The notes under the pieces were generated by a model that was not told the DNA's origin, searched no databases, and saw only the letters and a program-made list of their open reading frames with translations. The position numbers and the translations under genes were made by a program. DNA of 64,000 bases from Candidatus Didemnitutus sp. Lineage in GTDB: Bacteria > Verrucomicrobiota > Verrucomicrobiia > Opitutales > Opitutaceae. The stretch covers positions 604,410-668,409 of the forward strand of contig JAGOQJ010000001.1 of the NCBI GenBank assembly GCA_017991595.1, given 5' to 3'. This document shows, piece by piece, positions 1 to 64,000 of this stretch (positions are counted from its first letter, which is position 1; every line of letters begins with the position of its first letter).

Positions 1-640
1 CGAGGTCGCTGTGTTGGTCGCCGATATTGGCGATGATCGTGTAGCCGTCGGCGGTGATCTTCTGGCGCATGGCGGTCTTGAACGCCTGCGTGGGTCCGCC
101 GAAATCGTTCGGCTTGAAGTGCAGCCCGGCGTAGTCGGCGAGGCGCGCGTCGCGCAGGTTTTTCTCGGTGCCGGGCGCGTCGGTGGTCTTGCGGCCCGTG
201 AGGTAGAAGATCGCGACGTCGTAGGCGCGCGCTGTCTCGTAAACTGTGCGCATCGATTCGATGGCGGGGCCGTCGGCGTCGGCGACCCATTGGTCCCACA
301 GCGCAGGGACGTAGCCGAAGTCCATCTCGCGCATGTGGCGGAGGTTCGAGAGCACCGTTTCGTCGATATCGAGCACGATCGCGAGTTTGCCGCCTTGGCG
401 GGCGCGCTGCTCAATCCAGGCCTTGGCTTGGGCGGCGACGGAGGCGATGCTGGCGTCGTAGTCGCCGCGATCGATGTAGGCTTTGAGTTCCTGTTTGAGG
501 AGGAACAGATTCGGCGGCTCGGCGACGGTGACGCGTTCAGTCGCAGCGGCCGGGAGCGTCGATTTGGGCGGCTGGTTGCAGCCAGTGAGAAACAGCGCCA
601 GCGCGAAGGGGGTCGCGAGCGCGAGCAAACGTTTAAGCAT
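1..640 (-). CDS. HAD-superfamily class IIIB acid phosphatase lipoprotein (C-terminus beyond window start)
   Basis: Minus-strand translation starts MLKRLLALATPFALALFLTGC (lipobox) and contains the DIDETVLSN HAD motif I with class B acid phosphatase-like downstream blocks; the ORF runs off the window edge, so it is absent from the ORF track. Confidence 0.6.
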   Translation of the reverse strand, partial: MLKRLLALATPFALALFLTGCNQPPKSTLPAAATERVTVAEPPNLFLLKQELKAYIDRGDYDASIASVAAQAKAWIEQRARQGGKLAIVLDIDETVLSNLRHMREMDFGYVPALWDQWVADADGPAIESMRTVYETARAYDVAIFYLTGRKTTDAPGTEKNLRDARLADYAGLHFKPNDFGGPTQAFKTAMRQKITADGYTIIANIGDQHSDL

Positions 641-709
641 CGCGCCACAGTGCGGAGTGGCGCGGAAAATTCAACCGGTTTAGGGCAGGACGGGCCGCGC
701 CCGGATCGC

Positions 710-1405
710 TCACCACCAGCCGGCAACGAAGCCTTGGGCGTATTTGATGGCGAAGACGCCGAGGTTCTTCGCCGCATGCGCGGCGATGCACGGCACGAGC
801 GAGCGCGTGGGATTCCACGACCAGAAACGCACGGTGTAGAACCACAGCGAGGAGGCGAAGACCACGGCGGTGCTGAACCACGCTTTCGGTCCGAAATCAA
901 ACTGCAGCACGCCGTCCTTCCATTCCCACAGGAACGGATGTAGCAGCGCAAACACGACGGAGGCGCCGACGATGCCGCCGATCAGCGCCGCGCGGCCGCG
1001 TTGTTCGATCACGATATAGCCGCGGAAGATGAGTTCCTCCGCAAAGGCGGCGGCCAACGTATAGAGACCGAAAAGCACCGTGATGCTGCTTTGCTCGCCG
1101 CTGATGCCGAGTGCGTATTCGCCGGCGGTCTCTGCAGCCAGCAGCGCGAGTGCTCCGAGCACGGCGACGAGGGTGGCGATGGGGCGAAGCGAAGGCACGG
1201 CGCCGGGGAATGCGCGGGGATCGGCCCGGCCCGCGCGGGCGGCGCGGTAGTCGTCGAGCCAGAGTTTCCCGAAATAACCCACGGCGGCGAGCATGACGAT
1301 GAGGAGCAGCGGTTGGTCCTGGCCCATGAGGCAGACGAAACCGGAATTGCCGCGGGTCAGGCAAGAACTGCGTGAGCTTTTTGTTAGCTTTTCGAGGTTC
1401 GCCAC
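710..1405 (-). CDS. CPBP family intramembrane metalloprotease (CAAX protease / Abi family)
   Basis: EELIFRGY and FALLHP motifs in a multi-TM protein; true start may be internal (MGQDQ...). Confidence 0.7.
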   Translation of the reverse strand: MANLEKLTKSSRSSCLTRGNSGFVCLMGQDQPLLLIVMLAAVGYFGKLWLDDYRAARAGRADPRAFPGAVPSLRPIATLVAVLGALALLAAETAGEYALGISGEQSSITVLFGLYTLAAAFAEELIFRGYIVIEQRGRAALIGGIVGASVVFALLHPFLWEWKDGVLQFDFGPKAWFSTAVVFASSLWFYTVRFWSWNPTRSLVPCIAAHAAKNLGVFAIKYAQGFVAGWW

Positions 1406-1412
1406 ATAGCCT

Positions 1413-2456
1413 GTGCGCCTGATGTCCGGTCAGATTGCACCTTCCTTCTCCCTGTCGAATGATCCCGCCGCTGTATTCCAACGGCTGGGGCCGCAGATGG
1501 CTGCGCTCGATCGCTTCATGCGGGACCAGGTCGCGCAATTTGAGCCGGAAATCCGCGACATGGCCGCCTACTGCCTCGAGACCTCGGGCAAGCGGTTGCG
1601 GCCGACGCTGGTGTTCATCGCCGGCTGGCAGGGCGAGAACGTCGTGAGCGACCCGTTGGTCCGCGCCGCTGGCGTGGTGGAAATGGTGCATCTGGCGACG
1701 CTGGTGCACGACGATATCATGGACCGCGCCGAGCTGCGCCGCAGCCGGAGCACGGCGACGCGCGAGTTCGGGCCCGATGCGGCGGTGCTGATCGGCGACG
1801 CGTTGTTTTCCCAAGCCCTGCATGTGGCGGCGCAGTTTCCGACCACGGACGTGTGCCGGATGGTGTCGGAAAGCACGCGCAAGGTGTGCTCGGGCGAGAT
1901 CATGCAGACGCTGCATCGCCGCGACATGGGAGTGACGATGGCGGATTACTACCGCGTCATCGACCTGAAGACCGCGGAGCTTTTCCGCGTCTCCTGCCAC
2001 CTCGGCGCGAAGCTCGCGGGTTATCCGGAGGAGTTTGTGCGCGCGGCCAACGATTTTGGCCGGCACCTCGGCATCGCCTACCAGATCTACGACGACTTGG
2101 TGGACTTCCTCGGGGAGGAGAAAAACATCGGCAAGACGCTCGGGACGGACCTCGCCAGCGGCAAGCTGACGCTGCCCCTCATGCGTTTGCTCGAGAAACT
2201 GCCCGCGGAGGAGCGCGCCGAGATCGTGTCGGCCATGCAGCAGGGGCGGCCGTTGCCCCTCGGCGTCAACGTCGCCCGCATGCGCTCGCTGGGGATCGGC
2301 GTAGAAGTGGCTCAAGCGGTCGATGAGGAACTTCAGCGCGCGGCGGACGTCCTTAAGCCTCGCGCCGGACTCGCTCCGGTGCCGCTGTTGTTGCAACTCA
2401 GCGATTTGCTGAAGAAGCAACTCGCCGGGCTGTCGGCTTCCGCGTCAGTGCACTAA
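1413..2456 (+). CDS. Polyprenyl diphosphate synthase (IspB/heptaprenyl-octaprenyl type trans-isoprenyl diphosphate synthase)
   Basis: Two aspartate-rich motifs LVHDDIMD and IYDDLVDF, the GKRLRP motif, about 340 aa. Confidence 0.8.
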   Translation: MRLMSGQIAPSFSLSNDPAAVFQRLGPQMAALDRFMRDQVAQFEPEIRDMAAYCLETSGKRLRPTLVFIAGWQGENVVSDPLVRAAGVVEMVHLATLVHDDIMDRAELRRSRSTATREFGPDAAVLIGDALFSQALHVAAQFPTTDVCRMVSESTRKVCSGEIMQTLHRRDMGVTMADYYRVIDLKTAELFRVSCHLGAKLAGYPEEFVRAANDFGRHLGIAYQIYDDLVDFLGEEKNIGKTLGTDLASGKLTLPLMRLLEKLPAEERAEIVSAMQQGRPLPLGVNVARMRSLGIGVEVAQAVDEELQRAADVLKPRAGLAPVPLLLQLSDLLKKQLAGLSASASVH

Positions 2457-2501
2457 TTCGCCGTTGCCTGCCGGACGGCCCCTGACCACCTTCACCTTGC
2501 G

Positions 2502-3131
2502 ATGAATTTCTCGAAGGTCTTCACCAAGATCCTCGTCACCTCTCCTGAGCGCCAGCAGGAGGCGGATACGGATTTTACCATCGTAAAGCGCGTCCAAGCG
2601 GGCGAAGTCGCAGCCTTCGACGTGCTCATTCGCAAATACCGGGAGCGCCTGTTCGGTGTGGTTTATAACCTCACCTCCAACCGTGAAGATACGGCTGATT
2701 TGGTGCAGGACGCCTTCATCAAGGCCTTCCAGTCGATCAACCGCTTTCAGGGGCAGTCCTCGTTTTTCACCTGGTTGTATAAGATCGCGGTCAACACGAC
2801 CTTAAGCCACCTGCGCAAGAACCGTCTGCGCACGTTTTTCAGCCTCGAAAAAATCCAGCAAGACGAGCCCTCGTCGGAAATCCTCGCGCAATTGACCGAC
2901 AAGACCGGCGCCGACCGCGATACCTACCTGCACGAACTTCAGGAAAAATTGAACGAGGCGCTGCAAAAACTGTCTATCAAGCATCGAACCGTCATTACCT
3001 TATTCGAGATTGATGGACTCAGCCACGGTGAAATTGCCGACATCATGGAGTGCTCCGAAGGCACGGTTCGCTCGCGACTTCACTACGCTAAGCAATTCCT
3101 CCAAGGCGAATTAGGAAAATACCTCCGCTAA
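2502..3131 (+). CDS. ECF (sigma-70 family, group IV) RNA polymerase sigma factor
   Basis: Region 2 (DLVQDAFIKAF, FFTWLYKIAVN) and region 4 HTH (LSHGEIADIMECSEGTVRSRL). Confidence 0.8.
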   Translation: MNFSKVFTKILVTSPERQQEADTDFTIVKRVQAGEVAAFDVLIRKYRERLFGVVYNLTSNREDTADLVQDAFIKAFQSINRFQGQSSFFTWLYKIAVNTTLSHLRKNRLRTFFSLEKIQQDEPSSEILAQLTDKTGADRDTYLHELQEKLNEALQKLSIKHRTVITLFEIDGLSHGEIADIMECSEGTVRSRLHYAKQFLQGELGKYLR

Positions 3132-3139
3132 ATCTCTGC

Positions 3140-3955
3140 ATGTCTCACCCTTCCCAACGTCGCAAAGTCACCGTCGAGGACCTCCTCCAGCTCAAGCGAG
3201 CGGAGCGTCCGGATCAGGAATTTTGGTCGAAGTTTGAAGTCGAGCTGCGGCAGAAGCAATTGGCCGCTCTGGTCGAGCGTCGCCCGTGGTGGCAGCAACT
3301 GCCCTTGGTGCTCGGCCGCCGCGCCTATCTCCCGTTGGGCGCCACGGCTGTGATGGCGTTCACGCTCGTTTCCGTCCGTTACTATCAACCGGCCTCCTCG
3401 TTGGCGGCCGATGCCGAGCACATCGCCGCTCCTTCGGCGGCGGTGGCTGCTGCGCCCGTGGTGCCTCGTCACGACATGGAGCTGCCAGCCGATGTTGCGA
3501 GCGGGCAGGGGGCTTCCGCCTTGGCGGTCGATGACCGCACGTCCGTCGCTGCCGTCCAACTTTCCGAGCGCCTGCCTGCGCGGGCGGGCGAGCTCGTCCC
3601 GTGGAGCGCCCCGCGAATCGAAGAAACGCCCTCCGCCCGTTCCATCGCGGCCAACCTCGCACGCTTGGAGGAAAACGATCCCGAGCTCGTGAATCGGTTC
3701 CTCGCCGGCGGCTTCGGTCAGGTGATCGATGCGGTGCCCGCGGCGACCCACGCCGTCGAAGTCGCGGCGGTCGCTGCGCTCTCGTCCCGCCAGAACCGCC
3801 TCCTCGCGCAGATGGGCGAACGCCAATTCGCACCCGATCCCTCCGCCCCCGAAGTCATGCGCGAGCGTCTCTCCCGCCGGCTCGGCGACACCGAGTTGTC
3901 CGGTGGCTGGACTCGCGTCGGCCTGAAGGGCGACCGGGTGTCGTTGAAATTCTGA
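3140..3955 (+). CDS. Putative anti-sigma factor / hypothetical membrane protein co-transcribed with the ECF sigma
   Basis: Begins 9 bp after the sigma-factor stop; has one predicted TM segment (AVMAFTLVSV) and an Ala/Pro-rich periplasmic tail; no recognised catalytic motif. Confidence 0.4.
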   Translation: MSHPSQRRKVTVEDLLQLKRAERPDQEFWSKFEVELRQKQLAALVERRPWWQQLPLVLGRRAYLPLGATAVMAFTLVSVRYYQPASSLAADAEHIAAPSAAVAAAPVVPRHDMELPADVASGQGASALAVDDRTSVAAVQLSERLPARAGELVPWSAPRIEETPSARSIAANLARLEENDPELVNRFLAGGFGQVIDAVPAATHAVEVAAVAALSSRQNRLLAQMGERQFAPDPSAPEVMRERLSRRLGDTELSGGWTRVGLKGDRVSLKF

Positions 3956-4043
3956 GGGACTTCCTCCGTCGTTCGGACTGGGCCCGCTGTGCGCGGGCCT
4001 TTTTCATTTTTGCGCATCGCGTGTCACTGCCTACCGTGGCGGC

Positions 4044-5447
4044 ATGAGAACCGAGCGCGATTCGATGGGCGAGATGGCGGTGCCGGACGATGCGCTCTAC
4101 GGCGCCTCCACCCAGCGCGCCGTGCTGAATTTCCCGATCAGCGGCCATCCGTTGCCGGCTCCCTTCATCGCGGGCCTCGGTCTGGTGAAGTGGGCCTGCG
4201 CCCGCGCCAACGAAGACCTCGGCCTACTCGCGCCCGCCAAGAGCCGGCTCATCCAACAAGTCGCGCTCGAGATCGCCGCCGGCGAGCTCACGGCCCATTT
4301 TCCCGTCGACGTCTTCCAGACCGGCTCCGCGACCTCGACGAACATGAACGCGAACGAGGTAATTGCCCGTCGCGCGTTGCAACTGGCCGACACAGGGGCG
4401 TCGACTCCGCTGCATCCGAACGACGACGTGAATCTCGGGCAGTCGTCCAACGACGTCATCCCCACGACCCTGCATGTCAGCGTCGCCGCGGAGCTGGATC
4501 GGCACCTGATCCCGGCACTCGCCGCGCTTGCAGTCGAGCTCGAGCGAAAGGCCGAGGCCTGGCGCGATATCGTCAAGATCGGCCGCACGCACCTGATGGA
4601 CGCGACGCCGTTGACGCTGGGGCAGGAATTTTCCGGCTACGCGGCGCAGGTGCGCAAGGCGGGCGAGCGCGCGCAGCGCGCCGTGTCCGTGCTCGGCGAA
4701 CTCGCCATCGGCGGCACGGCGGTCGGCACCGGTATCAACACGCATCCAGAATTCGGGGCGCGCGTCGCCGGCCTGTTGAGCGAGCGCACCGGGCTCACGT
4801 TCCGTGCGGCGGCCAATCACTTCGAGGCCCAGGGCGCGCGCGACGATTGCGTCGAGGTCGCCGGCCAGCTCGCCGCCATCGCCGCCGCTTTGACGAAGAT
4901 CGCCCACGATGTCCGCTGGCTGGGCTCCGGCCCGCGCGCGGGGTTGGCCGAGCTCCGGTTGCCCGCGACCCAGCCGGGCTCGTCCATCATGCCGGGCAAG
5001 GTCAACCCGGTGATGAGCGAGATGCTCGTGCAAGTCTGCCTCTACGTGCAGGGGCTCACGCAAACCGTGCAACTGGCCGGGCGCGACGGGCACTTCGAGT
5101 TGAACGTCACGCTGCCGCTCATGGCGCATTGTCTTCACGAATCAATCCACTGTCTCAGCCGGGCGGTGCGCGTTTTCACGGAGCGTTGCGTGACCGGACT
5201 CGAGGCCGATGCGGAACGCTGCCGTGAACAGGTCGAGCGTTCGCTCATGCTCGTCACGGCGCTCAATCCGCTCATCGGTTACGATGCCGCGGCGGCCGTG
5301 GCAAAGGAAGCTCACGCCACGGGCCGCACTCTCCGCGCGATCGTGCTGGAGCGCCGGCTGCTCGACGCCGCCACGCTCGACGCGGCGCTCGATCCGCGCG
5401 CGATGACGCGTCCGGGCGCCCGCGCACCGGGCGCGAGTGCGGGCTGA
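4044..5447 (+). CDS. fumC: Class II fumarate hydratase (fumarase C; aspartase/fumarase superfamily)
   Basis: N-terminus RDSMGEMAVPDDALYGASTQRA is FumC-like; GQSSNDVIPT block and GSSIMPGKVNPV signature loop; 467 aa. Aspartate ammonia-lyase cannot be fully excluded. Confidence 0.65.
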   Translation: MRTERDSMGEMAVPDDALYGASTQRAVLNFPISGHPLPAPFIAGLGLVKWACARANEDLGLLAPAKSRLIQQVALEIAAGELTAHFPVDVFQTGSATSTNMNANEVIARRALQLADTGASTPLHPNDDVNLGQSSNDVIPTTLHVSVAAELDRHLIPALAALAVELERKAEAWRDIVKIGRTHLMDATPLTLGQEFSGYAAQVRKAGERAQRAVSVLGELAIGGTAVGTGINTHPEFGARVAGLLSERTGLTFRAAANHFEAQGARDDCVEVAGQLAAIAAALTKIAHDVRWLGSGPRAGLAELRLPATQPGSSIMPGKVNPVMSEMLVQVCLYVQGLTQTVQLAGRDGHFELNVTLPLMAHCLHESIHCLSRAVRVFTERCVTGLEADAERCREQVERSLMLVTALNPLIGYDAAAAVAKEAHATGRTLRAIVLERRLLDAATLDAALDPRAMTRPGARAPGASAG

Positions 5448-5533
5448 TGCACTTCGCGCGGGACCGCGCGACGCGGCACGCCGGTCGTGCGTTGCCGCTT
5501 TCCCTTCACGTTCGACGGACTGCCTCCTTTCCC

Positions 5534-5953
5534 ATGCGACTCCATCAAACCACGCTCACGCTGCGCACCGCCGGCCAGGGCACCTACGAATTCACGGCCG
5601 AGATCGAGCGCGAGCTCGCACGCAGCGGGCTGCGCCAAGGCGTCGTGACGGTGTTCTGCCGCCACACCAGCGCGAGCCTCGTCATCATGGAAAACGCGGA
5701 CGACTCCGCGCGGCGCGACCTTGAGGCCTGGCTGCAGCGACTCGTGCCGGAGGACGATCCTCACTTCGAGCACACGCTCGAAGGTCCGGACGACATGCCG
5801 AGTCACATCAAGATGGCTTTGACGCGGACGAGCGAGCAGGTGCCGTTCGCCGAAGGGCGGTTGTTGTTGGGCACGTGGCAGGGCGTGTTTCTGTGGGAGC
5901 ACCGGCGCGCCGGGCACACACGGAGCATTGTGCTCACGTTCACCGGCGTCTAG
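5534..5953 (+). CDS. YjbQ/UPF0047 family protein (secondary thiamine-phosphate synthase-like)
   Basis: MRLHQTTLTLRTAGQGTYEFTAEIE... matches the YjbQ N-terminus; about 139 aa from the internal Met. The track ORF starting at 5447 probably carries a spurious N-terminal extension. Confidence 0.65.
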   Translation: MRLHQTTLTLRTAGQGTYEFTAEIERELARSGLRQGVVTVFCRHTSASLVIMENADDSARRDLEAWLQRLVPEDDPHFEHTLEGPDDMPSHIKMALTRTSEQVPFAEGRLLLGTWQGVFLWEHRRAGHTRSIVLTFTGV

Positions 5954-5962
5954 AGGTGTGGC

Positions 5963-7531
5963 ATGCGTCACCTGTGGATCGGATTACTCGCCGGAACGAC
6001 GGCGCTGGCTTTGGGTTTGCGCGCCGCCGAGCCGGCGCCCGGTGGAGAGCGCGGACGCACCCGGCTCGTCACGGTGCAGGCGGATGGGCGCATCGCCTAC
6101 CAACCTTACACCGCGCGGGGCGATGTGCTGCCGGACTTCTCGCATTGCGGCTATCGGGGCGGCGGCGTTGAGCTGCCCGCTGTGCCGGTGCGCGAGGAAC
6201 TCTCTCCGGTGCCTGACGCAGGCGATGACACGGCTCGCATCCAAGCTGCGCTCGATCGCGTCGGTGCGTTGCCGCCTGACGCGGCCGGCTGGCGCGGCGC
6301 AGTGTTGCTGCGGACGGGCGTCTATCGGCTCGCCGGGCAGTTGCACGTGCGGCACAGCGGCGTCGTGTTGCGCGGCGCCGGCATGGGGCCGGAGGGCACG
6401 ACCTTGGTCTCCACAACCCGCCAGCGCGAACCGCTCATCGTGATCGGCGGCGCGCGCGGACCGCAGGAGTCCGCGGCGGCGCAGACGGAGATCGCGGACG
6501 ATTATGTGCCGGTGGGAGCGACGAGTTTCCGCGTGCGTGACGCCGCCGGGTTTGCTCCCGGGCAAACGGTCTTTGTGGTGCGGCGCGGCAACGCGGCGTG
6601 GATCCGCGCGATCGGCATGGATCGCATCCCGCAGCGGCCGCAAGGGCCGGAGTCGCAGCAGTGGAAACCGTTCGATCTCAAATTCGACCGCGTGATCACT
6701 GCCGTGGAGGGCAACCTCGTGACGATTGATGCGCCCATCGCCTGCGCGGTCGAGCGGCCTTGGGGCGGCGGGGCGCTGGTGCGCTACGACGATCCGGAAC
6801 GGATCGAGCATTGCGGGGTGGAGGACTTGCAGGCGGTTTCGGTGGTCGACTTGGAAAAACGGGCGAAGCAAGGCGGGGAGACGATCTTGGTGGACGAAGA
6901 CCATGCAACGCATCTGGTGAGTTTCGGTGCGGTGAAAAACGCCTGGGCGCGCCGGCTCGCGACGAAGCAGTTCTATCACGGGCCGGCGATGATTCAGCGG
7001 GAGGCGAAATGGATCACCGTGGAGGGATGCGTGTCGCTCGAGCCCGTCTCGACCATTCAAGGCCAGCGACGCTATGCGTATCACATTGAGGGCCAGCTCG
7101 CGCTGGTGCGCGATTGCCAAGCAGATCGCTCGCGGCACGCGTTCGTCTTCGGTTCGCGTGTGCCCGGGCCCAACGTGTTCCTCGATTGCCGGTCCACGCG
7201 CGATTACTCGAGCAGCGAGCCGCATCACCGCTGGTCGGTGGGTGGGCTCTACGACAACGTCAATGCCCGCATCGCGATTCAAGACCGGCTGTGGATGGGC
7301 AGCGGGCACGGGTGGTCGGGTGCGAACTACGTAGCGTGGAACTGCCGCGGCTCGCTCATCGTGCAAAAACCGCCGACGGCGCAAAATTTCGCGATCGGCT
7401 TCGTCGGGCAACGCGGCAAGGAGGCGTTCCCGGGTCGCCAGCCGGGCTGGTGGGAAAGCGAGGGAGCTTTCGTGACGCCGCGCAGCCTCTACGAAGCGCA
7501 ACTCGCGGCGCGCTTGCAAAAAACGGAGTAA
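5963..7531 (+). CDS. Secreted right-handed beta-helix protein, pectate-lyase superfamily (Pectate_lyase_3-like N-terminus)
   Basis: Signal peptide MRHLWIGLLAGTTALALGLRAA; DDTARIQAALD motif typical of the pectate-lyase-3/GH28-like N-terminal domain. Confidence 0.5.
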   Translation: MRHLWIGLLAGTTALALGLRAAEPAPGGERGRTRLVTVQADGRIAYQPYTARGDVLPDFSHCGYRGGGVELPAVPVREELSPVPDAGDDTARIQAALDRVGALPPDAAGWRGAVLLRTGVYRLAGQLHVRHSGVVLRGAGMGPEGTTLVSTTRQREPLIVIGGARGPQESAAAQTEIADDYVPVGATSFRVRDAAGFAPGQTVFVVRRGNAAWIRAIGMDRIPQRPQGPESQQWKPFDLKFDRVITAVEGNLVTIDAPIACAVERPWGGGALVRYDDPERIEHCGVEDLQAVSVVDLEKRAKQGGETILVDEDHATHLVSFGAVKNAWARRLATKQFYHGPAMIQREAKWITVEGCVSLEPVSTIQGQRRYAYHIEGQLALVRDCQADRSRHAFVFGSRVPGPNVFLDCRSTRDYSSSEPHHRWSVGGLYDNVNARIAIQDRLWMGSGHGWSGANYVAWNCRGSLIVQKPPTAQNFAIGFVGQRGKEAFPGRQPGWWESEGAFVTPRSLYEAQLAARLQKTE

Positions 7532-7654
7532 CCCGCGCGCCGGCACACGCGGCCGGCGGGTGGAGCCGCGGCTTGACGGCACGCTGACTGAGCGGTTTGC
7601 TGTCCGTGGATGTCACTTACGGAGATTGTCTGATTGGCCCCTGGCCGAGCACCG

Positions 7655-7687
7655 GCCGCATTTCGCGGCGGGGCTTTTCTTTTTTCC
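7655..7687 (+). terminator. Candidate rho-independent terminator
   Basis: GCCGCatttcGCGGC stem-loop followed by GGGGCTTTTCTTTTTTCC, about 120 nt downstream of the 5963..7531 CDS. Confidence 0.4.
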
Positions 7688-7794
7688 CGGCAGCCTGCAT
7701 GCAGCGAGGCGGTGCCGGTCCGGTCAGGGCGATGCGGCCCGCGTGATGCGCGGGATTTTCCTCACCAGCCAATCCAGCCGGGATTCTTCATCCC

Positions 7795-8160
7795 ATGTCA
7801 GACTCTTTCAGTTCGTCTCCGCCGCGCGCCCGTCGGGCGGATAAATTATCCTATCTCAAATGCCGGCATTGCGGCGGCGAGTTCTCGCTCGACGCGCCCG
7901 GCACGCGGCATCGCAACCACTGTCCGTGGTGCCTGTGGAGCGTGCATCTCGACGACACGCCGGGCGATCGCGCGGCCGATTGCGGTGGAGGCATGGAGCC
8001 GATCGCCATTCATGCGGCGTCAGACGGCGAGTGGCTGCTCGTGCACCAGTGCAAGACGTGCTTCGCCGTCCATGTGAACCGGATCGCCGGCGACGACAGT
8101 GAGCGCGAGTTGCTCTCGCTCGCGCTGCGTCCGATCCGGAACACGCCGTTCCCGGTTTGA
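7795..8160 (+). CDS. RNHCP domain-containing protein
   Basis: Contains CRHCGGEF...RHRNHCPWCLWSVHLDD...HQCKTC, the Cys-rich RNHCP signature. Confidence 0.6.
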   Translation: MSDSFSSSPPRARRADKLSYLKCRHCGGEFSLDAPGTRHRNHCPWCLWSVHLDDTPGDRAADCGGGMEPIAIHAASDGEWLLVHQCKTCFAVHVNRIAGDDSERELLSLALRPIRNTPFPV

Positions 8161-8208
8161 CGGACCGGCCGTGGGCGGCGTGGCGCCGCTCACGGCCACG
8201 GTCACGGC

Positions 8209-9846
8209 TCAATGCGGCGCACAGATGCCGCAGTTCTGGACGAAGAAGTCGTTGCCCTTGTCGTCGACGAGGATGAACGCGGGGAAGTCCTGCACCTCGA
8301 TCTTCCACACGGCTTCCATACCGAGCTCGGGATACTCGTGCACCTCGACCTTCTTGATCGAGTCCTGCGCGAGGATCGCCGCCGGGCCGCCGATGCTGCC
8401 GAGGTAGAAGCCGCCGTATTTCTTGCAGGCATCGGTGACCTGCTTCGAGCGGTTGCCCTTCGCGAGCATCACCATCGAGCCACCGAGCGACTGAAAAAGA
8501 TCGACGTAGCTGTCCATGCGGCCGGCCGTGGTCGGGCCAAACGAGCCGGAGGCGTAACCGGCGGGCGTCTTCGCGGGGCCCGCGTAGTAAACCGGGTGAT
8601 CCTTGAAATACTGCGGCAAGCCCTGGCCGGCATCGACGCGCTCCTTGAGCTTCGCGTGCGCGATGTCGCGCGCGACGATCATCGGGCCGTTGAGCAACAC
8701 GCGTGTCGTGACCGGGAGCTTCGAGAGTTCGGCACGGATTTTTTCCATCGGCTGGTTCAGGTCGATGCGCACGGCGCTGTCGTCTTTGAACGTCCGCATC
8801 TCGGCCGGAATGTAGCGGCCGGGGTTCGTCTCCATCTGCTCGAGGAAGACGCCGTCCTTCGTGATCTTCGCCTTGATGTTGCGGTCGGCGCTGCACGAGA
8901 CGCCCATGCCCACGGGGCAGCTCGCGCCGTGGCGCGGCAGGCGTATGATGCGAACATCGAGGGCGAAATACTTGCCGCCGAACTGCGCGCCCACGCCGCT
9001 TTGTTGCGCGAGCTTGAGGACCTTGGCCTCCATCTCGAGATCGCGGAAGGCGCGGCCGTGCGCGTCGCCGGTGGTCGGGAGCGTGTCGTAGTATTTCGTC
9101 GAGGCGAGTTTGACCGTCTTCAGGCAGGTCTCGGCGCTGGTGCCGCCGATAACGAACACGAGGTGATACGGCGGGCACGCGGCGGTGCCGAGCAGCTGCA
9201 TCTTCTCGACGATGAATTTCTCGAGGCTCTTCGGGTTGAGCAGCGCCTTGGTCTCTTGGAAGAGGAAGGTCTTGTTCGCGGAGCCGCCGCCCTTCGCGAC
9301 GAAGAGCAGTTCGTATTTCGAGCCTTCGGTGGCGTAGAGGTCGATCTGCGCGGGGAGGTTCGTGCCGGTGTTGACCTCCTTGAACATGTCGAGCGCCGCG
9401 GTCTGCGAGTAGCGGAGGTTCTCCTTCGTGTAGCACTCGTAGATGCCGCGCGAGAGCCACTCGGCGTCGTTGGCGCCGGTCCAGACTTGCTGGCCCTTCT
9501 TGCCGAAGACGATGGCGGTGCCCGTGTCCTGACACATCGGGAGGATACCGCCGGCGGCGATCTCGGCGTTTTTGAGGAGCGTCAGCGCGACGTAGCGGTC
9601 GTTGTTCGACGCCTCCGGATCCTGGAGAATCGCGGCGACCTGCTCGACGTGCTTGGGACGGAGAAAGAAGTTGGCGTCGTGCAACGCTTCGCGGGCGACG
9701 TAGGCCAGCGTTTCGGGCGCGATCTTGAGGATTTCCTTTCCTTCGAAGGTGGCGGTCGAGACGCCTTCCTTGGTGAGCAGGCGGTAGGCGGTGTCGTCGG
9801 CGCCGTGGGCGAAGGTATCTTGGTAGACAAACGGAGGCGTAGCCAT
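8209..9846 (-). CDS. fumA: Class I (Fe-S dependent) fumarate hydratase, FumA/FumB type
   Basis: Near full-length similarity to E. coli FumA: [64 protein letters not shown] blocks. Start taken at MATPPFVYQ. Confidence 0.9.
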
Positions 9847-10002
9847 GGGCCTTACCCTGACCAACCGCGGGGCCGAAAACAAGGCGCGGTCCTACTTAGC
9901 GGCGCACCTATAACCGCGGCGCGTTATGACGACAGAGAAACTACACGGCGCAGGCACGAGGCCCGGTAGGATCAGGCTCGGCGAATCGGCCCGAGTGGGG
10001 CG

Positions 10003-10995
10003 TCAGAGCATCTTCAGCTTCGGCAGGTCTTGCACGTCGATATAGCCCGCCGGGCGGCCATCGGCGTCGAGCGCGAAGAGGTCGGAGATCTTGAACTGCT
10101 GGAAAATCTTCAACGCCTCCACGGCGAGCGCGCCGACGCGCACGCTCTTGCCGCCGCGGGTCATGAACTGCGCGACGGGGTGCTGCAGGAAATCGCGCCC
10201 GCCGTTCAGCGCCGCGCGCCGGAAATCGCCGTCGGTGAAGATGCCGGTAATCCGGCCGGCCGGGTCGACCAGCGCCACGGCGCCGGCCTTGGCCTTGGTC
10301 ATCGCAAAGATTGCCGCCTGCACGGTCGTATCCGCCTCGGGCAGGATCGGGCAGGCCTCGCCGGTGCGCATGATGTCCTCGACGCGCAGCAGCAACGTCA
10401 TCCCGAGCGTGCCGGCGGGATGGTATTTGGCGAAATCCTCCCGCGTGAGCCCGCGGCTCTCGAGCAGCACCATCGCGACCGCATCGCCGAGCGCGAGCGC
10501 CGCCGTGGTGCTTGCGGTGGGGGCGAGTTCGAGCGGGCAGGCCTCGCGCGGGGCGCGGTAGATCAGTCGGTGGTCGGCGCCGCGGGCGAGTTCACTGGCG
10601 GGCGAGCCGGTGAGTGCGACCGTCGTCAGGCCGAATTTCCCGAGCAGGGGGAGCAGTTTCAGCATCTCCTCGCTCGCTCCGCTGTTGCTCAGCAGGATCG
10701 CGAGGTCGCCGCTGGCGCACAGGCCGAGGTCGCCGTGGAGCGCATTGGTGGGGTCGAGGAAGGTCGAGGGCACGCCGGTGCTATTGAACGTGCCGGTGAG
10801 CTTCTGGGCGATGTGGGCGGACTTGCCGACGCCGGTGAAAATCACCTTCTTGCCCGCCGCGAGCGCCGACTCGAAGGCGCGCACCACGGCCACGAAGTCG
10901 CCGTTGAGCACGCCGGCTGTGGCTTCAAGCGCTTCGCGTTCGATGGCGAGGCAATTGCGGGCGCGGGCAAGAATCGTGTCGGCGTCGAGTGGCAT
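10003..10995 (-). CDS. kdsD: Arabinose-5-phosphate isomerase (KpsF/GutQ/KdsD family; SIS + tandem CBS domains)
   Basis: SIS-domain GVGKSAHIAQK motif plus C-terminal CBS pair; about 330 aa. Confidence 0.8.
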   Translation of the reverse strand: MPLDADTILARARNCLAIEREALEATAGVLNGDFVAVVRAFESALAAGKKVIFTGVGKSAHIAQKLTGTFNSTGVPSTFLDPTNALHGDLGLCASGDLAILLSNSGASEEMLKLLPLLGKFGLTTVALTGSPASELARGADHRLIYRAPREACPLELAPTASTTAALALGDAVAMVLLESRGLTREDFAKYHPAGTLGMTLLLRVEDIMRTGEACPILPEADTTVQAAIFAMTKAKAGAVALVDPAGRITGIFTDGDFRRAALNGGRDFLQHPVAQFMTRGGKSVRVGALAVEALKIFQQFKISDLFALDADGRPAGYIDVQDLPKLKML

Positions 10996-11004
10996 CTAGC
11001 TTGA

Positions 11005-11961
11005 TTGGCGGAGAGGGGAGCGCAAACCTACCGGACACGATACGTCGTTCAACCTGAATTCAACGTGCACCCGCCCGCGCGCTTCCTCCGCCACTGTCTC
11101 GCCTTGCTCGGCGTGGCCTTGCTGTTGGCGGGCACCGGCTGCACGGACGATGCGCGCCAATCCTACGCCACCGAGACGGACGAGCCGTATTACCGTCAAG
11201 GCGAGCAGATGAAGCGCGCGAGCCGCCACCAGGAGGCGCTCTCCGCCTATCTGAAGGTGATCGAAAAACGTGGCGACGACGCACCCGAGTCGCACCTCGA
11301 GGCGGGACTCATCTACTTGCATCACATCCGCGATCCGATCGCGGCGATCTACCATTTCCGGAAGTTTCTCGCGCTGCGTCCCAACAGCGCGCAGGCCGCG
11401 CTCGTGCGCCAGCGCATCGATGCCGCCATGCGAGACTTTGCGCGCACCTTGCCCGCCCAGCCGGTCGAGTCGCAGTTGCAGCGCGTCGATCTCATGGCCG
11501 CGCTCGATAAGGCGAAGCTCGAGAACGATCTCCTCAAGCGCCAGCTCGCCGAATACCAAGCGGGCCGCGAACCCGCTGCGACCACCGAGGAAGGCGAGGT
11601 TGGCTCCTCCACCGCGCAGTCCGCCCCGAGCGCGTCAGGTGCGGGCAACTTCGCGTTGAATCTTGATGCGTTGCCGACCGTGCGCACCCGCCCGCAGCAA
11701 ACGACCCGTCCTCCAGCGCCCACGTCGGCCGCTGCTACGCCGCAGACGCGCCCTGCGCCGACGAATCAGCAGACCGCACGCCAGCAGGACGCCCGCCCCG
11801 CCGCCCGCCGTCACACGGTCCGCCCCGGCGACACCCTTTCGAAGCTCTCCCAGCAGTATTACGGCAACCGTTCGCGCTGGCGGGAGATTTTTCAGGCCAA
11901 CCGCAACGTCATGCGCAACGAGTCCGACCTGAAGGTCGGTGTCGAGCTGGTCATCCCCTGA
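11005..11961 (+). CDS. TPR/LysM domain lipoprotein (peptidoglycan-binding)
   Basis: Lipobox LLAGTGC; C-terminal LysM HTVRPGDTLSKLSQQYYGN...; low-complexity Pro/Thr/Ala linker. Start may be the downstream GTG. Confidence 0.55.
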   Translation: MAERGAQTYRTRYVVQPEFNVHPPARFLRHCLALLGVALLLAGTGCTDDARQSYATETDEPYYRQGEQMKRASRHQEALSAYLKVIEKRGDDAPESHLEAGLIYLHHIRDPIAAIYHFRKFLALRPNSAQAALVRQRIDAAMRDFARTLPAQPVESQLQRVDLMAALDKAKLENDLLKRQLAEYQAGREPAATTEEGEVGSSTAQSAPSASGAGNFALNLDALPTVRTRPQQTTRPPAPTSAAATPQTRPAPTNQQTARQQDARPAARRHTVRPGDTLSKLSQQYYGNRSRWREIFQANRNVMRNESDLKVGVELVIP

Positions 11962-11982
11962 GCCGCGCAGCAGCGCGAGCCG

Positions 11983-13245
11983 TCAATCCGCGGCGACCGG
12001 CAGCGGCAACGGACGCCCCGGGGCCGACGCGTGCGGAGCAGCCGCCCTCAGGCGCGCGGCAAACAGGATTGCGAGCGCGAACGCCGCCACCGACGCATAA
12101 CCCGCGTGCCGATAACCGAGCAGTCGTCCGCTCACCGGGTCGGCGGTCACGAGCAGGCCCGCCACCATGTTGGCGCCGGCGCTGGCGGCTTGTTGCACGG
12201 CGGAGTTCACGCTCATGAATCCGCCGCGGTAGCGGGCCTCGACGGAATTGGTGATGAGCGCCATCGCGGGTGGGAAGCGTCCCGACATGCCGATCATGAA
12301 GAACGTCGTCGCAAACAGCGCGGCCCACACCGGCACCGCCGGCAAGTGAGTCAGCGCGAGCACGGCCACGCTGGCCACGCCGGAAATCACCATGAAGAGG
12401 TGCAGTTTCTCATGCCGGTCCGCCAGCCGGCCGAACCAAGGCATCGTGAAGAATGTGAACGCCCCGCCCGCGAGGTAGATCAACGGCAGCTGGGCCTCCG
12501 ACAAGCCGACGTTGGCCACCATCGAGGGCGCCATGAACGGGATGATGCAGCCGCCGCCGAACACCAGCACCCCCGAGAGCAGGAAACAGCGTCCGTGCAC
12601 AGGATGCGTGAGGATCGCGCGCATCTGCTGCCACGCACCGTGGGTCGTCGGGTGCGGCGGCAACGCGGGCAGTGCCTTCCACGCGATCGCGCCGATGATG
12701 AGGCTCAGGCCGACTAGCAGGTAGAACGGCGCATGCCATTCGAACCATCCCGCGAGCGCGAGTCCGGTCGGCACGCCCAGCACCGACGCGATGGGAAACG
12801 CGGTCATCACCACGCCCATCGCCGTCCCGCGACGCTCGGGTGGCACGACATCGCCCACGGCCGCGGTCACGACCGAGCCCGCCATGCCGCCGAAGGCGCC
12901 CGCGGCCAGCCGTGCGATGAGCAGCAACGCGTAGGTGTCGGCCAGCGCGCAGGCCAGCGTCGCGAGCGTGAAGCCGCCGTAGAGAAAGAGCAGCGCCCGG
13001 CGCCGGTCGAAGCGATCAATGACGAATCCGCCGAGCAACCCGGTCGCGGCCGCCGCCAGACTGTATGCAGCGACGAGATGACTGAACTCCGCCGGCCCGA
13101 TCGCGAACATCCGCATAAGGTGCGACCCCAGCGGCATCAGGATCATGAAGTCCATGATGTGGGTGAACTGCACCGCTGCCAGGACGAAGAGCAGCAGACG
13201 TTCGTTGATGCGCGGTGCGGCGGACATGGAGCGGACAAGGTTCAC
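11983..13245 (-). CDS. MFS transporter
   Basis: 12-TM profile with the MFS signature GxxxDRxGRR-like motif (GGFVIDRFDRRRALL). Confidence 0.75.
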   Translation of the reverse strand: MNLVRSMSAAPRINERLLLFVLAAVQFTHIMDFMILMPLGSHLMRMFAIGPAEFSHLVAAYSLAAAATGLLGGFVIDRFDRRRALLFLYGGFTLATLACALADTYALLLIARLAAGAFGGMAGSVVTAAVGDVVPPERRGTAMGVVMTAFPIASVLGVPTGLALAGWFEWHAPFYLLVGLSLIIGAIAWKALPALPPHPTTHGAWQQMRAILTHPVHGRCFLLSGVLVFGGGCIIPFMAPSMVANVGLSEAQLPLIYLAGGAFTFFTMPWFGRLADRHEKLHLFMVISGVASVAVLALTHLPAVPVWAALFATTFFMIGMSGRFPPAMALITNSVEARYRGGFMSVNSAVQQAASAGANMVAGLLVTADPVSGRLLGYRHAGYASVAAFALAILFAARLRAAAPHASAPGRPLPLPVAAD

Positions 13246-14204
13246 AACTCCGCGTCCGGCGCAACCCGGCGTCGGCGGCGTTCCGTGGGCCGAAAGGGTG
13301 GGGTGGTCGCGGTCGGCGCCTGCATCGGTCCCACCACGGCGTGCGCCGCCGCGACGAAGAGCTCCGTGCCGCGCGTGGCGTGGCGGCGATAGTGGCTGAC
13401 GAGGGCGATCTCGCGCACGGGGCTCGCGCCGCTGAATTTGCGGTAAACGAGTCCCGCCGGGTCGTTGGGGCTGCGGGCGCTGCGCGGCAGGATGCTGATG
13501 CCGAGGCCCAGCGCCGTGAGCGTCTTCAGCGTCGCCAACTGCGCGCAGCGATGGACGATGCGCGGCTCGAAATCGTAGTCGCCTGTGATCCGGCGCACTT
13601 GGGCGGCGAGCGAGGAGGCATCGCCGAGCGAGATGAAGTTTTCCTCCCGCAGGTCGGGGAACGTGACTTGCTCCGCGGTGGCGAGCGGGTGAGTGGCGCT
13701 CAGCGCGAGCAGCAGCGGCTCGGAAAAAAGCGGCTCGGCCACGATGCGCGGCTCATTCAGCGGCAGGGAGACGATGCCGACGTCGATCTCGCCCTCCAGC
13801 ACCGCATGGAGGATCTGGGGCCGGAAATTCTCCGCGGTGTTCAGGTTCAACCGGATCTCGTTGGCCCGGCAGTGCGCCACCACGGCCGGGAAGAAGAAGT
13901 GCGCGACCGTGGGAATCGCGCCGACCGCCACCGGATAACCGCGCGAAGGATCCTCCTTCAGCAGCCGCAAGGCGTTGTCGGCCTCGCTGAGAATCCGGTA
14001 AGCGTGCTCCAGCAGCACCTTGCCGGCGTCCGTCAGCGCCACGCTGCGCCCGAGGCGGTGAAAGAGGGCCTGCCCGACCTCGGTTTCTAAGTTAATTATC
14101 TGTTGGCTAAGAGATGGTTGTGAGACGAAGCACCGCGCCGCTGCCTTGGTGAAATTGGCCGTCTCGGCGACGGCGACGAAGTAGCGGAGTTGGTATATCT
14201 CCAT
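13242..14204 (-). CDS. LysR family transcriptional regulator
   Basis: N-terminal HTH MEIYQLRYFVAVAETANFTKAAARCFVSQPSLSQQI plus LysR substrate-binding domain; 4-bp overlap with the downstream MFS gene. Confidence 0.85.
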   Translation of the reverse strand: MEIYQLRYFVAVAETANFTKAAARCFVSQPSLSQQIINLETEVGQALFHRLGRSVALTDAGKVLLEHAYRILSEADNALRLLKEDPSRGYPVAVGAIPTVAHFFFPAVVAHCRANEIRLNLNTAENFRPQILHAVLEGEIDVGIVSLPLNEPRIVAEPLFSEPLLLALSATHPLATAEQVTFPDLREENFISLGDASSLAAQVRRITGDYDFEPRIVHRCAQLATLKTLTALGLGISILPRSARSPNDPAGLVYRKFSGASPVREIALVSHYRRHATRGTELFVAAAHAVVGPMQAPTATTPPFRPTERRRRRVAPDAEL

Positions 14205-14290
14205 AGGATTTTCAGATGCTATGGATAGAATCTAAGTATTTCTCCTATTGCAAGACATCGGGTAATCTCTCCGCAGCAACCAACCACGCC

Positions 14291-14467
14291 ATGAACAAAC
14301 AAATCATCCTTCAGTCCTTCGGTCTCGCGGCGCTCTTCGCTCTCGTCCTCACCGCGACCATGGAAATGAACATCAATCTCCCGCTCGTGGGTGTCGCGGT
14401 GGCCTTCGTTGGAGCCGGCCTGCTCTGGGCCCTCGCCGCGACCGAGCCGAGCAAGAGCAACAGCTGA
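14291..14467 (+). CDS. Small hydrophobic protein (2 TM), hypothetical
   Basis: MNKQIILQSFGLAALFALVLTA...; divergent from the LysR gene and followed by a strong terminator. Confidence 0.35.
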   Translation: MNKQIILQSFGLAALFALVLTATMEMNINLPLVGVAVAFVGAGLLWALAATEPSKSNS

Positions 14468-14495
14468 TTTTAGTCGAAAGCAATGTGTGCATGAG

Positions 14496-14532
14496 GCCCG
14501 GGTTAGGGGTAACCCGGGCCTCTTCTTTTTCC
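14496..14532 (+). terminator. Rho-independent terminator
   Basis: GCCCGGGTTaggggtAACCCGGGC hairpin followed by CTCTTCTTTTTCC. Confidence 0.6.
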
Positions 14533-14634
14533 GGGAGCGTTGGCTCCGGATAATCCGGCCGGGCCGCGTCCCAGCCGAGGCGGCAGGTGGCGATTGCGGG
14601 AAAGCGCGGGGGCGATAGACAAAAGCGTGTCCGC

Positions 14635-15186
14635 ATGACGCTTTTCAGGAAACGCCCGCATCCGACGCCCATGGAGGCCGCCCGTGAAAACCCATCCTGG
14701 AAAACCTGGTTCGAGACATACGGACCCAAGCTGCTGCTGTGTGCGCGGCAGTGGACCCGTTCGCTCGCCGATGCGGAGGATGTGGTGCAGGAAGCCTTCG
14801 TGCGCTACTGGCGGCACCAACGGCAGCTGCCCGGCGATCCGCAAGCGCTGCTCATCACGTCCGTGCGCCGGGCGGCGCTTGATCTCGCGCGGCGTGAGAC
14901 CCGTCGCGCCGTGCGCGAGGAGAAATCCGACGGCGGGTTGGAGGAGCGCGAGGCGCTCTTCGATCCCCTGCCGGGCGATGGCGACGAACGCCGGTTGGAA
15001 ATCGAGGCGGCTCTGCACGGCTTGCCGCCCGAGCAGCGGGAAGTCCTCGTGCTCAAGATCTGGCAGGAGCTCACCTTTGAACAGATTGGCGAGACGCTCG
15101 GCATCTCGCCCAACACCGTCGCCTCGCGCTACCGCTACGCGCTCGCGGCCCTCCGCAAGGAATTGAAACCGCTCAGTTATGGATGA
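14635..15186 (+). CDS. ECF RNA polymerase sigma factor
   Basis: Region 2 DVVQEAFVRYW; region 4 LPPEQREVLVLKIWQELTFEQIGETLGISPNTVASRYRYAL. Confidence 0.8.
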   Translation: MTLFRKRPHPTPMEAARENPSWKTWFETYGPKLLLCARQWTRSLADAEDVVQEAFVRYWRHQRQLPGDPQALLITSVRRAALDLARRETRRAVREEKSDGGLEEREALFDPLPGDGDERRLEIEAALHGLPPEQREVLVLKIWQELTFEQIGETLGISPNTVASRYRYALAALRKELKPLSYG

Positions 15187-15784
15187 ATCCCTCCAACAAC
15201 TGGAAAACGAGCTGAAGGCGCTGCGCCCGCGCCGGCCTTCCACGCTGTTGCACGCGCGGGTTGAGCATGCGCTCACGTCCGATGCCGCCGTGGTGCCCGC
15301 TGCGCCGGTTGTTCCCGCGCCTGCTCCGCGCTACACCAGCGCGACCACACTGCGCTCGTGGAAATGGTTCAGCTGGCAGATGGCCGCGGCGGCCGCCGTG
15401 GCGCTCGTGGTTTCACTCGGCGTTTGGCGCTACGGCGCCCGGTCCGCATCCGACGGCTCCGTCGCTCCGCTCGCGGCCGTTGCGCAGCCGGAGACGTCTG
15501 CCTCCACCGCGCCGGATATTTCTGCCACCGCGCCGTCCGCGGAGCGTCTGCTGGTCGCGGCCACGCCGACTTCCTCGGGTGCATTCCGTCCGGTCAAGGC
15601 CGCCAATGTCCTCTACGATTTGCGCGACGAAGGCCCGGTGCTGCTCGAAGACAACAGCGCCGGACGCCGCGTCCGGGCGCGCTATGTCGATACCTACACG
15701 TGGAAAAATCCCGCGACGAACGCCTCCCTCAAATGGAGCGTGCCGCGCGACGAGGTCCGCGTGCTGCCGGCGAATTACCACTGA
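15179..15784 (+). CDS. Putative anti-sigma factor (single-pass membrane protein)
   Basis: Overlaps the sigma-factor stop by 8 bp; TM segment MAAAAAVALVVSLGVW. Confidence 0.45.
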   Translation: MDESLQQLENELKALRPRRPSTLLHARVEHALTSDAAVVPAAPVVPAPAPRYTSATTLRSWKWFSWQMAAAAAVALVVSLGVWRYGARSASDGSVAPLAAVAQPETSASTAPDISATAPSAERLLVAATPTSSGAFRPVKAANVLYDLRDEGPVLLEDNSAGRRVRARYVDTYTWKNPATNASLKWSVPRDEVRVLPANYH

Positions 15785-15862
15785 GTTTCCTCTCCGTCTC
15801 CCGGTGTGCAGCGGTCGCTGATCCGCGCCTGCTGACGCATCGCCACTCCCAAATAAATCACC

Positions 15863-16867
15863 ATGAAAAACTCCCTCCGTCATTTACTTCCTCTCGCCGC
15901 CGCCAGCGCGCTGTGCGTCTCGGCGTTCGCCGCCGAGCCTGTCCGCACTCAAGTGCGCGTTGTGCGGGTCGCCGATGCTCCGCCCGGCGAACCCGCCGAG
16001 GCCGCGCCGAAAGCTCCGCGCGAGAAAGTCGCCTTTCTCGGTGTCGAGACCGCGCCCGTGCCGCCGCCGCTGGCCGCCCACCTCGGACTCGCCCGCGACA
16101 TGGGCCTCGTCGTTGCCCGCGTGGCGCCCGACAGCCCGTCCACCGGCGTGCTGCAGGAGCACGATGTGCTCACGAAGTTCGCCGATCAACTGCTGGTCGA
16201 TTCGCGCCAGCTCAGCGTGCTCGTGCGGGCGAAGAAACCCGACGACGAGGTGTCGCTCACGCTCGTGCGCGCCGGCAAGGAGATGGTCGTGAAAGCCAAG
16301 CTCGGCGAGCGCGAGCTCCCGCGCGGCTTTGGTCTCCGACCGATGGAAGGCGGCAACGGCTTCCAATTCGAGTTCGGCGACAAGATCGACATCGAGCGCT
16401 TGCGCGAACTGCCCGGCATCGCCCGCGAGGAGTTGCAGGACGTCATCCGCGTCCTCGGCAACGAGCGTCCGCACTGGTTCGCCGGCCCGCGCGTGCACGT
16501 GCTGCGCCGCGAGGGCCGCGGCGGCTCCACCGTCCTGAATCTCGCGGAGGGCAATTTCGTGTTCTCCGACCCCGAGGGTTCTGTCGAAGTCAACGCCAGC
16601 AATGGCAAACGCCAGATCACCGTGAAGGATGCCTCGGGCAAGGTGGTGTTCGACGGCCCGATCGACACCGACGAGCAGCGCGCGAAACTGCCGCCGGAGG
16701 TGAAATCCCGCCTGCAGAAGCTCGAGGGCAGCACGATCGAGTTCGAGGCTTCCGAGGAGATGCAGCAGGAGGGCGCCAAGCTATCACCGCCGACGAAGAC
16801 CAAGGTTCGTCGCGAACTCGACGTCCGCGAGCGTGCTCCGCGCCGGGTTGCGACTCCGCCACTCTGA
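15863..16867 (+). CDS. Secreted PDZ domain-containing protein
   Basis: Signal peptide; PDZ-like block FLGVETAPVPPPLAAHLGL...GLVVARVAPDSPS...GVLQEHDVLTKF. Confidence 0.55.
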   Translation: MKNSLRHLLPLAAASALCVSAFAAEPVRTQVRVVRVADAPPGEPAEAAPKAPREKVAFLGVETAPVPPPLAAHLGLARDMGLVVARVAPDSPSTGVLQEHDVLTKFADQLLVDSRQLSVLVRAKKPDDEVSLTLVRAGKEMVVKAKLGERELPRGFGLRPMEGGNGFQFEFGDKIDIERLRELPGIAREELQDVIRVLGNERPHWFAGPRVHVLRREGRGGSTVLNLAEGNFVFSDPEGSVEVNASNGKRQITVKDASGKVVFDGPIDTDEQRAKLPPEVKSRLQKLEGSTIEFEASEEMQQEGAKLSPPTKTKVRRELDVRERAPRRVATPPL

Positions 16868-16891
16868 GCGTGGCTCGCTGAAAACAATTGC

Positions 16892-16918
16892 GGCGCGACC
16901 TTCAGGGTCGCGCCGATT
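16892..16918 (+). terminator. Candidate bidirectional terminator hairpin
   Basis: GGCGCGACCttcaGGGTCGCGCC immediately after the PDZ gene stop; a second hairpin CGAGGCCGcc...cgGGCGGCCTCG (about 16932-16961) serves the convergent minus-strand gene. Confidence 0.45.
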
Positions 16919-16975
16919 GTGTTGCCTGACCGAGGCCGTCCGCCAGCGCGGGCGGCCTCGTTGATTTTCAGCCGA

Positions 16976-17506
16976 TCACATCGGCGGCGGCGCTTCGACG
17001 CCGGGAGGAAGCGGGCGCTTGAGGAAGGCGGCGATCACCAGCGACATCAGGATGCCGGCGATGCACACGCCGATGAAGGCGGATACGGCTGAAACCGTCG
17101 GGCCCATCATCATGCGCGTCATGGCTTCGGCCTGCTCGATTTGCGCGTCGCCCAAGCCGGCCTTCGCCCACTCGCCGCGCAGGAACTCGAGCTGGTAGTC
17201 CGCGAAGTTCGTGTTGATGAACTTGAGATGGATGAACGTGTAGACGGCGGAAGCTGCACCCGAGATCACCGAGATCAGGGCGCCGGCGCCGACGCCTTGG
17301 CCGTAGGTGAGCGCTTGGTGCGGCTTCTCCGCGCGCACGGCCCTCACGCCGAGCCAGAGGACGATGAACATGATGGGGAAGCTGAGCCACTGGAGGTATT
17401 GTCCCGTGGCGATCTTCTCCGTCTGGAAGCCGCCGAAATACATCAGGAGGCTGAACACCGCCATGATGCCCGACAGCGTGAGTGCGTAGGTGGTTTTTGT
17501 GCCCAT
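16976..17506 (-). CDS. DUF4199 family membrane protein
   Basis: MGTKTTYALTLSGIMAVFSLLMYFGGFQ... hydrophobic profile typical of DUF4199; start chosen at the internal Met because the upstream track extension is Arg/Pro-rich junk. Confidence 0.5.
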   Translation of the reverse strand: MGTKTTYALTLSGIMAVFSLLMYFGGFQTEKIATGQYLQWLSFPIMFIVLWLGVRAVRAEKPHQALTYGQGVGAGALISVISGAASAVYTFIHLKFINTNFADYQLEFLRGEWAKAGLGDAQIEQAEAMTRMMMGPTVSAVSAFIGVCIAGILMSLVIAAFLKRPLPPGVEAPPPM

Positions 17507-17661
17507 GCCGGCAACTTGCCACGTTGGACCCGCGGGCTCAATCACCGTCACATGGACGGCTCGCGACCGGGATGGACGGCTCTGTCCGCCCGGCCGTGCT
17601 CCGTGCATCGTGGCGCGAAGCGGGAGCGGCCGATCTTCGGCCGAGTATGGCAGGCCTTGGC

Positions 17662-18462
17662 TCAGCGGTTGTCGCCGTCGAGCACGCGGCCGAGGCCGCC
17701 GAGGATCGAGCCTTCCTCGCGTCCACCGCGGCCAGTTTGCGGCGCCGCGGCGACGATGCGCTGGGCGAGACGCGAGAACGGCAGCGATTGCAGCCACACC
17801 TTGCCCGGACCGCGCAGGCGCGCGAAGAACAGGCCTTCGCCGCCGAAGAGCGCCGTCTTGATGCCGCCGACGAACTCGATGTCGTAGTCCACGCCCGGTT
17901 GCAGCGCGACGAGACAGCCTGTGTCGACGCGCAGCGTCTCGCCCGAGGCCAACGTGCGCTCGTGGAGCGTGCCGCTGGCATGCACGAAGGCGAGCCCGTC
18001 GCCGCGCAGACGCTGCATGATGAAGCCTTCGCCGCCGAAGAGGCCCGCGCCGAGTCGCTTTTGGAAAGCGATGCCGACGCTCACGCCCTTCGCTGCGCAG
18101 AGGAACGAGTCCTTCTGCGCGATGAGTTCGCCGCCCATCTCGCCTAGGTGCATCGGGAGGATCTTGCCCGGATACGGCGCGCCGAATGCCAGGCGTCGCC
18201 GTTGCATCGTGCGGTTGCCGTAGAGAGTCATGAAGAGTGACTCACCCGTGAGGATGCGCGTGCCGGCGCCGAGCAGCGAACCGAGCAGGCCGCGGTTTTG
18301 CTGCGAGCCGTCGCCGAAGATCGTCTCCATCTCGATGCCGTCATCCATGAACATCATCGCGCCGGCCTCGGCGACGACCGCTTCGTTGGGGTCCAAGGTG
18401 ATCTCGACGAACTGCATGTCGTCTCCGTGGATGTGATAATCGATGAGGTGCATGGGATTCAT
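17662..18462 (-). CDS. TIGR00266/AIM24 (DUF124) family protein
   Basis: [40 protein letters not shown]... conserved family core. Confidence 0.65.
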
Positions 18463-18618
18463 GGCGGGAAGAACCCGCAGTCTGCCACGAAAGTCGCGTC
18501 CGCGCCCATTGAATTTCCGCGGGCGATTGCAATGGCCGGCCGCTTTCGGGATCGCGCGCGAGCGCAGTTTTTTCACAACCGTTGCATTATCGCATTTACA
18601 AAGCCCCCAAGCGGATAC

Positions 18619-20184
18619 ATGGGTTGTTCACAACTTATCCACGACGAAATGGAATCCGCCATAAGTGGGGTTTTCAGGCCGGGGTTCGCAGGCTCCGGGG
18701 TTCGGGTAAAAACTTACGTTCTCGATACGAACGTTCTGCTGCACGACCCGCAGTCGATCTTCAAGTTCGAGGAGAACAACCTCGCCATCCCCGTCGAGGT
18801 GCTCGAAGAGCTCGACGCGATCAAGAGCGAGCAATCCACGGAGCGCGGCCGCAACGCCCGCCGCGTGCACCGCATCCTGCAGGAGCTGTTGCCCGACTCC
18901 CGCTCGTTGCACGAAGGCGTGAAGCTGCCCAACGGCGGCACGCTCTCCATCATCATCAACCGCTACCTCGTCGAGAACAACTGGTCCACGCCGGCGATGC
19001 AGCGCCTGCGCGCGGTCGTCTCGGATTTTACGAAGAAGGACAACCGCATCATCGCCGCGGCGCTCTTTGTGCAGGAGACGAATCCGCCGCCGACCATTCT
19101 CGTCACGAAGGACGTCAACGTGCAGCTCAAGGCCCGCGCCGTCGGGCTCGAGGCCGAGGACTACCTCAACGACAAGGTGCCCGAGGCGCCCGAGACGGAT
19201 TCCTACCAGACGCTCACGCTCGACATGTATGAGATGCAGCGCTTCTGCTCCGAGGGTGAGTTCGTGCTCCCCGACGACCTCGCGCCCAAGCTCTACCTCA
19301 ACGAATATGTGCTGCTCATGACGCACGAGGGCAAGACCATGCCCGGCCGCTATTACGGCCGCGGTATCGTGCGCCGCTTGCGTTTCCCGGAATTCGTCAA
19401 GGCACCCGGCGGCATTCCCATCCGCCCGCGCAACCTCGAACAGCAGTTCTTCATGGATGCGCTGATGGACGACTCCATCTCGCTCATCACCTGCTTCGGC
19501 AAGGCCGGCACCGGCAAGACGCTCCTCTCCACCGGCTGCGCGCTCCACCAGATCGTCGACGCCGAGAACTCCCGCTACGACGGTCTCTCAATCTCCCGCC
19601 CCGTCATCGCGCTCGGCAAGGACATCGGCTTCCTCCCTGGCTCGCTCGAGGAGAAGATGAAACCCTGGCTCCAGCCTTACCACGATGCGCTCGAGGTGCT
19701 CATGCCCTCGAAGCCGCCGAAGGAGCCGCAGTTCGCATCGAAGAAGGTCGGCAAGAAAAAGAAGAAGCACGACGACGCGCTCGCGAGCATGACCTCGCCG
19801 CAGCCTTTCCACGCCAGCAGCGGCAACGGCAACGGCGTCCCGCCCATGAAGCCTTACGAGCGGCTCATCCGCAGCGGGCTCGTGGAGATCGAGGCGCTCT
19901 GCTTCATCCGCGGCCGCTCGATTGCCCGGCGTTTCTTCATCCTCGACGAGGCGCAGCAACTCACGCCGCACGAGGTGAAGACCGTCATCACCCGCATTTC
20001 CGAGGGTTCGAAGATCGTCCTCATCGGCGACCCCGCGCAGATCGACAACCCCTACGTCGACGCGCGCAGCAACGGCCTCGTCTTCTGCCACAATCGCATG
20101 AAGGGCCAGTCGCTGCATGCCCACGTGAAGCTCTCGAAGGGCGAGCGCTCCCGCCTCGCCGAGCTCGCCGCCGATCTGCTCTGA
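18619..20184 (+). CDS. PhoH-like ATPase with N-terminal PIN domain (YlaK family)
   Basis: PIN block [14 protein letters not shown]; PhoH Walker [11 protein letters not shown]; Walker [12 protein letters not shown]. Confidence 0.8.
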
Positions 20185-20369
20185 GCCGCCCCGGCCTCCA
20201 CCGCCTTCCGTAGGCAGCGAGCTTGCTCGCGCCGTTCTTCGCGTCAGTTGGACCGCGCGTCTCCTTCTGCTCGCTGAACGCGCGCTCTCTTCCCGCCTCG
20301 CGGCCGGGTTTCGTGCCTCCCGCCAATCCCCGCCTTGCTTCCGGCCGGCGTGTCATAAAATATGACGCC

Positions 20370-21635
20370 ATGTCCAATCTCTCCCCTGAAGAAGCCGCGC
20401 GCCTGCACCCTGAAACCCTGACGCTCAGCCACGGGTTCGATCCGTTCCTCAGCGAGGGCGCGGTGAAGCCGCCGATGTTCCTCACCTCGACCTTCGCGTT
20501 CCGGAAATCCGAGGACGGCAAACGTTTCTTCGCGTGGATGCGCGGCGAGGGCGGCGCGCCGACGGGCAAGCATCAGGCCGGCCTGATCTATTCGCGGTTC
20601 AACAACCCCAATCTCGAGATTTTCGAGGACCGCATGGCGATGTGGGAAGGCATGAAGGGCGCCTGCAGCTTCTCCAGCGGCATGGCCGCGATCAGCACCG
20701 CCATCCTCGCCACCCACGCGCCGGGCGACGAGATGATCGTCTGTGCTCCGCTCTACGGCGGCACCGAGACCTTCATGCGCGGCTTTCTGGCGAAGTTCGG
20801 CATCAAGTGCCACTTCATCAACGCCGGCGTCGGTGCACCCGAGGCGGCCCGCTCGCTCCTCTCGCCGGTCACGCGCTCCATCTTCATCGAGAGCCCGGCC
20901 AACCCCAACAACCGGCTCACCGACATCGGCGCGATGAAGCAATTGGCCGCCGCCCATGCGCGGCGCGACGGCGGCAGCGTGCTCATCATGGTCGACAACA
21001 CCATGGCGGGCCCCGTCTTCTCCAAGCCGGCCAAGTGCGGCGCGGATGTCGTGCTCTACTCGGCCACCAAGTTCATCGGCGGCCACTCCGACATCGTCGG
21101 CGGTGTCGCGCTCGCCGACGACATCAAGCTGCTCAAAGCCATCAACGGTCTCCGCAACAGCCTCGGCGGCATGCCCAATCCGCACACGGCCTGGCTGCTG
21201 ACGCGCTCGCTCGAGACGCTCAAGATCCGCGCCGAGACGGCCGCGCAAAACGCGCAACGTTGTGCCGAGTTTCTCGCCGCGCATCCGAAGGTCCGCGCCG
21301 TGGGCTTCCTCGGTTTGCTCAAGGCCGGCGACCCCGACTTCGAGATCTACCGCAAGCAGCACTCCGGCCCCGGCTCGCTCATCTCCGTGAACATTCGCGG
21401 CGGCGAACAAGAATCCTTCGCGTTCCTCGATCACCTCAAGATCATCAAGCTGGCCGTCTCGCTCGGCTCCACCGAGTCGCTCGCCCAGCACCCGGCGGCC
21501 ATGACGCACTCCGGCCTCACGGCGGAGGCGAAGCGCGCTTGCGGCGTCACCGACGATCTCGTCCGCATCTCCATCGGCATCGAGAACGCCGCCGACCTCC
21601 TCTGGGACCTCGGTCAGGCGCTCGAACACGTCTGA
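20370..21635 (+). CDS. PLP-dependent Cys/Met metabolism enzyme (methionine gamma-lyase / O-acetylhomoserine sulfhydrylase-like)
   Basis: SATKFIGGHSD PLP-lysine motif; about 420 aa; a 185-nt leader lies upstream. Confidence 0.7.
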   Translation: MSNLSPEEAARLHPETLTLSHGFDPFLSEGAVKPPMFLTSTFAFRKSEDGKRFFAWMRGEGGAPTGKHQAGLIYSRFNNPNLEIFEDRMAMWEGMKGACSFSSGMAAISTAILATHAPGDEMIVCAPLYGGTETFMRGFLAKFGIKCHFINAGVGAPEAARSLLSPVTRSIFIESPANPNNRLTDIGAMKQLAAAHARRDGGSVLIMVDNTMAGPVFSKPAKCGADVVLYSATKFIGGHSDIVGGVALADDIKLLKAINGLRNSLGGMPNPHTAWLLTRSLETLKIRAETAAQNAQRCAEFLAAHPKVRAVGFLGLLKAGDPDFEIYRKQHSGPGSLISVNIRGGEQESFAFLDHLKIIKLAVSLGSTESLAQHPAAMTHSGLTAEAKRACGVTDDLVRISIGIENAADLLWDLGQALEHV

Positions 21636-21695
21636 GCCGGCCTTGTCTCCGTCGTCTGCGCGGGTCCGGCTTTCCTGTCGGCGCCCGCGCGACAC

Positions 21696-22643
21696 TTAAG
21701 GTTCCACGAACACGGGCAGCCCGACCCACGCGACGGCGAGCAGCGTGCGCGCATCCCAGTTGGCGAGGCGGAAGCATCCGTGCGATTCCGTGCGGCCGAC
21801 CTTCTCCGGCTCGGGCGTGCCATGGATCCCGTAGCCGGGCACGTCGAGCCCGAGCCAGGCCACGCCCACGGGATTGTTCGGTCCGGGCGGCAGGATCAGC
21901 CGGCGCCCGAGCGTTTGACCTTCGGCCGACTCGGGAAAGACCGCCGGATCGAACGTGTAATTCGGGTCCGGAATCACCACGGTCACGTGCAACTCGCCCA
22001 CGGGGCGCTTGTCGACTGCCCGCGCAATGCTCACGGGAAAATGGGCGATGAGGCGTCCCTCGGCGTCGTTCACCTGTAGCACGCGGTCGGCAAGCTTCAC
22101 GTGCAGCTGCGCGGCGGTGCCGGCCAGTTGCACGGGGCCGACCGCCGGCACTTGGATCGTCATGCCGGGCAACGGCTGCTCCCAGTCCATCGCCGGGTTG
22201 AGCCGGCGCAGCAGTTTCGGATTGGCGCGATAGCGCTCCGCGGCGAACTCGAGCGCCGATCCGTAGCCGAGTTGGTCGAGTTCGGATTTGCCGAGCCACG
22301 TGTCGGGCACTGGTTGCAGCACGGCGAGTTCCTGCGCGGCGAAGGTATGCGTCGTGAACGCCGGCGCGGTCAGCAGCAGTGCTTCGCGGGTCGGGGTGTC
22401 GAGCCGGCCCGTCTCGTCGAGAAACGCGCTGCGTTGGAACGCGCGCAACGCCGCACCCGATTGGTTGCCCGCGACGCCGTCGATCGAACCGCAGGAAAAA
22501 CCACGCCGGTGCAACTCGATCTGCGCCTCAAGCCAATCCTGCACCGGACGCACGGCGAATTCCGCTTCCGGCTCGGTCTGGGCCGAGGTCAAAGCGGCGA
22601 CGCCGCAGGCGAGGAGCAGAAAAGTGGTTCGAGCTAGCCGCAC
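21696..22643 (-). CDS. L,D-transpeptidase (YkuD) with N-terminal peptidoglycan-binding-like domain
   Basis: Signal peptide; catalytic SHGCFRL motif. Confidence 0.8.
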   Translation of the reverse strand: MRLARTTFLLLACGVAALTSAQTEPEAEFAVRPVQDWLEAQIELHRRGFSCGSIDGVAGNQSGAALRAFQRSAFLDETGRLDTPTREALLLTAPAFTTHTFAAQELAVLQPVPDTWLGKSELDQLGYGSALEFAAERYRANPKLLRRLNPAMDWEQPLPGMTIQVPAVGPVQLAGTAAQLHVKLADRVLQVNDAEGRLIAHFPVSIARAVDKRPVGELHVTVVIPDPNYTFDPAVFPESAEGQTLGRRLILPPGPNNPVGVAWLGLDVPGYGIHGTPEPEKVGRTESHGCFRLANWDARTLLAVAWVGLPVFVEP

Positions 22644-22713
22644 GCCGGCGGATTATCCGGAGGCCGCTGGGCGCGTCAACCGGCGCGTCACCAAGGGCTG
22701 AGGCCGCGTCGGT

Positions 22714-22845
22714 TCAGCGGCTGGTCAAGTGCCAGCAACCGCAGAGCGGACAGCGGTAGGCCGTGCGCCGGCGTTCCACGCCGACGAGTAGCGCGGCGTC
22801 GAGGGCGTCGCCTTGCGTGCGGTAGCGGCGCTTGCCCACGCACAT
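22714..22845 (-). CDS. Small Cys-rich zinc-ribbon-like protein (CxxC...WHLTS C-terminus), hypothetical
   Basis: Not in the ORF track (<60 aa). Minus-strand translation (V)KRPTREQREKMCVGKRRYRTQGDALDAALLVGVERRRTAYRCPLCGCWHLTSR*; an alternative GTG start lies at 22878. Confidence 0.4.
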   Translation of the reverse strand: MCVGKRRYRTQGDALDAALLVGVERRRTAYRCPLCGCWHLTSR

Positions 22846-22890
22846 CTTCTCGCGTTGCTCCCGGGTCGGTCGTTTCACGGCGAGGAATGG

Positions 22891-23442
22891 TCAGGCAGTC
22901 GGATGCAACGCGAGGCCCAGCAGGTGGAGGGCGGGGGACTCCGCGGTTAGGCGAAACTCGCGTTCGTAGATGAAACCGAGCTTCGCGAGCACGCGCAACG
23001 AGGCGGCGTTGTCAGGTTGCACGATGGCGGCGAGGCGCTGCAGGCCGTGCCGTTGTCGGGCCAGTTCGAGCACCGCGCGGCCGGACTCGCTCGCGTAGCC
23101 GAGCCCTTCGTGCGCGCCGAGAAAGGCGAAGCCCAGTTCGACATCGGGGAGGGTGTCGCGTTTCAACAAGCCGCACATCCCGACGGGTGTGCCGTCTTCG
23201 CGGCGGCTGACGTGGAGGAGCCCGAAACCGTGGCGCGCGTAGCTCGCGACCGACCCTTGGACGAGATAGGTTTCCGCGTCGGCTACGGTGCGCAGGCCGC
23301 GATCGCCGATATAGCGCAGCCAGCCCGGCGAGTTCACCAAGGCGAGGACGAAGGCGGCGTCCGCGGGCACGAAGGCACGCAAGGCGAGGCGCTCAGTCAG
23401 CAGGGGCGGGCTCATCGGCCCAGTGGAACGGATGCCGGTCAC
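22891..23442 (-). CDS. GNAT family N-acetyltransferase (RimJ/RimL-like)
   Basis: Acetyl-CoA binding block GLGYASESGRAVLELA and the GNAT fold pattern. Confidence 0.7.
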   Translation of the reverse strand: MTGIRSTGPMSPPLLTERLALRAFVPADAAFVLALVNSPGWLRYIGDRGLRTVADAETYLVQGSVASYARHGFGLLHVSRREDGTPVGMCGLLKRDTLPDVELGFAFLGAHEGLGYASESGRAVLELARQRHGLQRLAAIVQPDNAASLRVLAKLGFIYEREFRLTAESPALHLLGLALHPTA

Positions 23443-23531
23443 CGAGGCGAGCGCGGGTCGCGGTGAGGGTAAGCCGACTTTATGACAATCGATGCCGAGC
23501 CAAGGGTGGCGGCCCGGGATAGACTTGGCCC

Positions 23532-23747
23532 ATGAACTCCCGGTTTCATTTCGATGGCGTCAGCCATACGTGGCCGATGGGACGGATCATGGCGGCCGCT
23601 TGGTGCATCATCGCGGCGAAATGCGTGCTCGTGTGGTGGGCGATCGGGCACTGGCAGGTGCCGGTGCATCCGGCGTGGATCATCGTGCCGACGCTGATGA
23701 TGGCGGCGCTGGCCACGATGCTCTGGGTCACGCATCGCGAGGACTGA
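23532..23747 (+). CDS. Small membrane protein, hypothetical
   Basis: Two hydrophobic helices (AAAWCIIAAKCVLVWWAIG; IIVPTLMMAALATMLWV). Confidence 0.3.
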   Translation: MNSRFHFDGVSHTWPMGRIMAAAWCIIAAKCVLVWWAIGHWQVPVHPAWIIVPTLMMAALATMLWVTHRED

Positions 23748-23804
23748 GTCGGACGCCGGCTCACGTGCGACCGCGCCCGGCCGGGCGCGGCGGGCGGCGT
23801 TGTA

Positions 23805-24401
23805 TCAGGCCTCGGCCAACCGTTCCGCGATGTCCTGCAGGATTTCCTTCCGTCCTGCCTTCGTCTTGGAGGAGGTCAGGAACAGGCGCGGTTGCAGGCC
23901 GAGCGGAGCGAGGCCGTCGCGCTGGAAGCGTGCGACCGCGTTCTTCGTCTGCGTGGGCGACTGCTTGTCCGCCTTGGTGAACACAAGGGAGAACGGCACG
24001 CCGGCGCCCGCCAGCCACTCGATGAAGGCGACGTCGATCGGCTGGGGTTCGATGCGCGGGTCGATCAGCACGTAGGTGTGCTGGAGCGACTCGCGTTGCT
24101 CGAGGTAGTCGGCGACGGCGCGGTTGAAGTCGAAACGCTCCGTCTTCGCGCCGTGCGCGTAGCCGTAGCCGGGCAGGTCGACGAGGCGCCAGCGGCGGTT
24201 GATGACGAAAAAGTTCAGCAGGCGGGTCTTGCCGGGCAGGTCCGAGACGCGGGCCAAACCGTGACGCTCGGCGAGGAGGTTGATGAGCGAGGATTTCCCG
24301 ACGTTCGAGCGTCCGATGAACGCGAATTCCGGCAAGGGCAGGCGCGGCCCGTCGGCGTGGCTAGGGGCGCTGAGCTCGAATTCGGCGGAAAGGATCTTCA
24401 T
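23805..24401 (-). CDS. engB: Ribosome biogenesis GTP-binding protein EngB/YsxC
   Basis: G1 GRSNVGKSSL; G3 DLPGYGY; G4 TKADK; about 199 aa from MKILSAEFE. The track ORF extension beyond it is spurious. Confidence 0.85.
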   Translation of the reverse strand: MKILSAEFELSAPSHADGPRLPLPEFAFIGRSNVGKSSLINLLAERHGLARVSDLPGKTRLLNFFVINRRWRLVDLPGYGYAHGAKTERFDFNRAVADYLEQRESLQHTYVLIDPRIEPQPIDVAFIEWLAGAGVPFSLVFTKADKQSPTQTKNAVARFQRDGLAPLGLQPRLFLTSSKTKAGRKEILQDIAERLAEA

Positions 24402-24501
24402 CGGGCCGAGTCCAACGCCCTCGCGGGTGCGAGTCACCCCGAATCCTCGCCGACGGGCCGGTTTGGCTTGAGCGAGCGGGGCGGCCCCGTTTCTTCGCCG
24501 G

Positions 24502-24810
24502 ATGCATTCGCTGAAAACCACGCTCGGTCGACTGCGCATCATCGGTTGGTGGGAAGGAGTTTCCTTCCTGCTGCTGCTGTTTGTCGCGATGCCGTTGAAA
24601 TACTTCGCGGACCAACCGCTCGCGGTGCGGGTCGTCGGCCTGGCGCACGGCGTGCTTTTCGCGCTCTTCGTCCTCGCTGCGGTCCATGCCGCCGTCGTGC
24701 AAGGCTGGGCGATGAAACGCACGGCGCTCGTGCTGCTCGGGGCGGTGCTGCCCTTCGGGCCGTTCGTGATCGACGCGAAGCTCCTGCGCGGCGAGGTGCC
24801 GCGGGATTGA
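24502..24810 (+). CDS. DUF3817 family membrane protein
   Basis: LRIIGWWEGVSFLLLLFVAMPLKYFA...GLAHGVLFALFVL is the typical DUF3817 pattern. Confidence 0.5.
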   Translation: MHSLKTTLGRLRIIGWWEGVSFLLLLFVAMPLKYFADQPLAVRVVGLAHGVLFALFVLAAVHAAVVQGWAMKRTALVLLGAVLPFGPFVIDAKLLRGEVPRD

Positions 24811-24904
24811 GCGCGGCCGCCGGGCCGGGGCACCGGGTGGCGTTAATGTTGCACAATCGGGCTTCCCTCGCCGCCGGGTTTACGCGAGGCTGCCTCGCGC
24901 GCCC

Positions 24905-25753
24905 ATGCAAGAAGAGACCGCGATTTATCTCACCAATATCGTCATCGCCGTGATCCTCGCGGGTCTCCTCACGCATTCCTGGCTGCGGTTGGGGCGTAGC
25001 ACACCGAGCTTCTATTGGATGATCGCGGCGTGGATCATGGTGGTGGCGGATGTGTTCTTCGCGCTGCGGCCGGATCTGCCGCACTGGGTGGGACGCTTGT
25101 TTCCGACGCTGCTCGTGACCGTCGGACAGTTGACGTTCTTCGCCGGTGCGCGGACGACCGCAAAGCAACCCGTGCCGTGGAAGACCCTCACCGGCGTGCT
25201 GGCTTTCCATGCGCTGGCGCTGACGTATTTCCTGCTCGGTGGGCCGGCCACGCCGTGGCGCATGGTGACGAACGGCGTCATCTGGGCGACGATCGCGTTC
25301 ATGGCGTTCCTGAGCCTGCGCAAGGCGCCGGTGTTCTTCTGGCAGTCGATCGTGGCGCCGGCGAACGTGTTCCTGCTCCACGGCCTCTTCCATGTGGCGC
25401 GCATCACTCTGGCCATCGGCTCCTCGGCTTATGACTGGCCGCGCGTCGCGGATGCGTTGCAGGTCGTGGGCGACCTTGAGGCGAGTTTCTTCATCGTGGC
25501 GCTCTTCACCTCCCTGCTCATCGCCACGCTGCAGCAACGCCACGAGGAACTCATGAGCGCTCGCGCCGAGGTGGAGACGCTGTCCGGGCTCCTGCCCGTG
25601 TGCGCCTGGTGCAAGAAGGTGCGCGACGACGAAGGCTACTGGCAGCAGGTCGAGGATTACCTTTCCCGGCGCAATATCCGGATCACGCACGGCATCTGCG
25701 CGGACTGCATGTCCACGCAGACCAAGGACACGCGCACGTCGTCCTCGAGCTGA
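24905..25753 (+). CDS. 7TM membrane sensor-like protein with C-terminal Cys/His zinc-ribbon-like motif
   Basis: Seven predicted TM helices, then a coiled-coil linker and LPVCAWCKKVRDDEGYWQQVEDYLSRRNIRITHGICADCMS. Confidence 0.5.
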   Translation: MQEETAIYLTNIVIAVILAGLLTHSWLRLGRSTPSFYWMIAAWIMVVADVFFALRPDLPHWVGRLFPTLLVTVGQLTFFAGARTTAKQPVPWKTLTGVLAFHALALTYFLLGGPATPWRMVTNGVIWATIAFMAFLSLRKAPVFFWQSIVAPANVFLLHGLFHVARITLAIGSSAYDWPRVADALQVVGDLEASFFIVALFTSLLIATLQQRHEELMSARAEVETLSGLLPVCAWCKKVRDDEGYWQQVEDYLSRRNIRITHGICADCMSTQTKDTRTSSSS

Positions 25754-26025
25754 GCGGGCAAGGCGCGCGCCCGAGCGAGGGGCGGCGCTTGAACAGTTGC
25801 AGGCCGCGAGCAGATAGCGCTTGCGCTGCCCGTAATTGTGACGATGGGTAGGGGTGTTCGATGTCAGGTCAGATGCACGGTTGAGATCGTGATTTGCGAC
25901 AGGAACGAAAGGCCGCGCCAGATGAGTCCATCCGCGCGGCAGTCAGTTTAGGTTCAGGCGCGTCGCTTGCGGCGCGTTGCAGGTCAGCGGCAGTGAAACG
26001 TCAGCGTTCAACACCCACACCGACC

Positions 26026-26454
26026 ATGAACTTCCATCAACTCCTTCCACAACGCGCCGGGCTGTTGCGCGCCGCCCGGCTGGCCAATCTGGCCTTCGCC
26101 TACGCGCGCTTGCGGGTCTTTGCCGCCCGGATTGCCGATGCGGGCATCGCGGGACCGCTCGCGCTCCAGCCGGTCGATCCCGAGGTGGGGCGTTTCTGCC
26201 CCGTGCTCGCCGCCCACGCCTGCAGCCAGGCGGTGATCGACGAGCATTTCCTCGATGAGGATGTCGTGGAACTGGCCGACATCCTCGCTTTCCTGCGCGA
26301 GCAGAACGACACCTTCGGCTCCGATTTTGCCGCCGAGGATCTCGCGGCGCGCTTCCTGCCGTGGCTGCGGCGCGAGTTGGAACGCGCCGGCGTCGGCGTG
26401 GACGAGGCCACCTCCGCTGGCGGCGCCGCCCGCGCGGAATCGGCTGAGGACTGA
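26026..26454 (+). CDS. Hypothetical protein
   Basis: ORF starting MNFHQLLPQRAGLL; no recognisable motifs; acidic C-terminus. Confidence 0.3.
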   Translation: MNFHQLLPQRAGLLRAARLANLAFAYARLRVFAARIADAGIAGPLALQPVDPEVGRFCPVLAAHACSQAVIDEHFLDEDVVELADILAFLREQNDTFGSDFAAEDLAARFLPWLRRELERAGVGVDEATSAGGAARAESAED

Positions 26455-26481
26455 GCGAAGGCCGGAGCGCGCTCGCGCGGC

Positions 26482-28305
26482 TTACTTGGCGGCCGCGACG
26501 GCCGGCGTGGTGTCGGCGTCAACGGTCAGCCGCTCGTGCGCGATGAGCGCCAGCACGCGCGCGCGCCGTTCGGCGGAAAGGTTTTTCGCCCAGAGAAAGT
26601 CCGTGGCGTCGCCGGTCATCTTCACCTGGCCTTCACCGTCGGAGAAAAAGACATCGAGCGTCGCGACCTCGCGGTCGCGGCGGTGCAGTGCGACGTTCTC
26701 CGGGTGGCCGCCGGCCTCGAACAGACTCGCGCTCAATGCGTCGAGCGTGACGCTCTCGCCCAGCCAGTGGCGGAAGCTCGGCACCAAGTCGGCCTGCTTG
26801 TAAACCGCGTCGATCACCTGCGGGGCGGGTCGTCGGCGATCCACGATGACGAGCGGCACGCGGGAAGAGAGCCCCAGACCGAACGCGGTCTTCTCCGCCG
26901 GCAGCGTGGGCGTCATCGCCCGGTGATCCGACGTGATGACGAGGATGCCGTCCTCGAAGAACCCGCGCCGTTCGAGTTCGCGCACGAACCAGCCCGCCCA
27001 GCGATCGGTGTAGCGGAAGCACGCTTCGATATCGATCCGGTGGCTGTCGGGATCGAGGTAAGGGATGTGGCTGGAGACGGTTTCGAGGGTGAGAAAAAAA
27101 GGTTGGCCGGCGGGGCGGTCGCCGAGCCATTGCAGCGTGCGCTTGTAGAGCGCCTCGTCGTGCGCGGCGTCGAAAGCGGCGATGCGCGGCCAGCCGTTGT
27201 AGAACGGATGCTCGCTGCCCTCGCTCTGTTCGTAGCCGATGCCCGTCAGCCACGGGCCCTTGCCGACGAAGTCGAGCGTGCCCGTCGTCATGAAGCGCGT
27301 GGAATAGCCCGCGCGCCGGAAGACGCCCGGCAAGGTGTCGCGTTGGCTCGCGACGGAAGGCAGTTGGTCGAGCTGGCTGGTCTTGCCGTAGGGCACCCAC
27401 AGGCGCACGCCGCCCAGCAGATTGACCAAGCCCTCGGCCGTGCAGTAGCCGCCGGCGTGAAAACGGGTGAAGCGCGTGTTGGCCCGTGCGAGCGCGTCGA
27501 GCTCCGGTGTCCAGTCGAGCACGCCGTCAAACGCGGCGGAGTGGTAACTCGACCAGGATTCGACGATGAGGAGGATGACGTTGCGTCGGTCGGGCGAAGC
27601 GGGCGCAAGCGTGCGGACGGGCAGCTGGCGATAGGCTGCGGTGAGCCGCTCCTCCTCGGCGGGCGAGTAGCGCTTGCGCTGCGGGTTCGGGGTGTTGAGC
27701 GCGACGACGTTTTCGCGCATCCAGCGCGGCAGATGATCCGGGTCCATCGGCCGCCACAGGCCGAAGGCGCCCAAGGCGACGCCGCCGGCGAGCAACGCGT
27801 GCGAATAACGGGCGCGCCGCCACGGGGCGAAAAGGAGTCCGCCGATCAGCGTCAGCGCGATGAGCGCGATCAGCGCCACACCGGCCACGCCGAAACGATC
27901 CACCAGGAAACCGACAACGACGTCCGGGAGCGGGGCGAACGTCGTCAACCGTCCCCACGACAGGCGCGTCTGCATGCACCATACCATCATGACGTCGACG
28001 GAGTAGAGGACGATGAAACCGGCCAGCGCCGCGCGCGAGAGCGGCAGCAAGCGCCGGGGCAGCCCGTGCAGGCTCACCCAGAGGAGCAGGCACGCGGCGG
28101 CGATGAGCACGGCATCGCTTTGCACCACGAGCGCGGCCGCCGCGCCGGGCTCGGAGGCGAACTCGGGATTCGTCGCCACGAGCAGGGCGCGGGCGCCCAA
28201 GGCCGCGAACATCGCGAGCAACGGGAAAAGCACGCCCCAACGCGCGAGGCGGGAACGATCCGGCGTGGTTGGCGATGCAGGCGAAGGGGCAGGGGCCGTG
28301 GGCAT
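26482..28305 (-). CDS. LTA synthase / sulfatase-family membrane protein (alkaline phosphatase superfamily; phosphoglycerol or phosphoethanolamine transferase-like)
   Basis: N-terminal multi-TM region followed by a sulfatase-like catalytic domain (VILLIVESWSSYHSAAFDG...); start uncertain. Confidence 0.6.
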   Translation of the reverse strand: MPTAPAPSPASPTTPDRSRLARWGVLFPLLAMFAALGARALLVATNPEFASEPGAAAALVVQSDAVLIAAACLLLWVSLHGLPRRLLPLSRAALAGFIVLYSVDVMMVWCMQTRLSWGRLTTFAPLPDVVVGFLVDRFGVAGVALIALIALTLIGGLLFAPWRRARYSHALLAGGVALGAFGLWRPMDPDHLPRWMRENVVALNTPNPQRKRYSPAEEERLTAAYRQLPVRTLAPASPDRRNVILLIVESWSSYHSAAFDGVLDWTPELDALARANTRFTRFHAGGYCTAEGLVNLLGGVRLWVPYGKTSQLDQLPSVASQRDTLPGVFRRAGYSTRFMTTGTLDFVGKGPWLTGIGYEQSEGSEHPFYNGWPRIAAFDAAHDEALYKRTLQWLGDRPAGQPFFLTLETVSSHIPYLDPDSHRIDIEACFRYTDRWAGWFVRELERRGFFEDGILVITSDHRAMTPTLPAEKTAFGLGLSSRVPLVIVDRRRPAPQVIDAVYKQADLVPSFRHWLGESVTLDALSASLFEAGGHPENVALHRRDREVATLDVFFSDGEGQVKMTGDATDFLWAKNLSAERRARVLALIAHERLTVDADTTPAVAAAK

Positions 28306-28392
28306 GGAGCGTCGCGTCAATGCCTCAGCGCCTGCGGTGCTGCAATCGGAATTCCCTCGCGCGTTGTCGGCGCCTGTGTGATCGCGCACGCC

Positions 28393-28863
28393 TCAAGGCG
28401 TGGCCGCGGGCTCGCGGGTGGCTTGCCACGTCACGACCTGCCAGAGACCGTTGCGCCGGAGAAACGCGCCGCTGTTGCGGGAATACCAGGTGGTGCCGTC
28501 GGGATTGCGAATCACGAGGCGGAAGGTGAGTGCGGCGAAGTCGCCGTAAGGGCGCACGCGCACATCCTCCGCGCCGTAGGTGGTCCGCGCGGCGGCGGGA
28601 TCGTGCACGGCGGCGGCGACGCTGCGCACGATCTCGGCCTTCGTGCGCACGACGCCTTGGCCGCTCGTATAGACGAGGTCGTCGGCCCAGAAGCGTTCGT
28701 GCATGGCGGGATCGTCGACGCGGGCGAGAAATTCGTTCAACAGCGCGGTGATGGTGGGCGTCGTGGTGTCCGCGGTCGGTTCGGCGGCGCGAGCGGGGGC
28801 GCCGAATGTCACGAGGGCAAGCAGGACGGCGCAGCAATTCAGGGTCAGACGGGAGCGGGGCAT
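28393..28863 (-). CDS. Secreted NTF2-like/SnoaL-like (DUF4440-type) protein
   Basis: Signal peptide; ERFWADDLVYTSGQG...WQVVTWQAT pattern of NTF2-fold proteins. Confidence 0.45.
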   Translation of the reverse strand: MPRSRLTLNCCAVLLALVTFGAPARAAEPTADTTTPTITALLNEFLARVDDPAMHERFWADDLVYTSGQGVVRTKAEIVRSVAAAVHDPAAARTTYGAEDVRVRPYGDFAALTFRLVIRNPDGTTWYSRNSGAFLRRNGLWQVVTWQATREPAATP

Positions 28864-28965
28864 GCGCGACAACTAGCGCGTGCCGATGGGCGTTCAAGCG
28901 TGCACGCGGGCGAGGAGACGCGTGCGGCTGACGGATTCGCCGGTGCGGACGCGGGCGCGGGCCGG

Positions 28966-29775
28966 TCAGCGTTGCCGGCGGCGCGCGACGAGAGTGCCGC
29001 CCAATGCGATTGCACCCAGCAGCGCGGCGAGCGCGCCCGGCTCGGGAATGGAGGCGACGCCGAACACGTCGATTTCACGGTAGGCGGTGCCGCCGTTCTC
29101 GTGGCCGCTGAAGACGAACTGCAGCGCGGCCACGTTGGTCACGAGGTAGCCGCTGCTGGCAGAGATTTGCACGAGGGTGTTGGCGATCGACTCGTCAGTC
29201 GTCTCGACCTCGACGAACTGGCCACTTTCGTCATCCCACTCCATGCTCGTGCCGGTGGGGAAGCTGGTGTTGTTGTAGGTCGTGATCGTGATGAGCGGCA
29301 GGAAAGTTAGCGGATTGTCCGCGGTGGAATACTTCACGGTGTAGGCTTGGCCGTCGCGGCCGGAGTCCCAGCTGGCGAAGGTGCGAAGGCTCGAGAGCGA
29401 GTAGCCGGCGGGGTGGGCGGTGGTGTCGAGCGTGAAGGTGAGCGTCACGTTGTTGGGCATGACCGTGTATTGGCCGTCACCGCCCAAGCCGCTGGAGCCG
29501 AAGGTGCCGAAGGCGCCGTCGCTCAGGCGGCTGAGGTCGACGGTGTAGCCGCTGTCCTCGCGATAAAAATAGGTGTTGCCGGAACCCGGGGCTCCAGTGC
29601 GCGTCGCGGAGGTCAGGTGGGTTTGGAGAAGGTCGTCCGCCGAGACCGCGATGCCGCTGGGCATGGTCGCGGTGCCGGTGCCGTAGTTATCTTGGATCGG
29701 GGTTTGGGCCGACAGGGTGACGGCACCCAGGCAGGCAAATGCAGCGCAGAACAGGCGGCGTGGGAGCGAGTTCAT
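28966..29775 (-). CDS. PEP-CTERM sorting domain-containing secreted protein
   Basis: Signal peptide plus C-terminal IPEPGALAALLGAIALGGTLVARRRQR. Confidence 0.75.
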   Translation of the reverse strand: MNSLPRRLFCAAFACLGAVTLSAQTPIQDNYGTGTATMPSGIAVSADDLLQTHLTSATRTGAPGSGNTYFYREDSGYTVDLSRLSDGAFGTFGSSGLGGDGQYTVMPNNVTLTFTLDTTAHPAGYSLSSLRTFASWDSGRDGQAYTVKYSTADNPLTFLPLITITTYNNTSFPTGTSMEWDDESGQFVEVETTDESIANTLVQISASSGYLVTNVAALQFVFSGHENGGTAYREIDVFGVASIPEPGALAALLGAIALGGTLVARRRQR

Positions 29776-29918
29776 AGCCCCGACAATCCGGCCGCGCGGT
29801 GCGGAGACAAGTCCCATATCCATTCGCGCCGAGGTGCAGCTTGGAAAAGCGCCGGAGCGAGCGACGGCGTTTGGTGGCCGGCACTGCGGCGCGTGGCGAA
29901 GATCACCGGCCTGCGCGC

Positions 29919-30422
29919 TCAGTGTGGGAGCATGGCGCCCCAGGCGCTGAGCTGTTGCTCGGCTTCCGCGAGATCGCCGCGGAGACGGGCGAGGATGTCC
30001 TGCACGTTTTGGATGCGGTTGGTGACGGTGAGCGAAGTGCCGGCTCCTTGGCGCTCGCGCGTCTGCAGGTCGCGTTCGAGCGTGGCGGACATCTGGGCGA
30101 TCTCGCCCAGGATGCGCGTGCGGCGCGCCTGCCAGCCGAGGATCTCGGCGGCGCGCACCGTGAGACCGTGCACCTGCCGGCGCATCGCGGCGGCGCGATC
30201 GGCGGAGGAGGCGAGTCCCTGGTCCATGCCCGCGAGTTGCAGTTCTTGGATCGCGGTGTCGAACGCGCTGAGTTCGGCCGGCGAAAAACGGCTGCCGAGC
30301 TCCGCGCGGAACGCCGCAAACTCCGGCTCGTCGCCGGCGCGGACCGGCGTGTCCGGCAGCGCGGGGCGGGCGCAGCTGCAAAGACCGACGAGGCAGAGCA
30401 GGGCGAATACGTGACGCGTCAT
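29919..30422 (-). CDS. Lipoprotein, hypothetical
   Basis: Lipobox LVGLCSCA; coiled-coil-rich. Confidence 0.4.
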   Translation of the reverse strand: MTRHVFALLCLVGLCSCARPALPDTPVRAGDEPEFAAFRAELGSRFSPAELSAFDTAIQELQLAGMDQGLASSADRAAAMRRQVHGLTVRAAEILGWQARRTRILGEIAQMSATLERDLQTRERQGAGTSLTVTNRIQNVQDILARLRGDLAEAEQQLSAWGAMLPH

Positions 30423-30625
30423 GTGCTGAGCTTGGGCGGAAAACGGGAACGAGAAAAGCGCCGATGCGGGGCGTCAGCGGTTTGATGGGCGCGCGATGCC
30501 GCATTCTCACGCGGTCTCCGTTTGTTCGCCAATGTGTGCATGGGCAAAGCAGCGCTTGCGTCACATTTGGCGATGGGATTGTAATATAATATTCCGACGG
30601 GTTCACATATCATTTCGGACGCACT

Positions 30626-31213
30626 ATGATTACGACGCTGGCACTCATCGACCAAGTGGGCGGATGGTGGAACGAACTCACCCTCGCCAAGCAGCTCTTC
30701 TACGGGCTCGGCTTGATGGCCGGCATGATCTCGCTGGTGCTGGCCGTGTTCGCCATGCTGGGCATGGAGCATGCCGAAGCGGCCGATGCGCTGGAGGCGG
30801 CGGGCGCGGGCGGCGGCATTTTCTCCATCAAGCCGCTGACGGGCTTCTTTCTCGGCTTCGGCTGGGCCGGCGGGCTGGCGCTCGACGGCGGGGCGAGTCT
30901 TGGCGTCGCGCTGTTGATCGCCTTCGCGGCCGGCACGGCGGTGACCGCCGTAATCGTTGCCCTGATCCGTGCCATCTATTCCCTGAAGAGCGACGGAACC
31001 GTGCGGATCGAGCGAGCGCTCGGCGCCGTGGGCACCGTCTATGTGACCGTGCCGCCGCGCAAGGCCGTGGGCGGCCAAGTCGTGGTGACCTTCAGCGGCC
31101 GGCAGGAGACGCTGTCCGCGCTCAGCGAGTCCGAGCAACCGCTGGCTAGCGGCGACAAGGTCAAGGTGGTGGCCGTCGTGGACAGCCGCACCGTGCTCGT
31201 CGCCGCGCTCTGA
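30626..31213 (+). CDS. NfeD-like (YqiJ-type) membrane protein
   Basis: N-terminal TM helices plus a C-terminal OB-fold-like beta domain; immediately upstream of a flotillin gene (conserved pairing). Confidence 0.6.
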   Translation: MITTLALIDQVGGWWNELTLAKQLFYGLGLMAGMISLVLAVFAMLGMEHAEAADALEAAGAGGGIFSIKPLTGFFLGFGWAGGLALDGGASLGVALLIAFAAGTAVTAVIVALIRAIYSLKSDGTVRIERALGAVGTVYVTVPPRKAVGGQVVVTFSGRQETLSALSESEQPLASGDKVKVVAVVDSRTVLVAAL

Positions 31214-31259
31214 GCGCCGCTCCCTTTCGGGCCATCCCTCCGCACAGACATATCCTCCC

Positions 31260-32741
31260 ATGATCCAAATCATCGCCGGTTCATTCATTGTCGTATTCTT
31301 CCTGATCGTCCTGATCACGCTGATCTCGCGTTATCGGATGTGCCCGCCCGACCGGATATTGGTCGTCTACGGCAAACTGGCCGAGGGACAGTCGTCCAAG
31401 TGCTACCACGGTGGCTCGACTTTCGTGATGCCGTTCTTCCAGAGCTACGGCTACCTCGACCTGACGCCGATCAACATCGAGATCGAGCTGCGTGGCGCGC
31501 TCTCCAGCCAGAACATCCGCATCGATGCGCCCGCCTCGTTCACCATCGGCATCTCGACCGAGCCCGAGGTCATGCAGAACGCGGCCACGCGTCTCCTCGG
31601 ACGCACGCTCGATGAAATCCAGCAGCTCGCCTCCGAAATCATCATGGGCCAGATGCGCGTCGTCTTTGCCTCCATGTCGATCGAGGAGATCAACACCGAC
31701 CGCGAGAAACTCATCGCGCTCATCACCAAGGGCGTCGAGGTCGAGCTCCACAAGGTCGGCCTGCGCATGATCAACGGCAACATCCGCGATATCAAGGACC
31801 ACTCCGGCTACATTGACGCGCTCGGCAAGGAAGCTGCCGCCAAGGCCATCAACGACGCGCAAATCCGCGTCGCCCAGGAGAACCAGCGCGGTGCCGTCGG
31901 CAAGGCCGAGGCCGAGCGCGAGCAGGCCATCCGCGTCGCCACCGCCCAAGCCGAGGCGCGCAAGGGCGAGAACACCGCCCAAGTGGTCATCGCCAAGTCC
32001 AACGCCGACCTCGCCATGGAGCAGGCCGAGGCCAAGCGCCGCACCGAGGCCGCCCAGAAGGTCGCCGAGGCCCGCGCGCTGCAGGAATCCTACAAGGCCC
32101 AGCAGGAAGCCGAACTCGCCCGCGCGGCCCGCGAAAAGGCCCAGCAACAGGCCGACCAGATCGTGAAGGCCGAGATCGACAAGGAGCGCATCCGCATCGA
32201 ATCCGAGGCCAAGGCCGCCCAAGCCAAGATCCTTCAGGAAGGTCAGGCCGCCGCCTACGTCATCCAGAAGGATGCCGAGGCCGAGGGCATCAAGCGCGTC
32301 GCCGAAGGCGAGGCGACCGGCATCCGCGTGAAACTCGGCGCCGAGGCCAGCGGCATCCAGGCCAAGCTCACCGCTGAGGCCGAGGGCACGCGCGCCCTGC
32401 TCGACGCCAAGGCGCAGGGTTTCGAAAAACTCCTCAAGGTCGCCGACGATACCTCCGGCGCCACCCAGTTGCTCATCGCCGAGAATATCGTGCGCATCGC
32501 CGAGATCCAGGCGGGCGCGATCAAGGGCCTGCAGTTCGAGAAGGTCGTCGTCATGGGCGGCGGCGCCCAAGGCGGAGCCGGCCCCGGCCAATTCGTGCAG
32601 GATCTCTACAAGGGTGTCCTGCCGATCAACGAACTCGCCAAGAGCGTGGGGTTGAATCTGCCGGCCTTCCTCGGCCAGGCGCAGCCTGAAGGGGCGAACC
32701 CCGGCAAGCCCGAAGCCCCGAAGCCCGACGCCAAGACCTGA
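31260..32741 (+). CDS. Flotillin-like SPFH/band-7 protein (YqiK/FloA type)
   Basis: N-terminal TM helix, SPFH domain, long EA-rich coiled coil (AEAEREQAIRVATAQAEARK...). Confidence 0.85.
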   Translation: MIQIIAGSFIVVFFLIVLITLISRYRMCPPDRILVVYGKLAEGQSSKCYHGGSTFVMPFFQSYGYLDLTPINIEIELRGALSSQNIRIDAPASFTIGISTEPEVMQNAATRLLGRTLDEIQQLASEIIMGQMRVVFASMSIEEINTDREKLIALITKGVEVELHKVGLRMINGNIRDIKDHSGYIDALGKEAAAKAINDAQIRVAQENQRGAVGKAEAEREQAIRVATAQAEARKGENTAQVVIAKSNADLAMEQAEAKRRTEAAQKVAEARALQESYKAQQEAELARAAREKAQQQADQIVKAEIDKERIRIESEAKAAQAKILQEGQAAAYVIQKDAEAEGIKRVAEGEATGIRVKLGAEASGIQAKLTAEAEGTRALLDAKAQGFEKLLKVADDTSGATQLLIAENIVRIAEIQAGAIKGLQFEKVVVMGGGAQGGAGPGQFVQDLYKGVLPINELAKSVGLNLPAFLGQAQPEGANPGKPEAPKPDAKT

Positions 32742-32995
32742 CGCTCCCGCAGGCTATTCGAGACTGTTTTCCGGCGCAATCGACGTAGGTCGGTTGCGCC
32801 TCTTGCTTGCCCGGGCATCGCCCCGGCTGGGTCGCGCATCGCAGGCGCGGTCGCTTGCGCCGTCTGCTCGGTTGCGGGCGCGTCGTGCTCGCGGTTGACC
32901 TATGCGCCCGATTCGTCAGGCTCCGCGCGTCTCATCCACGTCAACTCCGGCGGTGCTGTCCGCGTTGCGCCGCCGGGCAAAAGGAGATTACCCCC

Positions 32996-33544
32996 ATGCT
33001 CAGCCTCTGGCTTCCGATCCTGTTGTCCGCCGTGTTCGTGTTTGTCCTCAGTGGCATCATCCACATGGCGTTGCCCTGGCACAAAAACGATTTCCAGAAA
33101 CTGCCCGACGAGGACAAGGTCCGCGCCGCGCTCCGTCCCTTCGACGTGCCGCCGGGTGACTACATGACGCCGATGTGCGAGGGCGGAAACTACAACGACC
33201 CCGCGTTCAAGGCGAAGCTCGACGAGGGGCCGAACTGGCTCGTGACCGTCCTGCCGAAGGGCAATTGCTCGATGGGCCCGACGTTCGTGCAATGGTTCGT
33301 GTTCCTGCTGGTGGTGAATTTCTTCGTCGCCTACGTCGCGACGCATTCGGTCGCCGCCGGCACGCATTACCTCGGCGTGTTCCGCGTCGTGGGTGCGGTG
33401 ACGTTCCTCGCTTACGCCGCGGCCCAGTGGCCGCAGTCGATCTGGATGCGCCGGAAGTGGTCCACGACGGTGAAATGCACGATCGACGGCCTCGCCTACG
33501 CGCTCGTCACCGCCGGCACCTTTGCGTGGCTCTGGCCGCGTTGA
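32996..33544 (+). CDS. Hypothetical membrane protein
   Basis: MLSLWLPILLSAVFVFVLSGIIHMALPW... with three or four TM helices. The track ORF starting at 32807 has a spurious Arg-rich N-terminus. Confidence 0.4.
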   Translation: MLSLWLPILLSAVFVFVLSGIIHMALPWHKNDFQKLPDEDKVRAALRPFDVPPGDYMTPMCEGGNYNDPAFKAKLDEGPNWLVTVLPKGNCSMGPTFVQWFVFLLVVNFFVAYVATHSVAAGTHYLGVFRVVGAVTFLAYAAAQWPQSIWMRRKWSTTVKCTIDGLAYALVTAGTFAWLWPR

Positions 33545-33707
33545 GCGGCGCGAGGTTCCGCATCGCCCGTCACGCATCGCCCGTCACGTAACGCACCGCA
33601 CACTGAACAGCCGGGCTTCTGCTCGCGCAGGCCGCGTGGTCTGTGTGCTGTTGTTCGAGCGGTGCGACCTCAGTCGGTCCGGCCAATTGGCTCGCCGCGG
33701 TCGCGGC

Positions 33708-34414
33708 TCAATCGCTGCGATCGGCGAGACAGGAGTTGGGGAAGGCGGCTTGGTGACGGAGCCAGGCGGTGAGGCAGAAGCTGTTGGTCAGCGCCTCGTG
33801 CAGGGCGGAGCCGAAATCGTAGGAGCGCTCGTCGTAGCCGGCGGCTTCCATCGCTTCGTCGACGCCCATCATCACTGCGAACATGCGGGCGCGAAGAGCG
33901 GGGATGTAAACCTTGGTGATGTCGATGGAAGGATCGGCAAGGTGGGCGGCGCAGACGGCGGCGTCGCTGGTGTGGTGCGCACGACAGGGCTGGGGACGGC
34001 CTTCGTAGATCGAACAGGCCCCGTCCTGCAGGAGCGCGCAGGGTTGGCGGCTGGCGTCGCGCTCGCCCGGGGCGAAGGCCGCGATGCGGGCCCGGTGGGC
34101 GGCGAGCCGCGCAATGACTTGCTCCAAGGCCTCGGGCGCGAAGTGGGTGAGGAGATGATCGGCCGCGAAGAGCACTTCGTGGGCCTGCACGTCGACCGGC
34201 ACACGGCAGCAGGAGTCGCAGCCGGAGCGGCAGGCGACGGCGGCGCGGACGGACGGCGGGCTTTCGGCGAAGGTGCGATCGAGCTCATCCATGCTCCAGC
34301 GGAGCGCGGCCATCAATTGATGGGGCGAACGCATGCGCTGCAACCGCTGGGTCAGCTGCGCGATGGTGTGGTCGAAGGATTCGAACCGTCGGGCAACTGG
34401 GAAGTGGGAAGGCA
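33708..34414 (-). CDS. YkgJ-family cysteine-cluster protein (putative Fe-S/zinc-binding, PF03692-like)
   Basis: CRSGCDSCCR motif plus additional Cys pairs. Confidence 0.55.
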
Positions 34415-34818
34415 TGGGGCGTGGAGCCTCGCAATCGCCGGGCGGATTGCGATGCAATTACCGGAGACCTGCGGGCGGCATCAGCGGCAGGGACCACGAA
34501 CGAAAGACACGGCGCGCCCGGACAGTCCATGCGGCCCCGCGGATCGCGGATCGTGCGATTTTCGCGCAGGGCCGGGTGGCGATCGCGCCCGCGAATTACT
34601 TTCGGTCAAGCGGCTGCATGTCTTCGTGGGGGCCGCGCCTTTGGGCCGGCTGTCTCCATGCTGATAGGGTGCAAAGCTGCGCTCCGAACTTTAGGCGGGT
34701 GATGCGGTGGGCGATGCAGGAGAACCGAGGGAGCTTGTCTGGTGTTGCGCTTCTGCGCCGAGACCCATCTGTGTTCAGCCATGTCAATCCGTGGCATCCG
34801 TGAATCTCAAACGCAGCC

Positions 34819-35370
34819 GTGTCCTTGAAACCTCTCGCCGAACTCTGCCTCGCCTGCGGGATGTGCTGTGACGGCACGCTCTTCGACGGCGTCCAACTCG
34901 AGCCGGGCGACGATGCGCGGCACTTGCAGGCGTTGGGGTTGCCCGTGGTGGTTTTCCGCGCGCGGAATCCCATCGCGCGCTTCGCCCAGCCTTGCGCCGC
35001 CTTGTGTGCCGATCGCGCCTGCCGGCTCTACGCCGACCGGCCGCGGCAATGTCGCATCTTCGAGTGCGGCGTGTTCAAGAAGGCCAAGGCCGGTGCGATC
35101 GATCAGGCGGTCGCGTTGCGAATGGTGAAAAAGGGTCGGCGCCTCGCCGACCGGGTGCGGCGGCTCCTGCGCCGTCTGGGCGACAACGAGGAGGATTGCT
35201 CGCTCGGCGAACGCTTCCACCGCATGCAATGCCGCATGGAGGCGGAAAATCCCGGTGCCGCCGCCTTGGCCACCTTCGCCGATCTCAGCCTAGCGGTGCA
35301 CCGGTTGAAGCTGCTCGTGCAGGAGGAATTCTACACCCGTCCCGAAGGACAAGGCGACCCGGCATCGTAG
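34819..35370 (+). CDS. YkgJ-family cysteine-cluster protein (paralog)
   Basis: CLACGMCCDGTLF motif; GTG start. Confidence 0.55.
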   Translation: MSLKPLAELCLACGMCCDGTLFDGVQLEPGDDARHLQALGLPVVVFRARNPIARFAQPCAALCADRACRLYADRPRQCRIFECGVFKKAKAGAIDQAVALRMVKKGRRLADRVRRLLRRLGDNEEDCSLGERFHRMQCRMEAENPGAAALATFADLSLAVHRLKLLVQEEFYTRPEGQGDPAS

Positions 35371-35705
35371 CACGCGTGCGGCGGCGGGCCGATTCCCGGG
35401 CCGTCGCGAAACAGCCGCAGCGTCCTCCGTGACTGAGCACGCGGGCGAATGCCGCGTGGCTCCGATCGCAAAGGGGCACTGGATCGGGGCAGGCGTGGCG
35501 GTGCGCGCAATATCACTCGAACGTGGGGTTGTTGCCTGCGGCGGAGTTCGGTAATCTCAGCGCACTCGGGCGAGCAAATCTGCCGCTCCTCGAGGCCCGC
35601 CTGATCGCTCCTTTGCCGGTGTCGATTATGGCGCCGGCACCCAACCCCAGCCCCAACCTGCCACGTGACCGTGATGGTAATCCACCGCCAACCCCATAAA
35701 CCCCG

Positions 35706-35993
35706 ATGAAAAACTACCTCCCCCGTTCGTTGATCGCCGCTGCGTTTGCCCTGCTGTTCGCCAGCCCGTTGCTGGCGGAGAAGAATGCCTGGACGCTCAG
35801 TTTCCCGGAGACCAAGCCCCGCTTCGTCAAGGTGCAGATGGAGTGGGCGAAGAAGGATCCCTATTGGAAGCCGACCAAGGAGGAGTTGGAGAAAAAGTTC
35901 GACCAACTCGACACCGACAAGGACGGCAAGCTGAGCGAGGAGGAGTGGAACAACCGCGACGGCCAGAAGCCCAAGAAGAAGAAAAAGAGCTGA
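35706..35993 (+). CDS. Secreted EF-hand calcium-binding protein
   Basis: Signal peptide; canonical EF-hand loop DTDKDGKLSEEE; Lys-rich tail. Confidence 0.6.
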   Translation: MKNYLPRSLIAAAFALLFASPLLAEKNAWTLSFPETKPRFVKVQMEWAKKDPYWKPTKEELEKKFDQLDTDKDGKLSEEEWNNRDGQKPKKKKKS

Positions 35994-36060
35994 GCCGCGC
36001 CGCCAGCGCTACCTTTGCCCGGCCGCCTCACGTCGAGGCGGTCTTTTTGTGTGCGGGTGC

Positions 36061-36537
36061 CTACTGTTGTTCGGCCAAGAGGCGGTGCAAACGGCGGGCG
36101 AACAGCGCAGCCGCGGTCGCGATGCCGCCGACAATCAAGGCAACGAGCGCGCTCATGAAAATCCCCGCCGGGCGGTCTTCTCCGTCGCCGCCTGCGACGA
36201 TGAAGACGACCCCGCCGGCCACGAAGCCAAGGACGATCAGCGCGCAGCGTTGGATGCTGCGCAGCGCTGCCACGGTCGCGCTTGAGAAGGAGCCACTACG
36301 CCGCACCTCGCCGAATAGCGTGAAGGCTCGTTGCAGCGCCACGAAGAAAGGGATCGAGCCGATATACACATAGGCTAGGAACGGGTCGTGGAAATAAATC
36401 GCGAAGGTCGTGGCGTGGGCGTTTCGCCCTTCCAGATGCGGTTCCCATAGCAGCAGGCCTAGCGTTGCAAGGCCCAGCAGCACGACGACAATCTGCGCGA
36501 GCAGGGCGGAGCCGCTTTTCATGCCGGGTGTTTTCAT
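36061..36537 (-). CDS. DUF2975 family membrane protein
   Basis: Four TM helices with the characteristic topology. Confidence 0.5.
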   Translation of the reverse strand: MKTPGMKSGSALLAQIVVVLLGLATLGLLLWEPHLEGRNAHATTFAIYFHDPFLAYVYIGSIPFFVALQRAFTLFGEVRRSGSFSSATVAALRSIQRCALIVLGFVAGGVVFIVAGGDGEDRPAGIFMSALVALIVGGIATAAALFARRLHRLLAEQQ

Positions 36538-36623
36538 GACGCTGAGCCTAGCCCGATTGAATGAAACGCGGATGAAGCGCCGATGCGTTCTGCGTGAAAA
36601 CCTTGCGACCGCTTCTCTGTAAT

Positions 36624-36646
36624 GGGGTCAGGCCGCTTTTCGCTGC
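36624..36646. repeat. REP element (GGGGTCAGGCCGCTTTTCGCTGC), left copy flanking the RAYT gene
   Basis: The 23-mer recurs in inverted orientation at 37611-37633 and again at 38794-38816, 39049-39071, 39172-39194. Confidence 0.8.
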
Positions 36647-37566
36647 TATTGAGCTGATTCCCGCTGGCAGAGGTAGCTACGGACGCTTGAGGCGGCGCCG
36701 AGTTGCAGGCGCTCGGCCAGCCAGACGACAGGGGCGCCGCTTTGTGCGCGCACCTTGGCCGCGAGGGTGAGTTTCCAAGGCTGTTTCATCGGCTTGGTGG
36801 CGAGATCAGCCTCCGTGCGCTTCATCTCGACCAGCTGTTCGGTCAGAGCGGCTTCCCAGCGGCTCTCCCGCAGTTCGCGCACGTTGGCCCGCTCCATCCC
36901 TGCGGTGAGCGTGAGTCGACCGAACTCCCGGGCGAGCGCTTGCCGCCAGCCAGTCGTGCCGATGGCCCAGCCACGGGAAAGATCCTTCAAGCCACGTGCC
37001 TCCCAGCCGGCCTCGTCGCCGCCGGCCGTGATCAGGTGACGCTCGTAGGCGAGACGCCCGGCGAGGTCTGCCGTAAAACGCCCGCCCGCCTGCCAACCCG
37101 CGTCATCGATCCAACTCGGGCCCTTGAGCAGGTCGGGCAAGCTGGTCCAGCGGTAGTGGCGCACCTGCTCCGGCGGCACGATCTTGGCGCGGACCGGGTT
37201 GAGGTGGATGTAGTCGACGACCCGACCGAGGGACGCCGCATCCTCGATGAGGACGGATTGATAGCGGCCTTGGAACAGGTGCCCGCGCTCCTGCCGGAAG
37301 CGGTTGAAGCGCGTGGCCCACGTGGTCTGCAACCAGTGCATGCCCTCGACGAGATTCGGCTCCGGAGTCTCGAGCGCGAGGTGGTAATGGTTGCGCATGA
37401 GAGCGTAGGCGTGGACGCGCCAGCCCATGAGGGACTGGACTTCGCGGAGCGCTGCTAGAAACGCCTGCGCCTCGGCCGGCGAGAGGAAGAGATCGCGCCG
37501 GTAATTGCCGCGGTTGATGACGTGGTAGATCGCCCCTGGGAATTGGATCCGGAGCTTGCGAGCCAT
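36646..37566 (-). CDS. REP-associated tyrosine transposase (RAYT; IS200/IS605-like Y1 HUH transposase)
   Basis: IYHVINRGN block and HUH motif HYHLAL; flanked by inverted REPs. Confidence 0.8.
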   Translation of the reverse strand: MARKLRIQFPGAIYHVINRGNYRRDLFLSPAEAQAFLAALREVQSLMGWRVHAYALMRNHYHLALETPEPNLVEGMHWLQTTWATRFNRFRQERGHLFQGRYQSVLIEDAASLGRVVDYIHLNPVRAKIVPPEQVRHYRWTSLPDLLKGPSWIDDAGWQAGGRFTADLAGRLAYERHLITAGGDEAGWEARGLKDLSRGWAIGTTGWRQALAREFGRLTLTAGMERANVRELRESRWEAALTEQLVEMKRTEADLATKPMKQPWKLTLAAKVRAQSGAPVVWLAERLQLGAASSVRSYLCQRESAQ

Positions 37567-37610
37567 GGGGCGGAGGGTGCGGGCGAATCAGTCAGGGATC
37601 GAGGTCAAAA

Positions 37611-37633
37611 GCAGCGAAAAGCGGCCTGACCCC
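37611..37633. repeat. REP element, right copy (inverted)
   Basis: Reverse complement of the 36624-36646 23-mer. Confidence 0.8.
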
Positions 37634-37664
37634 GTCGGATTGGCCCCATCGGTTTGCCCCGTGG

Positions 37665-38567
37665 TTAGGGCTTCAGCGCAAGCGTGCGGGTAGGCGTGTT
37701 GCCGTGCCCGAGAACCTCGATGCGGTCTGGGTATAGTTCGAGAATCGCATACGACGCGATGTCCGCAGTTTCCACGAGACCGCTCACGGTCAGGTAATGG
37801 ACGCCGCCGACTTCCTCGTAACCGCCCCGGTGGTTGTGCCCGTTGATATAGGCTTTGACGCAGGGGTGCTGGGCAAGAAACGAGACGATCTCCTCCGTGT
37901 TGATCGCGATGTGCGGACCGAGCGGACGGGCCGGCGTGTGGGCGAAGATTACGACCCTTTTCCCTTCGGTCTCGCTGCGCTCAAGCAGGCTTGTCAGCCA
38001 GGCGAACTGGGCCTTGTCGATGCCTCCGTTCCAGCTCTTGGCATAGCTTGCTTTCGCATCTATGGCCGCCTTCATCGCAGCCGCTGCTTCGCTTTTGAGT
38101 GGCTCTTGTTTGGGTTTGAAATAGGCGCCGAGCGTGTTGCTGTCCGCGGCGACGAAACGCCAGTTCCCTCGATCAAAGGAATAGTAGGAAGGCGATTTCA
38201 GTCCGAGCGCCTTTCGGATCTTTTCGACGTTTTCTTCGGTGTCGGCAAAGTCGTGGTTGCCCATGACATGATACTTTTTCAGCGGAAAGCGCTCGAGTTC
38301 TTTGAGAGGCGCCTGGACATTCCGGTAACCTCCGTCGACCAGATCTCCGAGATGGATCAGGAAATCTAGCGGCTCCCTCTGTGTCTCTATGCGGATCTGC
38401 TCGAGTTTTTTGATGCTGTTTCTGTAAAAGCGGGTGCCGTGCGCGTCCTTGTCCGCGTATTGGATATCCGCGATAGCCAGAATGCGAACGTCGGGGGCCG
38501 CGTGTAGCGTTAGGCTGGCGAGAAGGACGGATAGCAACGCCATGATCCTGAGGGGGCCGTTTGTCAT
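37665..38567 (-). CDS. Secreted metallophosphoesterase (calcineurin-like phosphoesterase)
   Basis: Signal peptide MALLSVLLASLTLHA; metallophosphatase motifs GDLVDGG, GNHD and GHNH; GC noticeably lower than surroundings. Confidence 0.7.
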   Translation of the reverse strand: MTNGPLRIMALLSVLLASLTLHAAPDVRILAIADIQYADKDAHGTRFYRNSIKKLEQIRIETQREPLDFLIHLGDLVDGGYRNVQAPLKELERFPLKKYHVMGNHDFADTEENVEKIRKALGLKSPSYYSFDRGNWRFVAADSNTLGAYFKPKQEPLKSEAAAAMKAAIDAKASYAKSWNGGIDKAQFAWLTSLLERSETEGKRVVIFAHTPARPLGPHIAINTEEIVSFLAQHPCVKAYINGHNHRGGYEEVGGVHYLTVSGLVETADIASYAILELYPDRIEVLGHGNTPTRTLALKP

Positions 38568-38793
38568 GGATAATATGAGGGTAGCTTTAAAGGAGCCTCC
38601 CCCGTCTCCCCTATGCAAATCAAGGTAGGGTCAATTGTTGACTGTCGCTTCTTTCGGTGGGCATGACGAACGCGGACTTCTGCGTCCGGCCTCATCCGGC
38701 CGGTGTCTGAAAAGTATGTTTTTCGACGAGCGAGCGCTCGCTGTTTATAGGGATGAAATTAACTCAGGACCACCCATTGACCGTCCACAGTAT

Positions 38794-39206
38794 GGGGTCA
38801 GGCCGCTTTTCGCTTTTAGCGAGCTGGCTCTCCCTGGCAGAGGTAGGCGTGGATACGCCAGTCCATGAGGGACTGGGTTTCGCGGGCTGCCGCGAGAAAC
38901 GCCTACGCCTCGGCCGGGGAGAGGAAGAGATCGCGCCGGTAATTACCGCGGTTGATGACGTGGTAGATCGCCCCTGGGAATTGGATCCGGAGCTTGCGAG
39001 CCATGCGGCGGAGGGTGCGGGCGAATCAGTCAGGGATCGAGGTCAAAAGCAGCGAAAAGCGGCCTGACCCCGTCGGATTGGCCGTGGTAGATCGCCCCTG
39101 GGAATTGGATCCGGAGCTTGCGAGCCATGGGGCGGAGGGTGCGGGCGAATCAGTCAGGGATCGAGGTCAAAAGCAGCGAAAAGCGGCCTGACCCCGTCGG
39201 ATTGGC
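38794..39206. mobile_element. Internally deleted RAYT/REP derivative (MITE-like) with tandem duplication of its 123-bp terminal unit
   Basis: 38794-38850 matches the RAYT 3' end/REP (36624-36680); 38850-39083 matches the RAYT 5' end (37405-37645, including the ATG and about 55 N-terminal codons); the unit GTGGTAGATCGCCCCTGGG...GATTGGC is then repeated at 39084-39206. Confidence 0.75.
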
Positions 39207-39519
39207 GTGCAGCTAGCAGCAGGCCGAGGAACGCGCTGAACGTGCGGGTGACCGGACGAGAGCGCGATACCACCGCCAGGCAAACGGTGAGCGCGAGCGT
39301 GCCGAAGGCGCTGACGACCAGACCGAGCGCGGAGAAGATCAGGAAGGAGGCGAGGGCGTTCCCGCCCGGCATGTTCAGCGCGAACAGCGCACTCGCGACC
39401 AACGGCACCGGCAACGGCGAAAGCAGAAGCGCTTTCCAGGAGAAGCCGAAACGCGGCGGCGAGTCAGGCATTGCGGCGAGGAGTGTGCAGGGCCGGAATC
39501 GGCTCACAAGCGCGGTCAC
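39154..39519 (-). pseudogene. Truncated membrane-protein ORF whose last 17 codons come from the repeat unit
   Basis: Three predicted TM helices; the reading frame runs into the tandem repeat (..AARQSDGVRPLFAAFDLDP*), consistent with disruption or fusion by the repeat insertion. Confidence 0.3.
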
Positions 39520-39684
39520 GGCGCCGTTTTGTAGCGCGATCAGCCGGCGCGCGGGATTCTCGCGCGCGTTTGCGGCACGGTTCTCGAGGAAAGACTGCGG
39601 GTCGGAGAGTGGGGCCGTTGCGCGTTGCCTTGCAGCGGCGTCCGGTGGCGAGACAGTAGGCCTCAGCGTCCGCAGAAAATTGCC

Positions 39685-39987
39685 TCAAGAATCCGGCCAT
39701 TGTGCCGACGCACGAACGATACCCTCGATGCAAGCCTGGCTCCGCCTTCTTCCAATACTGTTGGCTTTTCCGCTCACGGTCTGTGCGCAACTGACCGTCA
39801 TCCAGACGATGCGGTTCGACGACTCGGGTGCTCCCTGGGCGACCTCCGGCGGGATCGTCGTGGCGTCGAGCGACGGTGAGCCGACGTTGCAAGATGCCGT
39901 GCTTGCCCCGATCGCGGGCAATGTGTTTTCGGCGCACTTCACTCCGAAACCGAGAGCGAGGACAACAAGGCGGATCAATTTCATCAC
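39685..39987 (-). CDS. Small secreted hypothetical protein (ambiguous; a signal-peptide ORF also exists on the + strand from 39728)
   Basis: MMKLIRLVVLALGFGVKCA signal peptide; lower-GC patch; the opposite-strand ORF MQAWLRLLPILLAFPLTVCAQ... also looks plausible, so strand is unresolved. Confidence 0.25.
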   Translation of the reverse strand: MMKLIRLVVLALGFGVKCAENTLPAIGASTASCNVGSPSLDATTIPPEVAQGAPESSNRIVWMTVSCAQTVSGKANSIGRRRSQACIEGIVRASAQWPDS

Positions 39988-40159
39988 GAAAAAGGGCCAA
40001 GGCGATGAATTCGCCGTTGGCCCAGTGAAACGAGATGCAAACTACCGCCCGCTGGCAAGCATGCGCTGGTGCCGCGTGCCCTCTCTGTCAGGAATCACGA
40101 CCCCACATCCTCGGGTCCGGCCTGCGGTGTTCGGCTCGGCTCGATTGATCACGTGGCAA

Positions 40160-40210
40160 ATAAGCGAGCGTCGAAACAGCGAACAACGGCCTGGCCCCGT
40201 CGGCTCAGAC
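40160..40210. repeat. Degenerate REP/terminal-unit remnant
   Basis: AGCGtcGAAAcAGCGaaCAaCGGCCTGgCCCCGTCGG resembles AGCAGCGAAAAGCGGCCTGACCCCGTCGG; lies immediately 3' of the methyltransferase gene. Confidence 0.45.
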
Positions 40211-40216
40211 GCCGGA

Positions 40217-41434
40217 TCATTTCTGAAAAATCACGATGCGATTGCTGTTGGTGCCCTTCGAGTTGTTGTCCACGCCCCAGCAATTCGCAGTCTTCGTGAA
40301 TTCCTGGGAGTTGATCAAAATCGACACGGGGATAAGCCCCGCGGCGCGTCCGGCGGCGAGCACTTGCTCCTCCAAGCGCACTGTGCCGCTGCGAACCTCT
40401 CCGACTTCGAACGCGACAAATCCACCCGGGCACACCACGCGGTGCAGTTCACGGAGCACGCTCCGCATGGCCGCAGTCCATTCGGGCAGCTTGCGGAGTT
40501 GCCAGATCGGCACGCGCTCCAAATCGATGCCGCAAAACCACGCGCGGAGCCAGTTGTCCTGGGCGTAGTCCACGGTATCGAGGAAAGGTGGGGAGGTGAC
40601 CGCGAGTGCGACCGAACTATCGTCGAGCTGTGGTGTAGTTTCGCAGGTTTGGGTCAACAGGATGGGAGCGGTCGTAAGCTGAGGCCGCGCTGGGTCGGCT
40701 AGAAGTTGTTTCGTTTTCTTGAGAATCAGTGCGGGCACGTCGCGGCAGGCCGGGGCCTGTTTCCGCTTCTCATTGATGCGGCGTTGTGACTCGATCGACA
40801 CCGCTTGGTTGGGCGGGAGTGTGTAGACGGAAAAGAAGCCGGCGGAGTGGCCGGTCAGGCGGTTGGCAGCGACGAGGCGAATCCACGCGTCGACGGCATC
40901 CTCCGTTCCGGTGCGCCGGGCTTGCAGGAGATAGCGGCGTAGCGAGCATAGCTGCCGCAAGGTCTCGCGATGATAGAAAACGTCCAAGTCCTCGCGGAGT
41001 TCGCGCACCGCCGTGAAATCGATAATTTCCAACCGCCGCTGCACCTGTGCGAACGAAGGCGGAGCGAGTCGCGGCGCAGTGAAGACTTCGGAAAGCGGAT
41101 TGATGTCACAGCCGGCGACCTCACGGCCGAGCAATGCCGCTTCGACGAGAGTAGTGCCACGCCCCATGAACGGGTCGTAAACGAGATCGCCCGGTGCGGT
41201 GAGGCGCTCGATGAAGAAGCGGGGCAACTGAGGTTTGAAGCAGGCGCGGTAGGAGACCTCGTGGAGCGAGTGCGCGGCGCGTTGTTTGGAGGTCCAGAAT
41301 TCGTTGGTGAAGACGGGCACGCCGTCCAGTTCGCTGCAGCGGGTGCTCTCGCCGAAGTCAGAGAAGGAGGCCAGTTCCGACAAAAGCTCGCTGGTTGCAT
41401 CCTGCCGAACTGTTCTATGCGGAAGTGCGTTCAA
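40217..41434 (-). CDS. Type II DNA methyltransferase (amino-MTase; AdoMet motif DPFMGRGTT, catalytic motif SPPF; possibly N4-cytosine-specific)
   Basis: DLVYDPFMGRGTTLVEA (motif I) and TSPPF (motif IV); 405 aa; about 55% GC. Confidence 0.8.
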   Translation of the reverse strand: MNALPHRTVRQDATSELLSELASFSDFGESTRCSELDGVPVFTNEFWTSKQRAAHSLHEVSYRACFKPQLPRFFIERLTAPGDLVYDPFMGRGTTLVEAALLGREVAGCDINPLSEVFTAPRLAPPSFAQVQRRLEIIDFTAVRELREDLDVFYHRETLRQLCSLRRYLLQARRTGTEDAVDAWIRLVAANRLTGHSAGFFSVYTLPPNQAVSIESQRRINEKRKQAPACRDVPALILKKTKQLLADPARPQLTTAPILLTQTCETTPQLDDSSVALAVTSPPFLDTVDYAQDNWLRAWFCGIDLERVPIWQLRKLPEWTAAMRSVLRELHRVVCPGGFVAFEVGEVRSGTVRLEEQVLAAGRAAGLIPVSILINSQEFTKTANCWGVDNNSKGTNSNRIVIFQK

Positions 41435-42018
41435 GCAATTAGAGCGCTATGATGTTTGGCGGCGGCGAGGAGTTTGTGGCTCACGGATACTTCTAGGCGG
41501 ACATTTACGATGGAGTCTGGTTCTAGGAAATCCAAACGCAGCGCGCCGATCACTGCACAATCGTCTTTGAGCGAATAGAAGACTGTGCAGAGGAGATGGT
41601 GAATGGGTGGGTGGAAGTGGCGACGAAGCTTTTCCGAGGAGGAGGTTAGAACCCGCCTGTTGGAGTCACTGGGGTTCCAGTCACTAGTCGCTTTGATTTC
41701 CAATGCGATCCGGTGGCCATGCCGGACAAGCATGCGGTCTGGATATCCTGCGCCGACGCACTTCTCTAACTGGAATTCTTTCAGTCCCTTTGTGAGCTGA
41801 GGCATCACGAATTCCTCAACTTGGTTCCCGATCGACTGATTGGAGCTGCGGGCACGGAGATTGCAGATTGAGCCACCGATACGTTGGCCTCCCATCGCTG
41901 CACGAAGGTCCAATTCGATTTCCGTGATGAGATTTTTTGGCCAAGCCGCAATGAGAGGAACCGGCGTGTGGCCTTCACGCCGCTGCAATTCCTCGTAGTA
42001 TTCAGCGAAGGTAAACAT
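41431..42018 (-). CDS. Putative Type II restriction endonuclease (PD-(D/E)xK fold)
   Basis: GYPDRMLV...IALEIKAT fits PD...(E)xK; 4-bp overlap (ATGA) with the MTase; about 52% GC against a roughly 68% background. Confidence 0.55.
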   Translation of the reverse strand: MFTFAEYYEELQRREGHTPVPLIAAWPKNLITEIELDLRAAMGGQRIGGSICNLRARSSNQSIGNQVEEFVMPQLTKGLKEFQLEKCVGAGYPDRMLVRHGHRIALEIKATSDWNPSDSNRRVLTSSSEKLRRHFHPPIHHLLCTVFYSLKDDCAVIGALRLDFLEPDSIVNVRLEVSVSHKLLAAAKHHSALIA

Positions 42019-42108
42019 CTCGTGGAAACGTGAGGTCGGGGCTCAAGAACAAAGGCCGCGGCGACTTGCGTCACCGGCGGCCCGTGAGGAGATAACTAGA
42101 TTGTCAGT

Positions 42109-45100
42109 TTACTGGCAAGCCTCGCACGTCCCACCGTTGCGCATCGCTTCGATGCTGCAGGCGTTTTTCTCTGCGTCCGTGTAGACCTTCTTGGCGTCGC
42201 GGGTGGCGGTCTCGGCTTTGGTTTCGCCGGCGGCGCCGCGGACTTCCTTTTTCACGCTCACGGTCGCTTTCTCGATGTTCGAGGCGCCCAACGTGCGGAG
42301 GTAGTAGGTCGTTTTGAGGCCGGACTTCCAGGCGTGGCGATACATGTGGCTGAGCGTTTTCAGGTCCGGCGTCTTGAGCCAGAGGTTCACGCTCTGCGAC
42401 TGGTCGATCCACTTCTGGCGGCGGGCGGCGGCGTCGACCACCCACTTGTGGTCGATGTCGAACGCCGTGCGGTATTTCTCCTTCAGGTCGGCCGGGACGG
42501 CTTCGATGTCGGCGAGGTCGCCGTCGAAATACTTCAGCGCGTCGATCATCTCCTGGTTCCAGAGGCCGCGGGCCTTGAGGTCCTCGACGAGGAACGTGTT
42601 GATGACGACGAATTCACCCGAGAGGTTCGATTTGACGTAGAGGTTCTTGTAGTAGGGCTCGATGCAGGGCGACGTGTTCGTGATGTTCGAGATCGTGGCG
42701 GTGGGCGCGATGGCGAGGCAGTTGGAGTTGCGCATGCCTTGCTTCGCGATTTTGGCGCGGAGCGGTTCCCAGTTCATCTTGCCGCCGCGTGGGACGTCGA
42801 CTGGCACGCCGCGCTCCTGCTCGAGGAGATCGAGCGTGTCCTGCGGGAGGAGGCCGCGGTCCCACTTCGAGCCCTTGTAGCTGGAGTAGGTGCCGCGCTC
42901 GGCCGCGAGGTCGGAGGAGGCTTCGTAGGCGTAATAGGCGATGGCCTCCATGAACTCGTCGTTGAACTCGACGGCTTCGGGGGAGGCGAACGCGACGCCC
43001 TTCATGTAGAGCGCGTTGGCGAGACCCATGATGCCGAGGCCGACGGGGCGGTGGCGCATGTTGGAGGTCTTCGCGGCCTGCGTCGGGTAGAAGTTGATGT
43101 CGATGACGTTGTCGAGGGCGCGGAGGGCGATGCGGATGGTGTCGCGCAGCTTCTCGTGATCGAGCGAGCCGTCGGGCTTGAGGTGCGACTCGAGGATGAC
43201 GGAGCCGAGATTGCAGACGGCGGTCTCGTCGTTGGAGGTGTTGAGCGTGATCTCCGTGCAGAGATTGGACGAATGGATGACGCCGGCGTGGTCCTGCGGG
43301 GAGCGGAGGTTGCAGGGATCCTTGAATGTGATCCAGGGGTGGCCGGTCTCGAAGAGCATCGAGAGCATCTTTTTCCAGAGCTCGATGGCCTCGACCTTGT
43401 GGCCTTGGATCTTTCCTTCCTCGGCGAGCTTTTCGTAGTGCGTGTAGCGCTCTTCGAACTTGCGTCCGTAGGTCTCGTGGAGGTCGGCGACTTCGTTGGA
43501 GCGGAAAAGCGTCCAGTGCGAGCGCGACTCCATGCGCTTCATGAACAGGTCGGGAATCCAGTTCGCCGTGTTCATGTCGTGCGTGCGGCGGCGGTCGTCG
43601 CCGGTGTTACGACGGAGTTCGAGGAACTCGAAGATATCGTTGTGCCACGACTCGAGGTAGGCGCAGCCGGAGCCCTTGCGCTTGCCGCCCTGGTTGACGG
43701 CGACGAGCTGGTCGTTGTGGAGCTTGAGGAAAGGGATGACGCCCTGCGATTCGCCGTTGGTGCCGGCGATGTGCGCGCCGGTGCCGCGGACGGCGGTCCA
43801 GGAACCGCCGAGGCCGCCGGCCCACTTGGAGAGCTGGGCGTTTTCGGCAATGCCGCGATACATGATGCCTTCGAGGCTGTCGTCGACGTAGTAGAGGTAG
43901 CAGGACGAGAGCTGCGAGTGGAGCGTGCCGGAGTTGAAGAGCGTCGGCGTGGACGAGCAGAAGCGGCGGCTCTTGTAGAGCGTGTAGAGCTGCGTGGCCC
44001 AGCCTTCGCGGTCGGACTTCTCGTCGAGGAAGAGGCCCATGGAGACGCGGAGCCAGAAGAACTGCGGGGTCTCGAGGCGGCGCGAGCGCTTGCCGGTCTT
44101 GTCGATGATGAGGTAGCGATCGTAGAGCGTCTGGACGCCGAGGAAGTCGAGCTCGAGGTCGGCCGACGGATCGATGGCGGCGGCGAGGCGGGCGAGGTCG
44201 TATTCCTTGAGGCGCGGGGAGAGGCGCTTGATGGCGATGCCGCGCTCGATGTAGGCGGCGAAGGCGGATTGGTGGGCGCGCTTCAGCGCGGCGAGGCCGT
44301 CGCGGACGATGTCCCAGCCGAGGACTTCCTCGTAGATGTAGGTGAGCTGGATGCGGCCGGCGAACTTGGCGAAGTCGGCGTCCTTTTCGATGAGGGTCTT
44401 GGCGTTGAGGACGATCGTGTTGTTGAGGTCGCCCTGCGCGATGTTGTCGAAGGTGGAGCGGCGGAGCTCGGCCTCGATCTGGTCGGCGGTGAGGCAGAGG
44501 TTGAGGCCGATGGAGGCGAACTCGATGCGCTTCTTGAGGTCCTCGCCGTTCCAGAAATACGTGGTGCCGTCGGCGCGCTGGACGACGATCATGGAGTTCT
44601 GGCCTTGCGGGAGATTCGCCTCGGCGGTCGGCGCGGCGCCGTCGGCCGGGGTGGCGACGAGCTCGGTGGCGTGGCGCGCGGCGGACTCGTTGGCGCGGGC
44701 GGCGTGGCGGGCGGCGCGGTAGAGGATGTAGTCCTCGGCGACCTTGAAGTGGCCGGCTTTCATCAGCTCTTCCTGGACCATGTCCTGGACTTCCTCGATG
44801 TGGAGGAAGGCCTGCTGCACGGCGGCGGCGCGCTCGGTGACGGCGCGGGCGATCTGGGGCGCGGGGGCGGAGTCCTTCTTGAGCGAGAGGAATGCCTTGC
44901 GGATGGCGATTTCGATCTTGGCCTCGTTCCAGGGGACGACCTGGGAGTTGCGGCGGATGAGCTTCACGGCGACGGCGGGGTGCTCGCGCGCGCTGGAGAG
45001 CTTCTGGGCGCGCTTGTGGAGGAGCGACTTGGCGACGTCGTGGGCGTTGTTGTCGACGAGGGTTTTCTCGATGAGCACGTAAAGATCGTTGAGGGACACG

Positions 45101-45426
45101 CGGAGCGGGCCGCGCGTGAGGGCTTGCTTGGTGAGGTTGGAGGCGACTTCGCGGGTGACGTCGGCGACGAAGCGCTGGTTCTTCTCGTTGAAGATGTCCT
45201 TCTCGCCCTTCGCGAGCATGAGGTTGGCGAGGGACTTGCCGACGGTGTCGGCGACCTCGGCGAGGTCGAAGCGCTCGGCGCCGTGCGGGCAGAGGACCTC
45301 GACTTCGGGGACGGTGACGTCCTCGCGGAGGACGTCGCGCCAGTTGTAGTTGGGCTTCTGATCCTGCGGGGTGCCGGTGAACTTCTTGAGGACGAGGTCG
45401 GTGTGGACGGAAGAGGTATCGCTCAT
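42109..45426 (-). CDS. nrdA: Ribonucleoside-diphosphate reductase alpha subunit, class Ia, long form with multiple N-terminal ATP-cone domains
   Basis: Catalytic blocks SSCYLYYVDDSLEG, NLCTEI, CNLGS, and thiyl-radical/C-terminal CxxC tail; two or three ATP-cone-like repeats in the first roughly 300 aa; 1105 aa. Confidence 0.9.
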   Translation of the reverse strand: MSDTSSVHTDLVLKKFTGTPQDQKPNYNWRDVLREDVTVPEVEVLCPHGAERFDLAEVADTVGKSLANLMLAKGEKDIFNEKNQRFVADVTREVASNLTKQALTRGPLRVSLNDLYVLIEKTLVDNNAHDVAKSLLHKRAQKLSSAREHPAVAVKLIRRNSQVVPWNEAKIEIAIRKAFLSLKKDSAPAPQIARAVTERAAAVQQAFLHIEEVQDMVQEELMKAGHFKVAEDYILYRAARHAARANESAARHATELVATPADGAAPTAEANLPQGQNSMIVVQRADGTTYFWNGEDLKKRIEFASIGLNLCLTADQIEAELRRSTFDNIAQGDLNNTIVLNAKTLIEKDADFAKFAGRIQLTYIYEEVLGWDIVRDGLAALKRAHQSAFAAYIERGIAIKRLSPRLKEYDLARLAAAIDPSADLELDFLGVQTLYDRYLIIDKTGKRSRRLETPQFFWLRVSMGLFLDEKSDREGWATQLYTLYKSRRFCSSTPTLFNSGTLHSQLSSCYLYYVDDSLEGIMYRGIAENAQLSKWAGGLGGSWTAVRGTGAHIAGTNGESQGVIPFLKLHNDQLVAVNQGGKRKGSGCAYLESWHNDIFEFLELRRNTGDDRRRTHDMNTANWIPDLFMKRMESRSHWTLFRSNEVADLHETYGRKFEERYTHYEKLAEEGKIQGHKVEAIELWKKMLSMLFETGHPWITFKDPCNLRSPQDHAGVIHSSNLCTEITLNTSNDETAVCNLGSVILESHLKPDGSLDHEKLRDTIRIALRALDNVIDINFYPTQAAKTSNMRHRPVGLGIMGLANALYMKGVAFASPEAVEFNDEFMEAIAYYAYEASSDLAAERGTYSSYKGSKWDRGLLPQDTLDLLEQERGVPVDVPRGGKMNWEPLRAKIAKQGMRNSNCLAIAPTATISNITNTSPCIEPYYKNLYVKSNLSGEFVVINTFLVEDLKARGLWNQEMIDALKYFDGDLADIEAVPADLKEKYRTAFDIDHKWVVDAAARRQKWIDQSQSVNLWLKTPDLKTLSHMYRHAWKSGLKTTYYLRTLGASNIEKATVSVKKEVRGAAGETKAETATRDAKKVYTDAEKNACSIEAMRNGGTCEACQ

Positions 45427-45549
45427 GGAGGGAAAGGTGGGAGACGGCGGGAGGTGGCGGACGGGCGGGGTAGGAGAGTGGGGCGCGAAAAGAAGGCGGA
45501 AACCCTGGTGGGCGACTCCGCCTTCGCTTTGCGAGCTAGGGCGGGCGGG

Positions 45550-46636
45550 TCAGAGCTCGTCGTCGCTGGTGTTCTGGAGGGCGGACGATTTTTGATACTC
45601 GGTGACGCGACCTTCGAAGAAGTTCTGTTCCTTCTTGATGTCCATCATCTCGGCGAGCCAAGGGAGCGGATTCTTCACGCCCGGATTGAGCGGGGCGAGG
45701 CCGCAGCCTTCGAGCCGGCGGTCGGCGATGTAATCGATGTAGGTGAGGAACTCGTCGATCGCGAGGCCGACGGCGTTCACGGGGAGGCAGTCGCGGATGA
45801 ACTCCTTCTCGAGGGCGATGGCCTCGCGCATGGTGGCGCGGAGCTCCTCCTTGAACTCGGGGGTCCAGATCTCGCGGTTCTCCTCGATGAGATCCATGAA
45901 CAGATTCCGGAAGAGCTCGATGTGGTTGGACTCGTCGCGGAGGGTGTAGCGGAACATCTGGCCGATGCCGGGGAACTTGTTCTGCCGGTAGAGCGACAGG
46001 ATCATGCCGAAGAGGCCGTAGAACTGGGTGCCCTCCATGCACTGGCCGAAGATGAAGATGTTGCGGGCGAGGAGCTGCTTGTTGGCGACGGTGGTGAGGT
46101 CGAGGTCGCGGCGGAGGGCGTTGGAGGCCTTGTTGACGAACTCGTTCTTCTTCTCGATCGACTTGATGTCCTCGAACATCGCCTCGCACTCGTGCGGGTT
46201 GATGCCGAGGGAGGAGATCATGTAGAGGAGCGAGTCGGCGTGGATGTTCTCCTCGTGAGCGTGGCGGCCGAGGACGAGCTTGAGCTCGGGAGCGGTGACG
46301 AGCTCGCGGACGACATGCTGGATGTTGTCGCCCACGATGCCTTCGGCGGCGGAGAAGTAGCCGATGCCCATGCGGATGATCCAACGCTCGATGTCGGACA
46401 CGGTCTTCGGGTCGCGCCACTGCTCGATGTCCTTGCCCATCGGGATGTCCTCGGGCTCCCAGTGGTTGGCCTTCATCGTCTTGTAGAGATCGTAGGCCCA
46501 CTGGTATTTCAGGGGGAGGAGGTTGAAGTAGGGAACTTGGCGGCCGTTGATGACCTTCTTGCCGGCGAAAGCGGCTTCGGCCTTATCCTGATCGAGAACG
46601 AAAGTTTTGGAGCCGACCTGAAACGATTTGAGCATG
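45550..46636 (-). CDS. nrdB: Ribonucleoside-diphosphate reductase beta subunit (class Ia R2)
   Basis: Di-iron ligand blocks (EENIHADS, ESNHIELF), radical Tyr region, C-terminal DDEL tail; start at MLKSFQV (the track ORF is N-terminally over-extended). Confidence 0.9.
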
Positions 46637-47230
46637 GCTGTGGCGTGAATGAAGCGGACGTGTGTCGTGTGTGTTTGCCGACGGCAAAAGCATCCTCTCG
46701 TGGTCTGTGCGACGCGCAGAACGCCCGAGCGAACCGGAGTTGCTGGGGAATCCTCACGCGGAGCTGACCACCACAGGATGTGGCTGCCCGGAACCAAGGA
46801 CACTACTAATTGGGGTGGGGGCACCCCCGTCAATTTTTTCGCGCGGAAACTTCCGAACTTTTTTAGTGGACAAAAAAGATGATGAAACATGCCGGTTCGC
46901 CCAGCGCGAAATAGGCGGTGAAAGGCGACGTTTCAGAGGGAAACGGAGGGAAGGCGGCGGATGTGCGGCGGAGCCAAAAAACATCTTGACGATACCAGCG
47001 AACGAACCTGCGCGCGCCGCGGGAAAAATAAAATCGCCGCCGGGACGCGTGGACGCGCCGCGATCCACGGTGCGGACGGAGCGCACGAAGGGCGGACGGG
47101 CACGGCGCGCAGGCCGAGTGATGCGCGGTCAGCGCTCGTGCGGACGTGGGACAGGCGGGCGGCGAGTGCGAGTGCGGAGCGATGCGTGCGTGACACTTGG
47201 CGCCAGACGGAGGGTGTTTGAAGCAGGCAA

Positions 47231-47270
47231 AGAAAAAGGCGGCTGCGTTGCCGCAGCCGCCTTTGAGTGT
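47231..47270 (-). terminator. Rho-independent terminator for the TonB-dependent receptor gene (may act bidirectionally)
   Basis: GGCGGCTGCGttgcCGCAGCCGCC stem flanked by AAAAA / TTTGAG. Confidence 0.6.
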
Positions 47271-47285
47271 TAGCTAAGGTCTAAA

Positions 47286-50200
47286 TCAGAACTTGATGCG
47301 GATACCGGCTTGGATCTGCCACCGGGACACCGGAGTGTCATTCGCGGTGACTGGCACGCCATCTGGAGTGGTTACTTGATAAACATACTGGCCCGCTCCG
47401 CCGTTGGCAGCTGCGTCGTAGGTGGTGCCCACGACGGCACGACGATACGAGAAGGGCACTTCTTCCTGAATGCCCCAGCTGTCGTCGATCAGGTTCGCGA
47501 AGTTAATAACGTTCAGGAACAGTTCACTGCGGAGGCGCTTGTAGATTGGGAGTTCCTGGGTGATTTTGAGGTCCACGGTATTGACCCATGGGGAGGTCTC
47601 GGAGTTACGAGGAACAACCTGTCCCTTGTAGCGGTTCAAGGTGTTCGAATTCACGAACGCCCAAAATTGGTCGCGCGCTGCATCAGATGCATAACGGACT
47701 TTCGGGTCGTTGATGTCGGTCGGCACATAAAGCAGGTCATTGAAGGTGAAACCGTCGCCGTTTGCATCACCGCGGAACACCCACGAATAGGGACGGCCCG
47801 TGCGGCCTTCATAGATGGCCGAAATGGTCGTCGGGGCACGTTTGATGAACTCAAAGCGGCGGGTCAGCACCAGAACAACCTTATTCTTGATGTTATAGTT
47901 CGAGGTGGCGGCGACGTCCTCGTTCGGATTGAACACCGCTCGGCCGTTGTAGTTGGACTGCGCGACGGACGATGTCATGGGCGTGACGTCCTCGTAATCG
48001 CTATGGGTGAGGGCCAAGCTCGCGAACCAGTTGTTTTTCCAGGGCTTGGTGACTTTGAGCGTCAAGTCAAAGCCGCCGCCTTTCTTGCTGTTCGTCAGAT
48101 AGTAGACGTCGGAAAATTCTTGATTCATGTAAAACGTCGCCGCGGTGTAGGGGTTGGAGGCCGAGGAGCCGCGCGATGCACTCGTGGAGTTGGTGATGAC
48201 GCCCGCATAGCGGTCACGACCATCGGGGTTTGTGCCCACCTTGCGGAGATTCAGATTCGTCACGAACGGCATCCGGTCGGTTTGGCTGTAGCCCGCTTCC
48301 AAAGTAGCGATCATCCCTCCGATAATCTGGTGATCGATGGCCAGATTGCCCTTCCAGGTGAGCGGCTGTTTGAAGTCAGGATCGGTGACGTTGATCACTG
48401 GCAGCGCGCGCAGGTTGGCGGCCGTGGTTGGGCTGAATGGATCGTTGACCGCTACGGGCACGTAGGTGGTCGGGATTTGGTTCGGCGAAAAGGTCGCGTT
48501 CGCGACCGTCTGCCGCGCAAACGCGCCGCGATTAGAGTAGGCATTGGAAAGCCAGACGCCCGGGTTGCGGCCTTGAAAAAGGCCAATGCCACCGCGGATC
48601 TGGGTTTTAGTCGCAGTCGGCAGCTCGTAATTGAAGCTGAAGCGCGGTGCGATAGTATAGTTGCCATCGGGGAGCGTGGTGGAAGAGAGACCGGACTGGC
48701 CGGTCACCCAAGTCTTGGAACGGAAAGCTGCTTCGCTGTAGATGTTGGCGTTCGGGATGGCCGTGAGTTCATCAGGCATGACCAGTTGTTCAAAGCGCAG
48801 GCCTGCATTGAGTGTCAGGCGGTCGTTCACGCGCCAGCTGTCCTGCAGGAACACGCCGAGCATGCCGATGTCGAAATCTGCGGCAACGTCCGCCGGGTTC
48901 GCGCCAGGGGCCAGCAACGCACGGAGGAGGGAACCGGTGCCACTTTGCCAAGCGGCAACGTTCGTGAACGTGAATTGGCCCTGCCAAGCTTGGACGAAGG
49001 CATTAAAGATCTCGCGATTTTCCCAGTCGAATCCACCAACGATGGTGTGATTGCCAACCGAGTATTCGCCCGACGCGGTCGTGGTCAGAGTTTTCGTCGT
49101 GATGTTATTGTATTGGCGGGAAAATTCCGTGCCGAAACGAATCTGACCATTGGTCACGGCCGTATTGTTGTCGGCGCGGGTGCCGCTGATACCGTTAATG
49201 ATTACCTCCGGGAACGGGGAGGAATTCGGGCGCGGAGACCCGTCGTAGTCTGAGTAGGAGATGCTGAGGTCCGTGCGGAAATTTGGGGTCCAGTCGCTGT
49301 TCAGCTGCAGAACGTAATTTTCTGTCAGGCGCGGTTGGGCATACCAATAAGAGCTGAACGAAGTGGTCGTGGAGCCGCTAAAGCTGGCAAACACCGTGTC
49401 CGAGCCGTCAGTCTTGCGGTAGCTCAGTGCCAAGCGATGATTATCGGAGATGTTCCAGTCGAGCTTGGCGATGGACGTCTCTTGAAGGGTCTCGTTTTCC
49501 GCGACGTCGAATGAGCCAATGTCGTAGTTAAAAGTTTGGGCGCGGGTGCGGATGTCTGTGATTTGCTGACTATTGCCCGGGATGATCAGATTCTGATTTG
49601 GAGCAGTGGTGAGGCGGGAGAAATCATCATAGCTCAGGAAGAAAAAGAGCTTATTGGGAATGAGGGGACCGCCAAAAGTTGCGCCCCAAGTCTTTTCATC
49701 AAACGGGTCTTTGACCCCACTCACAGGGTTTTTCGCGCGGCGGTCTTCGTCGGTGAACTCGTAGTAGACCGAACCGCGGAAGTCGTTGGTGCCGGATTTC
49801 GTAACGGCGTTGATGAGCGCGCCGCTGAAGCCGGTGCGGCGAACGTCGTAAGGCGTCAGTTCGACACTGAGTGCCTGCAACGCCTCCGGCGGAATCGGGC
49901 TGCGCAGCGACGTGAATCCGTTGCTATTAAGGCCAAACGGATCGTTCGCTTGAACGCCGTCGATCAGGAAGGAGTTATAGCGAAAATTCTGACCTTGGGC
50001 GCTGAGCTGGCCACCTTGGTCGAGCGAGCCGAGAAAAACGCGGGAATCGAGGCGCGCGATATCCTGCACATTGCGGCGCACGGTGGCGACATTGCCGATT
50101 TCGTCTTCACCGAAATTTGAACCAGTGCTTACACGCCCGGAGCCGAAGGTTGTATCGCGGGAGGAGCGGACCGTGAATGTGTCGAGTTGCACCACGTCAC

Positions 50201-50549
50201 TTGAGAGAGCGATATTGACGGACGTTGCTTGACCGAGATCCAGATACACCTCGGTGATACTTTCAGGTGTCAAGCCGGCTGCGGTCGCGGAGACGGTGTA
50301 TGGGCCGCCAACGCGCAAGCCGGACATGTCGTATTGCCCGTTTGCACGTGTTGTCGTGTTCGCGCGAGTGCCGGAGGGGACGTGAAGGATCGTCACCGCG
50401 GCTCCGCTGACCGGTTGACCGTCCTTATTGGTAACGACGCCACTGACTGCTGAGGTCGTGAGACCTTGGGCCAATGCGGGTGGGAGCGACGTGACTGTTG
50501 CCAAAATGGCAGCAGCTAGCGCCATTAACTTAACGAACGATTTGTGCAT
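47286..50549 (-). CDS. TonB-dependent outer-membrane receptor with N-terminal carboxypeptidase-regulatory-like domain
   Basis: Signal peptide, CarbopepD_reg-like VSGVVTNKDGQPVSGAAVTI, plug and 22-strand barrel pattern, C-terminal ...GIRIKF. Confidence 0.85.
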   Translation of the reverse strand: MHKSFVKLMALAAAILATVTSLPPALAQGLTTSAVSGVVTNKDGQPVSGAAVTILHVPSGTRANTTTRANGQYDMSGLRVGGPYTVSATAAGLTPESITEVYLDLGQATSVNIALSSDVVQLDTFTVRSSRDTTFGSGRVSTGSNFGEDEIGNVATVRRNVQDIARLDSRVFLGSLDQGGQLSAQGQNFRYNSFLIDGVQANDPFGLNSNGFTSLRSPIPPEALQALSVELTPYDVRRTGFSGALINAVTKSGTNDFRGSVYYEFTDEDRRAKNPVSGVKDPFDEKTWGATFGGPLIPNKLFFFLSYDDFSRLTTAPNQNLIIPGNSQQITDIRTRAQTFNYDIGSFDVAENETLQETSIAKLDWNISDNHRLALSYRKTDGSDTVFASFSGSTTTSFSSYWYAQPRLTENYVLQLNSDWTPNFRTDLSISYSDYDGSPRPNSSPFPEVIINGISGTRADNNTAVTNGQIRFGTEFSRQYNNITTKTLTTTASGEYSVGNHTIVGGFDWENREIFNAFVQAWQGQFTFTNVAAWQSGTGSLLRALLAPGANPADVAADFDIGMLGVFLQDSWRVNDRLTLNAGLRFEQLVMPDELTAIPNANIYSEAAFRSKTWVTGQSGLSSTTLPDGNYTIAPRFSFNYELPTATKTQIRGGIGLFQGRNPGVWLSNAYSNRGAFARQTVANATFSPNQIPTTYVPVAVNDPFSPTTAANLRALPVINVTDPDFKQPLTWKGNLAIDHQIIGGMIATLEAGYSQTDRMPFVTNLNLRKVGTNPDGRDRYAGVITNSTSASRGSSASNPYTAATFYMNQEFSDVYYLTNSKKGGGFDLTLKVTKPWKNNWFASLALTHSDYEDVTPMTSSVAQSNYNGRAVFNPNEDVAATSNYNIKNKVVLVLTRRFEFIKRAPTTISAIYEGRTGRPYSWVFRGDANGDGFTFNDLLYVPTDINDPKVRYASDAARDQFWAFVNSNTLNRYKGQVVPRNSETSPWVNTVDLKITQELPIYKRLRSELFLNVINFANLIDDSWGIQEEVPFSYRRAVVGTTYDAAANGGAGQYVYQVTTPDGVPVTANDTPVSRWQIQAGIRIKF

Positions 50550-50740
50550 GGTGCAGATGCAGGTATTGGTGTTGGTAAACCCGGAGGAACCACCCCGGGC
50601 ATTGAATGTCGAAGCGAACGGCTGGCCTCTGGGGGAGTCAAGCCCGCATCCCTCGCCGGAGAGTCAACCTGCGCAGGAATTAACCTATCCGTAACGGGGC
50701 GGGCGTGCCGGCAGGACGGGGGTGGTTACGAGGAGGCTGA

Positions 50741-50770
50741 AACGAGAAAAGGCGGCCGGGCGGCCGCCTT
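50741..50770 (-). terminator. Candidate rho-independent terminator downstream of the DUF4412 gene
   Basis: GGCGGCCgggcGGCCGCC hairpin followed by a T-run on the minus strand. Confidence 0.45.
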
Positions 50771-50799
50771 GGGAGGGTCTATGGGAGGCGGTGCGGGTA

Positions 50800-51498
50800 T
50801 TAGCCGCCCAAGCCGCCCATCATGGGCATGCTGAGCTTCTGGAACCCCGCGGGCGGGGCGAAAAGCGAGGCGGGCAAGGCACCGGGCTCGATCTTCTTGG
50901 CTTCCAGGCGGAAAGTCTCCCGGCCGCGCTTGTCGCGTCCAATGACACGCAGGGGAAAGGCGCCCTTCCGGCTCTCCAATGCCTTTTCCCAGCCGGACGG
51001 GGCCGCAGCTTGGCGTCCGCCGCCCATCATGCCGCCGAGCGGATTGGCTCCGGTCCCGATGCCAGAGAAATGGCCCAGTTGGTCGGTGATCCACATTTCC
51101 GTGACGCCGTCCTGGTCGTTCGTGAGGTATTGCTCGCACACGTAGCCGAGGATGGTGGCGGTCTCGCCGGTCTTCTCAATCTTGGCCTCGGGCTCGGTGG
51201 GCGCGGCGGCTTGGCTGGCCGGGCCGGACTTGAGGGGCATCACCATATACATCTGCTGCTCGGGGATGAGCACGAGCATCTCGCGCTTGGCCCAATTCAT
51301 GATCATGGCCGTGCCCTCCGCCTCGTCGGATTTGGGCTCCAGGCGGACGACGCCGTCCTTGAACGCGTAGTCGATCACCTGCTCCTTTTCCTTGCCGCTC
51401 TTAATTGCGAGGGAGACGCGGCCCTCGAAGCCGGCCAGTGCCGTGGTGAACACCAATGCCAGGCCGAGCCCGGCGCATCCGCGGAGAATTGATTTCAT
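50800..51498 (-). CDS. DUF4412 domain-containing secreted protein
   Basis: Signal peptide MKSILRGCAGLGLALVF; DUF4412-like beta-rich body; Gly/Met-rich C-terminus. Confidence 0.5.
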   Translation of the reverse strand: MKSILRGCAGLGLALVFTTALAGFEGRVSLAIKSGKEKEQVIDYAFKDGVVRLEPKSDEAEGTAMIMNWAKREMLVLIPEQQMYMVMPLKSGPASQAAAPTEPEAKIEKTGETATILGYVCEQYLTNDQDGVTEMWITDQLGHFSGIGTGANPLGGMMGGGRQAAAPSGWEKALESRKGAFPLRVIGRDKRGRETFRLEAKKIEPGALPASLFAPPAGFQKLSMPMMGGLGG

Positions 51499-51671
51499 CG
51501 CGCCAGCGTAGGAGACGAGGTGGCGGGCACAAGGCTGCGGGCGCTGGCCGCACCCGGACTTTCGGCTAGGCCAAGGCGCGCCCACTGTCAGTCGCGGATG
51601 CTGCGTGATCGGTGCTGTGTCCGCCGCACAACGGCGTTGCGTCGCGCCGGGCGCAGGCAATCCTTGGCCGC

Positions 51672-52127
51672 ATGCTTTCCGAGTATTCGATCCGGCGCAG
51701 CGTCGAGTTTGTGGAGACGGACATGGCGGGGATCATGCACTTCTCGAATTTCTTCCGCTGGATGGAATCCTGCGAGACGGCCTTCTACCGCTCGCTCGAC
51801 CTGCCGCAGATTTCCTTCGTGCCCGGGCAGATCGTCGGCTGGCCGCGGGTCAACGTGAGCTGCGATTACCGCGCGCCGTTGCGTTTCGGCGACACGGCCG
51901 AGGTGCGGTTGCTCGTCAAGGAGGTGCGCACGCGCGCGCTCGTGCTCGGTTTCCAATTCCGCCGCTGCGACGCGCAGGGTGTGCCGCAGGGGCCGGTCGT
52001 CGCGCAGGGTGAGATGACGGCGGTGTGCGTCACGGGCGGGCCCGACGGCGCCATGCGTGCGCAGCCCATTCCCGAGGCGTTCCGTGCCAAGGTGACGGCG
52101 GCGCCGGCCTCGGCGTGGGCGGAGTGA
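51672..52127 (+). CDS. Acyl-CoA thioesterase, hotdog fold (YbgC/4HBT family)
   Basis: VEFVETDMAGIMHFSNFFRWME has the conserved Asp and His of 4HBT-type thioesterases. Confidence 0.65.
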   Translation: MLSEYSIRRSVEFVETDMAGIMHFSNFFRWMESCETAFYRSLDLPQISFVPGQIVGWPRVNVSCDYRAPLRFGDTAEVRLLVKEVRTRALVLGFQFRRCDAQGVPQGPVVAQGEMTAVCVTGGPDGAMRAQPIPEAFRAKVTAAPASAWAE

Positions 52128-52188
52128 ACGGTCGCTCAAGGGCACGAGCGAACGCGTAGTGTGGCCGGCGGCGATCGGCGTGCCTCGC

Positions 52189-53892
52189 TCAGGCGTCCAA
52201 CGCGTAGATCTGCACGGCCTCCGTCTTGCCCTTCACGGTGACGGCGCCGAGCGGGCGGAATGTGGCGGCATGCGCGGCGGCGTGCGCGGTGGCGGCGCTG
52301 ACGATGATGCGCGTGCCGTAGGCAGGCTCCTTCGTGAGTGATTCGAGGCGCGAGGCGAGGTTCACGCCGTCGCCGATGACGGTGTAGTTCAGACGCGTTT
52401 GCGAACCCATGTTGCCGGCGATGACGCGCGCGGTGTTGATGCCGACGCCGAGCGCGAGGGCGGGTTTGCCCTCGGCGGCGAGCTCGCGGTTGAGCGTGTC
52501 GAGCGCCGCGGTCATTTCCGCGGCCGTGGCCACGGCGCGGGCGGCGGCATCGGGGGCGGAGACCGGGGCGCCGAAGAGCGCCATGATCGCGTCGCCGATG
52601 TATTTGTCGATGACGCCGCCGTGTTTCTCCACGATCGCACTCATGCGATCGAGGTAGCGGTTGAGCAGGGCAAGCATCTCGGCGGGCGGCAGGCTCTCGC
52701 TCAGGGTGGTGAAGTCGCGGAGATCGGAGAACAGGACGGTGACCTCGCGCTCCTCGCCGCCGAGTTGAAGGTCGGAGTGAAGCAGCTGCGTGGCGATCTC
52801 AGGCGAGACGACCTTGCCGAGCAGGTCGCGCACGCGGTCGCGCTCGGCGAGGCCGGCGGTCATGTGGTTGAATGCGTCCGCGAGCTGGCCGAACTCGTCG
52901 GCGCGCGGCAGGTCGAGGCGGCGCGTGTAGTCGCCCGCGGCGACGGTGTGGGTGTGCGCAGCGAGTTGCTGCACGGGGCGGCTGACGTTGCGGGCGAGCG
53001 CCAGGGCGGCGAAGGTTGCCAGCAGCAGCGCCGCGAGCGTGCCGAGGAGGATCATTTGCTCCAGTGCGCGCGAAGGCGCGAGTTGCTCGTCGAGCGAACG
53101 GAGCAGCGCGATCGTTGCCGGTTCGCCCGTGGCGACGGGGAGGGGTTGCACGACGGCGATGTAATCTTCCCCGCCGAGCCGAAGCTGCGTCGTGCCGGGG
53201 CGCAGGTGGTGCGCGGCCAGCTCGCCGGCCCGGGCGAGCGGCAACGTGGAGGCGAGCGCCTCGGGTGTGGCGCTCGCGCGCAGGAAGGCGACTTCGACGT
53301 TGGCGCTGGCCTTCAATTCTCGGGCAGTCTGGGCGTCGATCGGGAAACCAAGTCCGACCCACGCAACGATCTCCGGCGGCGGAGCGAGCAGGGGCACGAG
53401 GACGATCTGGTGCAGTTCGCCGTCGAGGTAGCCGTCGCTCGCGGCGTGTTGGTGCTCGGAGGCCTCGGCGACGGACTGCAAGGCGGCGAAGGGAGCGAGG
53501 TCCTCGGCGGAGACGGCGCTGCGGGTGGCGGCGAGGAGCCTGCCCTCCGGGTCGAGCAGCACGAGGAGCGGCGCCTCGATGCGCGTCTGGTAGGTGGCGA
53601 GAGCGGAGCGCGCGGTGGCGGCGCTGAATTCCTCGGCGAGGAAGAGCTGCCGCATCGCGTAGTCGCCGGCCATCTGCTTGGCGGCGAAGAGCAGGGCTTT
53701 CTCTCGCTGGGCGACAGTGGCGGCGAACTGGCGGGCGGCGCTGGCGAGCTCGGCGTCGATGGTAGCGAGAGCGGAGGCGCGATTGGCGCGGCTGACGACG
53801 AGGTAAGTCCCGGCCTGCACCACCGCGAGCAGACCGACGAGCAGCACGAGCAGCCGGGTGCGGAAACGGCGGAAGCGGAACCGGCCGCGCAT
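52189..53892 (-). CDS. Membrane-bound adenylate/guanylate cyclase with periplasmic sensor and HAMP domain
   Basis: TM - sensor - TM - HAMP (DEFGQLADAFNHM) - class III cyclase domain (VTVLFSDLRDFTTLSE...IGDAIMALFGAP). Confidence 0.8.
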   Translation of the reverse strand: MRGRFRFRRFRTRLLVLLVGLLAVVQAGTYLVVSRANRASALATIDAELASAARQFAATVAQREKALLFAAKQMAGDYAMRQLFLAEEFSAATARSALATYQTRIEAPLLVLLDPEGRLLAATRSAVSAEDLAPFAALQSVAEASEHQHAASDGYLDGELHQIVLVPLLAPPPEIVAWVGLGFPIDAQTARELKASANVEVAFLRASATPEALASTLPLARAGELAAHHLRPGTTQLRLGGEDYIAVVQPLPVATGEPATIALLRSLDEQLAPSRALEQMILLGTLAALLLATFAALALARNVSRPVQQLAAHTHTVAAGDYTRRLDLPRADEFGQLADAFNHMTAGLAERDRVRDLLGKVVSPEIATQLLHSDLQLGGEEREVTVLFSDLRDFTTLSESLPPAEMLALLNRYLDRMSAIVEKHGGVIDKYIGDAIMALFGAPVSAPDAAARAVATAAEMTAALDTLNRELAAEGKPALALGVGINTARVIAGNMGSQTRLNYTVIGDGVNLASRLESLTKEPAYGTRIIVSAATAHAAAHAATFRPLGAVTVKGKTEAVQIYALDA

Positions 53893-53896
53893 GACG

Positions 53897-54538
53897 TCAG
53901 TAGCCGCCGGCCTTGGCTTCGGGCGCGCGGCGGATGCGCCGGTCGGGTTTCAACGCGAGCGTGTAGCGCCGCGGTTCATCGCCGCCGGACAACGCGAGTT
54001 CCTCCTGCAGCGGCTTGGCGAGGCGCGGGTGCCAGAGCTCCAACCGGTAGCGGCCGGCCGGCGCGCGCAGGGTGGCCGTGCCGGCGGCGTCGGTCTGCGC
54101 GAAATGCGGCGTGGGCAGCACGACGAGGTAGGCGACCATCCAGTCGTGGATGTTGCAGCCGATCGTGACGACGCCGGGTTGGTCGAAGAGCACGGATTCG
54201 CGCGCGCCGGGCGCATAGAGCGGTTTCTCGAAACGCTTGGCCTTCGACACTGAGTAGATGTGGTGCTGGATGTCGTCCTGATTGGGGAAATCGACCCGCG
54301 TGCCGACGCGCACCACGGTGACGTAGGGAATGTATTCCTGATCGCGCTGCACGATCTCGACCGAAGCGTCCGAGGGCGGGACCGCGGGCGCGGATTGTTC
54401 GAGCGAGTGGAGCGAGACGACCGCGTCGGCCACCGGGGCGCCTTTGGCGTCCTGCACCGTGAGGAGGAGGCCGGGCTCGGCGGCGGGCGCGAGCGGGGCC
54501 AGCAGGAGCGCGAACAGGAACGGAGCGGAGCGCAGCAT
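53897..54538 (-). CDS. Secreted small protein with cupredoxin-like Cys/His/Met pattern, hypothetical
   Basis: Signal peptide; DIQHHIYS ... GCNIHDWM gives the H...C-x2-H-x2-M spacing of type-1 copper sites; shares 1 nt with the upstream gene. Confidence 0.35.
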   Translation of the reverse strand: MLRSAPFLFALLLAPLAPAAEPGLLLTVQDAKGAPVADAVVSLHSLEQSAPAVPPSDASVEIVQRDQEYIPYVTVVRVGTRVDFPNQDDIQHHIYSVSKAKRFEKPLYAPGARESVLFDQPGVVTIGCNIHDWMVAYLVVLPTPHFAQTDAAGTATLRAPAGRYRLELWHPRLAKPLQEELALSGGDEPRRYTLALKPDRRIRRAPEAKAGGY

Positions 54539-55413
54539 CAGAAGCGGTGGACGAGGGCGGCGGACCAGGAGAGCTGGCGGTATTTCACGTCCACGATGTT
54601 TTTCATGAGCGTGTTCTCGTAGCGCAGCGTGAGCGTGGTGGTGTCGGACAGTGCGGGCGATAGCTGCAGCCACCAGTAACGCGCCGTGCCGTGCACCTTG
54701 TAAGTGACCCAGCCGGGGCCGTAGCTGTCGGTCACTTCCTGCGGTGTGATCGTGTAATATTGCTGGATGGCGGGGCCGAGCAGGCCGGTGAGGGCGCGGT
54801 TCCAGACGAAGGCGGAGGCGTTGGCCGTGAAGCTGCCGTTGAAGCGGCCGTAGCCGGAGCTGAGTTGCCAGCGCTCCGTGATGTCCCAGCTCACTTCGCC
54901 GAAATAGCGGCGGTAACTGATGTCGAAGGCGTCGGTGCGCGCGTGGTGCTTCCAGGTCTCGGCCGTGGCGGCGATGCGCCAGGATTCGGTGAGGCGTTTG
55001 CCGGCCTGCAACGCGAGGTGCTGGGTGAGGCCGTTGTCCTGCTCGATGCCGGCGGCGCGGCCCGTGAGCGCGAGGCGGCCGGTGAGGGTCGGCGCGAGCG
55101 GACCGAGGCCGAACTTGCGGCGGGCCTCGGCGCGGAGGGTGAGTTCGCCCTGGCTGAGCTGGCTGAAATCCGGTGCGACCTGCGCGGCTGCCTCCACCTC
55201 GGTGATGAGCGTGAGGTTGCCCGTGAGCTGGCGCGACCAAGCGGCGGTGGCGTCGGCGTGCAGCGTGAGCACATCCTGCCAGTCGCGGGCGCTGGAGGAG
55301 CGGCTGAGGTTCTCCGTCCAATCCGTGGTCAGCGACGCGCGGTAAGTGGCGGCGGCGGCGAGGACTGGGAGCAGCAGGAGGGCGAGCGTGGAGGCAAGGC
55401 GGGTGGGCGTCAT
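54538..55413 (-). CDS. Outer-membrane beta-barrel protein, hypothetical
   Basis: Signal peptide, alternating amphipathic strands, C-terminal ...LVHRF. Confidence 0.5.
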   Translation of the reverse strand: MTPTRLASTLALLLLPVLAAAATYRASLTTDWTENLSRSSSARDWQDVLTLHADATAAWSRQLTGNLTLITEVEAAAQVAPDFSQLSQGELTLRAEARRKFGLGPLAPTLTGRLALTGRAAGIEQDNGLTQHLALQAGKRLTESWRIAATAETWKHHARTDAFDISYRRYFGEVSWDITERWQLSSGYGRFNGSFTANASAFVWNRALTGLLGPAIQQYYTITPQEVTDSYGPGWVTYKVHGTARYWWLQLSPALSDTTTLTLRYENTLMKNIVDVKYRQLSWSAALVHRF

Positions 55414-56093
55414 TGCAACAAGGGTGAGATCGTGGCCCACACGGTCTCGGCGACGATGCGGTGGCCTTCGGCGGTGGGGTGGATGCCGTCGGGCAGATTC
55501 AACTCGGGCACGCCGCCGACGCCAGCCAACAAAAACGGGATCAGCGCCACGCCGTTCTTTTGTGCGAGCTCCGGATAGATGCGGGCGAAGGCCTCCGCGT
55601 AAACGGGGCCCATGTTGGTGGGGATTTGCATGCCGGCTAGGACGATGGTTACGTGCGGATAACGCGTGCGGATGCGGTCGATCATCGTTTGGAGATTGGC
55701 GCGGGTGACGTCGGGCTCGAGGCCGCGCAGGCCGTCGTTGCCGCCGAGCTCGATCACGAAGATGTCCACCGGCTGGCGCAAAATCCAATCGAGCCGGCGC
55801 AGGCCGCCCGCCGTCGTCTCGCCGCTCAGGCCGGCGTTCACGACGCGCCAGGCCAGACCGGCGTCGTCGGCCTTCTGCTGGATCAGCGCCGGGTAGGCCT
55901 CGTCGGGGTCGAGTCCGTAACCGGCCGTGAGACTGTCGCCGTAGAAAAGCAGCGTGCGCGGGGCGGCGGCGGTGGCGGCGCCCGTCGCGAGCAAGCACGC
56001 GGCGACCAGGAAACCGAGCCATTGAACCCGGAAAAACGCCGGTGGACGGAACAGCTTTGCACTTTCGGCACTCGTGGGTGTGTTGCAGCTCAT
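55410..56093 (-). CDS. SGNH/GDSL hydrolase, TesA-like arylesterase/lysophospholipase L1
   Basis: GDSLTAGYG block I, GGNDG block III, DGIHP block V; signal peptide; divergent from the ybbA-like ABC gene as in E. coli tesA-ybbA. Confidence 0.75.
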   Translation of the reverse strand: MSCNTPTSAESAKLFRPPAFFRVQWLGFLVAACLLATGAATAAAPRTLLFYGDSLTAGYGLDPDEAYPALIQQKADDAGLAWRVVNAGLSGETTAGGLRRLDWILRQPVDIFVIELGGNDGLRGLEPDVTRANLQTMIDRIRTRYPHVTIVLAGMQIPTNMGPVYAEAFARIYPELAQKNGVALIPFLLAGVGGVPELNLPDGIHPTAEGHRIVAETVWATISPLLQ

Positions 56094-56103
56094 CACTGCA
56101 TCC

Positions 56104-56793
56104 ATGAGTGCCCCAATCCTCCTGAAAGTCGAGCGCCTGACCAAGACCTATGCCACCGCCGCCGGCGCCCTGACGGTGCTTCGCGAGGTGGGCTTCGAAC
56201 TGCACGAAGGCGACACCTGCGCGATCGTCGGCCCCTCGGGCAGCGGCAAGACGACCTTGCTCGGCCTCTGCGCCGGCCTCGACCAACCCAGCAGCGGTAG
56301 CGTGCAGCTCGCCGGCCGCGAGATCGGCCACCTGAGCGAGGACGAGCGTGCGCTGGTGCGCAACGAGAGCGTCGGGTTCGTGTTCCAGAACTTCCAGCTC
56401 ATCCCCACGCTCACCGCGCTCGAGAACGTCCTCGTGCCGCTCGAGCTGCGCGGCGACAACACGCGCGAGACCGAGGCGGCGGAGCTGCTCGCGCGCGTCG
56501 GCCTCGGCGACCGCCTCGACCACTACCCGATGCAGCTCTCCGGCGGCGAACAGCAGCGCGTGGCGCTCGCCCGCGCCTTCATCAACCGTCCGCGCATCCT
56601 CTTCTGCGACGAGCCCACCGGCAACCTCGACGGCGACACGGCGCATGCGATGGTGGACTTGATCTTCGGCCTGAACCGCGAGCGCGGCACGACGCTCGTG
56701 CTCGTGACGCACGACCTCGAGCTGGCGCGCCAGACGCGCCGCGTCATCCGCCTCCGCAGCGGCGCCGTCATCAGCGACGAGCGCACCGGGTGA
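56104..56793 (+). CDS. ABC transporter ATP-binding protein (YbbA/LolD-like)
   Basis: Walker A GPSGSGKTTL; signature LSGGEQQRVALARA; Walker B ILFCDEPTGNLD. Confidence 0.85.
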   Translation: MSAPILLKVERLTKTYATAAGALTVLREVGFELHEGDTCAIVGPSGSGKTTLLGLCAGLDQPSSGSVQLAGREIGHLSEDERALVRNESVGFVFQNFQLIPTLTALENVLVPLELRGDNTRETEAAELLARVGLGDRLDHYPMQLSGGEQQRVALARAFINRPRILFCDEPTGNLDGDTAHAMVDLIFGLNRERGTTLVLVTHDLELARQTRRVIRLRSGAVISDERTG

Positions 56794-56847
56794 AGCGATT
56801 TGTGGGCACCACGAAAAACACGAAACACACGAACACGGGCCTCGATC

Positions 56848-57225
56848 ATGAGTGACATCATCTACCGCGAGGAGTCCTACAAAATCATGGGTGCGTGCTT
56901 TGCGGTGTATAAGGAGAAGGGGTGTGGCTTTCTCGAGGCGGTCTTTCAGGAGTGTCTCGAGTTTGAATTCGGTGATCAGAACATCCCGTTTGTCGCCCAT
57001 CCGTCGTTGCAGCTCTCCTACAAGGGCCGAATTTTGAAGCAGACGTATTCGCCTGACTTTATCTGCTACGAAAAGATTGTCGTCGAAATCAAAGCCATGG
57101 CCGCTTTGGCCAGCGAGCATCGCGCTCAAGTTCACAATTATCTTCGCGCGACCGGTCACCGTCTCGGTCTCTTGGTGAACTTCGGACATTTTCCCAAGGT
57201 CGAGTTCGAGCGCATCGCCCTCTGA
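56848..57225 (+). CDS. GxxExxY family protein (PD-(D/E)xK-fold)
   Basis: MSDIIYREESYKIMGACFAVYKEKGCGFLEAVFQECLEFEF...; conserved GxxExxY-family core; lower GC; sits between the ABC ATPase and permease genes. Confidence 0.7.
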   Translation: MSDIIYREESYKIMGACFAVYKEKGCGFLEAVFQECLEFEFGDQNIPFVAHPSLQLSYKGRILKQTYSPDFICYEKIVVEIKAMAALASEHRAQVHNYLRATGHRLGLLVNFGHFPKVEFERIAL

Positions 57226-57271
57226 CTTTCGTGTATTTGGTGTATTTCGTGGTGGCATCCTCCGTCTCCTC

Positions 57272-59794
57272 ATGAACTTCATCCTCAAAATGGCCTGGCG
57301 GGATACGCGGGCTTCGCGGCGGCGGTTGCTGCTGTTCTCGCTCGCGATCGTCCTCGGCGTTGCCGCATTGGTGGCGATCGGGTCGCTGCGCGACAACCTG
57401 CGCGCGGCGATCGATGACCAGACGAAGGCGCTGCTCGGCGCGGATCTCGTCATCACGTCGCGCGCCCGGCTCACACCCGAGGCCGACGCGTTCATCGCCT
57501 CCCTCGGCGGCATCGAGTCGCGCGAAATTTCGTTTAACTCGATGCTGATCGTTCCCGGTGGCGCTACGCGGCTCGTGCAGGTGCGGGCGCTGGAAGGCGA
57601 TTTTCCGTTTTACGGCGAGTTTGACACCGCGCCGGCCGGCGCGCGCGCGGAGCTGCGGGGCGGCACGGGCGCTGTGATCGAGGAGAGCCTGCTCGTGCAG
57701 TTCGGGCTCAAGCCCGGCGACCGGATCCGGCTCGGCGCCGCGGAGTTCACCCTCGCGGGCGGCTTGCTTCGTGTGCCGGGCGAATCAGCGGCGGTCGCCA
57801 CGATCGCGCCGCGCGTTTTCATCCCGCTCGCCACTGCCGAGTCCACCGGCCTGCTCCAGACCGGCAGCTTGGCGCGCTATCGCGTGTATCTGCAATTCGC
57901 GCCGGGCACCGACGTCGAGAAGCTCGTGCGCGACCTGCGCGACCGCTTCCGCGAGTTGCGGCTCGGCTTCGACACCGTGGAGGAACGCAAGCGCGAGTTG
58001 GGCAACTCCATCCGCAACGTGAACTCGTTCCTCATGCTGGTGGGCTTCGCCTCGCTCTTCCTCGGCGCCATCGGCGTGGCCAGCGCGATCCACGCGCACG
58101 TGCGGCAGAAGGTGCCGACCGTCGCCGTGCTGCGCTGCCTCGGTGCCTCGGCGCGCACGAGCTTCGCGATCTATCTCGTGCAGGGCGTGGGACTCGGTCT
58201 GGCGGGCGCGCTCGGCGGTGCAGCGCTCGGCGTCGCGGCGCAGCTCGCGTTGCCGGGTTTGATGAAGGATTTTCTGCCGTTCGCGTTCGAGTTCGCGGTG
58301 TCGTGGCCGGCGGTCGCGCGCGGCATCGGCGCAGGCGTCGTGATCGCGGTGCTGTTCGCGCTGCTGCCCTTGCTTGAGGTGCGGCGCGTGTCGCCGTTGC
58401 TCGCGATCCGCTCGGCGTTCGCGTCGGCGCCCGGTGGACGCGACTGGCTGCGCGTCGCGTTGCTGGGCACGATCGTGGGCGCGATCCTCGCCTTCGCGAT
58501 CTGGCAGACGGGGCGCTGGCAATGGGGCGTCGGATTCGCGGGGGCGCTGTTCCTGGGCTTCGCGGTGCTCGCCGGGCTGGCCCAGTTGATCGCCCTCGTG
58601 GCGCGGAAACTCAATTTGCGCGCGCTGCCGTTCGCGTGGCGGCAGGGCGTGGCCAATCTCTACCGTCCGAACAACCGCACGGTGCTGCTGCTCGTCTCGC
58701 TCGGCATGGGCACGTTCCTCATGATGTCGCTCTACCTGTCGCGCGACACGTTGCTCGGCCAGTTGCGCATCATGGGCGCGGAGGACCGGCCGAACCTGAT
58801 GCTGTTCGACATCCAGGACGATCAGGTCGCGCCGCTCACGCAGTTGCTCACGGAGAACGGCGCGCCGCCGCGTCAGGGCGCGGCCATCGTCACCATGCGC
58901 ATCAGCGCGCTCAAGGGGCGCCCGGTCGCCGAGGTGCTCAAGGACAATACCGTGCGCGTGCCGGCGTGGACGTTGCGGCGCGAGTATCGCTCCACCTACC
59001 GCGGCGCGCTCAGCGACACGGAGAAGGTCGTGGCGGGCGAATTCACCGGGAGGGTGCCTCCGGGCGCTGCGCGCGTTCCTATTTCGATCGAAGACAACCT
59101 CGCGCGCGACCTGGGCATCGCCGTCGGCGACGAGATCGATTTCGACGTGCAGGGCGTGCCGGTGCAAACGGTGGTCGGCAGCCTTCGGCAGGTCGATTGG
59201 CGACGCATGTCGGCGAATTTCTTCGTCGTTTTCCCGGAGGGCGTGCTCGAGGACGCGCCGAAATTCCACGTCATGGCGGTGCGTGTGCCGGATGCGGCGG
59301 TCTCGGCCCGCGTGCAGCAAGCCGTGGTGCGCGATCATCCGAATGTCTCGGCGATCGACCTCGCGCTCATCATGGAGACGATCGATCGCGTCTATTCGAA
59401 GGCCTCGTTCGTGGTGGAGTTTCTCGCGCTCTTCACGGTCGTGACTGGCGTGATCGTGCTGGCCGGCGCGGTCTTGATCGGCCGCCACCAGCGCGTGCGC
59501 GAGAGCGTGTTGTTGCGCACGCTCGGAGCGACGAAGCAGCAGGTGAACCGCATCATGCTGGCCGAGTATCTCGCGCTCGGCACGCTCGGCGCGGCGGTCG
59601 GTGCGGTGCTGTCGATCGGCGCGAATTGGGCGCTGGCGAAGTATGTTTTTCAGATGAACTGGGTGACGCCCTCGCCGTGGGTGCTGCTCGGCGGCTGGGC
59701 CGCGGTTAGTGCGGTGACCGTGGTCACGGGCCTGTTCTCCAGCCGTGGCATCTGCGACCACCCGCCGCTCGAGGTCCTGCGCCAGGAAACGTGA
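57272..59794 (+). CDS. ABC transporter permease, FtsX family (YbbP-like; two 4-TM FtsX repeats)
   Basis: 840 aa with duplicated FtsX-like TM bundles and large periplasmic loops. Confidence 0.8.
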   Translation: MNFILKMAWRDTRASRRRLLLFSLAIVLGVAALVAIGSLRDNLRAAIDDQTKALLGADLVITSRARLTPEADAFIASLGGIESREISFNSMLIVPGGATRLVQVRALEGDFPFYGEFDTAPAGARAELRGGTGAVIEESLLVQFGLKPGDRIRLGAAEFTLAGGLLRVPGESAAVATIAPRVFIPLATAESTGLLQTGSLARYRVYLQFAPGTDVEKLVRDLRDRFRELRLGFDTVEERKRELGNSIRNVNSFLMLVGFASLFLGAIGVASAIHAHVRQKVPTVAVLRCLGASARTSFAIYLVQGVGLGLAGALGGAALGVAAQLALPGLMKDFLPFAFEFAVSWPAVARGIGAGVVIAVLFALLPLLEVRRVSPLLAIRSAFASAPGGRDWLRVALLGTIVGAILAFAIWQTGRWQWGVGFAGALFLGFAVLAGLAQLIALVARKLNLRALPFAWRQGVANLYRPNNRTVLLLVSLGMGTFLMMSLYLSRDTLLGQLRIMGAEDRPNLMLFDIQDDQVAPLTQLLTENGAPPRQGAAIVTMRISALKGRPVAEVLKDNTVRVPAWTLRREYRSTYRGALSDTEKVVAGEFTGRVPPGAARVPISIEDNLARDLGIAVGDEIDFDVQGVPVQTVVGSLRQVDWRRMSANFFVVFPEGVLEDAPKFHVMAVRVPDAAVSARVQQAVVRDHPNVSAIDLALIMETIDRVYSKASFVVEFLALFTVVTGVIVLAGAVLIGRHQRVRESVLLRTLGATKQQVNRIMLAEYLALGTLGAAVGAVLSIGANWALAKYVFQMNWVTPSPWVLLGGWAAVSAVTVVTGLFSSRGICDHPPLEVLRQET

Positions 59795-59871
59795 CGGCGC
59801 GGCTTTGTCTGCGCCTCCGTGCCTGCCTTGCCCTCGTCCTTGCCGCACATGTTTCGCGTGGCACGTTTTGT

Positions 59872-59963
59872 TTGGTAACCCAATAGGTTACCAACCGGGT
59901 AGGGTGCTGCTGTTGGTGTCACTGGGGCGTGGCGTGGAGAAAGTAACCTATTAGGTTACCAAA
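59872..59963. promoter_or_regulatory. Two palindromic operator-like sites (TTGGTAACC-N5-GGTTACCAA and GTAACC-TATTA-GGTTAC) upstream of the FKBP gene
   Basis: Perfect 9-bp inverted repeat with a 5-bp AT-rich spacer at 59872-59894; a near-identical 7-9-bp inverted repeat at 59942-59963; centres about 69 bp apart; the gene starts at 60042. Confidence 0.5.
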
Positions 59964-60041
59964 CGGTGAGCGCGGCAGGCGGAGAGCTAGGGGTGAATAG
60001 TCTTGTGTCGGTCGGGGGCTGGACGGTGGAGTGGCGGGCTC

Positions 60042-60506
60042 ATGGCTTCCTCCCGGCACCTCACGTTCCACTACACGTTGCGCGACGCGGATGGCCGCGT
60101 GCTCGATACCTCGCGCGGCGCGGAGCCGCTGGTCTGCATCGAGGGCGCGGAGCAGATCGTGCCGGGACTTGAAAAGGCATTGCGCGGCATGCAGCCGGGC
60201 GAACAGCGCAAGGTCTCCGTGCCGCCGGAAGAGGGTTACGGTCCGCGGAACGAGGAGATGATCGGTCGGGTGCCGCGCGCGCAGCTGCCGATCGAGGGCG
60301 AAGTGCAGGTCGGTGACCAATTCCGCACCGGCGCCGATCCCTATGCGCCGATTGTCACAGTGGTCGCGCTCGAAGGCGCGGAGGTGGTCCTCGATGCCAA
60401 CCACCCGCTGGCGGGAGCGACGCTGCATTTCGAGGTCGAGTTGACGGCGGCGCGTCCGGCGACCGCGGCGGAACTGCAGGCAGCGCGAGACGCAGCGGGC
60501 GGTTGA
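60042..60506 (+). CDS. FKBP-type peptidyl-prolyl cis-trans isomerase (SlyD/FkpB-like)
   Basis: FHYTLRDADGRVLDTS...GLEKALRGMQPGEQRKVSVPPEEGYG is the FKBP core with an IF-like insertion. Confidence 0.75.
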   Translation: MASSRHLTFHYTLRDADGRVLDTSRGAEPLVCIEGAEQIVPGLEKALRGMQPGEQRKVSVPPEEGYGPRNEEMIGRVPRAQLPIEGEVQVGDQFRTGADPYAPIVTVVALEGAEVVLDANHPLAGATLHFEVELTAARPATAAELQAARDAAGG

Positions 60507-60544
60507 CGCGCGTGTGGCGGGGCGTAGCGTCGCCGGCTTTTCCG

Positions 60545-61273
60545 ATGAAAGTTCTCGGCATCGATATCGGTGGCTCTGCCTTCAAGGCTGCCCCCGTGGA
60601 CACCAAGACCGGCAAGCTGCTGGCGGAACGCTTCCGCGTGCCGATCTCGAGCCCGTGCGCCAAGGGCGAAGGCCTCGCCGCCGCCCGGCAGATCGTGCGG
60701 CATTTTCGTTGGAAAGGGCGCGTGGGAATCGGGTTTCCCGGCATCGTGCAGGAGGGGCGGATCGGCGCCGTCGGCAATCTCGGCGAGGAGTGGGAAGGCT
60801 TGAACGGACGCACGCGCTTCACGCGCGCGACGGGTTGCCGGGTCGGCTTGGCCAACGATGCCGATGCGGCCGGGTTGGCCGAGATGCGCTTCGGCGCGGG
60901 CAAGGGACGCAGCGGCACGGTGCTCATGCTGACGTTTGGCACGGGGATCGGTTCCGCGCTCTTCCACCGCGGTGCGCTTTATCCCAACGCCGAGCTCGGG
61001 CACATCCCGTGGGAAGGCGAGCCGATCGAGCGCTTCGCCTCCGCAGCGGTGAAGACGCGGCTCGATCTCGATTGGAAGGAATGGACCGACCGCGTGAACG
61101 TTTACCTGCGCGTCGTGGAGCGGTTACTGTCGCCCGAGCTGATCATCATCGGCGGCGGTGTGAGCCAGGATCACGGGCAGTGGTTCAAGTTCCTCCAGAC
61201 GCAGGCGAAGGTGGTGCCGGCCAAGTTGCACAACGACGCTGGCATCGTCGGCGCCGCGCTCGCGGGCGAATGA
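60545..61273 (+). CDS. ROK family protein (polyphosphate/ATP glucokinase-like)
   Basis: MKVLGIDIGGSAFKAA (N-terminal ATPase motif); GTGIGSALF; ELGHI. Confidence 0.7.
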   Translation: MKVLGIDIGGSAFKAAPVDTKTGKLLAERFRVPISSPCAKGEGLAAARQIVRHFRWKGRVGIGFPGIVQEGRIGAVGNLGEEWEGLNGRTRFTRATGCRVGLANDADAAGLAEMRFGAGKGRSGTVLMLTFGTGIGSALFHRGALYPNAELGHIPWEGEPIERFASAAVKTRLDLDWKEWTDRVNVYLRVVERLLSPELIIIGGGVSQDHGQWFKFLQTQAKVVPAKLHNDAGIVGAALAGE

Positions 61274-61274
61274 G

Positions 61275-62294
61275 ATGAACGGGCGCGTGTTGATCGTGGG
61301 CCAGGGGCTCGCGGGCACGGCGCTCGGGCTGGAGCTGGAGGCGGCGGGAATCGATTGCGCGATCGTGAGCGATGGTCACGCGACTGCGGCTTCGCGCGTG
61401 GCGGCGGGTTTGATCAATCCCATCACGGGCCAGCGTTTCGCGCGGACCTGGCGCGTGGAGGAATTGCGGCCGCTCGCGCAGGCGGCCTACCGGCGCTGGG
61501 AAACCGTGCTGGGCGTGCGGCTCTGGCATGACTTGCGGCTCGAGCGACGCTTCCGCGACGCGACGGAGCGCGAGCGGGCGGCGCGCCGTTTCGCTACGGG
61601 AGAGCTGGCGCCGTTCGCCCGGGCGCTGACCGACGAGGCACTCGTGCTCGACGGCGCGGCGCGGGTGGATTTGCCGGCGTTGCTGGGCGCGGCGGCCCAG
61701 CGCTGGCGGAGCAGCGGTCGGCTGCGCGAGACGCGCGCCGGGGCGGAGGAATTTGTCTGGCCGGACGGCGTTGGCGCGGTGCGTTGGCGCGGCGAGGAAT
61801 TTGCGGCGGTGATCTGTTGCACGGGGCACGGCGCGTTGGCGCGTGCGTGGTTTGCCGGATGGCCGTTTGCCGCGATCAAGGGGCAGATCCTGACCGTGCG
61901 CGCCGCGGGGCTCGCAGCGGATACCGTGCGGCATGACGGGATGTGGCTGATCGGCGAGCGCGAGGGTCAGGGCAGAGTGGGGGCGACGTTCGAGCGGGAC
62001 CGCGAAGATGTGGACACGACGCCGGCCGCGCGGGAGCAGCTCATCGCGGCGGCGCGGCGGCTGGTAGGCGGCGAGATCGAAGTGGCGGAGCAGGCGGCGG
62101 GCGTGCGGCTGGCGCTGGCGGACCGGTTGCCGGCGATCGGTTGGCATCCGCGGCGATCGGGCTTGGGATTTTTCGGCGCGCTCGGCTCGAAGGGCTCGCT
62201 CTGGGCGCCGTGGCTCGCGCAGCGTTGGTGCGCGGTGCTGGCGCGCGGCGCGGAGGTGCCGCCGGAAGTCGCGCTGACGCGCTTCGCTTTATGA
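61275..62294 (+). CDS. FAD-dependent oxidoreductase (DAO family)
   Basis: VLIVGQGLAGTALGLEL dinucleotide-binding motif; starts 2 bp after the ROK gene. Confidence 0.65.
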   Translation: MNGRVLIVGQGLAGTALGLELEAAGIDCAIVSDGHATAASRVAAGLINPITGQRFARTWRVEELRPLAQAAYRRWETVLGVRLWHDLRLERRFRDATERERAARRFATGELAPFARALTDEALVLDGAARVDLPALLGAAAQRWRSSGRLRETRAGAEEFVWPDGVGAVRWRGEEFAAVICCTGHGALARAWFAGWPFAAIKGQILTVRAAGLAADTVRHDGMWLIGEREGQGRVGATFERDREDVDTTPAAREQLIAAARRLVGGEIEVAEQAAGVRLALADRLPAIGWHPRRSGLGFFGALGSKGSLWAPWLAQRWCAVLARGAEVPPEVALTRFAL

Positions 62295-62413
62295 CTTCGG
62301 CGACGCGGGGGCGGGGCGATTGGTCGCCGAAAACCAGCCATTCGTCCCATTTTTGGGACAATTAATCGGCTTGAACCCGGCCAAGCGCCGGCGCACAAGG
62401 CCAGTCGCGTGCC

Positions 62414-63271
62414 ATGCCCCCCGTAAACGCGCCTACGAACAAGATCCGCACCTGCGTCGTGGATGGACAGTTGTCCGTCCGCCGGTCCGTCGCGCGGTGG
62501 TTGGAGAGCGATGCCGACATCGAGCTCCTCGCCCAGCTGGCGAACGGCGGCGAGGCGACACGTTTCCTGGCCAAGGAGCAGCCGGACCTCGTGATCGTGG
62601 GGACGGATCTGCCGGACATGCGCGGCTTCAAGCTGGTCGAGGCAATGAACGCCGGTCAGCCGCCGGTGGTGGTGATGTTGACCGCGAGCCCGCAGGATGC
62701 GTTGCGCGCTTTCGAGGTCGCGGCGGTCGATTGCTTGCTGAAGCCGCTCGACGAGCCGCGTCTGGCGGCGGCGGTGCGGCGGGCCAAGGCGGAGGTCAAT
62801 CGCCGGCGCACGGAGGCGCTGGGCAGCAAGATTTCGCATCTGCTCACGCACCTGCAGGCGATGGAGGCCGGGCGCGCATTGCCCGGCGCGGCTGCCGTCG
62901 CGGCCCCGGCGGCGCCGGCCGAGGGCGAAACGATCACCCGCGACCGCATTTTGCTCAAGACGGGTGGGGAAATCTATTTCCTCAAGTCCGAGGAGATCGA
63001 CTGGATCGAGGCCGAGGGCGATTACATGAAGTTCCACGCCGCCGGGCGCGTCCATCAGTTGCGCGAGACGATGGGCCGGCTCGAGGAGCGGCTGGACCCG
63101 CGCCGCTTTCTGCGCATCCACCGCTCGACCATCGTGAATATCGACCGGGTGAAGAAGCTCAGTCCGGACTTCGCCGGCGAATACGCCGTGGTGCTGCAGG
63201 ACGGCACCAAGCTGCGGCTGAGCCGGGGCTACCACGGGCGCCTCCAGGAATTGATGCGCGACGCACTCTGA
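62414..63271 (+). CDS. LytR/AlgR (LytTR) family two-component response regulator, orphan
   Basis: REC domain (DLVIVGTDLPDMRG) plus C-terminal LytTR DNA-binding domain (FLRIHRSTIVNIDRV); no histidine kinase adjacent. Confidence 0.8.
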   Translation: MPPVNAPTNKIRTCVVDGQLSVRRSVARWLESDADIELLAQLANGGEATRFLAKEQPDLVIVGTDLPDMRGFKLVEAMNAGQPPVVVMLTASPQDALRAFEVAAVDCLLKPLDEPRLAAAVRRAKAEVNRRRTEALGSKISHLLTHLQAMEAGRALPGAAAVAAPAAPAEGETITRDRILLKTGGEIYFLKSEEIDWIEAEGDYMKFHAAGRVHQLRETMGRLEERLDPRRFLRIHRSTIVNIDRVKKLSPDFAGEYAVVLQDGTKLRLSRGYHGRLQELMRDAL

Positions 63272-63523
63272 GCCCCGTCCCGCCTCTGGCCGCGCCGTCG
63301 CGGTCCGTCCATCCCGCCCGCCACCCGTTTATCCCAAAACACCTGCGACTCCGCCGCTTTGTCCCGTGTAATGCGGCTGTTCTTTGGCACCGTCCCGGCC
63401 GACTCGCGGGCAGACCCGGTCTGCGCGCTCTTGGCCGTCGGGTTTGCGCTTTTCGTCGTTCCGCCATTTCGTTTTCCGCCTGTGGCCCTGATGCTCGCAA
63501 CTGTTCGTAGTTAGTTGTGTTGC

Positions 63524-63558
63524 AGGGGGGCCCTTGGTGGGGCCCCTCTGTGTTTTTG
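63524..63558 (+). terminator. Rho-independent terminator
   Basis: GGGGGGCCCttggtGGGGCCCC stem followed by TCTGTGTTTTTG. Confidence 0.6.
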
Positions 63559-63630
63559 CGGACGAAGCGCGCTGCCAAGCACCGGCCCGTCCCTTTCCGC
63601 CTCCTCCTCCCTGCAACCACCCTGATCCAC

Positions 63631-64000
63631 ATGCGCACCGAAGATTCCCCGCGCCCGCCCGTCCCCGCCTCCACGCCTGCGAAAGCCAAGTCGAAGAAAC
63701 GTCTTTGGCTCATCCTCGGCGGCGTCGCGGTCATCGCCCTGCTCGCCTTCGCCGCGGCGGCCAAGAACCGCGGCCAGGAGAAGCCGATCCAAGTCACCAC
63801 GGAGAAGGCGGTCGTGAAGACCATCACCCACGTCGTCACCGCCACCGGCAAGGTGCAGCCCGAGACCGAGGTGAAGATCTCCCCCGAAGTCGCCGGCGAG
63901 CTGATCGAGATCCCGGTGTCCGAGGGCCAGTCCGTGAAGAAGGGCGACCTGCTCGTGCGCATCAAACCCGACTTCTACAAGGCCCAGCTCGAGCAGCAGG
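63631..64000 (+). CDS. Efflux transporter periplasmic adaptor subunit (HlyD/MacA/RND MFP family), N-terminal part; continues past the window end
   Basis: N-terminal TM anchor then KAVVKTITHVVTATGKVQPETEVKISPEVAGELIEIPVSEGQSVKKGDLL (biotinyl/lipoyl-like MFP head). Confidence 0.7.
   Translation, partial: MRTEDSPRPPVPASTPAKAKSKKRLWLILGGVAVIALLAFAAAAKNRGQEKPIQVTTEKAVVKTITHVVTATGKVQPETEVKISPEVAGELIEIPVSEGQSVKKGDLLVRIKPDFYKAQLEQQ

What the first reader, a model, noticed from the sequence alone, without database searches (positions are those of the whole stretch)
36600..42110. REP-bounded low-GC accessory island: RAYT 'REPtron', its miniature derivative, a metallophosphoesterase and a Type II R-M system
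Three copies of one REP/terminal sequence lie at about 36.62 kb, 38.8-39.2 kb and 40.16-40.21 kb. They delimit segments whose GC (about 52-58%) is well below the roughly 68% background: a secreted metallophosphoesterase (37665-38567) and an MTase/REase pair (40217-42018). The core nrdAB operon begins right after the island. This looks like a REP-anchored insertion hotspot that has repeatedly captured foreign cargo. RAYT elements are normally regarded as cargo-less, so REP-mediated acquisition of a defence locus deserves a closer look.
Basis: partly seen in the sequence, partly recalled or inferred. Interest (0 to 1): 0.75.

Follow-up and report, generated by a model that had tools for sequence, protein, structure and literature searches.

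The report
Transposase relic beside nrdA defence hotspot
A long-resident, inverted-repeat-flanked tyrosine-transposase gene and its miniature copies sit next to a spot at the end of the ribonucleotide reductase operon where related bacteria keep swapping defence genes, but the repeats look like neighbours of that traffic and not its vehicle.

Summary
The repeats and genes are real. A 306-aa Y1/HUH transposase gene (36646-37566, minus strand) is flanked by 39-nt inverted repeats. Next to it lie a 290-bp internal-deletion derivative, an extra right-end copy and one degenerate solo repeat. The metallophosphoesterase (MPE) and a Type II methyltransferase/endonuclease pair are also real, with lowered GC3 (0.71, 0.74 and 0.59, against 0.82 +/- 0.07).

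The interpretation needs correcting.
- The element fits the published TIRYT/"TIRtron" class (repeats starting GGGGWSAS) better than a canonical RAYT/REPtron.
- The island abuts the 3' end of nrdB-nrdA, not its start.
- In a close relative the TIRtron lies 23 nt after nrdA, so it is the ancestral neighbour.
- In other relatives the nrdA-to-TIRtron gap holds different low-GC cargo: OLD-like ATPase, STAND NTPases, BglII-type and other R-M systems, and a toxin-antitoxin pair.
- In two relatives the cargo is flanked by direct repeats of the nrdA 3' end, and no such repeat copy lies at the cargo in three relatives (L129, L128, L045).
- Cargo that enters at nrdA therefore ends up "repeat-bounded" automatically.

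The MPE is a wandering single-gene cassette whose neighbours differ in every relative. REP-mediated capture is not supported, but it is not excluded for the MPE. This is a new member of known kinds, of modest interest.

The parts
36622..37645 (-). Full-length TIRtron: a TIRYT (Y1/HUH tyrosine transposase-like) gene with its two terminal inverted repeats
   Evidence: The inverted repeats 36624-36662 and 37595-37633 are 39 nt long and 87% complementary, with 23 nt exact. The same architecture is found in L035, L137, L133, L099 and L105.
36646..37566 (-). TIRYT gene, 306 aa, with HUH motif (NHYHL) and catalytic Tyr motif (DYIHLNPV), plus a ~150-aa all-helical C-terminal extension
   Evidence: Pfam Y1_Tnp E 2e-11. 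NCBIfam REP_Tyr_transpos 69.6 bits, below the cut-off of 80. The AF2 model has pLDDT 84.7 and its best PDB match is 4er8 TnpA-REP (E 7e-6, TM 0.76). There are more than 5800 homologues of about 306-315 aa. GC3 is 0.82, like native genes.
38792..39083 (-). Miniature, non-autonomous derivative of the TIRtron: a 728-bp internal deletion that keeps the left 55 nt and the right 241 nt, including the first ~50 codons of the transposase gene
   Evidence: Repeat families D1 and D3 and alignments A2 and A3. The deletion junction lies at a shared GTAG microhomology.
39084..39207 (-). Extra head-to-tail copy of the last ~124 nt of the element's right end
   Evidence: It is identical to the master copy over the ~120 nt that align, whereas the neighbouring mini copy has one mismatch. 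Similar tandem end arrays occur in L033 and L030.
40174..40203 (-). Degenerate solo terminal repeat, 14 nt from the methyltransferase stop codon. It carries the GTTGTT variant typical of relatives, not the CTTTT variant of the resident element
36016..36621 (-). Variable segment holding the DUF2975 membrane-protein gene (36061-36537). It is absent in the close relative L036, where the element's left end abuts the EF-hand gene flank
   Evidence: Pfam PF11188 and blastn of L036 against the window.
37657..38781 (-). MPE cassette: a metallophosphoesterase gene (37665-38567) with a signal-peptide-like N-terminus, plus about 214 nt upstream. It sits between the right end of the full element and the left end of the mini element
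   Evidence: Pfam PF00149 and GC3 0.71. It is 96% identical over 37661-38682 to L038/L039/L041, where it lies between DUF5069 and RNase R with no repeats. It is 85% identical over 37657-38781 to L125, in yet another context.
39208..40173 (.). About 1 kb of lineage-specific DNA: a probable membrane-protein remnant (orf121, 39208-39519, minus strand, GC3 0.83, reading into the repeat), then 39520-40173 with weak coding signal
   Evidence: No homologue was found in any fetched locus. No transposase remnant was found.
40217..41434 (-). Type II DNA methyltransferase (motif I DPFMGRGTT, motif IV SPPF)
   Evidence: PADLOC MTase_II PDLC03325 E 4e-168 and Pfam N6_N4_Mtase. GC3 is 0.74. Homologues are listed.
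41431..42018 (-). Candidate restriction endonuclease, 195 aa, with a PD-(D/E)XK-like motif (YPDRMLVRHGHRIALEIKAT). It overlaps the methyltransferase start by 4 nt
   Evidence: The same pairing occurs in L131 (84% aa) and L128 (74% aa). GC3 is 0.59. There are no Pfam, NCBIfam, PADLOC or PDB hits, and the AF2 single-sequence model was unusable.
42038..42108 (-). nrdA 3' untranslated region and terminator, which is the sharp proximal boundary of the hotspot
   Evidence: It is 92% identical in L044 and L129, and the sequence diverges completely directly after it.
42109..46890 (-). Core nrdB (45550-46890) and nrdA (42109-45426) operon
   Evidence: Pfam. The order TonB-receptor-like gene, nrdB, nrdA is conserved in many of the 80 relatives; nrdB-nrdA in nearly all.

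Best explanation
The interval between the 3' end of nrdB-nrdA and the conserved EF-hand/CxxCxxCC genes is a chromosomal cargo hotspot in Opitutaceae. The source is a Candidatus Didemnitutus MAG. Its ancestral occupant is a vertically inherited TIRtron: a TIRYT gene (a RAYT-like Y1/HUH enzyme with a C-terminal helical extension) flanked by inverted repeats that begin GGGGTCAG.

Foreign, mostly defence-type genes enter directly after the nrdA terminator. The inferred route is recombination that uses the nrdA 3' end, either Campbell-type or homology-facilitated integration of DNA carrying an nrdA 3' fragment, and in some lineages tyrosine integrases. Incoming genes are thereby wedged between nrdA and the nearest terminal repeat. 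In this genome the current occupant next to nrdA is a Type II R-M pair.

The TIRtron has also made local partial copies of itself: a 290-bp deletion derivative, one extra right end and an old solo repeat. A wandering single-gene MPE cassette and a DUF2975 gene lie against its two ends.

Shown: the anatomy, the compositional bias, the variability among relatives, the empty-site state, and the nrdA-repeat signature in relatives.

Inferred: that the window's own R-M pair arrived by the same nrdA-end route, and that the repeats were passive.
For: - Empty site: in L137 the order is nrdB, nrdA, 23 nt, repeat, TIRYT, repeat.
- The TIRYT gene is syntenic in L036 (95% aa), L011 and L133. TIRYT hits in nrdA loci are always downstream of nrdA.
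- The same boundary holds different cargo after the conserved terminator. The window has an R-M pair. L044 has a membrane protein plus an MBL-fold protein. L033 has a 468-aa protein. L117 has a 275-aa protein at GC 0.50. L049 and L058 have STAND NTPases. L057 has an OLD-like ATPase/TOPRIM protein. L102 has a BglII-type R-M. L133 has an antitoxin/ParE pair. L131 and L129 have the same methyltransferase family.
- Direct repeats of the nrdA 3' end flank the cargo in L129 (identical 126-nt ends plus a 343-nt nrdA fragment) and in L133 (about 300 nt, 83.5% alike). Nested nrdA end remnants occur in L044 and L129.
- Integrase genes sit next to the cargo in L128 and L045.
- The first 1.5 kb downstream is at least 5 GC points below nrdA in 15 of 60 relatives, while only 8 of 60 have the repeat motif or TIRYT there.
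- TIRYT has native GC3 (0.82), whereas the cargo is low.
- The solo repeat at 40.2 kb carries the relatives' sequence variant, so it is not a recent copy of the resident element.
- Literature match to TIRYT/TIRtron and to TnpA-Y1 subclass 2.1.
Against: - The window itself shows no duplicated nrdA fragment and no integrase next to its R-M pair. The entry route here is therefore inferred by analogy.
- All three accessory cassettes in the window lie within about 30 nt of a terminal repeat on at least one side.
- The DUF2975 indel relative to L036 ends exactly at the element's left end. The MPE sits between two same-orientation copies of the element. These patterns could also reflect an active role of the repeats or the enzyme.
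- Only 64 kb of the source genome was available. Copy number, a second MPE copy and the state of the DUF5069/RNase R locus are therefore unknown.
Confidence: 0.6

Rival explanations
1. Active capture. The TIRYT enzyme nicks or joins DNA at its terminal repeats, and this is what brings cargo in. The MPE, bracketed by a miniature and a full copy in the same orientation, would be a mobilisable composite.
For: - The MPE lies 15 nt from the extended right end and 13 nt from the mini element's left end, and its genomic context differs from that in close relatives.
- The DUF2975 indel ends exactly at the left end.
- Cargo abuts a repeat copy on its distal side in the window, L033, L117 and L049.
- In L133 two diverged TIRtrons bracket a Na/Ca exchanger gene.
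Against: - The R-M pair has a repeat on one side only.
- R-M homologues move without these repeats (L128, L129).
- No MPE homologue elsewhere has the repeats.
- The MPE-plus-repeat arrangement was seen only in this strain (L132).
- The L137 empty site explains the distal repeat boundary without any activity.
- The two L133 TIRtrons are only 70% alike and have different repeats, so they are not a recent composite.
- No cleavage chemistry is known for TIRYTs.
Confidence: 0.1
2. Passive anchor. The conserved terminal repeat serves only as a short second homology arm. Cargo lying between nrdA and a repeat in a donor replaces the recipient's cargo by double crossover after DNA uptake.
For: - The repeat core (A)AAGGGGTCAGGCCGTTGTTCGCTGC is conserved across several Opitutaceae species.
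- The solo repeat beside the methyltransferase has the variant found in other species, not that of the resident element.
- L131 carries the same R-M family in the same slot. Its R-M is only 76% identical at the nucleotide level, while its nrdA is 92% identical.
Against: - An arm of 23-35 nt is very short for RecA-dependent exchange.
- L129 and L133 show single-crossover (duplication) signatures at nrdA and not clean replacements.
- Many cargo-bearing relatives lack the repeat.
Confidence: 0.17
3. No special locus. This is ordinary compositional variance plus REP-like repeats that simply accumulate in intergenic DNA.
For: - GC3 of the MPE and the methyltransferase is only 1-1.5 sd below the mean, and other low-GC genes occur in the window.
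- A PQQ-propeller gene indel between L036 and the window has no repeat nearby.
Against: Among the 80 nrdA-bearing relatives, content after nrdA changes among close relatives at one sharply defined boundary. The genes found there are recognisable defence genes.
Confidence: 0.03

Closest known systems
TIRtron / TIRYT (Di Nocera et al. 2013, PMC3733652), equated with TnpA-Y1 subclass 2.1 (Quentin et al. 2018, PMC6006769)
   Same: - A RAYT-like Y1/HUH protein that is long for its class (~300 aa) because of a C-terminal extension.
- The gene is flanked by terminal inverted repeats whose start fits GGGGWSAS (here GGGGTCAG).
- The repeats form moderately abundant families arranged as singles, dimers and clusters.
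   Different: - The C-terminal domain gives no Pfam hit to Bac_DnaA_C, HTH_23 or HTH_28.
- The window shows a deletion derivative that still carries the 5' end of the transposase gene, which directly links the master copy to a miniature element.
- Copy number in the source genome is unknown, and no copies lie outside this locus in 64 kb.
REPtron: a RAYT (TnpA-REP) gene flanked by REP/BIME (Nunvar 2010; Ton-Hoang 2012; Corneloup 2021, PMC8266576)
   Same: - A single resident Y1 transposase-like gene bracketed by inverted copies of a short repeat that also occurs elsewhere.
- The best structural match is E. coli TnpA-REP, 4er8.
- It is vertically inherited at a fixed locus.
- Local clustering of repeat copies near the gene has been reported for the Marinomonas REPtrons.
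   Different: - There is no GTAG-tagged palindrome, and the ends are weak or non-hairpins.
- The protein is twice as long.
- It scores below NCBIfam's equivalog cut-off.
REPINs and bacterial MITEs
   Same: Non-autonomous inverted-repeat doublets of 130-290 bp, presumably mobilised in trans. Related MAGs carry many of them.
   Different: The window's copy is a recent internal deletion of the master element that retains coding sequence. It is not a spacer-separated REP doublet.
Core-gene-flanked defence-island or integration hotspots (own knowledge: Makarova 2011; Oliveira/Rocha 2017; E. coli and Pseudomonas hotspot surveys)
   Same: - Conserved flanks with highly variable, low-GC, defence-rich content among relatives.
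- A sharp boundary after a core gene's terminator.
   Different: - The anchor is the nrdA 3' end in Opitutaceae.
- Cargo units are very small (1-3 genes).
- In two relatives they are flanked by diverged copies of the nrdA 3' end and not by a tRNA or att site with an integrase.
IS200/IS605 insertion sequences
   Same: The Y1/HUH catalytic fold.
   Different: - Those TnpA proteins are about 130-150 aa.
- Their ends are subterminal hairpins without inverted repeats.
- NCBIfam transpos_IS200 scores only 16.9 bits against a cut-off of 55.

Membership tests
TIRYT / TIRtron | Y1/HUH tyrosine transposase-like protein with an HUH motif and a catalytic Tyr | tested here: met
   NHYHL and DYIHLNPV motifs. 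Pfam Y1_Tnp. The AF2 model matches 4er8 and the IS608 TnpA fold. H60, H62 and Y119 are invariant in 42 homologues.
TIRYT / TIRtron | Gene flanked by terminal inverted repeats that share the GGGGWSAS motif | tested here: met
   The 39-nt repeats both start GGGGTCAG. The same is seen around homologues in L035, L137, L133, L099 and L105.
TIRYT / TIRtron (subclass 2.1) | C-terminal extension with HTH similarity (Bac_DnaA_C, HTH_23 or HTH_28) | tested here: inconclusive
   A ~150-aa extension is present and is predicted to be all-helical, ending in three short helices. There is no Pfam hit even at E <= 1.
RAYT / REPtron | Protein reaches the curated RAYT model threshold | tested here: not met
   NCBIfam NF047646 scores 69.6 bits against a cut-off of 80. 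PDB phmmer against 4er8 gives only E 0.09.
RAYT / REPtron | Flanking repeats are GTAG-tagged palindromes (REPs) able to form hairpins | tested here: not met
   There is no 5' GTAG head. The right end folds at -5.6 kcal/mol (z -2.1), while the left end, the solo copy and the L137 end are not better than shuffles.
RAYT / REPtron | Repeats are dispersed genome-wide in high copy number | tested here: inconclusive
   No copies lie outside 36.6-40.2 kb in this 64-kb window. There is 1 exact copy in the Didemnitutus species representative, but at least 25 in the MAG CAYWTK01 and at least 14 in JBMTAG01. The rest of the source genome was not available.
Type II restriction-modification system | DNA methyltransferase with AdoMet-binding and catalytic motifs | tested here: met
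   PADLOC MTase_II at E 4e-168 over the full length. Motifs DPFMGRGTT and SPPF are present.
Type II restriction-modification system | Adjacent cognate endonuclease | tested here: inconclusive
   A 195-aa ORF overlaps the methyltransferase by 4 nt, has a PD...EIK motif and is conserved as a pair in L131 and L128. There are no family or structure hits and the AF2 model failed.
Composite transposon (repeat-bounded cargo unit) | Cargo bracketed by two element copies and found as the same unit at more than one locus or genome | tested here: not met
   The MPE is bracketed by the mini and full copies only in this strain (L132 is the same arrangement). All other MPE contexts lack the repeats. The R-M pair has a repeat on one side only.
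Chromosomal integration / defence hotspot | Conserved flanking core genes with different accessory content in related genomes | tested here: met
Integrase-borne genomic islet | Integrase gene and att repeats bounding the cargo in this window | tested here: not met
   There is no integrase among the ORFs of 35.7-42.1 kb. There is no tRNA gene in the window. No nrdA-end duplicate lies distal to the R-M pair. Such features are present only in relatives (L045, L128, L129, L133).

The most novel reading that the evidence does not exclude
The TIRYT enzyme and its terminal repeats are not bystanders. By nicking the repeat next to nrdA and at its own ends, the enzyme would create the recombinogenic site that makes this a hotspot. 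The mini-copy/MPE/full-copy arrangement would then be a cargo-carrying Y1 element, that is, the first gene capture by a RAYT-type system.
Probability: 0.08. Interest if true: 0.7.

Novelty: new member of a known kind. Interest (0 to 1): 0.3.

Why it matters
- It corrects a tempting over-reading. Repeat copies at the edges of foreign genes need not mean that the repeats captured them. Here the repeat-flanked gene is the old neighbour of nrdA, and newcomers are inserted between the two.
- It documents a small, sharply bounded defence-gene hotspot at the nrdA 3' end across Opitutaceae, with a recurring signature: cargo flanked by diverged copies of the nrdA 3' end.
- TIRYT/TIRtron elements have been described in only two works (three records in the searched library). 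This locus provides a clean example with a master copy, a fresh deletion derivative and a long-term syntenic position. It is useful material for anyone testing what these enzymes do.

Tried and rejected
- The exact-sequence look-up of the transposase found nothing. The source was identified only through the homologue list, as a Ca. Didemnitutus MAG with a 940-kb contig.
- Rfam and tRNA scans of the window were empty, so there is no tRNA-type att site.
- The promoter/terminator scan added nothing beyond a terminator after the EF-hand gene.
- A 23-mer search with up to 4 mismatches in the 80 nrdA loci found nothing. Only the 11-12-nt core is shared at that distance.
- Endonuclease candidate: Pfam, NCBIfam, PADLOC and PDB all gave nothing, and the single-sequence AF2 model was unusable at pLDDT 35.
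- Pfam on the TIRYT C-terminal half found no HTH hit.
- I searched for a duplicated nrdA 3' fragment distal to the window's R-M pair and found none.
- I searched 39.1-40.25 kb for a decayed transposase gene and found none beyond the known right-end copy.
- Sliding identity along nrdA against seven relatives showed no clear mosaic breakpoint.
- I tested whether the gene downstream of the MPE in L125 is DUF2975-like, meaning the element might have split an MPE-DUF2975 pair. It is not.
- A viral-contig scan for the repeat gave no hits.
- I considered an IS200/IS605 insertion sequence and rejected it on protein length, end structure and model score.

Full report
**What is there**

The window has 65.5% GC and comes from an Opitutaceae genome. 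The transposase and the methyltransferase are 100% identical to proteins of a Candidatus Didemnitutus MAG with a 940-kb contig.

There are 5 copies within 3 mismatches, against none in 100 shuffles. A sixth, degenerate copy lies at 40174-40203 (40176-40198). No copy occurs anywhere else in the 64 kb.

Two copies in inverted orientation (36624-36662 and 37595-37633; 39 nt, 87% complementary) bracket a 306-aa ORF on the minus strand (36646-37566). This ORF matches Pfam Y1_Tnp (E 2e-11) and carries the HUH (NHYHL) and tyrosine (DYIHLNPV) motifs.

A 290-bp element at 38792-39083 consists of the left 55 nt joined to the right 241 nt of the full element (85% and 94% identity). The 728-bp internal deletion is joined at a shared GTAG. 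It is followed head-to-tail by one more copy of the last ~124 nt, which is identical to the master copy over the ~120 nt that align.

**The other genes**

- 37665-38567(-) is a calcineurin-like metallophosphoesterase (MPE) with a signal-peptide-like N-terminus.
- 40217-41434(-) is a Type II DNA methyltransferase (PADLOC MTase_II, E 4e-168).
- 41431-42018(-) is a 195-aa ORF that overlaps the methyltransferase by 4 nt. It has a PD...EIK motif but no family or structure hit. AF2 on the single sequence failed. Its pairing with this methyltransferase family recurs in L131 (84% aa) and L128 (74% aa). I therefore accept it as the probable endonuclease.
- nrdA is 42109-45426(-) and nrdB is 45550-46890(-). 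The island thus touches the 3' end and terminator of the operon, not its start.

**Composition**

Across 53 ORF-based gene calls, GC3 is 0.82 +/- 0.07.

| Gene | GC3 |
|---|---|
| Transposase | 0.82 (native) |
| MPE | 0.71 |
| Methyltransferase | 0.74 |
| Endonuclease candidate | 0.59 |

Only the endonuclease candidate is a strong outlier, and three other genes in the window are equally low. The GC argument is real but moderate, and the background is 65.5%, not 68%.

**What kind of element it is**

The protein scores below NCBIfam's RAYT equivalog cut-off (69.6 against 80) and far below the IS200 cut-off. It belongs to a family of more than 5800 proteins of about 306-315 aa, which JGI often names RayT.

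An AF2 model built from 42 homologues (pLDDT 84.7) matches E. coli TnpA-REP (4er8) best, followed by the IS608 and ISDra2 transposases. It has an extra ~150-aa all-helical C-terminal half.

The flanking repeats are poor hairpins. The right end folds at -5.6 kcal/mol (z -2.1), and the other ends are no better than shuffles. They lack a GTAG head.

The literature describes exactly this. TIRYTs are RAYT-like genes flanked by terminal inverted repeats that share GGGGWSAS, forming "TIRtrons". They have been equated with TnpA-Y1 subclass 2.1, which has a C-terminal HTH-type extension. Here the repeat starts GGGGTCAG. The predicted HTH could not be confirmed by Pfam.

A scan of one genome per species found the repeat in several Opitutaceae MAGs. 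It occurs as inverted doublets 130-280 nt apart, as tandem clusters and around TIRYT genes. The consensus is aAaGGGGTCAGGCCGTTGTTCGCTGC. More distant Verrucomicrobiota keep only the core GGGGTCAGGCCG.

**Comparison with relatives: the transposase is an old resident**

- In L036 (95% aa) the element abuts the EF-hand gene flank. The window's 36016-36621, which holds DUF2975, is missing there.
- In L011 the element sits at the same syntenic position.
- In L133 it lies between nrdA and the CxxCxxCC gene.
- In L137 the order is nrdB, nrdA, 23 nt, repeat, TIRYT, repeat. This is the empty state of the locus.
- In six further nrdA loci, TIRYT hits lie downstream of nrdA and never upstream.

**Comparison with relatives: the gap is a hotspot**

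None of 80 nrdA loci carries the MPE, DUF2975 or this R-M pair downstream of nrdA. The nrdA terminator (window 42038-42123) is 92% identical in L044 and L129, and the sequence diverges completely right after it.

| Locus | Content after nrdA |
|---|---|
| L044 | Membrane protein plus MBL-fold protein |
| L033 | 468-aa low-GC protein |
| L117 | 275-aa gene at GC 0.50 |
| L049, L058 | STAND NTPases |
| L057 | OLD-like ATPase/TOPRIM protein |
| L102 | BglII-type R-M |
| L045 | Integrase fragment plus low-GC genes |
| L133 | Antitoxin/ParE plus IS21 |

The window's methyltransferase family sits in the same slot in L131 and L129, with a different endonuclease in L129.

In 15 of 60 loci the first 1.5 kb after nrdA is at least 5 GC points lower than nrdA. 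Only 8 of 60 have the repeat motif or TIRYT there.

**How cargo gets in**

- In L129 the R-M unit is followed by a 343-nt nrdA 3' fragment and nested copies of the last nrdA codons. The contig has identical 126-nt ends made of the nrdA end plus terminator.
- In L133 the toxin-antitoxin pair is flanked by two ~300-nt copies of the nrdA 3' end that are only 83.5% alike, so one copy came from elsewhere.
- L044 also shows a nested remnant of the nrdA terminus.

These are the signatures expected when DNA carrying an nrdA 3' fragment integrates by recombination at nrdA. In L128 the R-M homologues sit beside a tyrosine integrase. No repeat copy lies at the cargo in L129, L128 or L045. In L133 the nearest copy belongs to TIRtron #1, beyond an IS21.

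The TIRtron is the ancestral next-door neighbour of nrdA, so any cargo inserted at nrdA is automatically bounded by a terminal repeat on its far side. This explains the pattern in the window, L033, L117 and L049 without any repeat-mediated capture.

The solo repeat next to the methyltransferase carries the GTTGTT variant of relatives and not the CTTTT variant of the resident element. It is therefore an old or imported copy.

**The MPE**

The segment 37661-38682 is 96% identical to contigs from several samples (L038-L043). There the gene lies between DUF5069 and RNase R, with no repeats. These include the two samples that also yield the 95% TIRYT relative (L036, L037).

A more distant copy (L125, 88% aa) shares a longer stretch (37657-38781) in a third context. 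Homologues at 60% and 53% identity sit in two further contexts. Homology always ends within a few nucleotides of the stop codon.

The MPE is therefore a wandering single-gene cassette. Which lineage moved it cannot be decided from these data. In the window it lies 15 nt from the extended right end of the full element and 13 nt from the left end of the mini element. L132 confirms this arrangement at 100% identity. This is the one observation that keeps an active role of the element alive.

**Verdict**

The hotspot idea is supported, but the anchor is the nrdA 3' end. The repeats belong to a resident TIRtron, which is most simply a neighbour of the hotspot.

I put the main reading at about 0.6. 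A passive homology-arm role for the repeat gets about 0.17, active capture about 0.1, and "nothing special" about 0.03.

The element is a new member of the TIRYT/TIRtron kind, and the hotspot is a new example of a core-gene-flanked defence hotspot. Interest is 0.3.

Noticed in passing
L129 1-2787 (JGI 3300072636); L130: A 2.8-kb contig holds a 119-aa gene, a 161-aa endonuclease candidate, the methyltransferase (81% aa) and a 343-nt nrdA 3' fragment. Its two ends are an identical 126 nt. It is either a 2.64-kb circular R-M element or an insertion flanked by direct repeats that the assembler collapsed.
   Followed up: partly
L133 3491-3775 and 4444-4750: Two diverged (83.5%) copies of the last ~230 nt of nrdA plus its terminator flank an antitoxin/ParE pair. 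One copy must be foreign.
   Followed up: partly
L044 4290-4400; L129 2530-2720: Nested remnants of the last nrdA codons (GCTTGCCAGTAA after a new in-frame ...GCCTGCCAATAA end) suggest serial insertions into the very end of nrdA, each of which restored the reading frame.
   Followed up: partly
L133 6900-7905 and 9935-10946: Two TIRtrons lie 2 kb apart in the same orientation. They are only 70% alike, and each has its own repeat variant (GTTGCATGTTGCA against GTTGTTCGCTG). They bracket a Na/Ca exchanger gene and a 149-aa ORF. An IS21 ends right at the first one's repeat.
   Followed up: partly
window 38838-38850 and 39076-39090: The deletion junction of the mini element lies at a GTAG, and the junction of the extra right-end copy lies just before GTGGTAG. 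GTAG is the tetranucleotide that canonical RAYTs recognise. This may be a coincidence.
   Followed up: no
L038 about 9855-9883: In the relative's MPE locus, the 8-mer CTGACCCC (the reverse complement of the repeat start GGGGTCAG) lies 12 nt outside the cassette breakpoint. It is too short to call a repeat remnant.
   Followed up: no
window 40217-42018 compared with L131 692-2490: The same R-M family in the same slot is only 76% identical at the nucleotide level, while the adjoining nrdA 3' end is 92% identical. This points to either fast R-M evolution or allelic replacement.
   Followed up: no
window 47286-50549: A 1087-aa TonB-dependent-receptor-like outer-membrane protein has low GC (0.57, GC3 0.70). 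It is nevertheless a conserved neighbour of nrdB in many relatives, so low GC here does not mean the gene is foreign.
   Followed up: yes
window 56800-57225 and 2502-3131: Two other low-GC genes: a PD-(D/E)XK nuclease family protein (PDDEXK_3; GC 0.53) and an ECF sigma factor (GC 0.53).
   Followed up: partly
L036 2294-3995 compared with window 34415-34707: A PQQ beta-propeller gene is present in the relative and absent from the window, with no repeat copy nearby. Gene gain and loss therefore also occur in this neighbourhood without the repeats.
   Followed up: partly
L033 300-1320: In the relative MAG, an IS66-family transposase C-terminal fragment is interrupted and flanked by REPIN-like doublets. 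Three right-end copies lie in tandem 42-60 nt apart.
   Followed up: no
window 39520-40173: About 650 nt between orf121 and the solo repeat have no convincing coding frame (GC3 at most 0.7 in all frames) and no homologue in any fetched locus. This is probably decayed older cargo.
   Followed up: partly

Follow-up and report, generated by a model that had tools for sequence, protein, structure and literature searches.

A TIRtron-type transposase element and its mosaic, end-duplicated deletion derivative in Candidatus Didemnitutus

How does a short piece of a Candidatus Didemnitutus genome come to carry both ends of a nearby transposase gene and, directly beside them, one of these ends a second time? 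The piece lies at 38792-39206 of the window, by which we mean the whole stretch of 64,000 nucleotides (64 kb) that was analysed. A BLAST comparison of the full transposase element at 36622-37645 (the master) with the window, including the region 38780-39210, gave three matches: 36622-36676 with 38792-38846 (85.5% identity), 37400-37645 with 38839-39083 (94.3%) and 37521-37644 with 39083-39206 (100% over 124 nt, E 4e-62). The left 55 nt of the master are thus found again at 38792-38846 and its right 241 nt at 38843-39083, and Tandem Repeats Finder (TRF) reports a tandem repeat at 38959-39206 with a period of 124, 2.0 copies, 99% matches, no indels and a score of 489. The collage and the head-to-tail repeat at 38792-39206 are real and far above chance. 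The original prediction had described an internally deleted derivative of the adjacent transposase element (the mini) followed by a head-to-tail terminal unit, and TRF, the repeat finder and BLAST all bear this out; its statement that the array is not a CRISPR also stands.

The master is encoded on the minus strand and contains one intact open reading frame (ORF) of 306 amino acids at 36646-37566. Its ORF-distal end, RE, carries a terminal inverted repeat (TIR) at 36624-36662, and its promoter-side end, LE, carries the opposing TIR at 37595-37633 followed by a 12-nt outer segment at 37634-37645 (GGCCAATCCGAC on the minus strand). The two arms are 39 nt long, 87% complementary and begin GGGGTCAGGCCG. 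The protein matches the Pfam model Y1_Tnp with 44.4 bits (E 2e-11), over the 23-bit cut-off, and in an alignment of 43 homologues H60 and H62 of the HUH motif and Y102 are invariant. The C-terminal 165 amino acids are also strongly conserved among these homologues and are helical in the AlphaFold prediction; they have no Pfam match even at an E-value of 10. When the AF2 model (pLDDT 79.9) was compared with the PDB by Foldseek, the top match was 4ER8_A, the E. coli RAYT-REP complex (E 1.9e-6), with the ISDra2 and IS608 transposases behind it, and a phmmer search of the PDB returned no match. Among NCBIfam models the protein is closest by far to NF047646 (REP_Tyr_transpos), at 69.6 bits against a cut-off of 80. 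The IS200 model NF033573 gives 16.9 bits against a cut-off of 55, so that the protein falls outside the IS200/IS605 TnpA transposases. Homologues are annotated as RayT by JGI.

These data show that the protein is a Y1 HUH tyrosine transposase of RAYT-like type and that the locus is a TIRtron, encoding a TIRYT, rather than a RAYT with GTAG-tagged REPs. The class assignment follows from the 39-nt TIRs, whose start, GGGGTCAG, fits the motif GGGGWSAS. A TIRtron is a gene encoding a TIRYT together with its terminal inverted repeats (Di Nocera et al., 2013, PMC3733652), and this motif is given for many, not all, published TIRtrons (PMC3733652; PMC6006769). TIRYTs mostly correspond to subclass 2.1 of Quentin et al., 2018 (PMC6006769), which is characterised by a C-terminal helix-turn-helix resembling DnaA domain IV. 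The gene in the window is not flanked by GTAG-tagged REPs, its flanks being TIRs of the type just described, and it is therefore no RAYT in the strict sense. The earlier label 'RAYT' was right as to fold and kinship (4ER8, JGI RayT) and went too far with respect to the GTAG-REP definition and the NCBIfam cut-off. GTAG motifs do occur near both breakpoints, and we considered and rejected them as RAYT recognition sites: the ends are of GGGGWSAS type, and the GTAG at the deletion junction is internal coding microhomology.

The likeness to published TIRtrons extends beyond the motif. The protein is RAYT-like, exceeds classical RAYTs in length and has a conserved C-terminal extension. Long inverted repeats stand on both sides of the gene at fixed distances, and in related MAGs further copies of these repeats occur in moderate numbers as singles, dimers and groups. 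The host is a point of difference, as neither Opitutaceae nor 'Ca. Didemnitutus' is mentioned in the available parts of PMC3733652 and PMC6006769; a deletion derivative with coding remnants, concerted evolution with a master copy and a 124-bp tandem unit of LE were likewise not found in those parts. With REPtrons (Nunvar 2010; Bertels & Rainey 2011, PMC3116915; 4ER8) the locus shares the top structural match, the HUH and Tyr motifs, a gene between inverted copies of a short repeat that related genomes carry in dispersed form, inverted pairs that resemble REPINs, and a syntenic gene position (L036, L038, L011; loci of relatives are given L numbers), as for vertical inheritance. It differs from them in lacking a GTAG-tagged palindrome, in scoring below the NCBIfam RAYT cut-off and in its 39-nt TIR arms. 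Furthermore, two paralogues can sit 2 kb apart (L038).

In every homologue locus examined (L035, L036, L038 twice, L044, L046 and L055) the gene lies between inverted GGGGTCAGGCCG arms, one about 60 nt upstream of the ATG and the other overlapping the stop codon. The arms of one gene are identical over 26-32 nt, and each paralogue has its own arm variant. There is one intact transposase copy in the window, with no second in the 64 kb by BLAST, and its RE-side neighbourhood is syntenic with L036, L038 and L011; homologues also occur in unrelated contexts (L044, L046). Plasmids yielded relatives below 40% identity only, and a metagenome scan with the transposase gave three loci, none of a close strain. 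At L038 (2900-6950; also L039), two paralogous TIRYT genes of 76% nucleotide identity are oriented alike at a distance of 2 kb from each other, and the arms of each gene are a perfectly matched variant of its own. A Na/Ca-exchanger gene and a 149-aa ORF are found between them, with an IS21 element just upstream, and the downstream copy is syntenic with the gene in the window.

The mini has the same orientation as the master and lies about 1.15 kb from it. Its RE-derived part (38792-38846, 55 nt, minus strand) is 85% identical to 36622-36676 of the master. This part is joined to region A (38843-38958, minus strand), a remnant of transposase codons 16-54, at a GTAG/AGAG microhomology that marks the deletion junction. 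Contiguous with region A is the first tandem copy, B1 (38959-39082, minus strand), with codons 1-15, the 5' leader, the LE TIR and the LE terminus, and beyond it lies the extra head-to-tail unit, B2 (39083-39206, minus strand). B1 and B2 differ at a single base, 39006, which is C in B1 and G at the corresponding position 39130 and in the master. B2 stops exactly where homology to the master stops (GATTGGC | GTGCAGC), and the junction between the two units reads GATTGGC-C-GTGGTAG, within GATTGGCCGTGGTAGATCG. We also considered a tandem duplication of period 1562 and rejected it, the sequence past B2 being unlike that past the corresponding block of the master.

Three figures of the original prediction change with this map. 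The repeated unit, given as 123 bp at 39084-39206, has a period of 124, with a C at 39083 that can be assigned to either copy. The deletion, put at about 725 bp, amounts to 732 bp (a master of 1024 bp against a single-unit mini of 292 bp); its junction is the microhomology CAGAG-GTAG / GAGAGCGTAG, in the sequence CTGGCAGAGGTAGGCGTGGATACG. Finally, of the ATG plus about 55 codons said to be kept, some 54 N-terminal codons are indeed kept in frame, yet a stop at codon 34 (CAG>TAG) limits what can be encoded to at most 33 amino acids. The ATG of the extra unit opens a frame of 32 codons that ends at a stop inside copy 1, and the extra 124-nt unit has no evident function.

The mini begins at about 38792-38794 and has perfect inverted arms of 21 nt, 38794-38814 pairing with 39051-39071 and, through the extra unit, with 39175-39195. 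At 292 bp (38792-39083), with two inverted parental terminal repeats and no transposase, it has the make-up and falls in the size range (100-400 bp) of MITE- or REPIN-like elements. We found no second copy of the collage in the window or in 57 related loci, and no direct repeat flanking the mini that would represent a target-site duplication. With one known copy, no target-site duplication and no sign of another insertion site, any mobility of the mini would be hypothetical. RAYT-like genes are usually regarded as not self-mobilising. These features show a non-autonomous derivative of the adjacent TIRtron that was born by a 732-bp deletion between short direct repeats and has since decayed as a pseudogene, retaining perfect terminal repeats of 21-23 nt.

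Like MITE-type derivatives of insertion sequences, including those derived from IS200/IS605, the mini consists of both ends of an autonomous element after internal deletion, with the terminal repeats kept; it differs from them in its single known copy, in having no target-site duplication and in showing no sign of movement. REPINs are about 100 nt long and carry no coding remnants, whereas the mini is 292 nt long and visibly a deleted gene. The head-to-tail and alternating clusters of transposase-recognised repeats that are found in this repeat family (a 199-nt unit in 2.6 copies at L030; same-strand doublets) recall BIME/REP clusters and tandem REPIN arrays, with the difference that the 124-nt block of the window includes the leader and coding sequence of a transposase gene.

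The arms belong to a wider repeat family. With three mismatches allowed, the 21-mer GGGGTCAGGCCGCTTTTCGCT occurs six times in the window, against 0.01 copies expected, and all six lie within 3.6 kb (36624-40198). One of them is a solo TIR of LE type at 40165-40203 (minus strand), GAGCCGAC-GGGGCCAGGCCGTTGTTCGCTG, also found by BLAST at 85% over 40 nt. It follows directly on the stop codon of a gene for an N6/N4 DNA methylase (40217-41434) and is oriented like the other LE copies, and a closely similar solo copy exists in another Ca. Didemnitutus MAG (L020, 817). Just outside the LE of the master, at 37646-37661 (minus strand), alignment and TRF (period 14 at 37630-37660) reveal a degenerate partial repeat of the LE start, GGGGCAAACCGAT / GGGGCCAATCCGAC / GGGGTCAGGCCGCT. 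On the minus strand, 37620-37661 reads as three successive units of 13-14 nt, each with a GGGG start, and has the look of a partial re-copying of the outer LE edge; comparable stacks of truncated repeat starts are seen at L004, L012, L024 and L028.

In a scan of one genome per species, with three degenerate positions allowed, the 21-mer was present in 35 stretches, mostly from five Opitutaceae or Verrucomicrobiota MAGs. Exact copies number at least 25 in CAYWTK01 and at least 14 in JBMTAG01, on many contigs. The repeat is found singly, in inverted pairs separated by 110-275 nt, in doublets on one strand with a spacing of 37-61 nt, in stacks of truncated starts, and in a 199-nt unit present 2.6 times. 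The inverted pairs of other MAGs have only a core of 21-27 nt in common with the window element and carry none of its coding remnants, which makes the mini unusual in still displaying its origin. The 199-nt array (L030, 2797-3308) is built of inverted pairs and its copies are 96% identical. At L005, L008, L014, L030, L032 and L033 the repeat mostly follows GTAAAAA, in arrays or in same-strand doublets 37-42 nt apart. An Acidobacteriaceae contig (L006) carries an exact 23-mer of the window type, and repeat-bearing sequence is identical in a 'Sulfuritalea' MAG and a Verrucomicrobiota MAG (L002 and L013), which may be a binning error.

To date the parts of the mini we compared it, in one alignment, with the master, the extra unit and the orthologue from a related strain (L036), whose element is 93.5% identical to the master in a backbone of about 90%. 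Region A of the mini has 12 differences from the master in 116 positions; at four of these sites it agrees with L036 against the master, which marks this region as old and decaying. Region B behaves differently. Here 8 of 117 positions distinguish the master from L036, which speaks against any unusual constraint on the region, and copy 1 of the mini has all eight master states along with one private change. The difference between the two regions in their divergence from the master (12/116 in A, 1/125 in B) is significant (Fisher p 0.001). The tract of high identity, 38946-39083, starts somewhere between 38946 and 38959 and hence no more than 13 nt from the duplication boundary. A similar pattern is present at the RE end, where the outermost 23 nt equal those of the master and the next 32 nt carry eight changes (Fisher p 0.015).

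Judged by its sequence, the mini is old, with an inner part about 10% diverged and a stop at codon 34. The simplest reading of the identity pattern would be that its terminal repeats have been kept matched to the master and that some 138 nt on the LE side were recently copied from it. The extra unit, 100% identical to the master, is recent as well. The 'recent activity at this element' put forward originally therefore applies to the outer 138 nt or so and to the extra unit, and not to the mini itself.

The spacer between the LE of the master and the RE of the mini (37646-38791, minus strand) contains a metallophosphoesterase gene (37665-38567; Pfam Metallophos) and about 215 nt of its upstream region. 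This block has homologues elsewhere. The part at 37661-38682 recurs with 96% identity in L048-L053, which come from five assemblies of a related strain, where it lies between genes for a DUF5069 protein and RNase R with no transposase nearby, and 37657-38781 is 85% identical to L054, a third context that is also free of transposases. Homology to these relatives reaches 4 nt past the stop codon and, on the opposite side, to within 10 nt of the end of the mini. The identity of the block to L048 (96%) is higher than that of the syntenic backbone to L036 (about 90%). On the other side of the master, between its RE and an EF-hand gene, lies a block of 605 bp (36016-36620) with a gene for a DUF2975 membrane protein that is absent from L036 and L037, in which the RE is 5 nt from the 3' end of the EF-hand gene. 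Both ends of the element are thus break-points of differences in gene content.

Further features were noted around the locus. An orphan ORF at 39154-39519 (minus strand; hypothetical protein KBC32_02630, GC3 0.80) ends within the extra tandem unit, which supplies its last 17 codons and its stop, and among 5.8 billion proteins it has no homologue but itself. The segment 42109-44118, part of a gene for 1105 amino acids, is 91.6% identical in DNA and 95.5% in protein to L033 (3345-5393), where the other syntenic segments reach only about 77%; in both the window and L033, variable genes and then repeat copies follow downstream of this gene. A 15-nt match between 36448-36462 and 39214-39228 was considered as a trace of a split gene and rejected, there being no further similarity.

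What, then, produced the second unit? On the sense strand all three LE copies begin 5'-GCCAATCCGAC-GGGGTCAGG. They are preceded by ...GCTGCAC at the outer flank (GCTGCAC-GCCAATCCGACGGGGTCAGG...TTTTGACCTCG), by ...ATCTACCACG at the end of the extra unit, and by ...CTAACCAC plus the 16-nt degenerate LE start in the master. The internal candidate site is CTACCAC|G, contained in GGCGATCTACCACGTCATC. The duplicated block ends within 1 nt of the limit of homology to the master, which we take as the LE terminus; we know of no cleavage site for any TIRYT, and this 'terminus' is accordingly defined by homology limits only. The bases CAC stand before all three LE copies in the window (39207-39211, GCAC; 39083-39087, CCAC(G); 37662-37666, CCAC, followed by the 16-nt degenerate LE start), with the phosphoesterase block ending ...CTAACCAC and the tandem unit ...CTACCAC, and this pattern is absent from LE copies at other loci.

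A comparable duplication exists at L057 (3167-3790), upstream of a homologue of 66% identity. There the LE is duplicated (3187-3285 and 3350-3450) with 93% identity over about 100 nt and a period of 163, and the copies are joined at GCCAAGCC. A 65-nt piece of the 3' coding region of the transposase lies between these copies, and a 21-nt tandem array of about seven copies (3477-3627) lies between the LE and the ATG.

Since the junction falls exactly on the element terminus, our reading of the sequence leans towards an event initiated by the transposase rather than plain slippage at 39083. An end-specific event is further supported by the lack of in-register microhomology at the window junction, by the terminus (GCCAAG/TCC...) being the same as the junction in the independent LE duplication of L057, and by the recurrence of doublets, stacked truncated starts, tandem arrays and partial outer-TIR repeats in other Opitutaceae MAGs. 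In seven of eight LE sequences the first 7-9 nt can pair with a downstream complement resembling TGACYC, which is not so for RE sequences, although single cases are not significant; by analogy this suggests that a hairpin may be recognised on one strand, as in IS200/IS605 and RAYT systems. The internal breakpoint GTGGTAGATCGC resembles the true end GGGGTCAGGCCGC weakly (p ~0.015 for a 13-mer chosen post hoc, 0.08 for a 16-mer), and, overall, neither the ends nor the unit fold better as single strands than shuffled sequences do, with only the short LE stem recurring.

The course of events that we propose starts from the old deletion derivative. The outer ~138 nt of the mini, comprising the LE end, the leader and about the first 20 codons, would have been overwritten from the master by gene conversion. 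The transposase would then have nicked the sense strand at the LE terminus, 5'-GCCAATCCGAC-GGGGTCAGG, and the LE end would have been joined to the 3' end after ...ATCTACCACG in the 5' coding region. This could have come about by excision of a 124-nt single-stranded circle running from LE to the pseudo-end and its reinsertion at the LE boundary, or by re-copying primed from the nick; either route would leave a second LE unit head-to-tail. One point change, at 39006, would have followed. The conversion and the duplication may have happened together or as two separate events. We give this account as a whole (a TIRtron and an old deletion derivative, whose end was overwritten from the master and whose LE was duplicated via a transposase nick) an even chance of being correct.

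The duplication might instead have arisen independently of the transposase, by slippage or template switching in which a nascent strand stalls at the LE hairpin region and re-anneals about 124 nt back, the coincidence with the terminus being due to chance or local sequence. A CGTG/CACG microhomology of 4 nt at both boundaries, although one base out of register, and the 6-nt microhomology GCCAAG at the junction of the independent L057 duplication are both of the kind that template switching leaves, and they weaken the transposase account; the internal deletion of the mini was clearly mediated by microhomology, and a potential LE hairpin lies inside the unit. However, microhomology is absent in register, with mismatched flanking bases on either side and exactly 2.0 copies by TRF; the fold energies of the ends are no better than those of shuffles, and a boundary within 1 nt of the element terminus would be a coincidence of some 1-2%. 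We consider slippage possible but doubtful. A mis-assembled loop as the origin of the second unit is very improbable. The sequence does come from a metagenome-assembled genome, and the 124-nt block is present three times within 1.7 kb, once in the master at a distance of 1.4 kb, yet the GATTGGC-C-GTGGTAG junction is novel and an assembly graph needs spanning reads to make such a sequence; the copies also differ by one base, the contig is 940 kb long, and an unrelated assembly (L057) contains an analogous LE duplication.

Two further scenarios draw the phosphoesterase gene into the event. An unlikely one, which builds on both ends of the element being break-points of gene content, is that these ends are active joining sites and that the transposase used its LE terminus together with internal or foreign pseudo-sites ending ...CAC for LE-to-X joints, which would have made the 124-nt unit and also placed the phosphoesterase gene between master and mini. 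In the other, quite unlikely in our view, a segment of 1562 nt (the LE of the mini, the mini, the phosphoesterase cassette and the next LE up to ...CTACCAC) was mobilised at another locus and inserted in one step at the identical ...CTACCAC| site of a resident transposase gene and brought in the extra unit along with the phosphoesterase. B2 and the corresponding block of the master are 100% identical and 1562 nt apart, two relatives have the cassette in other contexts whereas synteny with L036, L038 and L011 holds on the RE side of the master, and ...CAC precedes all three LE copies of the window, at the end of both cassette (CTAACCAC) and unit (...CTACCAC), all as such a nested insertion would leave them. 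Against this, the CAC pattern is missing at the LE copies of other loci, a donor locus with an identical B sequence is required although neither a donor nor an empty site is on hand, and more assumptions are needed than for a local duplication. Least probable of all, and very remote, is that the tandem units are functional, as duplicated promoter and leader modules for outward transcription, a small RNA or a peptide. Each does contain the ATG and the region upstream of it, but the original suggestion that each carries a promoter found no support, as a scan for sigma-70-like promoters, a weak test for Verrucomicrobiota, found none in the units; nor is there an Rfam match at 36000-40500 (E-value mode). 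The frames they open are 32-33 codons long and end in element sequence, the arrangement is not conserved in relatives, and the inner part of the mini is decaying.

A proposed transposase-initiated duplication at the end of an old deletion derivative bears on how repeats of this kind form. That REP- and REPIN-like repeats originate from the flanks of tyrosine-transposase genes is an idea reportedly set out by Bertels and Rainey in 2011 and said still to be a hypothesis. The locus offers a natural intermediate: a two-ended, gene-less derivative that still displays the deleted parent gene, whose very ends are kept like those of the master and which carries a fresh end-specific rearrangement. Whether repeats still form de novo was asked by Di Nocera et al., 2013 (PMC3733652). 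The LE terminus GCCAATCCGAC-GGGGTCAGG and the internal CTACCAC|G provide concrete candidate sequences for where a TIRYT cuts and joins. To our knowledge, these sites have never been determined biochemically. Furthermore, if LE-to-X joining were true, RAYT-like 'domesticated' transposases could pick up host genes and move them to new places as composite units of single-stranded DNA, and we know of no description of this for the RAYT-like family. The locus is a TIRtron/RAYT-like element with a MITE-like deletion derivative and leaves the overall picture of such elements unchanged; the useful details that it adds are the mosaic age of the derivative, the end-specific duplication and the possible link to gene relocation.
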